From NCBI RefSeq assembly GCF_006345805.1, contig NC_042998.1, positions 156,736,001-156,800,000 on the forward strand: a stretch of DNA of 64,000 nucleotides, written 5' to 3'. Below the pieces are notes generated by a model, which saw nothing but the letters and a program-made list of their open reading frames with translations, had not been told where the DNA came from and searched no databases. Of this stretch, positions 1 to 64,000 are shown in pieces (within the stretch, counting starts at the first letter, position 1; each line of letters opens with the position of its first letter). The position numbers and the translations under genes are program-made. This stretch comes from Octopus sinensis. Its lineage: Eukaryota.

Positions 1-226
1 TATTGGAGGTGGTCCCATTGGCTACTACCACCTGACTTCTATCCTTCAGAAAGTCATGAAGCCATTCTCCCATTTTTCCGACTATGGCAAGATCACGCAG
101 TTTGTGACATATCATTCCATGATCGACTTTATGTGTATATAAATATATGTGTATATATATATATATGCATGTATATATATATATGTATATACATGTATAC
201 ATATATATAGGTATATATATATATGT

Positions 227-258
<32 letters not shown>

Positions 259-300
259 TATTATTATTATTATTAAAAGGTCACAATACATGTATTAAAA

Positions 301-352
301 CGCTACTAATAGTTTCATTTGTTGAGAGAACTCAAGCATATTCCTCAGACTC
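301..352 (-). ncRNA. Minimal hammerhead ribozyme motif (CUGAGGA...GAAA, GUA site), weak stem I
   Basis: CTGAGGA atatgc TTGAG ttct CTCAA caaat GAAA CTA T TAG TA. Confidence 0.55.
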
Positions 353-907
353 AAACCAAATATCATGAATTAAAATATTGAGTAAATAGAAGAAACGCCA
401 TGCAGCTGAGAAAACAGCATATAGAAAACGCAGACAGTATCTAACGGAAAAGGAAAAATGGAAAATGAAAGTAAAATGTCAAAAAATAAAAAGTGCTATC
501 CTCCATAAGCCTTAAATGATAAGGCTGGAAAGATATGAAGTCAGTCAGGTATAGGCAGAATTTTCCAATTCGGCAGGACTTCCACCCGTTCCACTCCACA
601 AAACAAACCTTAAAAAATTTTTTTTCGACACAAACCACCTTAGAGTTAGTGTTGGGAAAAAAGTCAAAATTGCAGGAGTTGGGGAAAGCGGGGGGAATTT
701 TCACAATGCCGTCTTTTGGCAATTTTCCGGAACCTCCGTATCCGAAACGGGGATTTTTTGCAAAAAACAGAAAAAAATTACAAGAATAAACAAATCTGCG
801 AGAAAATGGACGGTGGCGGGGCAAGTCTTTCCTCCAATTCTTCAGAATATATTTATACATATGCATGCAACCACTAAAAAATTTTGACCTTTCTATGTGT
901 GTGCGTG

Positions 908-1021
<114 letters not shown>

Positions 1022-1083
1022 GGAGTAAACACATAAATGTGAAACAAGGTGGAAAAAAGAGTATTCAAATACCAGTGGTAGAG

Positions 1084-1425
1084 TAATATGCTTTATTTAA
1101 AGCAGCAGAAAATTCAACAAAACCTGTTACTCTGAGTTTCCCGTTGCCGTTCATCGGACAGTTTTTGCTAGAATGGAACCAATATGTCAATTCTATCCAA
1201 GCTATTACAAACGCTACACCTTTAAAAAAAATGGACTTGTTTAATTGACCGTTATTTCTAAAGGGCCAATCAAACAAGTTCATTTTTTTTAAAGGTGTAG
1301 CGTTTGTAATAGTCTGGATAGAATTCACATATCGGTTCCATTCTAGCAAAAACTGTCCGATGAACGGCAACGGAAACTCAGAGTAACAGGTTTTGTTGAA
1401 TTTTCTGCTGCTTTAAATAAAGTAT

Positions 1426-1427
<2 letters not shown>
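1084..1427. repeat. Inverted repeat/hairpin (arms about 160 bp)
   Basis: 1084-1245 is the reverse complement of 1270-1427. Confidence 0.9.
1353..1389 (+). ncRNA. Minimal hammerhead motif, CCGAUGA core (inverted copy 1124-1161 on - strand)
   Basis: CTGT CCGATGA A CG-GCAA-CG GAAA CTC A GAG TA ACAG: stem I CTGT/ACAG, GNRA-capped stem II, palindromic stem III. Confidence 0.75.
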
Positions 1428-1510
<83 letters not shown>

Positions 1511-1772
1511 AATAAGGGAATATCAATTTCGGCGTCACAGGGATGAGATTAAGAATATTAAGTTGAATTATTCTCAATAAATAAATACATATATATCAAA
1601 ATATCATTAGAGACGGAAATCTTCATAAATTCATCAAATCAGAATATAAACTCAACCATGTCATAGAATATTATATTTAAAACTTACTATTCATGTTCAA
1701 AGATGTCGACTACATGTGTTTCTAACAATTAATTTATGTTTATTTGCTTGAGGGCTAGATTTTATTAATTAA

Positions 1773-2476
1773 TCACTTCACTTTGTGTTTACATTTCATC
1801 TTTCTTTCATCCTGTGCATTAAGTAGTTTACTTTTTGCCCATAATATCTCCATGAATTCATGGACACACAACAAACATAGTCTAATCCCAATTCTATACG
1901 ATTTGGTTTTTCTTATTATCTCCCACTTAATTTTATATTTAATTCCTTTCGATTTTAAACTCCAGATGTATTTACTCAAATCTGTCGAGTTCATTAATTA
2001 TTCTTGAATGAATTCATATGCTGTGCTATTTGTTGTTTAATATTATTCGATCTCGAACCAATAAATGTTCTATCTGAATTTCTTTCAATATTTATATTAC
2101 TATTATTATTATTTATTTCACTTAGTTCTTTCGTATCTTCGTTTACAGAAACTACACATTTATATACTACATCAGTTAAATTACATCTACCTTTAATTTT
2201 ACAGTGATTTTTATCCCTACAATTGCAACTTTTTAAGTCTCTAACCTTATTATTAGGATACTTATTTAATTTATCATAGTAATATTTATTCAACTAATGT
2301 CTATTAAGTGATGAAATAATGTTCCCTACGTTGTTGGTAGTTGAATATCCAACACCTCTAATATTTTTAGAGAATAAGTCCATATATTTTTTGTTTTCTA
2401 TAATAAATGATTCTATAGTTTTAGTAATTTCTTTTATAATATTACTTTTAACTTGAGTCCCATAAGGGACTATCAA
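1773..2476 (-). mobile_element. Penelope-like element remnant (GIY-YIG endonuclease region)
   Basis: Broken ORFs: CNCRDKNHCKIKGRCNLTDVVYKC...FIGSRSNNIK...STDLSKYIWSLKSKGIKYKIKWEII...CLLCVHE. Confidence 0.85.
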
Positions 2477-2606
2477 CCATATTGTTTTATTTTTATTTGT
2501 GTTTATATTCTTATATTCTTCTTATTCGTATCTTATATATGTATATATATATATATTATATATATATATATATATATAAATATATATATGTATGTATATA
2601 TATATG

Positions 2607-2702
<96 letters not shown>

Positions 2703-2716
2703 AGTAAATAAAACAT

Positions 2717-3990
2717 ATGCATATATACATACATATATGTATGTACCTACATCTACATGTATATATACATGCATATATGGGTACAGGACACCAAAAAAAC
2801 GTCGAACACAATGAGAAACGAAAACATAAACACAAAAATGAGGAAATGGACATATTTTTTAAACAACGAAAAAATATAGTACAAGACATACAAACAAGGA
2901 AAATTCCCCTTCTTCAGTCGCCTTAATTTCATCTGCTCCACGTTTTCGAAGGTCAGGCGATACATGACTTCAATGAAATTTTCCTTCCCGCGGAAATCAA
3001 ATTAAATAAAATTTGAGATTTTTTTGCGGAGGGGTAAAAATGGTAACAAAAACAGGACAGTAACGACAGTACAAAATATAAACAGGACAACGGAGAATAA
3101 CAGTAACACAAACAAGGAGGGCTGTTAAGCCAAAAGAGATAATTTTTTTTTTTTACGAACACTATTCTTTGGGATCGGCAGAGCAACAGATTTTACTTGG
3201 AGAAAGCTGGAGAAGAGAAGACAGAAATAGGCATCTCATCACGTGACCGCGACGGGGGACGGAGGAGGGAGAGAGAAAACGGGGATGGTGGTAGAGAAAA
3301 GAATGAAGAATGAGAGAGAGAGGGAGAAACAGTAAGGTAGAAGAAAAGGAAAGCCAAATGAACGAAGGCTGAGAAAGGGAGGGGGAGAGAAAGGTTAAGA
3401 GTGCGCATCAGTATTAATATTAAGAACAATCTTACTTAGAAATGGATGCGTGCGTTCAGTCATATATAAATAAATAAATAAAACATATGCAAATATACAT
3501 ACATATATGTACGTACCTACCTCTACATGTATATATACATGCATATATGTATATATATGCATGTATATAAGATTGTTCTTAATGCAGGACACCAAAACAT
3601 ATGCATATATACATACATATATGTATGTACCTACATCTACATATATATATACATGCATACATGGGTACAGGACACCAAAAAAACGTCGAACACAATGAGA
3701 AACGAACACATAAACACAAAAATGAGGAAATGGACATATTTTTTTAAACAACGAAAAAATAGAGTACAGGACATACAAACAAGGAAAATTCCCCTTCTTC
3801 AGTCGCCTTAATTTCATCTACTCCACGTTTCGAAGGTCAGGCGATACATGACTTCAATGAAATTTTCCTTCCCGCGGAAATCAAATTAAATAAAATTTGA
3901 GATTTTTTTGCGGAGGGGTAAAAATGGTAACAAAAACAGGACAGTAACGACAGTACAAACTATAAACAGGACAACGGAGAATAACAGTAA
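2717..3990. repeat. Tandem duplication of an interspersed repeat (about 2717-3110 and 3590-3990); related copies near 19590-20240 and 59150-59250
   Basis: Near-identical GGGTACAGGACACCAAAAAAACGTCGAACAC...CCCGCGGAAATCAAATTAAATAAAATTTGAG blocks. Confidence 0.85.
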
Positions 3991-3994
3991 TATA

Positions 3995-4368
3995 TATATA
4001 TGTGGAAGCACTCCGTCGGTTACGACGATGAGGGTTCCGGTTGATCCGAATCACCGGAACAGCCTGCTCGTGAAATTAACGTGTAAGTGGCTGAGCACTC
4101 CACAGACACGTGTACCCTTAACGTAGTTCTCAGGGATATTCAGCATGACACAGATAGTGACAAGGCCGGCCCTTTGAAATACAGGCACAACAGAAACAGG
4201 AAGTAAGTGAAAGAGTACAGCAGTACACCACCATCCCCTGCCGGAGCCTCGTGGATCTTTTAGGTGTTTTCGCTCAATAAACACTCACAACGTCCGGTCT
4301 GGGAATCGAAACCGCGATCCTATGACCGCGAGTCCACTGCCCTAACCACTGGGCCATTGCGCGCCTCC
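3995..4368 (-). mobile_element. tRNA-derived SINE
   Basis: GGAGGCGCGCAATGGCCCAGTGGTTAGG (A box) ... GGTTTCGATTCCC (B box) followed by a conserved body. Confidence 0.85.
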
Positions 4369-4432
4369 AAATATATATATATATATATATTATATATATG
4401 TATATATATATATGTATATATGTATATATATA

Positions 4433-4496
<64 letters not shown>

Positions 4497-4702
4497 TATA
4501 TATATATTATATATATATATCCTACGACCGCAAGTCCGCTGCCCTAACCACTGGGCCATATACATATACATATACACACACACATATATATTTGTTGAAT
4601 TTTCTGCCGCTTTAAATAAAGTATATATATATATATATATACTTATTTAAAGAAAATTCAACAAATATATATATGTGTGTGTGTGTGTGTATGTATATGT
4701 AT

Positions 4703-4995
4703 ATGGCCCAGTGGTTAGGGCAGCGGACTTGCGGTCGTAGGATCGCGGTTTCGATTCTCAGACTGGGCGTTGTGAGTGTTTATTGAGCGAAAACACCTAA
4801 AAAAGCTCCACGACGGTCCGGCAGGGGGGGGGGGGTGATCCCTGCTATACTCTTTCACCACTCTTTCTCCAACTCTTTCTTCTGTTGGCCTGCTCGCTTA
4901 GCCAGCGGGGTGGCGTCATTTGAAGGCTAAAACAATGCGAACGCATTTTGACCAGCGATGTGTAACAACATCTGATGGTCTGGTCGGTCACGTGA
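4703..4995 (+). mobile_element. tRNA-derived SINE, same family as 3995-4368
   Basis: TGGCCCAGTGGTTAGG ... GGTTTCGATTCTC ... GTGTTTATTGAGCGAAAACACC. Confidence 0.85.
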
Positions 4996-5068
4996 TACAT
5001 ATGTATATATATGTATATATATATGTATGTATATATATAATATATGTATGTATGCATGTGTATATACG

Positions 5069-5153
<85 letters not shown>

Positions 5154-5261
5154 ATCTGAAATGCGAAAAGTTTGTTTGTCTGGTTTTGGCATTGAGAACG
5201 GGTTAAAGTCCACTAGATCCCGCATATAATGCGTACACACACACACATATATATATAATGC

Positions 5262-5297
<36 letters not shown>

Positions 5298-6096
5298 GCA
5301 TTATATATATATGTATGTGTGTGTACGCATTATATATACAAATGTATACAAATTATATATATATAGTATATATATATATATATAAATTAAATTAGAGATA
5401 AAACCACTAATAGGCAAATCAAACAGTGAAAAACATAAACCAAAACATAAAAATAAAAATATAATTTACAAAATATATAAAATATAAAATTAAAAAATTT
5501 TTATTATTTTAATTTAAAATTAAAATTATTAATTTATATTTATAATTTTTTAAAAAATATATATAACTATCAAAAAGTATTAAAAAGTTTAATATACATA
5601 AATACAGATATATACACTTTGTATATATACATTATATATACATATTTATATATAGAACACACACACACACACATATAAATTAACCCAATAAATATCTGAT
5701 TCATAATATTTGTTCTCACGATTGTGTGGTGGTGGTGGCGATGATAATTCTGTTTATGAGATACAGAACGCTGTGAAACGACGTTATAAAGAGAAAGTGA
5801 AGGGGAGTTAGACGCTGTGAAGCGACGTTATACATAGAATGTGATGGGAAGGGAGGAAAGAGAGTGAGTGACGGAGGAAGACAGATACATAAAAGAATAA
5901 GAGTAGACTTGTCAAAGTGCGTTTTTGGCCCTAGCAACGACACCTTTTAAGATAGGGGTTTCTATCCTAGCCCACTCGCATCCTCACCTCATTTTACATG
6001 TCCCTGTAAATTTTGGATTCAATCCGACGGTATCTAGTGGAATTTAACCCGTTCTCAATGCCAAAACCAGACAAACAAACTTTTCGCATTTCAGAT

Positions 6097-6180
<84 letters not shown>

Positions 6181-6194
6181 GTATATACACATGC

Positions 6195-6266
<72 letters not shown>

Positions 6267-6336
6267 ATTGATAAAACGGTAAGATAACAAAAGAAAGAAA
6301 GAGACCTCAATATTATGTAAATAGAGGAAATTTATC

Positions 6337-8316
6337 TATACAATATGTTACATTACTCGGTAGTCAAGATAAAACTCTGAGTTTCAGATGCCAAAGTGGA
6401 AATCCACAACACCATCTCTTCGGTTATCTGGCTATTTGAAAACGTTATGAAAAAATACCGTTAAAAATGAAGGGAAATTACTCTGTTATAACTCTGCTTT
6501 GCCTGCGTACTTATACATCGCTCGCATTTTTCGTCATAAAAATTATATAAAAATACATAAAAATATATAAAAATATATAAAAATATATAAAATCTTCTTG
6601 GGACATAACACAGAAAGCATGTTCTATCCGTTTTCTTTAGGGGACCAAAAACGTAACAGAAATTTAGTCACATGTGGGCATGATCCGAAAAGCTCTGTCC
6701 TTGTATTTAGACATGTGGTAGGGTCTAAGCTGCTTTTCCAGATAAGCCATCTCTCCATGTCGCATAAACCGCACTTTCCGCTGCCGTTAGCATAGGGCTT
6801 ACATCTGGCCAAAATCTTCCATTGTATGTTATAATCGACACCTTTATCTCTTAAAGACCAAATATGATTGGATAATTGTGTCGCTTTTCTTTTGTTCCAG
6901 TGCCTAAAGCTCAAAGTGTGGTTATTGAACCTGGCCTTGAAATTACCCTCTGTCAGGCCCACGTATTTCTTCGTCGAAACGGTGTCTTTAGTGGTTATAG
7001 AGTTTACGGTAGCTTCATATATGATGGTCTTGGACATGCAAGCTCCATTTAGCGGGCACAATTCTTTATTCCTGCATGAACAGCTGTTTTCTTCTAGTGT
7101 TTTTTGTATGTTATGATTGATTATGTTTTTAAAATTGGTAGTTGAACTAAAACTAATTTTTAAATTGTGTCTATTGAAGAGTTTCCTATAAGCATGGTTA
7201 ACTGGAAAATGTCTATCTATCAGTGCTAGGAAATATTTACCTATATTGAAGGCCACCTCGGGTGAGTAAGGGGGCGTAAACCAGATGACCTTCCTATTTC
7301 TATTATTCCTTTTCCTTATTGTTGGGCTGGTGATAGGTGTATATTTTATTTTTTCGCTAAAACCACTATCTTTTAAAGCTTTATTATAAACTGGGGCAAC
7401 GCTATTGAAGATGTCCTCATTAGATGAGAGGCTAGAAATCCTCTTACTAATATTTTTAACTAAATTTTTGAATACTCTTCAATAGACACAATTTAAAAAT
7501 TAGTTTTAGTTCAACTACCAATTTTAAAAAACATAATCAATCATAACATACAAAAAACACAAGAAGAAAACAGCTGTTCATGCAGGAATAAAGAATTGTG
7601 CCCGCTAAATGGAGCTTGCATGTCCAAGACCATCATATATGAAGCTACCGTAAACTCTATAACCACTAAAGACACCGTTTCGACGAAGAAATACGTGGGC
7701 CTGACAGAGGGTAATTTCAAGGCCAGGTTCAATAACCACACTTTGAGCTTTAGGCACTGGAACAAAAGAAAAGCGACACAATTATCCAATCATATTTGGT
7801 CTTTAAGAGATAAAGGTGTCGATTATAACATACAATGGAAGATTTTGGCCAGATGTAAGCCCTATACTAACGGCAGCGGAAGGTGCGGTTTATGCGACAT
7901 GGAGAGATGGCTTATCTGGAAAAGCAGCTTAGACCCTACCACATGTCTAAATACAAGGACAGAGCTTTTCGGATCATGCCCACATGTGACTAAATTTCTG
8001 TTACGTTTTTGGTCCCCTAAAGAAAACGGATAGAACATGCTTTCTGTGTTATGTCCCAAGAAGATTTTATATATTTTTATATATTTTTATATATTTTTAT
8101 GTATTTTTATATAATTTTTATGACGAAAAATGCGAGCGATGTATAAGTACGCAGGCAAAGCAGAGTTATAACAGAGTAATTTCCCTTCATTTTTAACGGT
8201 ATTTTTTCATAACGTTTTCAAATAGCCAGATAACCGAAGAGATGGTGTTGTGGATTTCCACTTTGGCATCTGAAACTCAGAGTTTTATCTTGACTACCGA
8301 GTAATGTAACATATTG

Positions 8317-8318
<2 letters not shown>
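6337..8318. mobile_element. Penelope-like element, 5'-truncated on - strand (7473-6337), with an inverted copy of its 3' part (7474-8318)
   Basis: ORFs 6624-7256(-) and 7596-8033(+) encode the same GIY-YIG domain (TIIYEATV...KKYVGLTEGNFKARFNNH...CGLC). Arms 6337-7182 and 7474-8318 are near-perfect reverse complements. The spacer continues the minus-strand ORF (KVIWFTPPYS). Confidence 0.92.
8228..8290 (+). ncRNA. Hammerhead motif in PLE 3' UTR, CCGAAGA core (inverted copy 6367-6429 on - strand)
   Basis: AGATAA CCGAAGA GATG...GTGGA TT TCCAC...CATC T GAAA CTC A GAG TT TTATCT. Confidence 0.75.
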
Positions 8319-8375
<57 letters not shown>

Positions 8376-9148
8376 GTGTGTATTATGTGGTCGGTTGTGC
8401 TGAAAATATGCACACCTATGTTAAAAGTGCTGGCGAGTTTGCATGGCAACTATTTTTTTCCTCAAATGAAAGGCGTGACCTCTAGGACAAAATTCCTCAT
8501 CTTATAAAATGTGACCCGAGTAGACCCGAATGAAATCGGGTTATATTAACCAAAATGTGGAAGGGGATTAAAATTTACAGAAGCGGGTGTTTAGGAATTC
8601 TCTGTTATATGAAGCTAAAAAATTTGCGCCAACCTTTAAATCGTCAATGTGTTGCCGTCCATGATGAAGAAGTTTTGAATGCTTGCCATGGTGAGTCTAC
8701 TGTCGTGAGAAAGAATCACTTCAAAGCTTGGTGTTTAGGAATTTTCTTTTACATCAAGTTCAAAATTTTACGCCAGCCGTTAAACTGCCACTCTGTTCCT
8801 GTCCGTCGTTAAGAAATGCCAGCCATGGTGACTCTACTATCCTTAGATTCTATCCTTTCAAACTTTGGTTTCCAATTTTTTTTTATTTTTATTCAGCTCG
8901 CAAGTTCGTCTGTCCCTTTTAAATGTTAGTGTTTTGCTTTCTGCCTTGAAGCAGACCTTTCCGTTGTCACTGCCTGATATTTATGATTGATCTTTCAAAC
9001 TACTTTCTTTCTCAACTTACTCAAGATCTTTTGTTGTTTATAAATGGGAGAGACATAGATAGAGAAAGATAGAGAGTAAGAGAAAGCGAGTCCGAGAGAA
9101 AGGAAGAGTAAGAGAGTGAGAAAGGGAGAGAGAATGGAGAGAGAACCA

Positions 9149-9465
9149 CATCATCGTTTAACGTCCGTTTTCCGTGGTAGCACGGGTTGGACGGTTTGAC
9201 CGGGGTCTGGGAAGCCAGGAGATTGCACCAGGCTCCAGTCTGATCTGGCAGTGTTTCTACAGCTGGATGCCCTTCCTAACGCATACCACTCCGTGATTGT
9301 AGTGGGTGCTTTTTCCGTGCCACCGGCACAGGTGCCACGGTGGGGGGGGGGGCGCTGACAGCGGCCACGATCGGTTGGTGCTTTTTACGTGCCACCGGCA
9401 CAGAAGCCAGTCAAGGCGGCGCTGCCATCGGCCACGTTCGGATGGTGCTTTTTACGTGCCGAAAG
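9149..9465 (-). mobile_element. RTE 3'-tail fragment (others about 34686-34935 -, 54400-54650 -, 56390-56640 +)
   Basis: Reverse complement of the RTE 3' UTR 51500-51742 (CATCATCGTTTAACGTCCG...GGATGCCCTTCCTAACGC...GTGCCACCGGCAC). Confidence 0.8.
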
Positions 9466-9539
9466 GATGCAACAGAAAATAGCAACCACACTCTTACCCG
9501 CGCGTAGAGCGGGTCACCCTAAGCTAGTATGTATATATA

Positions 9540-9628
<89 letters not shown>

Positions 9629-9641
9629 ATGTATGTATGTA

Positions 9642-9672
<31 letters not shown>

Positions 9673-10399
9673 CCAAAATGGCGCCGAACTAGCAAGTCGT
9701 GTAATATACCTCTCCGAAAGTTTAGAAAAACCTTCAAGAGATCGATGTTATCAGAAGTGAATTTTGTCTGTAAAGCAAATATAAGTGAAAGTACGACAAG
9801 ACACTGTATTTGAAAAGAATATTTTTGCTTTTGATATAGTATATGCAACTAAAGGATACCTCGCGAAGAACCGAATACATGTGCTAAAGCCACGTGTTTG
9901 TAAACCTCTGAAAAGCTACTTCCTGATATCGAATTGCTCAAATATTAAATTCGCAAGCTGATCAAAACATAAAAACAAATCATAAAATATTGCATCTACG
10001 AACATCGGAACTCTATCCTTTTCTTTTGTTTACAAAATGCAAGTAAGAATACGGGAACATCGAAGTTCTATCTTTTATATCTTTCTTTCTCCTAAAACAG
10101 CCATGGTGACTCTACTATCCTTAGATTCTATCCTTTCAAACTTTGGTTTCCAATATTTTTTTATTTTTATTCAGCTCGCAAGTTCGTCTGTCCCTTTTAA
10201 ATGTTAGTGTTTTGCTTTCTGCCTTGAAGCAGACCAGAAGGTAAGAAAAATATTATTTATTATTATTATTAATAATCAGCGATCTTACGGTTCTAAGATA
10301 GCCTAATAATCCATACATATAATCGCAATTATAGATATATTTATTTTTAAACGCGCGTGTCTGTTTGTATATAAATTCGTCCGTGATACAGTGTGTTTT

Positions 10400-10619
10400 C
10401 TTCTCTCAATCCTGACTATCTGTGTAACCTTTTCTGTGTAGTTTCCTTACAGCCATATACTATATATCCCACTCTCTGTCTCACATCTACTCTCTCTCCC
10501 CCTCTGCTCACTTCTACTCACTCTCACCTCGCTGATCTGCCTTACTCTTTCTATCTCTTTCTTACCATTCTCTCCTCCTTATCTGTCTCTCCCTCCTTCA
10601 GACCCTCTATTCCGCTCTC

Positions 10620-10672
<53 letters not shown>

Positions 10673-11225
10673 TCTCGCCCTCTCTGCCATCATCTGCTGA
10701 ACTTCCACTAGCTTTCTCTTTCTGCATCTCCCCCACCCCGCTTTCTCTCAGATCAACTTTCTTGCATCTCACTCCACTCTCTGTCCTTCTACTTCACTCA
10801 TTCTCTCTTGTATCTCTATCCCGCCCTCTCTCTCTCTTTCTCGCTCTCCCTCTCTCTGCCTCTTTTCTCTCCGCTCCTTCTCAGGTCAAACCCCTTTCTC
10901 TCTTTTGCTCCTTCTGTCCCCTTCTTTCTCTACATCACCCTCTCTGTCCCTTTACTACACTCTCTTGTACCTCTATCACACCCTCTCTCTCCCTCTCCCC
11001 TTTTTCTCCCTACCTTTCCTCTACCTGCTCCCACTAAGGTCCACCCCTTGTCTCTCTTTTCCTCTCTGTCCCTTTACCTCTTTCTCTCTACCACACGTCT
11101 ATCCCGCTCTCTCTCCCCCGGCTGATCTGCCACCAGCTTTTTTCTTCTCTTCTCTTCTCTCTCTCTAAGGTCAACCATCTTATCTTTCCTTCTCTCTCTG
11201 TTCCTCTATTTCACTCTCACTGTAT
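10400..11225. repeat. CT-rich low-complexity tract
   Basis: Pyrimidine-only stretches with (CT)n. Confidence 0.85.
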
Positions 11226-11229
11226 CTCA

Positions 11230-14200
11230 CGCGAAGATGTCAAGGAACTGGTCTGCGAGGGAGTTGCAATTGCTCGTCCGCGCCTGGAAGATTGCCGAGG
11301 ATGATCGCCAAACAATATCATTGAAGCGCCGCTTAAGAGCAATGATTTCTCCAGGACCACCGCCCAGATAGAGCGAAAGAAACGCGAATTCCTCCGTTCA
11401 TACGCTCTAATCAGGCAACACATGGACACTCTGGACATCATCCTAGGAGGTGACTGCACCAGGGAAGACCAAAAGGATGGAGAAAACATCCAGGGCCCAA
11501 CAAAAGACACAAATGAGAGACCTGCAACCAAGGGACACAATGGCACATGTCCAGCTCCCAACACAACTGAAGACCAAAAAGGTGCGATGGCCACAAAAAA
11601 GGAAAGCACCCAAAAATCGATGGAAAACAAGAGGTAAAAGACAAGAAAACTAAAACAAAGACTGTTCAGAAAAAAACAGAACCCCAGTAAGAACTACAAG
11701 GGCAAAAGCAGAAACATCTGTAAATTCTACCTGAAGGGAGACTGCTAGCATGGGGTCGAAGGTGCAAACTGTCGTTTTGCACATCAGAAGCCCTGCCAAA
11801 AACTGCATGGACACAAGACAAAAATTCCTCCCTATGGGAGAACAAAAAGAAAAAGAAAAATATAGAAGAAGGAAAAATGGCACACGGACTATTCCTAAAA
11901 GACGATATGCAGATGTAGTGCGCGGTCCAAAAAAGATACTGCATAGGCCAACAAATGACCAGCTTCACCCAGATGTGAGAAGGGCAGCAGCTGAACACCA
12001 ATCTTTTTTGTGCACGGCACACAAAATTGTCCAGCAGCTGACCTGGCTACAAACACAAAGCTGGAACTACCACCACATAAGGCCACCACCAACAGATGCA
12101 GGATGGCCACCACAGACACCAACACACACACCACAAAAATATTTCTACTGAACGTAGGAGGGCTGCTGCGCGGCAACTGTAAAAGTAAAATCTCATTCCT
12201 TAGAGACCTTGCGGCATGCAATCAAGCTATATGCATGGCACTCATAGAAACGCATCTTGGACCTGATATAGGTGATGAAGAAATAAAAATACCGCAATAT
12301 GTTGCCATACGCTCAGATAGAAAAGGGAGGCGCCATGGTGGAGTTGCAATGTACATCCGAGATGACCTCACGCCTCAGGTCCTGTCATATTCAAACTCAG
12401 TGTGTGACACTCAAATTGTACATATAAGACAACTGAATATCGTCATATGTACTACATATCGCCCACCGGATGCCCCAAATCACACAGGCATGTTTGAAGA
12501 ATGCCTAACAAAATTAGGAGAAGTTCTCACCAACCTGGAACAACACAACAGTGTATTCTTCATGGGTGACTTTAACTTCCCCAATGTGGAATGGTCTGGG
12601 GGAGGGGCAGATGCTCCCAGGGATGACACACCATCAGCAGGCACAGGCAGAGTCCCTGCTCCATCTCACAAATGCCTCTTTCATAGAGCAAATAGTGCTG
12701 CAAACAACAAGGGCAAATAATATACTGGATCTCTGCTTCACAAACAATATGGATATTATCCATAATGTTAAAGTGATGCCGAAAATGATCTCGGATCACA
12801 ACATAATAGAGCTGTCTATGTATGGACCAAAAGCCCCCGCAGACACACAGCCTATACGAAGCATCCACAATCTCTCCAACTTAAACTTTCATAAAGCAAA
12901 TTGGAAGTTGATTGAGAAAGAGATCCTCAAACAGGATTGGCCTAAATGTCTCTCCACACCAGACATTGACATGAAACACAAACGCTTCATGTCCATAATA
13001 CAAGCTAAATGTGACAAATATGTCCCAGTGTGCAGGGCCAGCACACACAAAAACAAAAACAGGATCCCTAGAGAAAGGAAGATTCTTATGAGACGACGGA
13101 CAAGGATTGCGAACCTCCTGAGCAAGCACACCAAAAGTGGTGAGGAGTCTCGGCTTGAGAGAATGCTAATGGAAATTGAGAAAAGTCTGCATCAGTCTCA
13201 TGAAAAGGAGAGAGCAGATAAAGAAGCTTGGGTAATAGAAAATATAATGTCAAACCCGAAAGCTTTCTTTAAGTTTGCCAAAGAGACAGCCACAATGCAC
13301 CAGAGAATAGGACCTCTCTTCCAAAAAGATGGCTCCCTCACAGGAAATCCCATGAGGATAAGTGAAATACTGAACGAACAGTTCCAAAGTGTGTTCACTA
13401 CACCTCAAGGACATAGGCAAGTAAACAACCCAGAAGAATTCTTTGCCACTTTACCTGTGGTCAAAGAGGCAAAAATTGAGTACATCAACATTGAAAATGA
13501 TGATATCACACTGGCCATAGATGAGATTGGCACAAACTCAGCTGCTGGACCTGATGGATTTCCAGCGATCCTTCTCAAATCGTGCAAACAAGCCCTTAGG
13601 GTAATATGCCCTATCCATAAGGGAGGAAGCAGAGCAGATACTAAACATTATAGGCCTATCTCTCTGACCTCACACATCAGCAAAGTCGTGGAACGAATAG
13701 TCCGCAAGAAACTAATCATGTTCCTTGAAGAAAATTACTTGCTGACTGACACCCAGCATGGATTTCGACCAGGTAGAAGCTGCCTGACACAGCTCCTACA
13801 ACACTATGACTGGGTGTTAAAACAGCTACTAAATAGCTCAAATGTGGATGTGATATATCTCGACTTTGCAAAAGCCTTTGATAAAATCGACCATGGTATG
13901 ATTTGTCACAAATTGCGTGGTCTCGGCATAGGTGGAAAACTTGGAGAGTGGCTGCACAACTTCCTAAAAGATAGAAGGCAGGCAGTTGTGACCAATGGAG
14001 CCAGCTCCAAGGAAACACAAATAACAAGCGGTGTTCCACAGGGCACTGTCTTGGAACCACTGCTATTCATAGTGGCCCTTTCAGACATGCCATCAGTTGC
14101 TAAGATGGCCACCCTTGCTAGCTATGCAGATGACACAAAAGTTTCCCACACAATACAAAACGCTGGAAATATTGCACATCTGTAACAGGAGTTGAATACA

Positions 14201-15108
14201 ATATACTGGTGGGCTGAGGACAACAACATGCAGTTTAATGTAGGTAAGTTCCAGGCCTTGCGCTACCGGTACGCAAAAGTAAACGACATGCAGACTGGAT
14301 ACACTGGCCCGGGAAAAATTGCAATCCCTGAGTCAAAATTATTGCGTGACCTGGGCATTGACATGAGCAATGATGCATCTTCCCAAGTTCATATTACTAA
14401 CTTGGTGATAAAATGCAGACGGCTAGCTGGATGGATTCTCCGAACTTTCAGAACAAGAGAGAAGGAGACACTGATGGTCCTGTGGAAAACTTTCGTCCTC
14501 AGCCGCTTGGACTACTGCTCCCAACTATGGTCACCACACAATATAAAGCTAACAGCATAACTCGAAGCAATTCAACGAAGCTACACTAAGAAAATCGTCT
14601 CAATTCAACATATCAGTTACTGGGAAAGACTGAAAGAATTAAAACTCTTCTCCCTAGAGCGAAGGCGGAAGAGATGTGCGGTGATATACATCTGGAAAAT
14701 CCTGGAGGGTCTTGTCCCAAACTTTGGCATTCAAAGTTACCCCAACCGCAGAACGGGGCGCCACTGCATGGTGCCAAAGATTCCAGCATCACCATCAAAA
14801 TACAGGACCAGATACTGCAACAGCTTGGGTTTCAGAGGACCACAGCTCTTCAACATCCTCCCTAAATGCCTGAGAGACTTGCATGGTGTGGATGTGGGTT
14901 TCTTTAAAACTAAACTGGATCTCTTCTTGTCGGGGGTCCCAGGTGAACCTACCTCACGACAGGAGACACAGATGCGGGCAGCGGCATCGAACTCCCTTGT
15001 TGACCAAGTGCCACGTATCAGAGGTGGATTCACATATTAGTGTAGCTCATTCAGCGGTGGTGCCCCAGCATGGCCGCAGCCTTTGGACTGAAACAGTTTT
15101 AAGGATTT
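11230..15108 (+). mobile_element. CR1/L2-group LINE, near full length, inactivated
   Basis: ORF1 remnant with CCCH finger; APE domain (IFLLNVGGL...LIETHL...YRPP...MGDFNFP); RT (YRPISLTSH, QHGFRPGRSC, YLDFAKAFD, GVPQGTVL, YADD); several stops and frameshifts; 3' tail GGTGCCCCAGCATGGCCGCAG. Confidence 0.93.
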
Positions 15109-15158
15109 ATATACACACACACACACACACACACAACACACACACACACATATATATA

Positions 15159-15196
<38 letters not shown>

Positions 15197-15297
15197 CAGG
15201 GTAAATACTTGATAACTGTAAGCACATGTATATGCCAGTTAGTGGTGTAGGTGATAGGGTATATTTATCAAAAGAAAAACAGGATGCAAAGGATTTA

Positions 15298-15384
15298 GCG
15301 GTACATATGTTTCTGGCTTTATTGGACAATTTATATCAATGCATAATTGATGTAACATGTATGTCAATAACCTTCTTCAGCCGC
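15298..15384 (-). ncRNA. Intact hammerhead motif (CUGAAGA, GUA site); inverted copy 16663-16740 lacks the cleavage site
   Basis: GCGG CTGAAGA A GGTTATTGACA...TGTCCAATAAAGCC A GAAA CATATG TA CCGC. Confidence 0.82.
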
Positions 15385-17569
15385 GTACAATTTCCACACC
15401 AAAGACATGTATTACATTATAGCAGGTTTGAGAAGAAGTTTGGGAAAAAGACGTGTTTCGTTGGGAATGCAAATCCTCATAGTCGCATACGGCATAGCGA
15501 GTCACCAAAACAAAACGTCCATACCGTTTTTTCACTCGGTAAAGAATGAGGAGGTTGGATGTTGAGATAAAGAGGGAAGAAGTGGAAGGGGGTGAATCTT
15601 TAATGAAGTTGGGATTACAAAGAGGAAAAAGTGTAGTGATCCTGTACAACGGTGCGCGCGCGCGCACCGCCCTTTTCTGTTTCGCTCGTGCGGGGTTGGT
15701 GCTTTCACCACCGGAAGAAGGAATTTGCTGACGTGGCAGTTTAGCCGAGAGGCAAGGGGGCGTGAACCTTAAAAGGGTCCGGAGAGATCTAGCAGCAGCA
15801 GGCAGTGACTTGAGACACGGCGACTGAAGGCACCGGACGTGTAATTCTCTCTCTGTCCGGACTTGATATAGCAGCAGTCGGCAGAGGACTTTTAACCAGG
15901 ATTTGTTGCAGACCACATCATCTTCTCTCTCCTGACGCCATTTTGACCAGTGTTGTTGCATTTGAACATTGTAAAATCTTACAAGCGATAAAGTTCAGCT
16001 CTGACACATCCATACCAAAGGGATACCAGATACACCACTTATTTCTTACCGTTATAAGACAATAAAGTATATATATTTTTTACGTCTGCGTTTTGTGTTT
16101 TCTGACTGGTAGAATCTGGATATTAAAGCAACGGTAATTTGTATGCACCACATGCACTCTAAAAGTGCATGAAGCTACTCGTTCCCGTTACAAAAGTATA
16201 TGTATAAATCTAAACATGATTATACAGGATAATAGTAAGTGCAAAATGTAATAAAAGAGTAAAAATGTAAAAAAATAAGTATATTAATATATAAAGATAC
16301 AAAGGATGCCGTGTGTCGGGTCTAAAGTTCTAGAGCTGTATTGTGACAGTGTAGACTTGAAAAATAACATGGAAATGCAAATAAAGATAAAGAAGCGAAA
16401 AAATAAAGACGAAAACTAAAAATATAAAGGGATCCCAACTTCATTAAAGATTCACCCCCTTCCACTTCTTCCCTCTTTATCTCAACATCCAACCTCCTCA
16501 TTCTTTACCGAGTGAAAAAACGGTATGGACGTTTTGTTTTGGTGTCTCGCTATGCCGTATGCGACTATGAGGATTTGCATTCCCAACGAAACACGTCTTT
16601 TTCCGAAACTTCTTCTCAAACCTGCTATAATGTAATACATGTCTTTGGTGTGGTAATTGTACGCGGCTGAAGAAGGCTATTGACATACATGTTACATCAA
16701 TTATGCATTGATATAAACTTTCCAATAAAGCCAGAAACATATATATATATATATAGGCAAGACATAAATATATATCCAACTGTGTGTGTATATATATATG
16801 TGTATATATATATATACACACACACACACGTACACATGCATGCGCAGAAAATCTGGTGTATGCTTATACAAGTTAGTTGTTACAGGCGAAAGAAAGAGAT
16901 TTCAGAAACTATGGGGAGAATGAAGAAAACAGCAGAAAAGAAGAAAAATAAAATAAAAGAAAGAGAAACACAGAAGTAGCGAGAGAAATGGGAAAATAGA
17001 TAGGGCAGAGTGTGCTACATATGACGCTTGAAAGTAACCAACAACGTTTGGATACTTTATATAGTTTGCGCATTGAACACCTAAAATTACATGTATATCA
17101 ACATAAGCATAAATATACATACAAATATACACACATATGGATACGCAAACAAATATACAAAAATATGTACGCAAATACATGATCACATATATAAAAGTAT
17201 ACATACATATACATGCACATTCATATATGTATGCATGTATATGTATATATACACACATATATACACACACACATGCATATGTACACACACATACATGCAT
17301 ATACATACCTACAATACATATATATATATACACATAAATATAGACATATCTACATCATAACATTCATATGCAAGCAATTTTTTAAAAAAGCTGTTTGGTA
17401 TGTATAATATTAAAACGTAAAAGAAGGAAATTGTACGTTAATTTGATGTAACCTAATTAAATACGTGAGTAAAAATAAAAATAATAAAAATAAACCTCGG
17501 CGAAGCTTAAGCTTAAAATTAAATTCATAAAACAGTCGAAGGCCTTCTTAAAAATGAAGTCGCAATATA

Positions 17570-17750
17570 CATTAGCGTTGCGATGCAAAATAACTTAGCG
17601 TTTCGGCAAAAGAGACCGATAGAATAAGTACTGGGCTTACAAAAGAATAAGTCCTGGGGTCGATTTGCTCGACTAAAGGCGGTGCTCCAGCATGGCCGCA
17701 GTCAAATGACTGAAACAAGTAAAAGAGTAAAAGAGTAAAAAGAGTATACC
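17570..17750 (+). mobile_element. SINE 3' part with CR1-like tail (further copies near 26690-26850, 35460-35650, 37720-37930, 38840-39050)
   Basis: AATAAGTACTGGGCTTAC ... GGCGGTGCTCCAGCATGGCCGCAGTC...CTGAAACAAGT(AAAAGAGT)n. Confidence 0.8.
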
Positions 17751-19292
17751 ATGTAAAGTCAAATTCAAATGTGACAGTCAAAAAATATATTTTGAAAGTC
17801 AAAACATTTTACCCATATAGTATTTTGTCAGTTGACATTTTAAATTTTGTGGCATGCCTGCAGGAATTTAAGAGCTCATATCTCTGGTTCAAAGTGTTTT
17901 TATCCTGGAACAAGATGAGAGGCAGAGATTACATTTCACAGGTCTGTATGCTGATGCTTTTTCGAGAATTTTCCAGGTTACATTGAAAGGACGGGTGTCA
18001 TTCTATTTCAATTCCCAGACATGCTTTGCAAGACTAGTCACTGCCCTGTTCTCGGGGTATCGGAAAGAATTTCTATAGGAATAAAATAAAGTCTTGAATG
18101 AATTCTCTGAAGCCCCTGTATATGTCTTATATTCTTGCAAGTCATCTACTTGCACTTTGGCTCTATAAACAATATCTTTTTCAAGACATTTTCCTTCCTC
18201 AGATTAGATTCGGCACTGTAGTTGTCTATAATAATTTTTGTGTTATGCTGGCTAATAAAAGAAGCAAAGTTTTTGCAACATGAATAGCTTTCTCCTATTG
18301 AAAATGCTTAGAAGCTAATTTTAAAAATTCCATACTTATATTAGTTTTTACGGCCATATTAAATGCAGGGTTAAACCACAAAATTTTCCTAGTTCTACGT
18401 GGCCTATTTATTGCTAGAATTAACTTGACTAAACTGGATCTTCTCTGAGAATCCACTTTTCCTTAATGCATTGTTGTAATACAGCACAACATTTTGAAAT
18501 GCTGTCTCATCTGAAGAAATTGATGATATATGCCTTCCTACATTACTAATTAGGTTCTTAAGTATTGCAGGTGGATGATTAGATTATTACTAATATAACA
18601 TAGCTTTTCATTGGGCTTACGATAGGGTTTAAATTTATCTAATTGTAAATCTAAGTTGATATCTAAAAAATATCTACGTTACTAAGGTTACTTTCTATCG
18701 TAATTCGTAAGCCCATTCTTTGGAAGAAAATAATCAGATTCTTCCTAAGTTTATCTAACTCATGACCGTTTAAATTATGGGTGACTATAAGACCACTATC
18801 CCTGTATAATCTTGCATCTATAAAAGGGAATTATAGATGCAGGTTATGCAAAGTATAAGTTTTTATAAGTATACACAACTCTACCCCATTATATGCCCCT
18901 ATCGGTACATCGAAAAGAGAATCATCACTCTTTTTGGCCCAAGTGGAATCATCGTAAAATAGAAGGGATTTCCTTGCATGCAGGATAGTATCTATTTCCG
19001 AGCTATCGATGGTGACTTACTGCTTGGTGAAGTCTAATGTTGAATTTATATATATAGTCTTTGACTATTTTCTCTTTCCCACTAGACCGCTGGTAGCGAT
19101 AAATTTCTATTGAATTTTTTTGCTACCCTAAATTGATTAATTGATGATTTTCTGACTAATTCTGAGATTGAATCAGCAGTTTATATTTACTGCTGATAAG
19201 TTGGCGCGAATACGATGGTTTTGAAAATTTTAGGGCAGATATTCCTAGGGCATTGATACAGATGCCTCGTGTATATCCGTCTCTCCTGGCTT

Positions 19293-19391
19293 CTTTACCG
19301 ATGAGGTGTAGCCTTTGGTAGATTGACTTAATTTAATTTAATTAAGCTGGTTTGCCATTAAAAAAACACCGAAACGATGCATCGTCTAAAG
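19293..19391 (+). ncRNA. Hammerhead motif, CCGAUGA core, GUC site
   Basis: CTTTA CCGATGA GGTG...CACC GAAA CGATGCATCG TC TAAAG. Confidence 0.8.
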
Positions 19392-19515
19392 ATGAATTAG
19401 GGTAAATGTTTTTAAATTTTCATTTAATTTCTGAATTACTACTACTTAGCGGTTTGAGTCCTGGCTGCTTTTTCTAGTGGACGAATGGCCTATTAAGGCC
19501 ATTCCTTAATTGTTG

Positions 19516-19569
<54 letters not shown>

Positions 19570-20648
19570 TATATATTATATATATATATATATATATGTT
19601 TTCGTTTCTCATTGTGTTCAACGTTTTTTTTTTTGGTGTCCTGCACCCATATATGCATGTATATATACATATAGATGTAGGTATGTACATATATGTATGT
19701 ATAAATGCATATGTTTATATATTATTTATGTTATTATATGATCGAACATCACGCATCCATTTCCAAGTAAGTTTTATCTTAATTATGATGCGCACTCAGA
19801 CTTTTACTAATTCTCCTCTGTCTGTCTCTCTCCCTCTCTTGTTCATCCTTTCTGGTTTTCTCTCCCACCCTTCCCTATTCTTCTCCTCTCCCTTTCACCG
19901 TTCCCTCACTCTTACTCCTCCTCCTCCCTCTCGTCACTGACACGTGACCAGAGAGAAGCCATCTTCCCGACTGCTATCTTCAACGAGTCAATACGGCTTA
20001 TCCTGTCCTTCTCAAAAGCTGTCTCCTCATTGCGTTCAAAATAATTTTTCCATCGTCTTGCCTTAACAACCCTCATCGTTTGTTTTTACTGTGTTATTCT
20101 CCTTGTCCTGTCTTTTACTGTTTTTATTTTATTGTTTTTACTGTCTTTTTCTTTTTACCACTTTTACCCCTCCGCAAAAAATTCCAAATTTTATTTAATT
20201 TGCTTTGCGGGAAGGATTGTTTCAACGAAGTTGCATCTTGTCCTTACCTTTGAGACGCGAAATTATAAATTTCATCGGAGTATATTCAATACTGAATTTT
20301 TATTCCGGATAAGCACGTTGTTACCGAAATGCAATTCGAAAAGGCCCGCCATTTACATAGATGTATAAGGGACGAACAGTTCTATATGCTACGGTGGATA
20401 CGACGGTTGTTCGTCTGGTATGTTGATTTTGTTCATTCATTATAAATCTTGAATCATGCTTGCACCGATGAGTCAAGAGCGCAACCACTGCGCTGATTAC
20501 GAAATCACTGGGGATCTGCAGCTAAATTCTGTTTTTAAATGACTTGCTTCGAGACTTGCATTCGGTACGATATGTTTATTTTGGTAGTTTTGACTTTAAG
20601 AGTCCCTCCTAGCGTGCGGCATTTATGTGTAATAATGCCCTCTATATA

Positions 20649-20680
<32 letters not shown>

Positions 20681-20688
20681 GCATACAT

Positions 20689-20767
<79 letters not shown>

Positions 20768-21209
20768 AATATAATATGTTATATATATTTATATCATTCA
20801 ACTGTGGAAGTGGATAAATAGTATACTTAAGGTCAACTAGCATGGGTTTTGATTACCTTGTGCTGTAACCATATTGGTTGTCTTCTTCTTTAAACCTAAC
20901 TTACCTTCAACCACAGCAAACAAACAAATGTAAAGTGGCTGCCCTATGCAGTTTACCCCCCCCCCATCCCATCCCCTTTCTTTTTATCTATCTGTCTATC
21001 TATCTATCTTTCCATCCATCCATCCATCCATCATTTCATTGTTTTAATGCCTACTTTTCCGTGCCTGCATGAATGAGACAAACTTCATTGATGCAGATTT
21101 TCTACAAACCTTCCTGTCGCCAACCCATATCTGATTCCAAGTAAAGTAATATTTCCCCCTTGCCATATGGTTGGAAAGTGAACTTCTTAGCGAAACAGTC
21201 ATGCCTGTG

Positions 21210-21249
<40 letters not shown>

Positions 21250-21250
<1 letters not shown>

Positions 21251-22000
21251 TAGTGTATCCGTGCCGTCAAAATTGACAGCATGAAAATGATATGAAAAAT
21301 AAAATTAAAATTAAAAGATTACACTCTTTATCTTAGCAACTGCTTCAACATTATGTTTCTAGCGAAAACTCTACCACCAACGAGTTCGCCTTGTCTTAGA
21401 TGGTCCTTTACCAACATTTTAATATATTATTACTGCTTCTACTTCTACTCAATGCAACATAAAGTTGTCCATGGCTGAATACTGGTGATGGTAGGATGAT
21501 GCCAACATTATTGAAGCTCTGCCCTTGTGATTTGCTTATAGGCTGTTTTTCTCTCTACAAAACGGAAAGTTACATTGCGGAACAGTCATTTTAACGAGTT
21601 GTATTTATTTATTCATTACCCGTCGAAATACATCTGCACCACTGGATGCTCCTGAACCAGTTGTTGAGTGTCCCATCCAAGAGGAATCGATGCTAGATGT
21701 GTCGAAACAGTTCTGATTAACAATAAATTCTTAACACTACGCTCATTTTTATATTAGAAGATACTAGCAGAGGCACTCGGCATTCCGCAGGAATGAAATT
21801 GTTCCTTATAATATTGTCTTTGTCTTGCATCCTTTAAACGTTTTTCTCATTCCTCTTTTGATTCTTGGCTCCTCTGAATTGCATTTTGTTGATGTAATTG
21901 TTCTAACCGTTTTTCCCCTGCCTCTTGTAACTCATTGGCCCTGCTTGCAAGCAGCTCTCCTTCAGTCATCTTCATGTTTTTGCTGTTGTTGTGCAGGGGT
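21250..22000 (-). mobile_element. Non-autonomous Helitron 3' end (5' boundary uncertain)
   Basis: The minus strand ends GCTGTCAA-TT-TTGACGGC hairpin, 9 nt, CTAG, then T: the canonical Helitron 3' terminus. Confidence 0.6.
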
Positions 22001-22501
22001 CTCTAGTGACTTTACTCTGGTTACCTGTACTCATCTTTGCTTCACTGTAGAATACTGATCATCTATATATACCCGTCTCCTCTTGAGTGGAAGTTACATG
22101 AATATCTTCACAAGAGTGATTGAAATAAATGGCGATTGTGGAACGCCACACGCACACACACAGACACACACACACACACTTATACATACAGTATCAAACA
22201 CCAGAGTCTCTTTCTCACCCACTTTCCACCTCTCTTTGTACCGGCTTTCTTTCACGTTCCCCTCAAGTATAGACATACAGTGTCAAACATCAGCATCTCT
22301 CTCTCTCTCCCACTATCCCTCTCTCTTTCAACTTCTCTCATAGAAACTTGTTTTCTCTTTGTTTCTTTCTCACCACTCTCACTCCCTCATTAGCAATTTT
22401 GTGTTTCTTTTGCTCAAACATATTCTCTCTCACCCTCTGTAATAGTTCCTCTCATTTAGTTTGTCTGTTTCTTTCACACACATTCTCTCTCCCTCTCTCT
22501 C

Positions 22502-22545
<44 letters not shown>

Positions 22546-22741
22546 TCTCTTTCTCACTCTTTCTAACTCACTCACACACACTATTTACATTTCTCACTCT
22601 ATCGAAAAACATTGTAACGAATGAGAAGTGCCACTTCCTCATTTTGCTTCTCTGTTTCTTTCTCACCCCTCTCACTCCCACATTGGCTTTATGCGCAGAC
22701 ATACAAATACAGATACTTGCTAATATATATATATATTATAT

Positions 22742-22774
<33 letters not shown>

Positions 22775-22864
22775 TATTGAAAATTTTTAATTGAAAAATT
22801 ACCTATTTTTATATATATAAGATAATATATGTACATTTATTTAATTATTTTATTGTTTTTATCA

Positions 22865-22949
22865 TGGACATGATGAGTGACTATATTTAAATTGAATTGA
22901 TTTTACTGTTATCAATTTGAAAATATAGCCACGAAACACGTGTAGTCTA
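22865..22949 (+). ncRNA. Hammerhead motif with C3A mutation (probably inactive)
   Basis: TGGAC ATGATGA GTGACTATATTT...AAATATAGCCAC GAAA CACGTG TA GTCTA. Confidence 0.7.
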
Positions 22950-23129
22950 TTTACTAATTATATACTATTTATTATTTCGTACTTTATATAGTTCTTGGTA
23001 AATGTTTTATCGTATCTTTAATTATTTTCTATATGGTATGATTTAAGTATATCATTGTTGAGTTGCAACATGGTGGTTCTTCTCTAATTTATATACATGT
23101 ATTATATATATATATATTATATATTTATG

Positions 23130-23170
<41 letters not shown>

Positions 23171-23180
23171 TATATATATT

Positions 23181-23216
<36 letters not shown>

Positions 23217-23265
23217 CATACATACATACATACATACACACACATACATACATACACACACATAC

Positions 23266-23386
<121 letters not shown>

Positions 23387-23399
23387 GGAGTCAAATGCA

Positions 23400-24850
23400 G
23401 GTTAAATTCTTTTACTTCCGACATATGTTTCGAAGACAACATTGGTATTAATCCAGAAGGAATAAAACGGTGTAAAACAATGCAGTCTTCTCATCAGAGA
23501 AAGAAAGAAACCAAACACATCAATAAGACATTTTAACAGATTGTGATGACTGTGTATATGATAAAGGGAACGCTAGAATTTTCTTTTTTTTTTTTGAAAA
23601 CCGTTAGTAGATATAACATCAACGGTAGTTTATAGAAAGAGGAGGAGAAAGAAAGAAATTAGCAGAAATTAATAGTGGAGAGATATAGAGCGATAGGTGA
23701 ATCAGAATAAAGCTTAAAAGAATGGAAATAGATATATTTAGTGGAAATGCAATGTAAGAAGACAGTCAAAGGTCGAATTTTATAGAATGGTAGAATTTAT
23801 TTATAGGAACAAAAGCTATGTTTCTGCCAATGTTTTCATTGATAAACGCGTTCTAGAAACGTGTTTAGAAGGGGATTCTTTGAGAATAGGATAAAAAAAA
23901 CATTTCACTACTACAAAGGGGAAAAAAGATTTACCTTTGTCATAAAGTAAAGAAATAGAGAGAATATTCCATTCCAAATGAAATTGTTTATTATGATCTT
24001 TTAGATACCAGATTAATTTACTAAGCCCAGTATTGTTACGCTTATTGATATGCCTAAATGTAGTGTAATGATTAGATATTCTTTTGGACAACTGAGATGA
24101 AGAACTATATAAAAAAAGACGTCAGAACCAGAAGTAATTTTACATTGATAAATAGAATTTCTAGTCTTAGAATTACTGTTAAGAAAATGAATGCGATTGG
24201 AGTTGACTTTAGAAACAATAACCCCGATGTTAATATTATTTAAAGAATGGTTAGTGTTAACAAAATCAATGTTAGTACTTTCATTAAGTGGATTTGTATT
24301 TATTATGCGAAGAGATGATTTGTGATAGATTTTTTTGTGTTAGAAAAACCTATCCTAATTCGGTGTGAGTTAATAATCGAATAGTATCTTGAATTTCTTG
24401 GGTAATTCTTTTCTATAATTTCACGAAACTGGTAAGGGAGGTTAGATTTTATCTGTTTATCATATGGAATTATTAATCAAACAGTTTTACTAGGACAGAC
24501 CTCGTTATTAGGGTAATTATCCTTAAAATTCCTCGATGTACCTTTATAATGAAAAAAAAAAGAATCTTAAATAACGGCTATCTCCTTTACGCTGCAGAAA
24601 TACATTACTAGATTTGGTGTTGTTATTTGAAATAAAATTAAAATTGTTAATATCGTTACAACTTGATTTCATGTCCTGATTAATAGAGGTAGAATTAATG
24701 TCATTAGGGTGATTTTTTTCTTTATAGCCTGCTTTAAGTAAGGCAGAGTTATAAAATTCAGTTTTATCGTTGAAGATATTAACATTAGCAGATAATCTAG
24801 AAAGTCTAAGTGAAATATTTCTAACTAAATTTTTAGTAATAGCCTTAGAG
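23400..24850 (-). mobile_element. Decayed Penelope-like element with 3' hammerhead motif
   Basis: ORF remnants ITKNLVRNISLRLSRLSANVNIF...ALLKAGYKEK and HYTTFRH...TGLSKLIWYLKDHNKQFHLEWNIL match the PLE thumb/GIY-YIG region seen at 6624-7473. Confidence 0.75.
23415..23503 (-). ncRNA. Intact hammerhead motif (CUGAUGA, GUC site) at the 3' end of the decayed PLE
   Basis: CTTTCT CTGATGA GAAGAC tgCATTG...CAATG ttGTCTTC GAAA CATATG TC GGAAG. Confidence 0.85.
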
Positions 24851-24854
24851 TGAT

Positions 24855-24978
24855 TACATGGTTCCATGTTCAGTCTCACTGCATGACACCTTGGGCAAGT
24901 GTCTTCTAATATGGCCTTGAATCGACCAAAGCTTTGTGAGTGTATTTGGTAGATGGAAACTGAAAGACGCCCGTGGTA
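24855..24978 (+). mobile_element. tRNA-derived SINE, second family (other copies about 38340-38500 and 39115-39270 on - strand)
   Basis: GGTTCCATGTTCAGTCTCACTG...CCTTGGGCAAGTGTCTTCT...GGAAACTGAAAGACGCCCG. Confidence 0.75.
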
Positions 24979-24979
24979 T

Positions 24980-25039
<60 letters not shown>

Positions 25040-25647
25040 CTTATAAATAAGGGCAAACGAAAATATTTCTAATGCCAAATATGCCGAAATTTGACAAATT
25101 GTCCATAACCATATAATTTTTCACAATACGCACGCTACTCGAAAAAAGGTCAACAGAAATCTCTAAAAAATTCCATTATTACCATATCGGACCGATTTCA
25201 GGGTTAATTCATAAGAACCCTCCCTTCGTCAGTGATAAATGTGGCAAAGAAATAAATGAGATACACACTCATACCCATGGAAGAGGCAAACACTAAGTCA
25301 TAAGCACAATTAAGTACCCCAAATACATCCAAAATAGAAATTCCCCAGCCCATTCAAGACACGTGCGATTTGAACTGAGACTCTCACAGAGTGAGAGAGT
25401 CCGGAAGTGAACACTATTACATTCATATTTAATGTAGGATAAAATGTTTTCGAAAAAAAATTTTATCAATGGCCAGCATATTAAAAAATACCTTTAAAGG
25501 TTAAATTTATAAACAACTTATAAATAAGGGCAAACGAAAAAATTTCTAATGCCAAATATACTGAAAATTGACAAATTGTCCATAACCATATAGTGTTTGC
25601 TTCTTCCATGGGTATGAGTGAGTATCTCATTTATTTCTTTGCCACAT

Positions 25648-25701
25648 TTATCACTGACGAAGGGAGGATTCTTATGAACTAACCCTGAAATCGGTCCGAT
25701 A
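25648..25701 (+). ncRNA. Hammerhead motif (CUGACGA, GUC site); inverted copy 25183-25239 on - strand
   Basis: TTATCA CTGACGA AGGG...CCCT GAAA TCG GTC CGATA. Confidence 0.75.
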
Positions 25702-25957
25702 TGGTAATAATGGAATTTTTTAGAGATTTCTGTTGACCTTTTTTCGAGTAACGTGCGTATTGTGAAAAAATTATATGGTTATGGACAATTTGTCAAATTT
25801 CGGCATATTTGGCATTAGAAATATTTTCGTTTGCCCTTATTTATGAGTTGTTTATAAATGTAACCTTTGAAGGTATTTTTTAATATGCTGGCCAATGATA
25901 AAATTTTTTTTCGAAAAAATTTTATTCTACATTATATATATATATATATTATATATA

Positions 25958-26003
<46 letters not shown>

Positions 26004-27889
26004 AAAAGTAAAAAATATACAAACTGGGACAAGAACGTGAAACATTTAGAAGACGACACAAAAAACACGGACGGGACATTCGAAGCCCTCAATCATCAGT
26101 CAAGAACCGGATCATCTTCGCAATTTCGGCTGATTAATCTTGAGATTGCTCCGATCTTGGAAGAAAGCCTCGAATGTATACAACACAGGGGCGGAAAACG
26201 GACGATGTTACACGAATAAAAATACAAAAATACGTAAAAACAATAATGATAGCACGAATAAGAATACAAAATACGTAAAAACAATAATAACAAAACCAGG
26301 ACGTCAGGACGAGTTAAGTTTAGGGATGGCTATGGAAGAGTGCCTTAAGGTCACGGAGAACAAACAAATACGTGTTGCCACAATGACTGCTGGATGCGAA
26401 AAGGCAGTTGTCGCTGGCTGGTCACGTGAGCACAAGAGAGAGGAGAAAGGGACAGATGAAGAGAGAAAGAAGGGGAACAAGGGAGGAGAAGAAAGAGAGG
26501 GAAAGAGACAGGTCATGTGGGGTGTAAGGTGTGAGAAATGTGGGAGAGGGGGGACGGATGAAGAGAGAAAGAAAGAAGGGGTACAAGGGAGGAGAAGAGA
26601 GGGAAAGAGACAGATCAAGGGGAGTGCAAAGGGTGAAGGCAGAGAAATGTAGGAGAGGGGGGGGGAAAGAGACAGTGTAGTAGAGTCGTACCGGTGTTGG
26701 TGTGTTTATGTCCCCGTAACTTAGCGGTTCGCAAAAGAATTTGAGAGAATAAGTACCAGGCTTTAAAAAAATGGGGTCGATACATTCGACTGTAAATTCT
26801 TCAAGGCGGTGCCCTAGCATGGCCGCAGTCTAATGACTGAAACAAGTAAAATATCATATATATATATACACACATATACGCATTCCGAAGATGTACTTGC
26901 CTGTCAAGTGATTTGATTTGAGACCGTGCGTTGAAATTAAATTACAACGTGAAAGAGATATAGCCGTATTATTAGAACGGTCAATTGGCAGAATATTGAA
27001 CAAAATGTCTAACGGTTTTTCTTGCGATGTTTTGAGTTCTGGGTTCAATCCAGCGAGGTCAACTTCACTTCTAATCTTTTCGGAGTTTATAAAATAAATT
27101 ACTATTCAAATACTTCACTCGGCGGTATGGACTAATCCTCCATTCTAAAAAATTGTTGGTCTTGTGCCTAAATTGAGAGCAATTGTTATTGTTGTTGCTG
27201 TTATATATACATATATTTGATTATTTTTTTCGTTTACTATTTAACTCTTTTTGTAGGTCCTTGGTTCAGTTGGACTGTTTACAGCATAGTAAATCTGGCA
27301 CTGAAAAAACCTCTCTGGTTGTTCTAACCTTGATGTCTCAAGTGCAATAATATTGTTGCGTCGCACGCGGACCTCCGATGCCACCACGGGTCCCCCACAC
27401 AAACAGCCCGCAGACTGCTGGCCCAGAGAAGCTCGCGTGCGACAACGCTCAACAAATCAGAACCCTCTCCGGACTGTGAAGCAGCGAAACGAAGCCAGTA
27501 GAGCCGCCAACAACAACAAAAACACACAAAACGTTGCGTAGTAAAATTTAATATTTAACAACACAATTCTTCTCTTTTTCTCTTTCTTTTCTTTTGAAAC
27601 ACAGTTAACAATTCAAAGTTCTTTCTACTCTATCTTTTCTTAAAAAAAAAACAAAAAAAACAACAAAAACACATTTAACAACACAAAGTACGTTTTCTTT
27701 TAAAACATAAAAACATTTGCCAGCAACAAAGTTCTTTTCTTTTCTTCTCTGCAACTTCGGCAAAACCTGGCTAAGCGCAGGAGAGAAAGAAAGAGTTGGG
27801 AAAGAGAAATTATATATTCACTGTATGCATACGTGCAACTAAAATTTTATTATCGCCATCGCAATTTTTAAAAATTCATTGCGTAGAAC

Positions 27890-28061
27890 CAAATATAAAA
27901 AAAGAAACAACGACAACAACAAAAAATAATAATAAAAAAAACACAAATAGCAGTTAAACTAACAGTGAGACGCCATTTCCGCTCTGACAAACGGCTTTGT
28001 CAACTTGCAAACACCAGCAACTTTTTCTGTTTCTCTATAATACAAAATAATAATTGTAACT
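27890..28061 (+). promoter_or_regulatory. Putative core promoter/5' UTR of the FABP-like gene
   Basis: TATAAAA near 27895 and GACGCCATTTCCGC (YY1/ETS-like composite) near 27970, directly upstream of the ATG. The TSS was not determined. Confidence 0.35.
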
Positions 28062-28137
28062 ATGGAGCAATTTCTTGGGAAATAGATGGAAGTCAAAGAA
28101 GACATCGAATCCCAGCGAAAATTTATGGAGAAAATGG
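28062..28137 (+). CDS. FABP: FABP-like exon 1 (contains TAG at conserved Trp8, 28083-28085)
   Basis: ATG GAG CAA TTT CTT GGG AAA TAG ATG GAA ... AAA ATG G|gtatta; the phase-1 donor completes GAT (Asp) with exon 2. Confidence 0.8.
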
Positions 28138-28706
28138 GTATTATGACATTTTGATCTTTTTACCGTTCCTCTCATTTACTTTTGTACGTCTGCCGGCGGA
28201 GGTAAAGGTCACGTAGCGCACCACCTTTCAGTTTTGTGTGTGGTGTAGGGGGTGGGGCCACAGAAACCAACTTTTTCGACTGTGGAAATTCTGAATCTTC
28301 CAAAAAATCGGCATTTCAAAATTTAAATCCCACCCCAATTTCTTCATTTTTCACTTTTTTTCAATTTTCTTTTGGCGAAATACGTAGGAAAGTATGGAAA
28401 ATATGATTCTGAAAAAAAATTTGTAATTTAAATTTCGAAATGCCGATTTTTTTGCAGATTCGGAATCTCTGCAGTCGAAAAAGTGGGCTTCTTTAGACCC
28501 CCACCTCCCCCCCAAACCCCGAAAGTGGGGTGCGATCCATGTCCTTTACCTCCGCCCGCCTGCCTCTGAGTATAATGTATCACTTTGACTTTCTTAAAAA
28601 TAAATTTACCCTCTCTAAGAGCTCTCCATCAATCATCTATTTTCATTTTTGCTAGTGAGTTCCTTCGTCTTTAACATTCAGTCTCTAATCAATTATTAAT
28701 TATCCC

Positions 28707-31220
28707 CATGCAATCAAGCCTTATGCATAGCACTTACGGAAACACACCTGAAAAAGGACATAGCAGATGCGGAAATACACATACCACAGTATGTTGTACT
28801 ACGGACCGACAGAAAAGAAAGGAGTCATGGAGGAGTTGCTATGTACATCCGTGAGGACCTCACACTCCAGGTCCTTTTGTCATACTCAAATTCGGTGTGT
28901 GACACACTAATTGTACGTATAAGGCAACTTGGTATAGTTATATGTGCTACATATCGCCCTCCAGATGCCCCAAGCCATGTAGGCAAGTTTGAAGACTGCC
29001 TTATAAAAATAGATGAAGTTCTAGTCACATTAGAACAACACATAAGTGTACTTCTTATGGGAGACTTCAATCTACCCAATGTCAGATGGCCCGAGGGCCT
29101 TTCTCTCCCAGGAATGACACGATGCGAACGAGGACAGGCGAGGTCCCTCCTGAACCTCATCAACACTCTGTACATGGAGCGCGTAATACTCCAACCAACC
29201 AGGGCAGGTAACATACTGGATCTCTGCTTCACAAATAATATGGATCTCATCCATAATGTGAAAGTGACACCAACACTACTCTCGGATCACAACATGGTAG
29301 AGCTGACCATGTACGAGCCAAAGGAAAGCATGGACATGCAGCCTACAAGAAACTCTCAGAATCTTTCCTGCTTGAACTTCCATAAGGCAAACTGGAAACA
29401 AATTGAGAAAGAGATCCTCAAACAAAACTGGCCTGAATGTCTCTCCTCGCCAGACATCGACATGAAACTTCAACAATTCATGTCTGTAATGCAAGCCATA
29501 TGCTACAAATGTGTCCCAGAGAGAAAGGCCACTGTACACAGGAGCAAAATCCCCAGAGAGAGGAAAATTCTAATGAGACGGCGTACAAAAGTTTCAAATC
29601 TCCTAAACAAACAAATGTACGATATGTACGAGTTGCGTTCAATAAGTAATGCCCCTGACCCACTTCCCATAGCAGTAGAGCAACGAAACTTGGCACAGTT
29701 ATTAGTCTTTTTCTACATAGGAACCACCCAGAGTTACGCATTTCTCCCATCGTTTGATGCAGCTCTGAAGACCGTTTTTGTAGAAGACCCCCAGCTTGGT
29801 CCTCCAACCACGACGTGACTTCAGAAATCAAGGCTGCATCATCTGGGAAACGCTTTCCTTTCAAAAACAACTTCATGGCTGGGAAGAGGTGAAAATCAGA
29901 GGGTGCAGGTCAGGAGATGGGGGATGAGTTCATAGCCGCACGCCTGTGCTTCTGATCTGGCGACACGCGAGTTGTGGATCGGAGCGTTGTCCTGCAGGAG
30001 GAGGATGCCTTTGTTGATTTTGTTCCGCCTCTTGATTTTGATAGCTTCTCTTAATTTCCTCAAAAGTGAAGCATAATAGACTCCTGTAATTGTGGCAACC
30101 TTTGCCAAGAAATCTGTCATCACTACTCCGTCCTGGTCCCAGAAGACTGTGAGCATGACCTTGCCAGCGGAGGGCTGCACCCTTGCCTTCTTTGGAGGAG
30201 GTGAGTCACGGTGCTTCCACTGCATTGACTGGGCTTTGGTCTCTGGATCATAGTGATGGACCCAGGTTTCATCTTGTGTAATCAGTCTTTTGAAAAATTT
30301 TGACTCATCTTCTTGGCACATCTCCAAATTCATCCTCGCGCTATCGACGCGTTCTTGCTTCTGGAAAGGTGTGAGCAGCCTGGGAATCCATCTGGCAGAC
30401 ACCTTTTGCATATGCAAATGGTCACGAATGATAGTTTCCACAGACCCGGTACTAATCTTAACCACATGGGCTATTTGGTGAATAGTTATGCGTCGATCTT
30501 CCAAAATGGCAGCCTCAACTTGACGGACAGATGTCTCATCAATGGCAGAAGGGGGCGACCAGATCTGGGAGCTGTTTCCACAAAGTTCCGACCATGTTTG
30601 AATTCACGATGCCAGCGTTTTACAAGGTCATATGATGGGGCATCATCACCATAAGTTACTTTTATTTCATCAAAAGTCTCCCGTGGTGTGCGTCCTTTCA
30701 AATACAAAAACCGCATCACTGCTCGACACTCAACAGGCTCCGTTTCACACTTGACTCAGTTCAAACACCTGTAAATCAGAAACCACAATTAGTTCAGAGC
30801 TGTAATTTGCTACTTAATCTATAGAGGTATAGGTAATTGCACATGCAAAATTTCAGCTAGATCAAACAAATGCAAGTGGGTCAGAGGCATTACTTATTGA
30901 ACGCCCCTCGTAGGACAAGATACTGTGATAGCCTGGGCTTCCGAGGCCCACAGCTCTTCAATATCCTCCCGAAGAACTTCAGAGACCTGCATGGGGTGGA
31001 TGCAGAGGTCTTTAAAATAAAACTGGATCTCTTCTTGTCAGGTGTCCCAGATGAACCAACTTCACGGCAGGAAGTGCAGATGAGGGCAGCTGCATCGAAC
31101 TCTCTCATGCACCAAATGGCAATTGCTAAAAAGCATTCGTGAAGTAAAATCATGTAGCAACACCAAATGGCGGTGCCCCTGCATGGCCACAGCTTGTGAG
31201 CTGAAACTAGATAAAAAAAA
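28707..31220 (+). mobile_element. Second CR1-like LINE copy (APE part 28707-29628, 3' part 30913-31220), RT domain missing, interrupted by mariner
   Basis: ORF 28841 onward is homologous to 12215-13130 (MYIREDLT...YRPPDAP...MGDFNLP). 30913-31215 is homologous to 14805-15100. Confidence 0.9.
29629..30910 (-). mobile_element. mariner (Tc1/mariner, probably irritans-like) DNA transposon, full length 1282 bp, frameshifted
   Basis: Imperfect TIRs CGAGTTGCGTTCAATAAGTAATGCCCCTGACCCAC / GTGGGTCAGAGGCATTACTTATTGAACGCCCCTCG, flanked by TA on both sides. Transposase motifs RSGRP, ARWIPRLL, ITQDETW, LQDNAPIH occur in three frames. Confidence 0.95.
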
Positions 31221-33869
31221 ATCCTTGTTGACCATTGTTTATTTTTGCGGGTGTTGACCATGATCGTACATAGGTAGGTTTTTCGGTTAAACTCCAATGT
31301 TTGACCCGAAAAAAAAAATAGTGCAATAGGTGTAAAACGAATATGAAAAAAAAGCGCGCTGGCGAACGGGAGGCAGGTGGCGACTCGGAAAATTCACATC
31401 GGGAATATTCCGAGTCCTCTCACCATTTCCCCGTTTGTCGGCGAAAATTTTTTAATTCATATTCGTTTACTACACCTTATTTTACACCTAGTACTCTGTT
31501 TTTTTTTTTTCTCAGTTTTTCTGACGGAGTGGATGGGGTGCGGACTCTGATAATTCACACGATCCAGTAACTCCACTTCGACACCCGGTCACAAAACTGA
31601 AAAAAAAAATAGTATAATAGGTGTAAAACAACATGTAGTAAATGAATAGGAAGAAAAAAAATGCGCGCTGGCCGATTTTTTTGAAGATTCGGAATCTCCA
31701 CAGTCGAAAATGTTGGTTTCTGTAGCCACCCGCCGAAAAAATCCTTACAAAAACCACGTTAGTGTTTGTGTGTGAAATTATTATAATAAAACAAAATATC
31801 TTTTATATACCTCTTAAAAATCACTGGCTATATTAATTCCAGATTGCAGATTGTGGCATATTAGGTCACCGTAATTCATTCATCGACAAAAGATGTGAAT
31901 TTTCCGAGTCGTCACCCCACCTCCCGTTCGCCAGCGTACATTTTTTTCACATTCGTTTACTACATGTTGTCTTACACCTATTACACTACTTTTTTTCATT
32001 TTCTTTTTGCTTGGGTCAAACACTGGAGGTTAACCCATTTTCTAATAATTCCGGTTTCTCCCCCACCCCATCCCTTTTTTCCGAACAAAAATAAGAGATT
32101 TGAGGTATATTAGGCATCTGTAATGCATGCCGTTTGAAAGGTATATAAATACAATTTCATTAAAAGATATCCGTTTTCCTTAAAGTAACGAGGGAAAAAA
32201 TCGGACATTGTGAACATTCCGAAGTCTTCTACTCACTTCTTCAGAAGATATTTTACCCACAAATTTCGTTATAATGGTAATGTATGCCGTTTGAAAGGTA
32301 TTTATATAAAATTTCATTAAAAAAAAGACCCATTTTCCTAACAGTTATGAGGGAAAAACTCGGACCTTGTAAATTTTATTAAGTCCTCTCTTCCCCCACC
32401 CGTTGCTTACTGCGCAGTTTTGTTTTCATATTCGTTTTCTACACCCTTTTTTACACCCGTTGCACTATTTATTTTCTGATTTCGTTTCCAGGTAATAATG
32501 TCAACATTAACCAAGAATTTTAACATATTATCTCAGAGTGTAAGACTATTTACTTCATTAAAACTTATTACGTACTTGATGCAGTTGCGCACGATTGTTG
32601 TTTACATGCGTGTGTGTAGCTTCTGCAAAAACCTTCTCAAGACGTGGCAAGACTTCCGCCCGTCCCCCACCAAAAACCACCCTTAAAAAATATTTTTTTC
32701 GACACAACCCCTCTCCTTTTCGGCTGCGGGGAATACGAATCTGCAAAAAAATTTGCAAAAATCGACATTTCTAAATTACCATCCCACCCCCATTTCCTTC
32801 ATTTTAAATTTTTTTCCCAATTTTTTTTTTCAAAATATGCGGAAAAATACGGACATCATGATTCGGACAAAAATTTCAAAACATTTCTGTACTTACGGTT
32901 AGTGTTTTAGGGTTAGGGTTTTAGAGTCAGGGTTAGGGTTTTGGGGTTAGGGTTTTAGGGTTAGTATTGGGGAAAAAAGTCAAAATTGAAGAAGTTGGGG
33001 GAAATGGGGGGGGGGGATCACAATGCCGATTTTTGGCAATTTTCCGGAACCTCTGTATCCTAAAACGGAGATTTTTGGCAAAAAAAAAAAAAAATTACAA
33101 AAATAAACAAATTTGCTTAATTTCAGGAGATAGTTTTGTATAAGTGTACACTTTCTTTTTGAATATCTGCCTTTCTTTTCCCTCCTTGACCTATGCAAGG
33201 ATTCGTTATTATCAAGAAGGTGGCGAGAGTTGTCGGTATGCAAGACGAAATGCTTAGTGGCATTTCTCCCAGCTTTATGTTCTGAGTTCAAATTCCGCCG
33301 AGGTTAACTTTGCCTTCCATCCTTTTGGATGGAATAAGTACTAGTTAAGTGCTGGGATCGATATCATTGACTTGCCCACACCTGCCAAATTTCAGTCCTT
33401 AAATAGAAAGAATTATCAAGAAGAAAAATAAAAAGAGCAGTGTTATTAGTAAAAATTGTAAGTAGCTGGACTAATTGTTCAGTTAATATATTAACTCTTG
33501 TTCCTGTACATCAGGAACATAAATTTAATCTTTCTTTCTTTTTTTTTATTCTTATTTACTTTGAAAAAAGAATTATTTTATGTACAATCTTCAAATAAAA
33601 TTTATTGTTGTTTTAGTAATAACTAAATGAAAAATCAGAAAACAATTGAGATTGAATGGAACAAAAAATAAACTAACCAGTTATACATAAATGTCACATG
33701 GAAATATATGTAAATGTATGCAAGAATGTTAAATATTATACATAAAGGCCAATTAAATGTTTGTGTTTAAACTTACGTAATTTAAAATAGCTAATTCAAT
33801 AAAAAGGAATATATTTTACAAAAGAATAACAGAAAAAGGAAAAAGAAAAAGAGCATCAATGCAGCACCA

Positions 33870-34576
33870 AGTGCCTCGATTGGTTGCACATCACAAGGTT
33901 CAACAGAATCTACTGAAGCAAATCAACACACTTGCGCATTACCATTGGTGGTGGTTAGGCTAAGGCAGTGGATAACCAAGCACCCTCATGGGCATCACCT
34001 GGTACCATGGTAAGGTGAGCTACATCATTAGTGACCCAGTCACTCCAAATTTTTCAAATGTCACCAGCTGGAAGAAATAGGTCACTGCCAGGTCCTGATA
34101 CTTTAGGGTTTTGTTCCGTTCAGCTATAGAAGCAGTGACCTTCCTATTTACCACAGCATCCACGATGTGGGAGGGAGCAAGAGTCACACACTTCTTACCC
34201 AGGGACAGAGAGTAATACCATCTGGTCTCTTCCCATCACTTCTGAATAATTCCACTGGCTCTAGAACTGAGGGGATATTAATCCAAGCCAGGGCCAGCTT
34301 AATGGTTAAGTTTATCTCAGTGTGGTGAGCAAAAACCAACATTTAGGTGGAAAGACAGTTATTAACTCCCACTTTGAGTTTGATGGAGATGCAGAGCTCA
34401 TCTAGACTGAGTAGATCTCCAATGGTGGCCACAGGCAGGGCATCAATCCAGCCCCCACAAGAATTTTGCACTAGCAAAAAGTAGGTGACACCTTGAAAAT
34501 TGATCAGATTAATCAAGAAGAGAGTTGAAAGTGGCATCTGAATGTAGATTGTCACATACTCACAGCTTCCATTCAA
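33870..34576 (-). mobile_element. Restriction-like-endonuclease (CRE-like) non-LTR retrotransposon 3' remnant
   Basis: The minus strand reads GGWIDALPVATIG...IPSVLEPVELFRSDGKRPDGITLCPW...AERNKTLKYQDL, the EP-x-DGKRPDG-x-W and K-x-x-K-Y layout of RLE domains. Confidence 0.7.
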
Positions 34577-35664
34577 AGTGGATAGAGAGATTCTACAAAA
34601 CAGGATAACTATTTGAGTATTTCTCTGATAAGTTTAGTACAATCATTCTAGTTGATCATATAGTAAATTATTTCAAGTGAGCTGACATCATCATCATCAT
34701 CATCGTTTAACGTCTGCTTTCCATGCTAGCATAGGTTGGATGATTTGACTGAGGACTGGTGAACCAGATGGCTGCACCAGGCTCCAATCATGATCTCGCA
34801 GAGTTTCTACAGCTGGATGCCCTGCCTAACGCCAACCACTTCGAGAGTGTAGTGGGAGCTTTTACGTGCCACTGGCATGAGAGCCAGTCAGGCGGTACTG
34901 GCAACGGCCACGCTCAAATGGTGTTTTTTACATGCTGTCTTTTTTATAATAATTCTAGTTAATACTTATGTGTTAATTTATGAAAATATCAGTCAAGTTA
35001 GTGCTAGTTGCATAGTGCTCCCTGCATTATATGTTTACTAAAAATAATTATGTCAAGGAAAGTAATAATGACTAATATCATTTTAATTATTTCATCATCT
35101 CATCAACTCCAGACATGTTTCAGACTTGTTATGACATCAGCAAAGCAAAGTTCTCTGAAGTCCAAAAATATTTCCTTAAACAAAATATTAATTTTCTTAA
35201 CACTCACAACTCTTACAACCCTTACAACTCTTGTAATTATCGTGTGATATTAACAGTAATCAGCAAGCAGTTGAAAATGTCAGATAAACACTCTCTTGTT
35301 GAAATATTAAATAAACTGTACTGTTGTTCCATTAGGTTTCTGTTATCAAATCTCTTGCAGATATCTGGAAAAGGTGCAGCATTAAAGATAAAATTGTGAT
35401 GTAAATTGATGTCAAGTAGTTTGATTTCAACAAATGGTCTTCTACCTAAAAAACAAATTATATACCTTTTACCTTTTTAATGTGTTTCAGTCATTAGGCT
35501 GTGGCCATGCTGGGGCCTTGAACAGTTTTAGTTGAGTGAATCAGCCCCAGTACTTATTCTCTTAGTCTCATTTGTTGAACTGTAGGGATGTAAACGAACC
35601 AGCACTGGTTGTCAAGGGCTGGGTGCAATGGAACATACACAAATACAAAGATACACTCATCCAT

Positions 35665-37357
35665 ATCATCATCATTGTCATTGTCATTTAACGTCCGCTT
35701 TCCATGCTGGCATGGGTTGGATGGTTTGATTGAGGGCTGGCAAGCCAGAAGGCTGCACCAGGCTCCAATCTGATCTGGCAAAGTTGCTACAGCTGAATGC
35801 CCTTCCTAATGCCAACCACTCCAAGAGTGTTGTGGGTGTTTTTTACGTACCACCGGCATGGGAGCCAGTCAGATGGCACTGGCAACAATCTTGCTCAAAC
35901 GGTGCTTTTTATGTGCCATCGGCACGGGACCAGTCAGGTGGCACTGGCATTGACCACACTCGAATGGTGCTTTTTACATGCCAATGGCATGGGTACCAAT
36001 CAGGCAGTACTGTCATCGGCCACAACAATGACTTCAATTGACTCAACAGGTCTTCACAAGCCCAATGATTGAAAGGTACTCTTAAATGGGCCGGTTATGC
36101 TGCACTGGCATAGGCCACGCTTACAGTCTCACTTGGCCTGCCGGGTCTTTTCAAGCACAGCATATCTCCAAAGGTCTCGGTCACTTGTTTTCACCTCCAT
36201 GAGGCCCAGTGTTCGAAGGTCATGCTTCACCACCTCATCCCAGGTCTTCCTGGGTCTACCTCTTCCACAGGTTCCCTCTATTGCTAGGGTGTGACACTTC
36301 TTCACACAGCTGTCCTCATCCATATGCAGCACATGACCATACCAGTGCAGTTGTCTCTCTTGCATACCACATCTGATGCTTCTTATGTCCAACTTTTCTT
36401 TCAGGGTGCTTACACTCTGTCGTGTATGCACACTGACATTACGCATCTAGCAGAGCATACTGGCTTCATTCCTTGCAAGCTTATGCATGTCCTCAATAGT
36501 CATGGCCTGTGTTTTACTGCCATGGAAGCATGGCTGTTTGCACACATGTGTCATATAATCTACCTTTTACTCTGAGGGAGAAGCCCTTTGTCACCAGCAG
36601 ATGTAGAAGCTCTCTGAACTTTGCCCTGGCAATACTTATTCTAGCAGCTACACTCTCAGTGCATCCACCCCAGCTACTGACTTGGTCACCTCGGTAACAA
36701 AAGCTATCAACTACTTCTAGTTTTTCTCCCTAGCATGTGAAGGAAGCTGTTTTCTGCACATTTTCAGTGTTTATTGCTCCTGAACATTTGACACACACAA
36801 AACTATTTTACCAGTTAGTCTTCCTTTGATATTGCTGCACCTCTTATGTGTCCATAGCTTACACCAGGTACATCTTATGGAGTTTCTACCTATGCCTTTC
36901 CTACAGATTGAGCAGGGCCATCTACCTGAAGGGATTTGTGATTTGTCTGCCTTCCTACTATTAAGAGTTTTGGTTTTTGTTAGATTGACTCTAAGGCCAT
37001 TCAATTGTAGACCTTGCTTCCACACCTGAAACTTCTCCTCTAGTTCTGATAGTGCCTCAGCTATTAGAGCAAGGTCATCAGCATTAAGAAGCTCCCAGGA
37101 GCATCCTGTCTTGAATTCCTCTGTTATTGCTTGGAGGACTATGATGAATAAGAGGGGGCTGAGGACTGATCCTTGGTAGACCCCTACCCAGAATTCTTCA
37201 CTATACTCATTGCCAACCTTCACCTTACTGACAGCGTCCCTGTACATGACTTGTACAGCTCTCACTAACCACTCATCTTTCCCTAGTTTCCGCATTGACC
37301 ACCAGCTAAGGGATCGGGAGACCCTGTCAAAGGCTTTCTCTGTGTCAACAAAAGCCA
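35665..37357 (-). mobile_element. 5'-truncated RTE LINE copy (antisense, FABP intron 1)
   Basis: ORFs 36771-37391 and 36129-36446 are homologous to 49900-51130 (LAFVDTEKAFDRV...GRWPCSICRKG...GRGRPRKTW); (GAT)n-like tail. Confidence 0.92.
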
Positions 37358-39440
37358 ATATATATATATATATATATATACATATATACATACAACCTTA
37401 CATATGTAGATATATATGTGGGTGTGTGTATATCATCATCATCATCACTTAATGTCTGTGTTCCATGCTGGCATGGGTTAGATGGTTTAATAAGAGCTGC
37501 CCAGGCTCCATTTGTCTGTTTTGGCATGGTTCCTATGGCGAGATGCTCTTTCTAACACCAACCATTTTACAGAGTGTACTGGGTGATTTTATGCAATACT
37601 GGCATGGGTGTGTGTATGTGGCACTGGTATGAGTGTTTTTTTTTTGTGGCTCTGGCACCCATGAGCCTGTAAGGTTAGGAATACTAGCTGGAAAGGGATG
37701 CAGGGAACATACATATTCTTTTACTTGTTTCAGTCATCTGACTATGACTCTGCTGAACACCACCTTAAAAGGCTTTCTAGTTGAAGAAATTCACCCCAGG
37801 ACTTATTCTTTGTAAGCCTAGTACTTATTCTATCAGACTCTTTTGTTGAACCCCTAAGTTATGGGACATAAACACATTAACATCAGTTGTCAAGTGATGG
37901 TTGGGGCAAATACAGACACAAAGACACACTCATATAAATATATATATATTATATTGTTGTATTTCAGGATGGTAAATCAAAAAAAATTTTTGCCAAATAA
38001 ACACATGGATTATATATTTTCTCTTCACTTGTTTATTACTGATCTTATTTTATTATTTTAACTCATGTTCATTGTCCGGAAATCTTTCAAAAAGTGTCGC
38101 TGAAGAGGTCACAGATGTATGGCAAAAGATTTCCAGACAATGGACATGAGTTAAAATAATAAAATAAGAACAGTATTATAAGAGTTAAGAAAGAATATAT
38201 AGTGTAAGTGTTTATTTGGCAAAAAAAAAAAAATGATCATCGTGAAATACAACAATACCTGTTTCAACACATGATTTCACATTAGGAATCTTGCAAAAAT
38301 GATTTGATAAATGTGTATATATATATATATAAATATACACAACGGGCTTCTTATATGTACATGATAGGCTTCTTTCAGTTTACACTTACCAAATCCATTC
38401 ACAAGGCTTTGGTTGACCACTCACTATGGTGAAAGACACTTGCCCAATGTGCCATGCTATGGGATTGAACAGGGAATCATTTGGTTGGGAAGCAAACTTT
38501 TTGTCACAATACCGTGCTTGTGTCTCCACACACCTCATTTACAATTTTCCCCTTATCAGTTGCTATATTCCTTTGTATTTACACTGAATTTGTGACTCAT
38601 GGCAAAGAAAATATTGCCCAATGTTTATTTTCAAGAAATGCAGAATTCTGTTTATATAACTAAAATAGTTATGAAGTTTATAAAGATGACGTGGAATAAC
38701 CTTTTACACTTGAAGCTATGTCTTAGCTGAAATGAGTGAAGTGTGATTAACATGTGTTTTGATGTATACTAGATAATTTGATGTTAATCTTTTATTGAAT
38801 GTTCAGTCATTTCTCATTTCGGATCTGACATTTTTTATCTTTTACTTGTTTCAATCATTAGACTGTGGCTATGCTGGGGCACTGTCTTGAAGAATTTTTA
38901 GTCGAAGAAATCACCCCCAGTTATTTTTCTTTTTTTTTTTAAACCTGGTAGTTATTATGTCGATCTCTTATGCCAAACTGCTAAGTTATGGGGGCATAAA
39001 CACACCAACACTGGTTGTCAAGTGATGGTGAGGGACAAACACATATGTACACATGCACTCACATGTACACACATGCACTCATGTACACACACACACACAC
39101 ATGCACGCACACACATGATGGGCTTCTTTCATTTCTGTCTACCAAACCCACTCACAAGGCCTTGGTCAGCCTGAGGCTATAATAAAAGACACTTCCTCAA
39201 GGTATCATGCAGTGGGGCTGAACCCATAACTACGTGGTTGGGAAACAACCTTCTTACCACACAGCCATGCCTGAAGAACCAATTTCATATAGGAATATTG
39301 AACAGAAATACTTAGAAATGTGTAAAAGCATTTATTTTAATGACTATTGACACAGCTTTCCTGTCTTATCTTATTTGTTAATTGTCTTATTTTTCTTTGT
39401 TAGTTTTGTTGATTTTTACATGAGAATTTTTATTTTACAG

Positions 39441-39622
39441 ATATTCCAACAGAAACAGCAAACAAAATGTTGGCCTCAACAGGTTTTGTAGACACTGTAA
39501 AAGATGGAAATCAGTTTAAAATGACTACAGGTTATAAAGAAGATCCTTCATTAACTAAAATTTATAATTTCAAGTTGAATGAAACTTTCAGTGGAGTTGA
39601 CAACTTTGGAATAAAATTTAAA
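39441..39622 (+). CDS. FABP: FABP-like exon 2
   Basis: Acceptor tttttattttacag|, 182 nt open (2 nt + 60 codons), donor AA|gtcagt; contains the FKLNETF motif. Confidence 0.9.
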
Positions 39623-40032
39623 GTCAGTTCACTTTTTCATTTCATATATCATTATTATATTTATCAACTTGTTTCTTGTTAACTATTTCTACCATATACC
39701 ACACACACATACATGTACACACACATACAAATCACATGCACAGACAAACAACAGTCACCACACACACATACACATACTCCTTCCCATTTCACATTACCCA
39801 TACGCACATAACTGAACAATAACATTGACACAGACCTGACTGTGTTATATATGAGTATATAAGTATAGATATAATCTGAGTTCATTATATATAATCTGCT
39901 TTCATTGATTATGACAAATCAGCTACAATCTAATTCTATTTATGTTCTATTATTTAGTATTTTCTTACATTACAGTTTTGCAGAATGTCTCCTTACTTCA
40001 ACTATTAATATCCTGATGTTTTAATTTTCTAG

Positions 40033-40140
40033 CTGTTCTGTAAAGTTGAAGATAACAAAAATGGTATGATACATGTACTGATTATTATAATCATACAATT
40101 AAGAGTGTTCGAGAAATTGTTGATGGTTATTTTGATTGTT
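40033..40140 (+). CDS. FABP: FABP-like exon 3 (internal compensated frameshift)
   Basis: Acceptor ttaattttctag|, donor GTT|gtaact, 108 nt. The splice frame starts LFCKVEDNK, but the homologous TDYYNHTIKSVREIVDGY is in another frame. Confidence 0.75.
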
Positions 40141-40849
40141 GTAACTATAGATTGAATATTTTTATACAAAATATTTTGTGTGTGTGTGTGTGTGTGTATT
40201 TGAAATGAATTGAACTAGTTTCAGCTCACAAGCTGTGGCCATGTTGGGGCACCATGTATATGTATATATATATATATATATATATGTATATACACATACA
40301 TGTGTGTGTGTGTGCTTCTAAAAAAACAAATGTAAGGGTGTATATTTTATATATCTATGTGTATGTGTATATATATACGCACATATATATATATAGATAT
40401 ATGCATGTTGATGCATATGCATGTATGTGTGTATGTGTATGTATATGTATGTATGTGTGTATATATGTATGTGTGTATATATGTTTATTTGTATGTATAT
40501 ATGTATATGTTTGTGTATATATATATATGTATATATGTAAGAGTGAGAGCCAGATTGAAATTAAAACAATAAATATTATTTTGGTTTTGATGTATATATA
40601 ATTTATTTTTCTATGCCCGTATAGAGTTGGTTTCGTTTTTCGTGTTGCTTTATAAGTATTGATAAATAACGGTATATATAAGTGTATATATATATATATA
40701 ATATATATATATATATATGTGAGTATAGAAATAATGGGGTATATCTTATATATATAAAGCTGAAGTTTTCTGTGTGTGTGTGTATGGACAATTCCATAAA
40801 ACAGCAATTATCTTCTAAACCTTTCATCTGATTTTGTTGAAATTTTAAC

Positions 40850-41381
40850 AAGACTTCTGCCAATCACCCGCCCCCACCAACCACCCTTTTAAAAATTTTT
40901 TTTCGACACAGACCACCCCCTCCTTTCGCCTATGGGGAAGATGAATCTGCAAAAAAATGGGCAAAAATCAGTATTTTTAAATTACCACCCACCCCTATTC
41001 CCTTCATTTTTTACTTTTTTCAGAAATATTTTTTTTTTCAAAATATGTGGAAAAATACAGAGATTATGATTCTGAAAAAAATTTCCAAAGATTTTGGTAA
41101 AATTTTTTATAAGAATTTTTTTGGTTCCTAAATATGCAGAAAAATATGGACATTATGATCCAGACAAAAATTTCAAAACATTTCTGTAGTTACGGTTAGG
41201 GTTTTAGGGTTAGGGTTAGTGTTGGAGAAAAAGTAAAAATTGAAGAATTTGGAGGGGAAACGGGGGAAGAAAATTTCACAATGCCTTTATTTGGCAATTT
41301 TCCAAAACGTTAGGCAAAAAAAATTTTTTTTTAATAAACAAATTTGGGAGAAAATGTTGGGGTGTTAAGGGCAGAAGTCTT
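40850..41381. mobile_element. MITE-like repeat with short TIRs and an internal TTAGGG-like tract (related copies 575-829 and 32649-33115)
   Basis: Ends AAGACTTCTGCC / GGCAGAAGTCTT; shared internal blocks AAAAAATTTTTTTTCGACACA and TTTTGGCAATTTTCC; GGTTAGGGTT repeats. Confidence 0.6.
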
Positions 41382-42234
41382 TCCATTTTACAGAGCTTTG
41401 TCTGCCATCCAGCAAGGACCACATCTACTTATTTTTTTGAAAATCGATATTGCAGCCTGTTGAGCAGTGCAAGACGTGAGATGAGTTGTACCTACATGTG
41501 AGCTTTACTCAATCAGCTGTTAAGTGCACGCAAATATTGCATGAAAATGCTGCAGTAATTTAGGTATGAAAACAAGACATTTTTTATTGCTGGGCATAAA
41601 CGTTTTCTTAAGCAAATTTTCAAAAGTTTTTTTTTTACATTGGTTGGTAACATTAGAGTGGTCATTTTGTTATCTTATATAGTCAACGGATCTTTTCCTT
41701 TTGAACGGCACATGTCAATACAATTTCTAGTTAACTAAACACTTTTAAACTTCGTATACTGGTAGAATGTGTTTATAAAACATCATTTTTTCTTGGCTTT
41801 ATTGAGAAAATTCTATATGTTGTAACATATTTCCACTTTAATTTCAAGCATTTCGGCAATTTTAACCAATCGCTGACCTCCATTGACGTAAACAACATTC
41901 CGTGCTGTATGAATATGTCCTCGTTTAAGAAACAGATTGGGTTTATTTACATTTACGAAGAAAAAAAGATACCCTTCCCCCACCCCTAACCCCAACTCAC
42001 CCTAACTCTGACCCTAAATCTAAAATAAATTGAAATGCAATAGATCGATACTAGGGTTATAATTATGGGTGACAATTTCATACGACACTTCTACGGAAAA
42101 TGGGATTTTTTTCTAGCGGTGTCAAATGAAAATGTCACCCATAATTATAACCCTAGTATCAATCTATTGCATTTCAATCTATTTTAGATTTAGGGTTAGA
42201 GTTAGGATGAGTTAGGGTATAGTCTTCTAGCACA

Positions 42235-42640
42235 ACTAGAGAATGTAATGTACCAAGAAACTTCTTCAGGTTTCAAAAATACTTGCTTTGCCCTGTTCCC
42301 ATGGGTGCATAAATTGCAACCAGTCTGATAATCTTACCATGGTTGAATGTCAAGTCCATGACGACCAGCCTACCTTCTGGATCTGAAAAAATTAACTTTT
42401 TCTCAGAAACCCGGTTTGTTTTTAATAGGACCTTCACCCTGCCCCCGCTGTGAGGATAGCCCGAAGAGAAAAAGCTCTCATAACCATCCAATAGTGGGAG
42501 GAGATCTTTTGGCCCCCTTAACCGGGTTTCCGTAGCAACAGTGACATCCAAATTATGCGACCTGATGTCATTAAGGAAGCGACCTTGTTTCCAGCTTGAC
42601 ACAAGGCCATACAACCTACATGAATACTAGACATTACTTA
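42235..42640 (-). mobile_element. L1/Tx1-like APE endonuclease N-terminal fragment
   Basis: GLVSSWKQGRFLNDI...ATETRL...DPEGRLVVMDL...AIYAP. Confidence 0.7.
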
Positions 42641-43031
42641 CCTTGTTATCAGTGGTTCGAAGCGCCTTCATTCTCGTTCTCTTTTTCCTTTTCTCGAACT
42701 CGTGGCATATTTAGCCGTAAGCCCTTGAAAATGTGAGGTGAATAATCCAACCTCAGAGGACCTACGTTATGAAAACATACCAATTTAATGCGGCCGTAAT
42801 CCTTCCGGCCTATCTTATAAATTAAAAAGTCTTTACATTATTTACATTTGAAGGATATTTGTCCTCATCTTGTTTGTTGTAAACACAACGTTTCAGTTGA
42901 TATACCCTCCAGCCTTCATCAGGTGTCTTGGGGAAATTTTGAACCTGGGTTCTCATTCCTAAGGTATTTTTCAATGTTGTTGTTGTTGTTATTATTATTA
43001 TTTAGGTCACTGCTTGGAATCGAACTTGGAA

Positions 43032-43035
<4 letters not shown>

Positions 43036-43079
<44 letters not shown>

Positions 43080-43126
43080 TAATAATAATAATAATAATAA
43101 TGATAATAATAATAATAATAATAATG

Positions 43127-43177
<51 letters not shown>

Positions 43178-43190
43178 GTAATAATAATAA
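43036..43190. repeat. (AAT)n microsatellite
   Basis: Direct inspection. Confidence 0.98.
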
Positions 43191-43236
43191 CATTAAAAAA
43201 TACCTTAGGAATGAGAATCCAGGTTCAAAATTTCCC

Positions 43237-43282
43237 CAAGACACCTGATGAAGGCTGGAAGGTATATCAGCCGAAACGTGTT
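43237..43282 (+). ncRNA. Hammerhead motif (CUGAUGA); inverted copy 42882-42930 on - strand
   Basis: CAAGACAC CTGATGA A GGCTG...CAGCC GAAA CG. The minus copy keeps CG TT GTGTT (GUU site, stem I) but has a mismatched stem II; the plus copy has a 3-nt deletion at the site. Confidence 0.7.
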
Positions 43283-43379
43283 AACAACAAACAAAATGAG
43301 GACAAATATCCATCAAATGTAAATAATGTACATAATACTTCATCTCTTAAATATAGAACTGTAAAAAGTCAATGTCTTC

Positions 43380-45170
43380 AACTCATTTAACTGCAACTCG
43401 GACAACATGCAGTAGTGCTGCCGCAACTGCTGCCACAAGAGCTGCAGAGACACCTGACTAACGCGCATCTCGAAATACACACAATAACTGTAGAGACACC
43501 TGATCAGCGTGCATCTCGAAATATACACAATACTGCTGTGACTACTGCCACAAGAGCTGCAGAAACACTTGAACAAGGCATGCGTTGCCAGGTTTCTGAT
43601 TGTGCTTATAGAACTGCTGCTATATCTTCTGAAACAGTGGCTGAAAGAACTACTCGCCTTCAAACAATTGCGAATCATAAAGCCGTTCTACTTGGTGCAT
43701 TGAAGCCAACGAGGAATAGATGGACCTTTAAAGCCTTCCAATATGATCCCTCTGAAAATTATGCTGACCACAAAGATGTTACCATTGGTCGTATCTCCAA
43801 AACCTGTCTACACTGTAATGCCCTAACTTGGCTGGGAGAGCCTATTGGTCTATGCCGCACAAATGGAAAGGTCTGTCTACCCAACACCCCTGAAACTCCA
43901 CAGCCTTTAAAGTCCCTTCTGCTTGGTGAGCATCCTTATTCTCACGATTTCATGAACCGAATACGGGCATATAATTCTGCATTTCAAATGCCAAGTTTTG
44001 GTCATAAGTCCATTTCATACAGAAATTTTAATCCCACTTTTACCATTCAGGGACAAGTTTATCATTTAATCGGCTCTCTTCAACCAACAGATGACTCACC
44101 TCATAGTTTTCTTCAGATAAACTTCATTGGACCAGAGACTGAGCAAATCACATGTAGAGTTGCTTTTGCTGCAGGCATAGATGCGGCTGTTCTTGGACCT
44201 CTTCAGTAAATGCTTCATGAGCATAAGCACTATGTCAACCAATTAAAAACGGCTATTCAACAACGCTGGGCAGATAATGCCAACTTCAAGGTTGTTATTA
44301 GAAGTGACAGGACTCCTGTTGGAGAACAAATAAGTGTCTCTCAGTCGATCTCCGACGAAGCTTCGTCATTTATTCACCATTATGCTGGTTTTCTGCAACT
44401 TGGTTAACGCGCTTTCATTGTGGAATAAAAACAGGGACCACATGTGCCACGATATATGACTTCAATCCTGTCAGGCCACTAAAAATTCCACCACTGCTTT
44501 TACCCTCTCTGTGTATAATGCAGGTCTTATTCTCTTGGAGGAATTGGTTGTGGCAACTGGAGGCCAAAGTTTGGAGGCATACTGCCTTCCTTCTCCAGAT
44601 TGAATCCAAACGCAAACCTTTAATCGACATATCCTTAAAGAAACATGCTATGACAAAACCAAATTTCGAAAATACATATCTGTCAATGAGCCACTCCTCA
44701 ATCAAGATCTAAAATATGTTTACAAATCTGTTTTTCACAAGGTACATAGCAATAAAGGTGGGATCATCTTCATAGATGCACCTGGGGGGACAGGAAAAAC
44801 TTTTTTGCTTAACTTTATTCTTTCTAATATAAGACAAAATGGTGACATTGCACATGCTGTTGCCTCCTTCGTGGGTGGACAGCACACTTGACCTTCAAGA
44901 TACCTTTGAACGTTGTCCATCAAGAAAACCCTATTTGCAATATTTCACATTCTTCTGATGAAACTACACTGCTGAAAAAATGTAAATTAATTGTTTGGGA
45001 TGAGGTGACCATGTCCCATAAAACCTCTTTTCAGGCACTAGATGCCAGAATGAAAGATCTCAGTTCAAACGACAATGTTTTAGAGGAGCCGTTTTTCTTC
45101 TCAAAGGTGACTTCAAACAGACAGTTCCCATTGTACCAAATGGATCACTTGCTGATGAAGTCTTTCTAAA
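43380..45170 (+). mobile_element. Helitron RepHel remnant
   Basis: CLHCNALTW...NGKVCLP...IRAYNSAFQM...FTIQGQVYHLIGSL; downstream DAPGGTGKTFLL (Walker A) and LIVWDEVTMSHK of a Pif1-like helicase. Confidence 0.9.
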
Positions 45171-45174
45171 ATTT

Positions 45175-46647
45175 TCTTACCTGTATCAGCTTACTTCTTG
45201 GAGTTGTAATGAGTCATCTGACTCTTGAACATGAGAAAGTTGATTAATGGTTCCCACAAATTCACTAGTCTTTCAAGGCTCAGGCCTTTTGACAACCATC
45301 TTACTTCTGTGTGAAGCAATAGGGTTTTAAAGTCTTCATCTTTACAGAATTGCATAAAAAATCTATTATTCACTGAGTTTGATTTGACAAAGTTAATTGC
45401 ATGTATGGCAGTGTTGAGTGCTTCTTCCATGTGTCCTCCAATATTCTTAGCAACCAAATGCTGTCTGTGGATAATGCAATGTATATAAAAAATGTGAGGA
45501 GCAACTGATTTCAATCTAGAAACAAAGCCTTTCACTTTCCAGTCATGGCTGTAGCTCCATCTGATGCAATGTTGATCAAATTAGTCAATGGAATATTTTT
45601 ATCATTAAGATACTGCATTACTTCATTGAATATATTTTCTCCATTAGTAGTTTCAGGCAAACTTTTAATGAATAACATTTTTTCCCCTATATCATCTTCA
45701 TGGATGAATCTGACATAGACCAGAAGGATAGCTTGGTTATGAATTGTGAAAAATTTGTCTTTTGGAGAATTTCCACAATCTTCCTCAACAAAATTAGACA
45801 TTTCATCTTGTCTTCTTGTAATTGTGTTATTTGAAAGTAGAATTGTACTCTGAGTAGATGCAGCATCTTTTCTCAGAACCTCATTTGCACAAGCAGACTT
45901 GACAAGTTTCTCACCATAAATCTGAGGTGCTGCAACCTTGGCAATAACTTCAGAGACCAAATAACCTGGTTTGAGTATCTTTGCTTTTTCAGTATTTATC
46001 TTCTTTACAAAGTCGGGTAGTTTGATTAGCTGTATTTTCTTTTTATTCTCAAAATATTCCTTACCTTTACCAACAGATAATAGATGCCTTAATTTTTGGT
46101 GCTGTTCCAGCTTAACTTTCTTCATGGACTGATTTTTCATGATGGCATCACATTCAAGACACATAGGTTTTGAGTCTACAGATATAAAACCAAACATGAT
46201 AAAATCTTCTTTGTAGTTCCTCAGTTTTGCCTTTTTAGCAGTTGGTTCAGACATTATTACAACTGATCTTAAAAAAAATTAAAATAATAAGTATTTTATT
46301 TCTATAAATTAAAAGTATCAATTTTATTATTAAACAATATTATGTAGTGATCTATTAAAAATATCAAATTTATTTATTATGAAACTGTTGTGATTGTAAA
46401 ATTTAAATTATGTAATTCTTGATTGTAATATATTATTGATTATATATTATATATTATTGATTCTAATGGAATAATTATTGAATTCTGTTTTCTTATTATT
46501 ATTCTGTCTTCTTATAAATTATTATTAACTAACAGTGTCTTTATTATCGAATAATATTGTGTAGATCTGAAATGGCTTCAATTTTTTATGGCTACAAATT
46601 CTCTGGGGACCACCAGTGGGCCCCAGGGACCACATTGGGAATCACTG
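45175..46647 (-). mobile_element. hAT (Buster/Charlie-like) transposon, 3'-truncated
   Basis: 5' terminus CAGTGATTCCCAATGTGGTCCC at 46647; ORFs LRNYKEDFIMFGF...PMCLEC...IASDGATAMTG and HCIIHRQHL...LLHTEVRWLSKG. Confidence 0.9.
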
Positions 46648-46739
46648 CATTAGACCACAACCATAACCCAACCCATCCTACTAACACCACCCAGAATACT
46701 ACCATAACTTCCACCACCCTTACAGATAGAATAATTAAC

Positions 46740-47155
46740 AACAATGACTACAATAATAATAACAATAATATTAATAATACTTAAACCTTTCTACCCCCAT
46801 CTCTAACCTATCCTCTGACAATATTACCTCCTCCATTCCTGAAAACAATTCCCAAAATACACTCACTTGTAACTGCCGTCCTGAGTCCATCTGCCCTCTA
46901 CAAACCCATTGTAGAAGATCTAATGTAATTTATAAATGTACTGTCCTCAACACACTACACAATTCTACAGCTATATATATAGGATCAACCATAAATTTTA
47001 AACACCAATATGCTGCTCATCTCAGTTCTTTTAGGTGTAAGAAACACAGTGAATCCACAACACTTACCATTCACATACATCATCTCAAAAATAGAAATAT
47101 TCCCTACACTTTGTCATGGTCCATAATAGATTCAGGGCTTCCATACCAAGGTTAA
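46740..47155 (+). mobile_element. Penelope-like GIY-YIG fragment
   Basis: 46865-47155 reads TCNCRPESICPLQTHCRRSNVIYKCTV...YIGSTINFKHQYAAHLSSF...YTLSWSII. Confidence 0.8.
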
Positions 47156-47445
47156 CACTTAACACTACTAAATAAATATGAGACCCTAAGTACATACAAC
47201 CACTGTTTTCTTCATAGCTTCAAATTTTACCACAAATCTAAATGCAACCTAAATAACTGCACAGGTAACACCCCACAGGTAATCCCCAACAACCCTACTT
47301 ATCTCCATTTTAATTTTTACTCTTTAATTAACTCCCCTAGGATCACAATCATTTAATACTACATATAGGGACATCCAAGCGGGTACAAGTGTGTATGTGT
47401 AAACGTGTGTACAGGTATTTATGTATGTATTTGTGTTTGGGTTTA

Positions 47446-47485
<40 letters not shown>

Positions 47486-47486
<1 letters not shown>

Positions 47487-50400
47487 GGAATGGCTAAAAG
47501 TTAAGTGAATCGTCCAACCTCGCTACGACTACCTTCTTTCTTGCACTTATTCTTATTCTTTCTCTATTCTTCAATTTCCATCTCATTGTATTGTCCCTCA
47601 TTCTTTCAGTATTCCCTCATTACCCTGTCTAGCTCAAACATTTTTTTCGTTTAGACTTGTCTACAGGTTCATAGCCACTCTGATTTTTCAATTTTTCGTT
47701 TAGTATTGTCTCCCGATTCATACAAACCCATTTGCTAGCTCATACGATTAACAGAACCTCTTTACTCAGCTACGGTGCACCCAGCTACGGTGCACCCGCC
47801 CTCCCACCCCCACCACGCATGCTGGAAGTTCCTATTCTCTGCCATTCCAGGGTTGCTTCCCATGAAGACTGCAAATGCTCTCACCATCCCTACCCCTCCC
47901 TACCCCTAGTCTCGACCTATGTAAGGTAATGTCCATACAGTGCAAAATATGAAAGGCTAGCGTTATGCAGGTTGTACTGAAGGCTACTTTACTACTTCAT
48001 TTCTTGCACATGAATTCTGCCAAATGCGAGCTTTCTTTTCAGGTACACGAAGCTACTGTCCACCGTCCCAGGGTCTCTAGAGCCCATGCCTCCCACACCC
48101 TCAGGGTTGGCACCCTCAACATTGGCACTCTGAAAGGTAGGTCTGGTGAGATAGTCGAGATGCTTGAACGGAGATGTGTGGATATATGTTGCATGCAAGA
48201 AATAAGGTGGAGAGGAGGATCAGCTAGGTTCCTCACAGGCAAGGAACGCAGGTACAAGATTTTCTGGGCAGGGAACACTGACGGGGTTGGTGGCGTGGGT
48301 ATACTTATCGCTGAGAAATGGGTAGATAAAGTAATTGAGGTAATCAGAGTATGTGACAGAATACTTAAGATTAGATTAGTGCTTCATCATAGTTTAGCAA
48401 CCATTATATCAGCCTATGCTCCTCAGTCGGGGCTACCCGATGGACAGAAAGACCGATTCTATGACACTCTACTGCAGACTACCTCGTTGACGAACGACAG
48501 AGACCTTATCTTTGTGGCTGGTGACTTCAATGGTCACGTTGGACGACATGCTGGGGGCTTCCATGGCGTACATGGAGGCTATGGCTATGGCTCCCGCAAC
48601 GAGGAGGGAACCAGGCTGCTGGAGTTCTGCGATGCAAATAATCTTATGATTTGCAACACTAACTTCAGGAAACCTTCCAGCCACCTAGTCACTTACCAAT
48701 CGGGCCAACATACCAGCCAAATTGACTACATCCTTACAAGGCAAAGGGAGAGATGGCTGCTTATAAATGCCAAAACCTTCCCAGGTGAAGAATGTACCCC
48801 ACAACATAGACTGGTAGTTAGTGACTTTAGGATCAGGACTAGGAGGACAACCAGAAGACGACAAATATGGAGGAGAAGGATCTGGAAGCTTAAAGATCCT
48901 GCAAATGGACAGAGATTTAGGGACATATTACTTGAAGCCTCTGACGAAGTAGAAGGGGATAGAGCATCACAGGGGGTAGAAGACAGCTGGACGTTTCTAA
49001 GGGACAACCTGCTGAGAGCCACTGACCAGATCTGTGGCTGGTGCAAAGTCCCCTCTCGACCTAGAATAACGTGGTGGTGGAACAATATTGTAGACAGGGC
49101 TATTAGAGAAAAGAGACAGGCTTGGAAGGTTTGGAAAAATGGGGGTAGCAGGGAATTGTATCAGACTGCCAAAAGAGAAGCTAGGAGACAGGTTTATTTA
49201 GCCAGAGGGGAAGCAGATAAGAAAAAATTTGCCAATGTTCTCCGCCGTGAGGACCAAAGACTGGAGGTGTTTCGTGTTGCAAGACAGTGTGTGAGAGAGA
49301 ATCGTGATGTGGTAGGAGAGAAGTGTGTTCGCATGGAAGATGGTTCACTTGCGCTAAATGAGGATGCAAAGAGAGAGGTTTGGAGATGCCACTATGAAAG
49401 GTTGCTGAATGAAGAAAATGAATGGGATAAAGTGAGTCTGCCGAATGTTGACCCAACAGAGGGACCAGCTATCCGAGTTGATAGTTCCGTGGTAGCTAAG
49501 GCAATTAGAAGCATGAAGACAGGGAAAGCCCCAGGCCCATCAGGAATCACTGCATAGATGCTCAAAATGTCTGGTAGTGTCGGCTATAGCCTAGTCACCC
49601 GTATAGTTAATCAGGTGATACACAAAGGGGTCATACCCAATGACTGGTGTAGCAGTATAATAGTCAACTGCTACAAAGGTAAAGGTGATGCCCTAGATAC
49701 AAATAACTACAGAGGTATCAAGCTGTTGGACCAGGTGATGAAGGTTACGGAGAGGGTCATAGCCCAACTAATTAGAGAGAGAGTTAGTTTAGATGAGATG
49801 CAGTTTGGGTTTGTGCCAGGGAAAAGTACTACTGATGCTATATTCCTGGTAAGGCAGCTGCAGGAGAAATACCTAGCCAAAGATAAGCCCCTGTACCTGG
49901 CTTTTGTTGACATGGAGAAAGCCTTCGACAGGGTCCCCCGATCCCTTATCTGGTGGGCAATGAGGAAACTAGGGATAGATGAATGGTTAGTGAGAGCTGT
50001 GCGGGCCATGTATAGGGACGCCGCTAGTAGGGTGAGGGTTGGAAATGAGTACAGTGAAGAATTCCGGGTAGAGGTAGGAGTCCACCAAGGCTTAGTACTC
50101 AGCCCCCTCCTATTTATCATAGTCCTCCAGGCAATAACGGAGGAATTCAAGACAGGATGCCCTTGGGAGCTCCTCTATGCTGATGACCTTGCTCTAATTG
50201 CTGAGTCGCTATCAGAACTGGAGGAGAAGTTTCAGGTGTGGAAACAAGGATTAGAATCAAAGGGCCTCAGAGTCAATCTAGCTAAAACCAAAGTCGTAAT
50301 CAGTAGGAAGGTAGACAAATCACAAACACCTTCAGGTAGATGGCCCTGCTCGATCTGTAGAAAAGGTGTAGGTAGAAACTCTATAAGATGCACCAAGTGT

Positions 50401-51742
50401 AAGCTATGGACACATAAGAGATGCAGCAATGTCAAAGGAAGGCTAACTAGGAAGATGGTTTTTGTATGTGGCAGATGCTCAGGAACAATAAACACTGAAA
50501 ATGCTCTGAGACCAACTTCCGTCACTTTCCAGGGAGAAAAACTAGAAATAGTTGATAGTTTCCGTTACCTAGGTGACCAAGTCAGCAGCGGGGGCGGGTG
50601 TGCTGAAAGTGTAACTGCTAGAGTAAGAATAGCTTGGGCAAAGTTCAGAGAGCTCTTACCTCTGCTGGTGACAAAAGGCCTCTCGCACAGAGTGAAAGGC
50701 AGACTGTATGATGCGTGTGTACGAACAGCCATGCTACATGGCAGTGAAACATGGGCCGTGACTGCTGAGGATATGCGTAAGCTCGCTAGAAATGAAGCCA
50801 GTATGCTCCGATGGATGTGTAATGCCGGTACTCACACTCGGCAGAGTGTAAGTACCTTGAGAGAAAAGCTGGACCTAAGAAGCATCAGTTGTGGTGTGCA
50901 AGAGAGACGTTTGCGCTGGTATGGTCATGTGGCGAGAATGGATGAAGATAGTTGTGTGAAAAAGTGCCACACCCTAGCGGTTGAGGGAACCTGTGGAAGA
51001 GGCAGACCCAGGAAAACCTGGGATGAGGTGGTGAAGCACGACCTTCGAACTTTAGGTCTCACTGAGGAAATGACTAGAGACCGAGACCTCTGGAAGTGTG
51101 CTGTGTGCGAGAAGACCCGGCAGGTCAAGTGAGTCCATAACCCGTGGCCTTCTACATGGGATGGAGCCAGCCTACGTATGCATACCTTCCCTTCTTGGGA
51201 CACAAAACTCTACTTGTGAAGACGTGTTGAGGCAAGTGAGGATCAGAATCGAAATCGATCAATGGAAATTGCGGATGTGCTACCAGTGCCGGTGGCATGT
51301 CGAAACTCTGCTTGTGAAGACCCGTTGAGGCAAGTGAGGATCAGAATTGAAATCGATCAATGGAAATCGATCAATGGAAATTGCAGATGTGTTACCAGTG
51401 CCGGTGGCATGTAAGAGAACTTTCCGTTTCGCGACCGTTGCCAGCACCGCCCCGTTTCGTGTCCGTTGCCAGCCTCGCCTGGCCCTCGTGCCGGTGGCAC
51501 ATAAAAAGCACCATCCGTTCGTGGCCGTTTGCCAGCTCTGTCTGGCACCAGTGCGGGTGGCACGTAAAAAGCACCCACTACACTCACGAAGTGGTTGGCG
51601 TTAGGAAGGGCATCCAGCCGTAGAAACACTGCCAGATTTGACTGGGCCTGATGAAGCCTTCTGGCTTCACAGACCCCAGTAGAACCGTCCAACCCATGCT
51701 AGCATGGAAAATGGACGCTAAACGATGATGATGATGATGATG
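47486..51742 (+). mobile_element. Near-intact RTE-clade LINE in FABP intron 3 (5' boundary approximate)
   Basis: Single long ORF with APE and RT, a repetitive 3' UTR and a (GAT)n tail ending at about 51742; flanked by (TA)n on both sides. Confidence 0.93.
47965..51132 (+). CDS. RTE LINE ORF (APE endonuclease + reverse transcriptase + Cys/His finger) with one premature TAG at 49555-49557
   Basis: ORFs 47965-49557 and 49558-51132 are in the same frame (GPSGITA*MLKMSG). Motifs GTLNIG, AGDFNGHVG, QIDYIL, QHRLVV, YRGIKLL, FVDMEKAFD, GVHQG, LLYADD, FRYLG. Confidence 0.95.
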
Positions 51743-51745
51743 ATA

Positions 51746-51783
<38 letters not shown>

Positions 51784-52009
51784 AATATGCATGAATGAGT
51801 GAGTATATGTGTATATATGTATATGTAAGTACCTGTATGTGTGCATGTGTGTGACTGTAAATGCGTGTGCACATGTGCATGTACATATACATGTATACAC
51901 ACATATGTGTATGTATAGGTGTATGCATATGTCTGCATATATGTGTGTGTGCATGTATATGCATGTATACATATTTGCACATATATATATATTATATATA
52001 TATATATAT

Positions 52010-52045
<36 letters not shown>

Positions 52046-52239
52046 AATATGCATGAATGAGTGAGTATATGTGTATATATGTATATGTAAGTACCTGTAT
52101 GTGTGCATGTGTGTGACTGTAAATGCGTGTGCACATGTGCATGTACATATACATGTATACACACATATGTGTATGTATAGGTGTATGCATATGTCTGCAT
52201 ATATGTGTGTGTGCATGTATATGCATGTATACATATTTG

Positions 52240-52293
<54 letters not shown>

Positions 52294-52559
52294 TGTGAGT
52301 GCATGCATACATATGTCATTATACTGTCTTTTCTCCTCTCTGATTCTTATCTATCACTAACCTATTCCATACATCTATTTATAGTAATTTGACATTCTTG
52401 TATTCTTCCTTCCACTTCAAATTTTACTACCAAAACTACTACTCACTTTGGTATCACCTCACCCATACCTTTTCTTTACCCATCCCTTAATACAACTCTG
52501 TCATATCACTCCTACTCACATACCTCACATTCTTTTACTCCTCACCCTCTCATCTCTCC

Positions 52560-53290
52560 TATGCCTCCCCCACACCACTCCCTTCCTCCCATCACATTAT
52601 CTTGACCATCAACTAACACTCCTTTCTCACTTCTTTTTTTCACACTTTTCACTTTTTGTTTTTTCTCTCCCTTTTCTTCTTTTTTCTCTCTTTCTTCCTC
52701 TCACTTTCACTTCCTGTTTTTTTAAATTTGACCCATCTCTTTCTAATCACATACATCTCCCCCCCTATCCACAAATACTACCAATATATTCTCAAATTTT
52801 CACTCACATGACAATACTCTTTTGAGTATTCCACAGCTCCATACTTAGAAATGACTAAACATGAACTGCTATTGGAACTTATATACCCTATACAGGAAAC
52901 TTTTTACTCCTTACCTTCTTGTCTATTCGTCTCCCTCCCCCACACCTCTCCCATCCTCCTATCACATCATCTTGACCACCAACTAACACTCCTTCTCTCA
53001 CTTCTTTCACCCTTTCTTCACTTTCTTTTTACTCTTTTCACTTTTTGCTTTTTCTCTCTCCCTTTTTTCTTTGTTCTCTCTTGCTTCCTGTTTTAAATTT
53101 GAACTACCTCCTCTTTTGAATTATACACATCTCCCCTACCCCCATCGATACACAAATACTACCAATACATTCTCAAAACCCTTTCAAACGAGTTACACCG
53201 ATTCCACAGCTCCATACTTTGAAATGACTAAACATGACCTGCTATTGGAACTTACATACCATGTACAGGAAACTTTTTTACCATTTCTAT
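52560..53290. repeat. Tandem duplication of about 380 bp
   Basis: CTCCCCCACACC...TTGACCA(T/C)CAACTAACACTCC...CCACAGCTCCATACTT(A/T)GAAATGACTAAACATGA occurs twice. Confidence 0.8.
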
Positions 53291-53429
53291 ACACTATTTT
53301 CCTTGAATAGTGGAACTGCAACTACAATATCTTTATATATTTTATTTCTGCTTTCATTCTCTTATTTCCCTCTATATCCCCTATCTCCTCCTCTTCCACA
53401 ATAATTCAAATTCAAATATTTTCTCACAC

Positions 53430-53478
53430 GGTCTCTGATGAAGGGATGTCCATAATATCCCAGAAGCACCTGTAAGAT
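53430..53478 (+). ncRNA. Degenerate hammerhead motif (GAAA mutated to GAAG)
   Basis: GGTCT CTGATGA A GGGAT...ATCCC A GAAG CACCTG TA AGA. Confidence 0.55.
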
Positions 53479-55258
53479 TATTTCATTATAAATGTCCTGA
53501 AAACTCCTCATGGCCTTGGCTTTGTTATCACATTCTATATGACATATATATACATGCTAATACAAGACCCACATTAGACTTCTCACTCGTATCATTATCG
53601 AACCAAGAGTTTAACTACAGTCTGTCCATAACACTGACTTAGTTTTACTCGCTACTCTTTGGGTCTTCTAGATACCAATACCTCTCATATTTTTTTTGAG
53701 TGAACTATGTAGTATATATAATAAAGTGAGTGATAGCATAACATGTGTGGTATAGTGAGTCAGACAATTAATTAAAATTTATTTATGATAGCAATCCTTA
53801 TCTAAATAGATAAATCTGTTCAAAAAAGCCAATGGAAACACCCCTTGTGAAAGATATGTGGTTGAGGTAAACATAAAGACATTGAGAATTTTCAGTTGCT
53901 CTTCATAGCTGTGGTTATTAGTAATCATCAGACCATGGAATATATAGCCAATCCTGATTGAATTTGAATGCACAAAATGGTAGAACAAAACTAAATACTG
54001 TAAGGTATTTAGGATATTGTGCTAATATTTTTACTAACTTGCACATTTGATTCAATTCCTTATAATAAATTGCAACTTACAATAACTTAGTCTTGAATTT
54101 AGCTCACTTGATTTTGTACTGCTAATAATGATTCCTTATAGTGGATCAAGGTCACATATTAGTGAGTTGGGCGTTGTCAGTTTCATCAACCCGTTACATT
54201 ACACCGCTTGTTTTATTGAAATGATAGTAAAGAAAAGCAAAGTTTATCTCAGTTACCTCTGCAATATTCCATCTTACCATATAATGATTTATTTTCTTTT
54301 ATTTTTGTATCAAAAGTTTTGTTGATATCAAGTATATTAAGCAAGTAGTTAAGCAAATTTTAGATTTAGTTATATTTTTATTGAATGTTTTAATATTTCA
54401 TCATCATCATACATCTGTTTTCCATGTTGGCATGGGTTGGATGGTTTGACAGGAGCTGGCCAGTTTCTGTGTCTGTTTTGACATGGTGTCTACTGCTGGG
54501 TGCCCTTCCTAATGCCAACTACCTTACAGAGTGTACTGGATGATTTTACGCAGCACCAGCATGGGTGTCTTTATGTGACACCAGTATGGGTGCTTTTTAC
54601 ATGATACCAGCACCCACAAGCCTGCAAGGTTAGGAATGCTCAGCTAGAGTGGGATGCAAGGGCAGCCTGTATGTGCAAGGACAGTCATGCTTTTACTTAG
54701 CTTGATATTTTAATAATTATCAATTTATTTTCCAGGTGAGAGGGCCAATATTTATAGCAAAATGTGTATATGTGAGTCCTGCCTATAATAGAAAGTTAAT
54801 GTGTTGCGCATGAATGAGACAAGTGAAGTGAAAATAATGTAGAATAAGAGATCAGCAAACTCCCAACAAACTGTCTAATTAGATAGTTTTGAATCAAGTT
54901 TAAAGCCATCTGACTGAGGCTGTTAACCTCCTTGGGATTTCATTCCCCCTTCTTAGAAATGTTTGATATTGTGCTGTTGATGGTACCAACTTTGAGGCAG
55001 TATATATCATTAAGTGAGAGGTAGGAAACTTTCATGCTCAAGCAGCAATCTAGTTTCAGTTCTTGGTTGAGACATTTTTACTTCAGTTATACTACTTGGA
55101 AATAAATATAATGGAAGGCAAAGGATCCTAAAATATACCATCTTTTAAACCAATGGCCTTATACCTAAGCTTAATATATAAACCATTTTATATTTGTTGA
55201 TATGAAATGGAAAATGAATGATTATTTATTTTTCATCTTAGTTTTCTATTATTTACAG

Positions 55259-55309
55259 ACATCAACTTGTAATGGAAACACATTGGTTTCAAAATTTAAA
55301 AGAGAATGA
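55259..55309 (+). CDS. FABP: FABP-like exon 4
   Basis: Acceptor ttttctattatttacag|, then TSTCNGNTLVSKFKRE-TGA, which aligns without gaps to the 16-residue last exon of FABPs. Confidence 0.8.
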   Translation, partial: TSTCNGNTLVSKFKRE

Positions 55310-56962
55310 AGATAATGGGAAATATAATGGAAAAATCTAGTTGCAAATATAATCATAATAATAGTAATATTTAGAAGAGAGGATATTGTTGATTAAATTT
55401 ACCTGAGTTTTTGACTGGTACTAATTTGATAGTTCAGAAAAATGAAAAGCAAAATAACAAAAGAAAAAGGAATGCAACTAAACACGGCAAAATATTTTTC
55501 TACTGTTTTACAGATTCTAGCAATATTAATAATAACTTTTTTTCTACTACAGGCACAAGGCCTAAAATTTTGGGAAGAGGGGCCAGTCGATTAGATGGAC
55601 TCTAGTACGCAACTCGTACTTAATTTATCGACCCCAAAGGATAAAAGGCAAAGTCGAACTTGGTGGAAATATCAGCATTTTTAAATAAAAGAAAGAATTC
55701 AGTTGTGCATCTTATGGTTAATCATTGTTTTTATTTTTTTTTCCTTTGTTTGCAGAGTAGTATTTATTAATTTGGACATTTTGATTGCTAATGGTTGGAA
55801 TTTTTCAATCCTCATGAAACTTTTTTAATCTTTCCCTCAAAAATGTTAATTCTTCTCAATAAGTTAATTCCTCTTATTCCTCTGATTAACTTATCTCGAT
55901 CTATAGAAACATGCTACAGTATAGCCAATGCTTGAGATTACTTTCATATTGATGATGGAGACGGTCTTGAACAATTACCTCTCTTATCAACTTAATTCTT
56001 ACTCTCTGACTTCAGTTGTATCCAATCTTGCAAAGTCTTTCTCTTCTCCATCACACAGTAGTGCTTTCTTGCTCTTGAGAATTTCAGCTGATACCAACTT
56101 GTCCTTCACATTAGAAAAGTCTTCCATCATGTCTAGTATAAAATCCTTCCAGTTATAGTTTTTGTCTATGGCCTCTAGCCCTTTGCCTAATATGCTACCC
56201 AGTTTAGCATCACATTTCTAGTTCATTTACTCATCAAACAATACAGACGTATTTGATCAAATCTGGTATAATCAAATGTTTACATGAGTCTACCACTCCT
56301 GTTTCAATATTTATTATTGTATTCCTACTTGCTAGTATTTCAAACATCACACACCTTTGCAGCCTTCACTTTTCCAGAGACCTTTGGTGATATGATGTGC
56401 TTGAGAGGACTCGTCAAGCCAGATGAAACTGTAGTCATGACATAACTGGTAACCATGCTGGTGGCATGTAAAAAGCATCCATTACACTCTTGGAGTGGTT
56501 GGTGTTAGGAAGGGCATCCAGCCAAAGGAAACCATGCCAAATCAGACTGGAACAGGGTGCAGCTTTCTGGCTTACCAGTTTTAGTCAAATCATCTAACCC
56601 ATGCCTGCATAGAAAGCAGACACTAAATGATGATGATGACCTCTATCCAGACATGCACAGACTTCACTGAAAATTCAACAACACAAACTCTATCACTCTA
56701 TCAATGAAACAGTCACATGCCACAGCATCTCCTCAAAATAAATCATAGGTAAAACTTCAAAGTTGCTACTAATCAAACACTACAAAAAGGCAGGTATGAG
56801 CAGATACGTCTATCTGAGAAAGTGATTATTTTCTATTCTTCAGTCATGGCATTATGTAATGTATTCTCAAAAATTAAACAGTTTTATGAAAGAGTGTTCC
56901 ATTAAATTTCTAGAGTTAGGTGTTTTAATATTAAAAATTTTTATAGTAATAAAAGATATTTT

Positions 56963-57611
56963 TAAATCTCAGAACGAGATGTAAACAGTAATCGCTCGAC
57001 AATGTAAAGTATAAAAGCCATCTCAATATGGCTAACCACAAAGGGGGGGGAGGGTGTTACTGTAGCTTTTTAGCCCCAGGAGATCATCGTCTCCAGCTGG
57101 TTTTAGACACACTTTCTGTGCCCTCAAAGTATTTGCAAAGGGCACAGAAAGTGTGCCTAAAGCCAGCTGGAGACGATGATCTTCTGGGGCTAAAAAGCTA
57201 CAGTAACCCCCCCCCTTTGTGGTTAGCCATATTGAGATGGCTTTTATACTTTATATTGTCGAGCGATTACTGTTTACATCTCGTTCTGAGATTTAATAAT
57301 GCTTACAGTCAGTTTTTCGAAATCAGTGGCAGACGTCACTAGAAAAACTCATATATTTGCAAACAGGCCATGTCTTTCATCATGATCTGGTGATTACCGC
57401 CCGTTGATAAGAGACAATAATCTCGAAACCGGTCCGGTGCGTATCACTCAGGCTTACAAGAAAGGGATGGCCTCCCTTTGCAAATACTTTAAGGGCACAG
57501 AAAGTGTGTCTAAAGCCAGCTGGAGACGATGATCTCCTGGGGCTAAAAAGCTACAGTAACACCCCCACCTTTGTGTTTAGCCATATTGAGATGGCTTTTA
57601 TACTTTACATT
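56963..57611. repeat. Palindrome (56963-57295) plus a third tandem copy (57475-57611)
   Basis: Direct inspection: arms meet at CTGTGCCCT...AGGGCACAG; the unit is repeated again downstream. Confidence 0.9.
57398..57440 (+). ncRNA. Degenerate hammerhead motif (core TTGATAA)
   Basis: CCG TTGATAA GAGA caataa TCTC GAAA CCG GTC CGG: all three stems pair and the core differs from CTGATGA by two transitions. Confidence 0.6.
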
Positions 57612-58962
57612 AAAAGATATTCTGTTTTCCATAAATAAAATATTTCATAATATGTACTAATACTATATGAGAGAATAAACTGTTGAAATTGTATTGTGCT
57701 GGATATGTGGAACAGTATGGAAATCATTAAGGATTAGGAAGAGTTTTCAGTGTCTACAAAAGTGGTTAGGACCTGGTAAAAAAAAAATCCCTTAAGAATA
57801 CAACAAAAAAAACAAAGTAGGCCAGGCAGTATACCATTTCTCTCTAATGTGTATTTTCTTACTTCATGTAAGGAAGGAACTTATTTCTGACAAAGCTCCA
57901 TTGCTGGGATGTAAGTAATAAAAACAATGCCACCTGTTGAACTTGAGAAAAGTCTTGCGCTTTCTTACTGTTTTGCTTACAAATTGTGTTTGTAATGTGC
58001 ATGTTATCTGGTTGATTTCTTTTTCTGGAAACCCTAGCTTTTGCATATTGCCACTTAAATATTTGCTAACATAACCATGTACACCAATTATTATTGGTAC
58101 AAATGTAAATCTATAATCTGGATATAGAGGTTTTGAAGCAGTTGTTCATAGATATCACTTTCTCTTTGATTTTCTAAGGGTTTTCTTAACAGTCATAGAA
58201 GCAAACTTCAGATTTATTCTTGTGTGTTCGAAAATTTTTCAACGACAATGAAGTCTTCTCTTTTTTACAATAATGAAGTCCTGAGATTATGCCTTAAAAG
58301 TAATTAGCTTTCCCTTAAGAGCTCATGTGAAGAGTTACTGTAATTTTTTTGATTTTTTTTTTTTGCATAAGATGTAAGAAGTATAAAATTATCATTCCTC
58401 TTACATTTTATCATTTCAGTTAACCATCCAATATGGCTGTGCAGTTTGTTGATGTTTTCTTCAAGACTTGTTTGCTGCCTAGGTTGTTTCTGTTTAGTAA
58501 TTTCATCAGCACTGCCGGCTTCTCCTAGATGTTCTTTAAGAGTTCTTTCAGCTATGCACAGAAAGTATTAATTATCCTGTAATTAACATCACATAATTCC
58601 ATATGCTCTCCAGCAATATTTTCGATAGCTTTTAACCTGAAAACAGTTGGCTGTTTCTTTGGCTGTGGTACCCTATCAGCTGTTATAACAATCCATCGTT
58701 ATAGAAATATTGTGGTTGTGTACCTTACTAAAGTCCATTTCACTTTCTATAATTGATGGAATTTAGCTGAAAACCCATCAAGCCAGCTTCAAAATAATTA
58801 GTTTGTTAAAACTACCAATTATTACATCAATAACATTATGTCAAAGAAAATTGTGTCTCTGAAATAATTTATTGTGGGGGGGAAAATAAAAAGCAATAGT
58901 ATCCCACGAAATTTGTGTGGGGTTTAGAAAAAGTTTGAAATAAATATCAAAACAAGCTAGAT

Positions 58963-59073
<111 letters not shown>

Positions 59074-59273
59074 GAGCAACTGTCTTTGAAGACTCTTATT
59101 ATCTTTGAATGCTCGAAATGAGGAGTAGATAGACAACCGACAACTGATGAAGAGTCGTTTCTCTGTGTTTACTTGTCCTGTTTTCCGGTTTTTTCTCTCG
59201 TTGTTTACACAGTTGGTGACATCCTGTACCCATATATGCATATACATACATACATACACTCCCACATATATAT

Positions 59274-59350
<77 letters not shown>

Positions 59351-59463
59351 TCAGATGAATATGGTACTTAAGTTGAGGCACCAGAATTTAGTATGGTATT
59401 AGCCATACAATTTAAAATAAGGTGATTACAATCAAAATAAGTAACAAGGATATCCAATGGTAA

Positions 59464-59550
59464 TGCAGTACGATCGTTTCATGCGACTCTATTTAATTGA
59501 ACAATGCAAACATTACATCAATTTAAAATGTAGAGCAATCTTCAGTTGCA
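59464..59550 (-). ncRNA. Hammerhead motif (CUGAAGA, GUA site)
   Basis: TGCAA CTGAAGA TTGCTCTA...TAGAGTCGCAT GAAA CGATCG TA CTGCA. Confidence 0.75.
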
Positions 59551-59728
59551 CAAAAATATAGAATTTAATTAAATTCGAAGGACTCATTAGCATAATTTTA
59601 TCCAAAATCTCCAAGAGGATAAGGAGATAGACAAAGAAAATGTTTTACCAACATCACAGTTATAACTGAAATTTTTTTCAAAGAAGACACTGCTTTTCAC
59701 TGATTATTTCTGTTATTTAGTTTTAATT

Positions 59729-59773
<45 letters not shown>

Positions 59774-61136
59774 TGTGTGCGTGGGGGGGTCACTTTTAAT
59801 TTTATAGACTAGTTTATCAAATCTGAGAGAAGACAGAGGGTGGTATCAGTTTGGGGTGGGGTAGAGTAAATAGACAATTTAAATGGCATAGCCATAAATC
59901 AAGATTTATTTGAAGCAATGCCATTAGGTTTAGTAAGAGGATACTTCAAACAAGATGTTGGCTGCTATTAAGCAGACCAATGCTAATGGGACAGGGGAAG
60001 TCTTATCATATAGTACTACAGTTTACTACTATGAAACAATGCTGCTATATACAGATATAGTTTAGGGTTATTCCAAAGATTATTAAGAATAATATTTATG
60101 AATACTTTCAGTATATATCAAATTTTACACAATAGAGGGACAGAAAATATAGAAATAGTTCAATATTTATATACTTAAATACTTAACTTAACATATATTT
60201 ATAATTATTGATTAAATAGTATTTACTGGTATTAATAAAAGAAAATTGAGGTAAAAGAACATGTTAAATTATATATTCAAAATTTTAGTCAAAGTAGATT
60301 TATTTTCAATAGTTAATATACCAGCATAGCTTTATATAAGATGTGTATAAGATTTATAGAGATACAAGACTTAGAGTAATTTTATAAATAAATAAATAAG
60401 AGTTAGTTTTAAGAAGTAAAATGAAATAATCATTGGTAGAACATAATAGAAAAGGGGTAAAATGGCTTATTTACTAAAACTATGGTAAGGTGTATTTAGC
60501 TTATTAACATCAATAGGGAAGATTTTTAGAAAAAATTTAATAATTCAAAATGTTAAACTAAAAATTATATTTATTTGTTACAATAATATCTATAAAAGAC
60601 TGGTGTTTAATATCGGCTAAAGAAATAATTAAGTTATGGAACAGAAATTTTACTATCAATGAATCTTTTTATAAAATTAAGGGTTATATTATAGGTTTAA
60701 GAAATTGTTATTATTACACCCTACATGATATGTATATTTTCTAATTGGTACTTATTTAGAAAGGTTATTTATATAAAGATATTTATACATAATAAGGTCA
60801 GGAGGGTGGAGCTATTTGAGAAAAAGAAAAAATCAAGTAATTCCTTTCAAAAGATCATTTCAAAACAATGTTATCATGCTGTATAAGGTTAAAAAGTATT
60901 ATTTAGGGTAATTAAGAAGATTATTAAGAATGAGAATTTTAACAAACAGGATACCACTATTGAGTATATACCAAAATCCTTTAACTACAATAGAGGGAGG
61001 TAAAGTGAATTGCAAAGAAATAGATTAATGTTTATATACTTTTTACTTATCTAAAGAATTTACTTATTATAAGGTTTCTGTGGAGATTGATCAAATGAAT
61101 TTAACTAATATTTAATATGTAATTAGGGTAACTGAG

Positions 61137-61380
61137 TGGAGGTGCGTGGCTTAGTGGTTAGGGTGTCAGCATCATGATCATAAGATTGTGGTTTCGATTC
61201 CTGGACTGGTTGATGCGTTGTGTTCTTGAGCAAAACACTTCATTTCACATTGCTCCTGTCCACTCAGCTGGCTAAAATGAGTAATGCTGCAATGAACTGG
61301 CATCCTGTCCAGCTGGGGAACACATATGCCATTGAAACTGGGAAACCAGGCCCATGAGCCTGGCTAGGCTTTAAAAGGAC
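61137..61380 (+). mobile_element. tRNA-derived SINE
   Basis: GGAGGTGCGTGGCTTAGTGGTTAGG ... GGTTTCGATTCC ... GTTCTTGAGCAAAACACTT. Confidence 0.8.
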
Positions 61381-61759
61381 ACATTTATTTTTTTAAGGGT
61401 AACTGAGGTTAAAAAACATGACCATTATATACTGATTTAATTAAAATTTAATTAATTAAAAATTTTGTGGAGATACAAGTAATATTACAGTTTCTAAAGA
61501 GTTCTTATTTTGAGGGGCTATTTAAAATCAATATAAATATCAAAATTAAGGGGCTGGAATATTTTAAGAAAAGGAATAAAAAATTTTATTACTGAAACTA
61601 TTTAGAACAATATGTCATTTTTTTTGTATAAGGTACATCTTGAAAATGGCAGCATGTATATTTCACAGAAGACAATGCTCGAAACGTAGTTCTGAATCCA
61701 TGGGAAACCACTTTGATAGCTTTCTTCAAATTGTGCCAATGGGATCTGCTTGCCCGAAC

Positions 61760-62640
61760 ACTGTTGTATGTAGAGGTCCCCGTGTACTATACCTGGGCAC
61801 ACAATAGCTGGAAGAGATGCAAGCATTGAGGGCTGGGAAGAAGATGCTGTCTTCAGAAGTGGGACCATCGAGCGGGTGTACACTGTGCACCCTAATCAGC
61901 AGGAGTGCTTCTTTCTGCATCTACTGCTACACACTATCAGAGGTTCTACATCATTCACAGACTTTTGAAGATACAATAGGAAGTCTGCACAACCTAAGGA
62001 CTACTGGAGGACGATGCCCACTGGGACCAGACACTGGAGGAGGCAACAGTCAGCAGAGCACCAAGTTAACTATGCCAGCTATTTTCTATCATGTTGATGA
62101 CATGTGGCTTGCATGAACCTCTCAAGCTTTGGGCGATCCACAAACTCAGCTTGGCAGAGGACATCTAGAAAGGATTCAAAGGCAAACCTCAGTGGAAATT
62201 GCCCCGTTCAATAACGCCATTTACAATGAAGCATTACTTGACCTGGACACCTCACAGCTTGCACCTCGATCCACTAAAGCTTTGCAATGACACACGACTT
62301 ATAATAAAGAAGATGATGCCAACAATCTTGAAGATAACAATTTTGACTGGTAAAACAAGCGGTGAGCCTGTATTCATATCTAGAATTCAACTTATTCCCT
62401 TGGATATGCCTTTCCAGTACAAGTGCCTGCAATTCCCGTTGAAACTGAGCTTTGCAAGGAGCATTAACAAGGCCCAAGAACAGTCCTTGAACGTGGTAGG
62501 TCTGAACCTTGCGGAACCAGTTTTCTCCTGTGGCCAACTTTATGTGGGATGTTTAAGAGTCGACAATCCTAATCATTTGTTTATTTATGCCCCACAAGGA
62601 AAGACCAAAAATGTTGTTTATCAAGAAGCTCTGTAAACTT
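61760..62640 (+). mobile_element. Helitron RepHel remnant (internally deleted; helicase C-terminus)
   Basis: RVYTVHPNQQECFFLHLLL remnant; ORF 62199-62636 LCNDTRL...QFPLKLSFARSINKAQEQSL...VFSCGQLYVG...TKNVVYQEAL. Confidence 0.9.
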
Positions 62641-63479
62641 AATAAGATTCACCAAATCATCAGGTATTTACTTTTTAACTGTAGTATTTGTAAGTGTTGT
62701 AAATGTATTGATAATCTACATATTATTTTATTTTAAAATCTATATACAAATTTATTTGTATGTCTACTGTAAAACTAAATGTCAGTCTGTTTCTACATTC
62801 ATTGTAAATCTATTTCAACACTAGCGCCCCTGAGGGTAATATTCTCTGGGAACGCACAAAAGCCCTTTTCAGAGTTATTTTACTTTGAATTGTTATTATC
62901 TCATATATGATTAGCCTGTTATTACGTAACATGCTTCACGATTTTAGTATACATATCGTATTGGTATTTCCTCCTAAGTTCTATATACTTTGGAAATGCA
63001 TTAAAGCCCATTTTGAGGATACTTTATTTGAATTTTTACTATCGGGTAGCTAATTTCATGTTATTACATAACTGACTTCACAATTTGGGCATTCATAACA
63101 TATTGAGGATTCCTAAAAACAAGATTCTGTGTAAGACAGTTCGGTATTCTCTGTAAATGCACAAAACCGTTTTAAGGGCTACATACATTGTATTGTTGTT
63201 ATTGGCTTAGCGAAACAATTATGAGAATGGAACCAAGGGATAAGCCCCGATTTTCCCGGAATCACTGGTTATGTCAGCTAGTATATACATACGTATACAT
63301 ACATACATACGACCCTTTTCAGGTAAGACATTATTATTGTTCACTGATATTTTTTCCTATCTTGTCTGTAATAGATTTGTGACTATTCGGTGGTACAGAA
63401 GTATTTTTTGACTTCTATCATTAGCGATATAGGTACTCATGTAGTACCCTTGTGTATATATGTACATATCTAATATTGT

Positions 63480-63800
63480 ATGTATATATTTTATTAATTT
63501 GCCTCTACGGCTAATAATTCGCTTACCACTTGTGATGGTATTTTAATAACACCATCCCTATATTTATTCCTCACTGATACAAACACCATGCATCCTTGGC
63601 GTGAGCATCGCCAATACATATTCTGACCACTTTTTTTGTACTCATAAAATGCTTCTTCGTTTTGCATCATTTTCTTTTGGGTATAACACCCTTTTCTAGC
63701 AAGTACGAAACCGCATCATCTCCTGGTACATTATTTAAGGACTATTTGGCTGCTATTTTTAGCATACATGACAACCACTTCAATGACTCGAATATATTTG
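63480..63800 (-). mobile_element. Merlin/IS1016-like transposase N-terminal remnant
   Basis: DAVSYLLEKGVIPKRK*CK then (frameshift) SGQNMYWRCSRQGCMVFVSVRN. Confidence 0.5.
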
Positions 63801-64000
63801 TCGACACATGCTTTCTCACAGACAAAAAAAGTTCTCGTTTGGCTTGTTACTATGAAAACAGGCATGAATATGTTTGTAGTTTACGATTGGCTAAGATTAC
63901 CCAAAATTTTCAAACTTTAATAGCTAATATTGATTTAGGGCGAAAATGATTTTCATGGCATCGATTAGCATATAAAAGTATATGCTAATCAATAGGTTTG

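What the first reader, a model, noticed from the sequence alone, without database searches (positions are those of the whole stretch)
28083..28085. Conserved Trp8 of the FABP-like gene is a UAG: dead allele or A-to-I-rescued stop codon?
Seen: FLGK-TAG-M sits exactly where FABPs have FLGxW, while splice sites and the rest of exons 1, 2 and 4 are clean. An imperfect exon-internal hairpin is possible (28075-28088 with 28103-28115), but it places the A opposite G, which is not ADAR's preferred mismatch. Established: coleoid cephalopods recode extensively by ADAR editing, UAG is the preferred ADAR triplet, and UAG-to-UIG (Trp) recoding is known (HDV amber/W site; premature-stop correction in filamentous fungi). 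Inference: expression could be gated by editing, or translation could start at the ATG immediately after the stop. The simpler explanation is pseudogenisation, which the exon 3 frameshift supports.
Basis: partly seen in the sequence, partly recalled or inferred. Interest (0 to 1): 0.72.

Follow-up and report, generated by a model that had tools for sequence, protein, structure and literature searches.

The report
Dead octopus fatty-acid-binding-protein gene copy
The stop codon is real and replaces a tryptophan that every related octopus gene keeps, but the same gene also has two frame-breaking insertions in exon 3, so it is most likely an ordinary, fairly recently dead gene copy and not a gene switched on by RNA editing.

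Summary
TAG at 28083-28085 is codon 8 of a four-exon, + strand FABP-like gene: exons 28062-28137, 39441-39622, 40033-40140 and 55259-55309, with GT/AG splice sites and intron phases 1, 0, 0. All nine octopod relatives retrieved have Trp at this position, and the two O. bimaculoides paralogues read at DNA level have TGG. The lesion is therefore a G-to-A change.

The window comes from the Octopus vulgaris/sinensis lineage. The gene is a fourth, dispersed paralogue of a three-gene tandem cluster on another chromosome. That cluster has a confirmed FABP fold.

Exon 3 carries two insertions relative to the paralogues: +2 in an A run at 40056-40060 and +1 near 40122-40133. Their net effect is +3, so the spliced frame stays open, but codons 96-119 are scrambled. 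Editing UAG to UIG would not restore a family-like protein.

The RNA around the site is no more structured than shuffled sequence. No complementary sequence was found in intron 1, and the local hairpin puts the A opposite a G.

A second, independent assembly (about 0.5-0.8% mismatches) has identical exons 1-3 with all three lesions. They are therefore not assembly errors.

Best reading: an unprocessed pseudogene, misannotated as the chimeric protein CAI9717418.1. RNA-level editing was not testable here.

The parts
27877..27905 (+). Conserved upstream motif (GCGTAGA ... TATAAAA), a putative core promoter about 165 nt upstream of the ATG
   Evidence: MAFFT alignment of the 200 nt upstream of the ATG with paralogues A (O. 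bimaculoides) and B (O. bimaculoides, O. vulgaris) shows this block conserved. A promoter role is inferred, not tested.
28062..28137 (+). Exon 1 (76 nt; MEQFLGK*MEVKEDIESQRKFMEKM plus 1 nt; donor G|gtatta, phase 1)
   Evidence: The length and donor sequence match paralogues A and B.
28083..28085 (+). In-frame TAG at codon 8, where relatives have TGG (Trp)
   Evidence: The identical exon 1 is present in O. vulgaris GCA_951406725.2.
28086..28088 (+). ATG immediately after the stop (possible reinitiation codon; T at -3, G at +4)
   Evidence: Read directly. No evidence that it is used.
28192..28559 (.). Foldback element in intron 1 (arms 28192-28328 and 28426-28559), 55 nt after the exon 1 donor. 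It would form long dsRNA in the pre-mRNA but does not include the exon.
   Evidence: the repeat finder pairs I4 (80 nt, 83% complementary) and I24 (31 nt, 84%).
39441..39622 (+). Exon 2 (182 nt; (D)IPTETANK...NFGIKFK; phase 1 in, phase 0 out)
   Evidence: phmmer against 1.84 billion representatives found four family members.
40033..40140 (+). Exon 3 (108 nt, phase 0 to 0). The ends are in frame. The middle (about 40060-40131) matches the family only in the shifted frame (WYDTCTDYYNHTIKSVREIV).
40056..40060 (+). A run carrying a +2 insertion (AAC AAA AA TGG, where paralogues have AAC AAA TGG)
   Evidence: DNA comparison with paralogues A and B. The same sequence is present in the second assembly.
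40122..40133 (+). Stretch carrying a +1 insertion (19 nt where relatives have 18, probably in the T run 40130-40133). It restores the frame for LIV and exon 4.
   Evidence: and protein comparison with P0005 and P0013. The exact inserted base cannot be assigned.
55259..55309 (+). Exon 4 (TSTCNGNTLVSKFKRE, stop TGA 55307-55309; acceptor tatttacag|)
   Evidence: tblastn against P0004, P0005 and P0006; sequence; DNA comparison.
11422..11581 (+). First coding exon of the annotated chimeric model CAI9717418.1 (P0001). That model is spliced to exon 2, skips exon 1, and reads exon 3 straight through its donor.
   Evidence: tblastn of P0001 against the window, 100% over residues 1-53; accession. No Pfam hit.

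Best explanation
This is an unprocessed (intron-containing) pseudogene of a fourth, dispersed paralogue ('D') of an octopod-specific FABP-like subfamily.

The subfamily has three intact tandem members on another chromosome. Copy D evolved under purifying selection for most of its history and was then disabled by three lesions:
- a TGG-to-TAG nonsense change at codon 8;
- a +2 insertion in exon 3;
- a +1 insertion in exon 3.

The two insertions cancel each other in length, but they scramble codons 96-119, which form about two to three strands of the beta barrel. Splice sites and a promoter-like motif are still intact because the inactivation is recent relative to the age of the duplication.

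Shown here: the lesions, their position relative to intact relatives, and their presence in two independent assemblies. Inferred: that no functional protein is made.
For: - **TAG at the Trp codon.** All nine relatives have Trp, and the two paralogues read at DNA level have TGG.
- **Exon 3 insertions.** Nucleotide comparison with two paralogues shows the +2 and +1 insertions. As written, the spliced ORF reads NGMIHVLIIIIIQLRVFEKLLMVI where the family has WYD..VREVVGD.
- **What the scrambled stretch covers.** It spans strands 95-101 and 109-116 and the start of strand 119-126 in the AlphaFold model of paralogue P0005 (pLDDT 93.5). That model matches solved FABP structures at TM 0.82-0.88.
- **Second assembly.** Exons 1-3, with all three lesions, are string-identical in O. 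vulgaris GCA_951406725.2. That assembly differs from the window by about 0.5-0.8% mismatches, many indels and a LINE insertion. The lesions are therefore neither assembly errors nor private to one individual.
- **No intact orthologue found.** A profile search of 5.8 billion proteins returned no intact orthologue of D. The only protein from this locus is a chimeric model that avoids exon 1.
- **Intact paralogues exist.** They lie in tandem elsewhere in the genome.
- **No RNA features of an ADAR substrate**.
Against: - **No sign of relaxed constraint.** dN/dS of D against paralogues A and B is 0.45-0.47, no higher than A against B (0.61). D has no excess of changes at family-invariant columns: 4, against 3-11 in the intact members.
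- **Much of the gene is still intact.** All six splice sites and the promoter-like motif are preserved. The spliced frame is open apart from the TAG.
- **No exon differences between assemblies.** Exons 1-3 show no difference between the two assemblies, where about 2-3 would be expected. This is not significant.
- **Transcription was not examined.** Neither transcription nor editing could be tested.
Confidence: 0.8

Rival explanations
1. Segregating null haplotype, or a very recent species-level loss. Intact D alleles (TGG, uninterrupted exon 3) still exist in the population or in sister species, and the two assemblies happen to carry the dead haplotype.
For: There is no signal of relaxed constraint. 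Splice sites and the promoter motif are intact. Heterozygosity in O. vulgaris is high, at 1.22% (PMC10700109).
Against: Three independent lesions on one haplotype suggest some time spent without selection. Both available assemblies carry all three. No intact orthologue appears in the O. vulgaris, O. sinensis or O. bimaculoides proteomes.
Confidence: 0.08
2. Restorative ('harm-permitting') A-to-I editing. ADAR converts UAG to UIG (Trp) in some tissues, allowing translation of a 138-residue protein whose exon 3 segment is novel.
For: - The ancestral base was G, and the triplet is UAG.
- The harm-permitting model predicts fixation of such G-to-A changes in coleoids (PMC6881472).
- Coleoid editome pipelines already join ORFs across internal UAG-to-UGG stop-loss edits (PMC8382921).
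- The spliced ORF is otherwise open.
- A long foldback lies 55 nt downstream in intron 1 and could recruit ADAR.
Against: - Local structure is not significant (z = -0.88).
- The best long-range duplex in intron 1 (-27.9 kcal/mol) falls within the range of shuffled queries (-25.1 to -32.7).
- The target A sits opposite G in the only hairpin. From established knowledge, ADAR disfavours this partner.
- Editing cannot repair the exon 3 insertions, so the product lacks about two to three barrel strands.
- Median restorative editing levels in coleoids are below 2.5% (PMC6881472).
Confidence: 0.03
3. The locus is expressed in another form: reinitiation at ATG 28086 giving an N-terminally truncated product, an exon 3-skipped isoform (exon 3 is 108 nt, phase 0-0), the annotated TE-led chimera, or a non-coding RNA.
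For: - The ATG directly follows a 7-codon ORF.
- Skipping exon 3 would keep the frame.
- The EVM/PASA annotation produced a model joining an upstream exon to exon 2.
Against: - Every such product lacks essential parts of the 10-strand barrel.
- The first ATG has the stronger context (A at -3, G at +4) and the second has T at -3.
- The first exon of the chimeric model has no recognisable domain.
- No transcript evidence was available.
Confidence: 0.06
4. Sequencing or assembly artefact. The true genome has TGG and an uninterrupted exon 3.
For: The O. vulgaris reference was built from ONT R9.4.1 reads, which are prone to homopolymer errors. Both exon 3 insertions lie in A or T runs.
Against: That assembly was polished with Illumina reads. 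Two assemblies that differ at about 0.5-0.8% of bases have exactly the same three lesions. A G-to-A substitution and a +2 in a 3-nt run are not typical ONT errors.
Confidence: 0.02

Closest known systems
Octopod FABP-like tandem genes (O. vulgaris CAI9739553-55; O. bimaculoides XP_014781209 and XP_014781207; O. sinensis XP_029649724, XP_029650085 'gastrotropin' and XP_029649993; Argonauta hians homologues)
   Same: The exon count is the same, and the exon lengths of 76/182/108 nt and intron phases 1, 0, 0 match. The frame-corrected protein is 56-64% identical. The N-terminus MEQFLGKW and the C-terminus C(D/N)G..VSKFKR are shared.
   Different: The window copy lies on a different chromosome (the 215.6-Mb OX597815.1 versus the 50.6-Mb OX597836.1). 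It carries TAG for Trp8 and two frameshifting insertions in exon 3. It has no correct protein annotation.
Intracellular lipid-binding proteins (FABP/CRBP; Pfam Lipocalin_7 PF14651; e.g. E. granulosus FABP1 1O8V, human FABP3, Sm14)
   Same: The paralogue model is a 10-strand barrel with a helix-turn-helix lid, matching solved FABPs at TM 0.82-0.88. The four-exon gene structure with phases 1, 0, 0 is the canonical FABP structure (own knowledge). An aromatic residue follows G-x near the N-terminus.
   Different: Sequence identity is only about 14-27%. There is a two-residue insertion before helix I. The window's corrected protein scores 18.1 bits, below the Pfam cut-off of 25.4.
Restorative or stop-loss A-to-I editing in coleoids (harm-permitting model, Jiang & Zhang 2019, PMC6881472; internal UAG-to-UGG edits handled in Shoshan et al. 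2021, PMC8382921) and premature-stop correction in filamentous fungi
   Same: A G-to-A substitution created a UAG at a conserved Trp codon in a coleoid. This is exactly the class of site those models describe.
   Different: No evidence of editing is available. There is no supporting dsRNA. The gene has further lesions that editing cannot repair.

Membership tests
FABP / intracellular lipid-binding protein (Pfam Lipocalin_7, PF14651) | Profile match above the curated cut-off | tested here: inconclusive
   The frame-corrected conceptual protein scores 18.1 bits (E = 0.0027) against a cut-off of 25.4. Paralogues P0005 (27.6 bits) and P0010 (34 bits) pass, while P0004 and P0006 give no hit. A home-made six-sequence FABP HMM gave 20.7 bits against a maximum of 13.7 in 2000 shuffles, but that used an earlier model with a wrong exon 4.
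FABP / intracellular lipid-binding protein (Pfam Lipocalin_7, PF14651) | Ten-strand beta barrel with an N-terminal helix-turn-helix | tested here: met
pLDDT 93.5; secondary structure is strand A, two helices, then nine strands. Top PDB matches are all FABPs, TM 0.82-0.88.
FABP / intracellular lipid-binding protein (Pfam Lipocalin_7, PF14651) | Four exons and three introns at conserved positions (phases 1, 0, 0) | tested here: met
   Exons are 76/182/108/51 nt with GT/AG sites. Lengths of exons 1-3 and intron phases match paralogues A and B.
FABP / intracellular lipid-binding protein (Pfam Lipocalin_7, PF14651) | Uninterrupted reading frame encoding the whole barrel, including the N-terminal aromatic residue | tested here: not met
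   TAG at codon 8. Codons 96-119 are out of register because of the +2 and +1 insertions.
Unprocessed (duplicated) pseudogene | Disabling lesions relative to intact relatives, with introns retained | tested here: met
   One nonsense change plus two frameshifting insertions. There are three introns at the family positions.
Unprocessed (duplicated) pseudogene | Lesions are real and shared between independent genomes | tested here: met
   Exons 1-3 are string-identical in GCA_951406725.2 (L004), which otherwise differs from the window by about 0.5-0.8% mismatches plus indels. Exon 4 lies outside L004.
Unprocessed (duplicated) pseudogene | Relaxed selective constraint (dN/dS approaching 1) | tested here: inconclusive
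   By the Nei-Gojobori method, D-A is 0.47, D-B is 0.45 and A-B is 0.61. Private changes at invariant columns are not in excess. The test averages over the whole history since duplication and has little power for a recent loss.
Unprocessed (duplicated) pseudogene | No functional transcript or protein | not testable with these tools
   No RNA-seq or proteomic data are reachable. Exact-ORF look-ups in the assemblies found nothing.
ADAR recoding site (restorative UAG to UIG) | Favourable neighbours (5' U, 3' G) and an ancestral G | tested here: met
   The triplet is UAG. Paralogues have TGG, and all nine relatives have Trp.
ADAR recoding site (restorative UAG to UIG) | Target A embedded in a stable double-stranded RNA | tested here: not met
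   MFE is -20.1 kcal/mol, z = -0.88, with 39 of 200 shuffles folding as well. The A lies in an internal loop, or opposite G107. The best duplex with 13 kb of intron 1 is within the range of shuffled queries. No inverted-repeat arm overlaps the exon among the 25 longest of the 261 pairs found.
ADAR recoding site (restorative UAG to UIG) | A>G mismatch between RNA and DNA | not testable with these tools
   No transcriptome reads are available.
ADAR recoding site (restorative UAG to UIG) | The edited message encodes a viable family-like protein | tested here: not met
   With W at codon 8, the product still carries 24 scrambled residues across strands 95-126.

The most novel reading that the evidence does not exclude
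The D copy is not dead. Its spliced frame is open apart from UAG, and the two exon 3 insertions compensate each other, creating a new hydrophobic segment. Expression of this altered lipid-binding-like protein would then be gated by tissue-specific UAG-to-UIG editing, perhaps helped by ADAR recruitment to the intron 1 foldback 55 nt away. It would be a coleoid example of premature-stop-correction editing, as in filamentous fungi.
Probability: 0.03. Interest if true: 0.8.

Novelty: new member of a known kind. Interest (0 to 1): 0.2.

Why it matters
As it stands, the main value is annotation. It identifies a fourth, dead member of an octopod-specific FABP-like subfamily. It also shows that the deposited protein CAI9717418.1 is a chimeric artefact built around a pseudogene.

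The site is a cheap test for the harm-permitting view of coleoid editing, because a TGG-to-TAG change at a UAG triplet is the most extreme 'restorable' mutation. The exon 3 lesions make it a poor candidate for a functional rescue.

If RNA data did show strong editing here, it would more likely illustrate promiscuous editing of a dying gene than regulated expression.

Tried and rejected
- **Vertebrate FABP queries.** tblastn of human FABP3, FABP4 and CRABP2 against the window gave only noise. A crude FABP HMM on stop-free segments only weakly flagged exon 2.
- **Wrong exon 4.** My first candidate, at 56843-56905 and chosen by a C-terminal regex, was wrong. The true exon 4 at 55259-55309 emerged only once octopus relatives were available. 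The Pfam scan and HMM score that used the wrong model are superseded.
  - The search for homologous proteins with exons 1+2 found no candidate. This is a sensitivity limit of the word index, because P0001 exists.
  - Rfam found nothing in the window.
- **Search for an editing-complementary sequence.** RNAduplex of the 41 nt around A28084 against 27000-40200 was no better than shuffled queries.
- **Exact-ORF look-ups.** Two window ORFs overlapping exons 1 and 2 were not on record, so no further individuals or transcripts could be recruited.
- **Rejected ideas.**
  - A TATA-like motif at about 28035 is not the promoter. The conserved TATA lies about 165 nt upstream.
  - Stop-codon readthrough: no known readthrough context follows UAG-A (own knowledge).
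  - The absence of stops in the shifted stretch of exon 3 is not evidence of selection, because paralogue B read in the same shifted frame is also open for about 24 codons (read by hand).
- **Left open.** Whether the window is O. sinensis or a second O. vulgaris individual could not be settled. It shows about 0.5-0.8% mismatches to O. vulgaris. For comparison, O. vulgaris and O. sinensis differ by 1.7% at another locus, and within-species heterozygosity is 1.22%.

Full report
**1. Observation**

The sequence at 28062-28088 reads ATG GAG CAA TTT CTT GGG AAA TAG ATG, so TAG at 28083-28085 is codon 8 of an open reading frame. Vertebrate FABP queries and a crude FABP HMM gave only weak signals. 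Even so, exon 2 could be recognised at 39441-39622, with a phase-1 acceptor that fits the exon 1 donor.

A phmmer search of exon 2 against 1.84 billion representative proteins returned four hits:
- P0001 is 100% identical over exon 2. It is O. vulgaris CAI9717418.1.
- P0004 is an intact 138-residue O. bimaculoides protein that begins MEQFLGKW.

Further searches recovered the rest of the family. There are three tandem genes (A, B and C) in each of O. vulgaris, O. sinensis and O. bimaculoides, and two homologues in Argonauta hians. All nine have Trp where the window has the stop. At DNA level, O. bimaculoides A and B read AAA TGG. The stop is therefore a G-to-A change at a family-invariant Trp codon, not a chance TAG.

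**2. Gene model**

tblastn of the intact relatives against the window places four collinear exons:

| Exon | Coordinates | Length |
|---|---|---|
| 1 | 28062-28137 | 76 nt |
| 2 | 39441-39622 | 182 nt |
| 3 | 40033-40140 | 108 nt |
| 4 | 55259-55309 | 51 nt |

All introns are GT/AG with good pyrimidine tracts. The phases are 1, 0, 0, and the lengths of exons 1-3 match paralogues A and B. My earlier exon 4 guess at 56843 was wrong and is withdrawn.

A block about 165 nt upstream of the ATG (GCGTAGA...TATAAAA, 27877-27905) is shared with the paralogues and looks like the core promoter.

**3. Exon 3**

Nucleotide comparison with A and B shows three differences:
- AAC AAA AA TGG where the paralogues have AAC AAA TGG. 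This is a +2 insertion in the A run 40056-40060.
- An in-frame 3-nt length difference in a stretch whose length varies across the family.
- 19 nt where relatives have 18 between the codons for ...REIV and the donor. This is a +1 insertion at 40122-40133, probably in the T run.

The net change is zero, so exon 3 is still 108 nt. As written, the spliced message is open from ATG to TGA except for the TAG. Codons 96-119 read NGMIHVLIIIIIQLRVFEKLLMVI instead of the family's WYD...VREVVGD.

The lack of stops in the shifted stretch is compatible with chance. Paralogue B read in the same shifted frame is also open for about 24 codons.

**4. What the family is**

Paralogues P0005 and P0010 pass Pfam Lipocalin_7. 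The window's frame-corrected protein reaches 18.1 bits, below the cut-off of 25.4. An AlphaFold model of P0005 (pLDDT 93.5) shows strand A (residues 6-11, containing W8), two helices and nine further strands. Its best PDB matches are all FABPs, at TM 0.82-0.88.

The scrambled stretch in the window copy covers strands 95-101 and 109-116 and the start of strand 119-126. A product with W restored at codon 8 would still lack about two to three barrel strands.

**5. History**

The frame-corrected D protein is 56-64% identical to A, B and C, and 63% and 48% identical to the two Argonauta proteins. It branches deep within the octopod clade, and its branch is not unusually long.

Nei-Gojobori estimates are as follows:

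| Pair | dS | dN/dS |
|---|---|---|
| D-A | 0.58 | 0.47 |
| D-B | 0.59 | 0.45 |
| A-B | 0.42 | 0.61 |

D has 4 private changes at columns invariant in the other lineages, against 3-11 for the intact members. D was therefore a constrained gene for most of its existence, and the lesions are recent on that timescale. One nonsense change plus two indels is roughly what a few per cent of neutral divergence would produce in about 410 nt. This last point is my inference.

**6. Are the lesions real?**

The look-up of P0001 returned O. vulgaris GCA_951406725.2, OX597815.1:55221498-55271050. This locus is not identical to the window:
- Megablast blocks are 93-99.6% identical. The mismatch rate is 0.48% in the 24-kb block that contains the gene and about 0.8% overall.
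- There are dozens of indels.
- Window segment 47470-52267, which carries a LINE, has no counterpart.

Despite this, exons 1, 2 and 3 are string-identical, including TAG, the A5 run and the extra T. The window thus represents a second individual, a second haplotype or the sister species. For scale, O. vulgaris and O. sinensis differ by 1.7% at the B locus, and O. vulgaris heterozygosity is 1.22%.

The lesions are not assembly artefacts of the ONT-based, Illumina-polished reference, and they are not private to one animal.

**7. The editing hypothesis**

The premises hold: the organism is a coleoid, the triplet is UAG, and the ancestral base was G. The idea also has precedent. The harm-permitting model predicts G-to-A substitutions that are tolerated because they are edited back (PMC6881472). 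Coleoid editome pipelines already join ORFs across internal UAG-to-UGG stop-loss edits (PMC8382921).

The local evidence is negative:
- The 121 nt around the site fold at -20.1 kcal/mol with z = -0.88, and 39 of 200 shuffles fold at least as well.
From established knowledge, this is the mismatch ADAR disfavours.
- The best duplex between the 41 nt around the site and 13 kb of intron 1 (-27.9 kcal/mol) lies within the range for shuffled queries, -25.1 to -32.7.
- A long foldback at 28192-28559 lies 55 nt past the donor. It could attract ADAR to the pre-mRNA, but it does not contain the exon.
- Editing cannot repair the exon 3 insertions.

Editing itself, meaning RNA-DNA mismatches, could not be examined with these tools.

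**8. Annotation**

The only protein on record from this locus, CAI9717418.1, joins an exon at window 11422-11581 to exon 2. That exon has no recognisable domain. The model skips exon 1 and reads exon 3 in frame 0 through its donor to a TGA. This is the behaviour expected of an evidence-combining pipeline faced with a pseudogene. No orthologue of D was found in the O. sinensis or O. bimaculoides proteomes.

**9. Verdict**

The most likely explanation is a recently inactivated, unprocessed pseudogene of a fourth octopod FABP-like paralogue (confidence about 0.8). The alternatives are:
- a segregating null haplotype (0.08);
- some other expressed form (0.06);
- editing-gated expression (0.03);
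- an assembly artefact (0.02).

The finding is ordinary in kind. Its residual interest is as a quick RNA-seq check of restorative editing at a nonsense codon.

Noticed in passing
window 1-53753 versus L004 (O. vulgaris GCA_951406725.2 OX597815.1:55221498-55271050): The window is not the deposited O. vulgaris reference sequence. Alignment blocks are 93-99.6% identical, with about 0.5-0.8% mismatches and many indels. It is a second individual or haplotype, or O. sinensis. Which one could not be settled.
   Followed up: partly
window 47470-52267 (LINE ORFs 47953-49554 and 49558-51129, + strand): A LINE with an endonuclease domain (Exo_endo_phos) and a reverse transcriptase domain (RVT_1), in two long ORFs separated by a single stop, sits in intron 3. 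This segment has no aligned counterpart in the O. vulgaris reference locus (L004 46880-48068). That suggests a recent or polymorphic insertion.
   Followed up: partly
window 29627-30912, nested in 28841-29818: A mariner-like element is inserted into a LINE endonuclease ORF inside intron 1. It has 39-nt terminal inverted repeats (92% complementary) and a Transposase_1 ORF at 29896-30504 on the minus strand.
   Followed up: partly
window 28192-28559: A foldback or MITE-like inverted repeat (arms of about 135 nt, 83-84% complementary) begins 55 nt after the exon 1 donor. A related arm recurs at 31671-31734.
   Followed up: partly
window about 56960-57290: A near-perfect palindrome with arms of about 150 nt around a short loop near 57125, seen while reading the sequence 1.7 kb downstream of the gene's stop codon. 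It is probably another foldback element.
   Followed up: no
window 44604-44888 (+), with the long ORF 43391-44206 upstream: A PIF1-like helicase fragment (Pfam E = 1.6e-12) lies in intron 3. It is consistent with a Helitron remnant. The upstream 272-residue ORF has no Pfam hit.
   Followed up: partly
window 32885-32960, 41187-41225, 41985-42210: Short interstitial TTAGGG-like (telomere-type) arrays are embedded in copies of a repeated element that also recurs near 28230-28520 and 40850-41130.
   Followed up: no
window 11422-11581 and 39441-40155: The deposited protein CAI9717418.1 ('Hypothetical predicted protein', O. vulgaris) is a chimeric model. It joins an upstream exon of unknown origin to exons 2-3 of the pseudogene, with exon 3 read out of the family frame and past its donor.
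   Followed up: yes
L001 (O. bimaculoides CM046623.1), L002 (O. vulgaris OX597836.1), L003 (O. sinensis CM016881.1): The intact family members form a tandem cluster with genes in opposite orientations. Gene size varies from about 5 kb to 15.5 kb. In O. bimaculoides paralogue B, the Trp at alignment column 98 is Cys (GGKCYD).
   Followed up: partly
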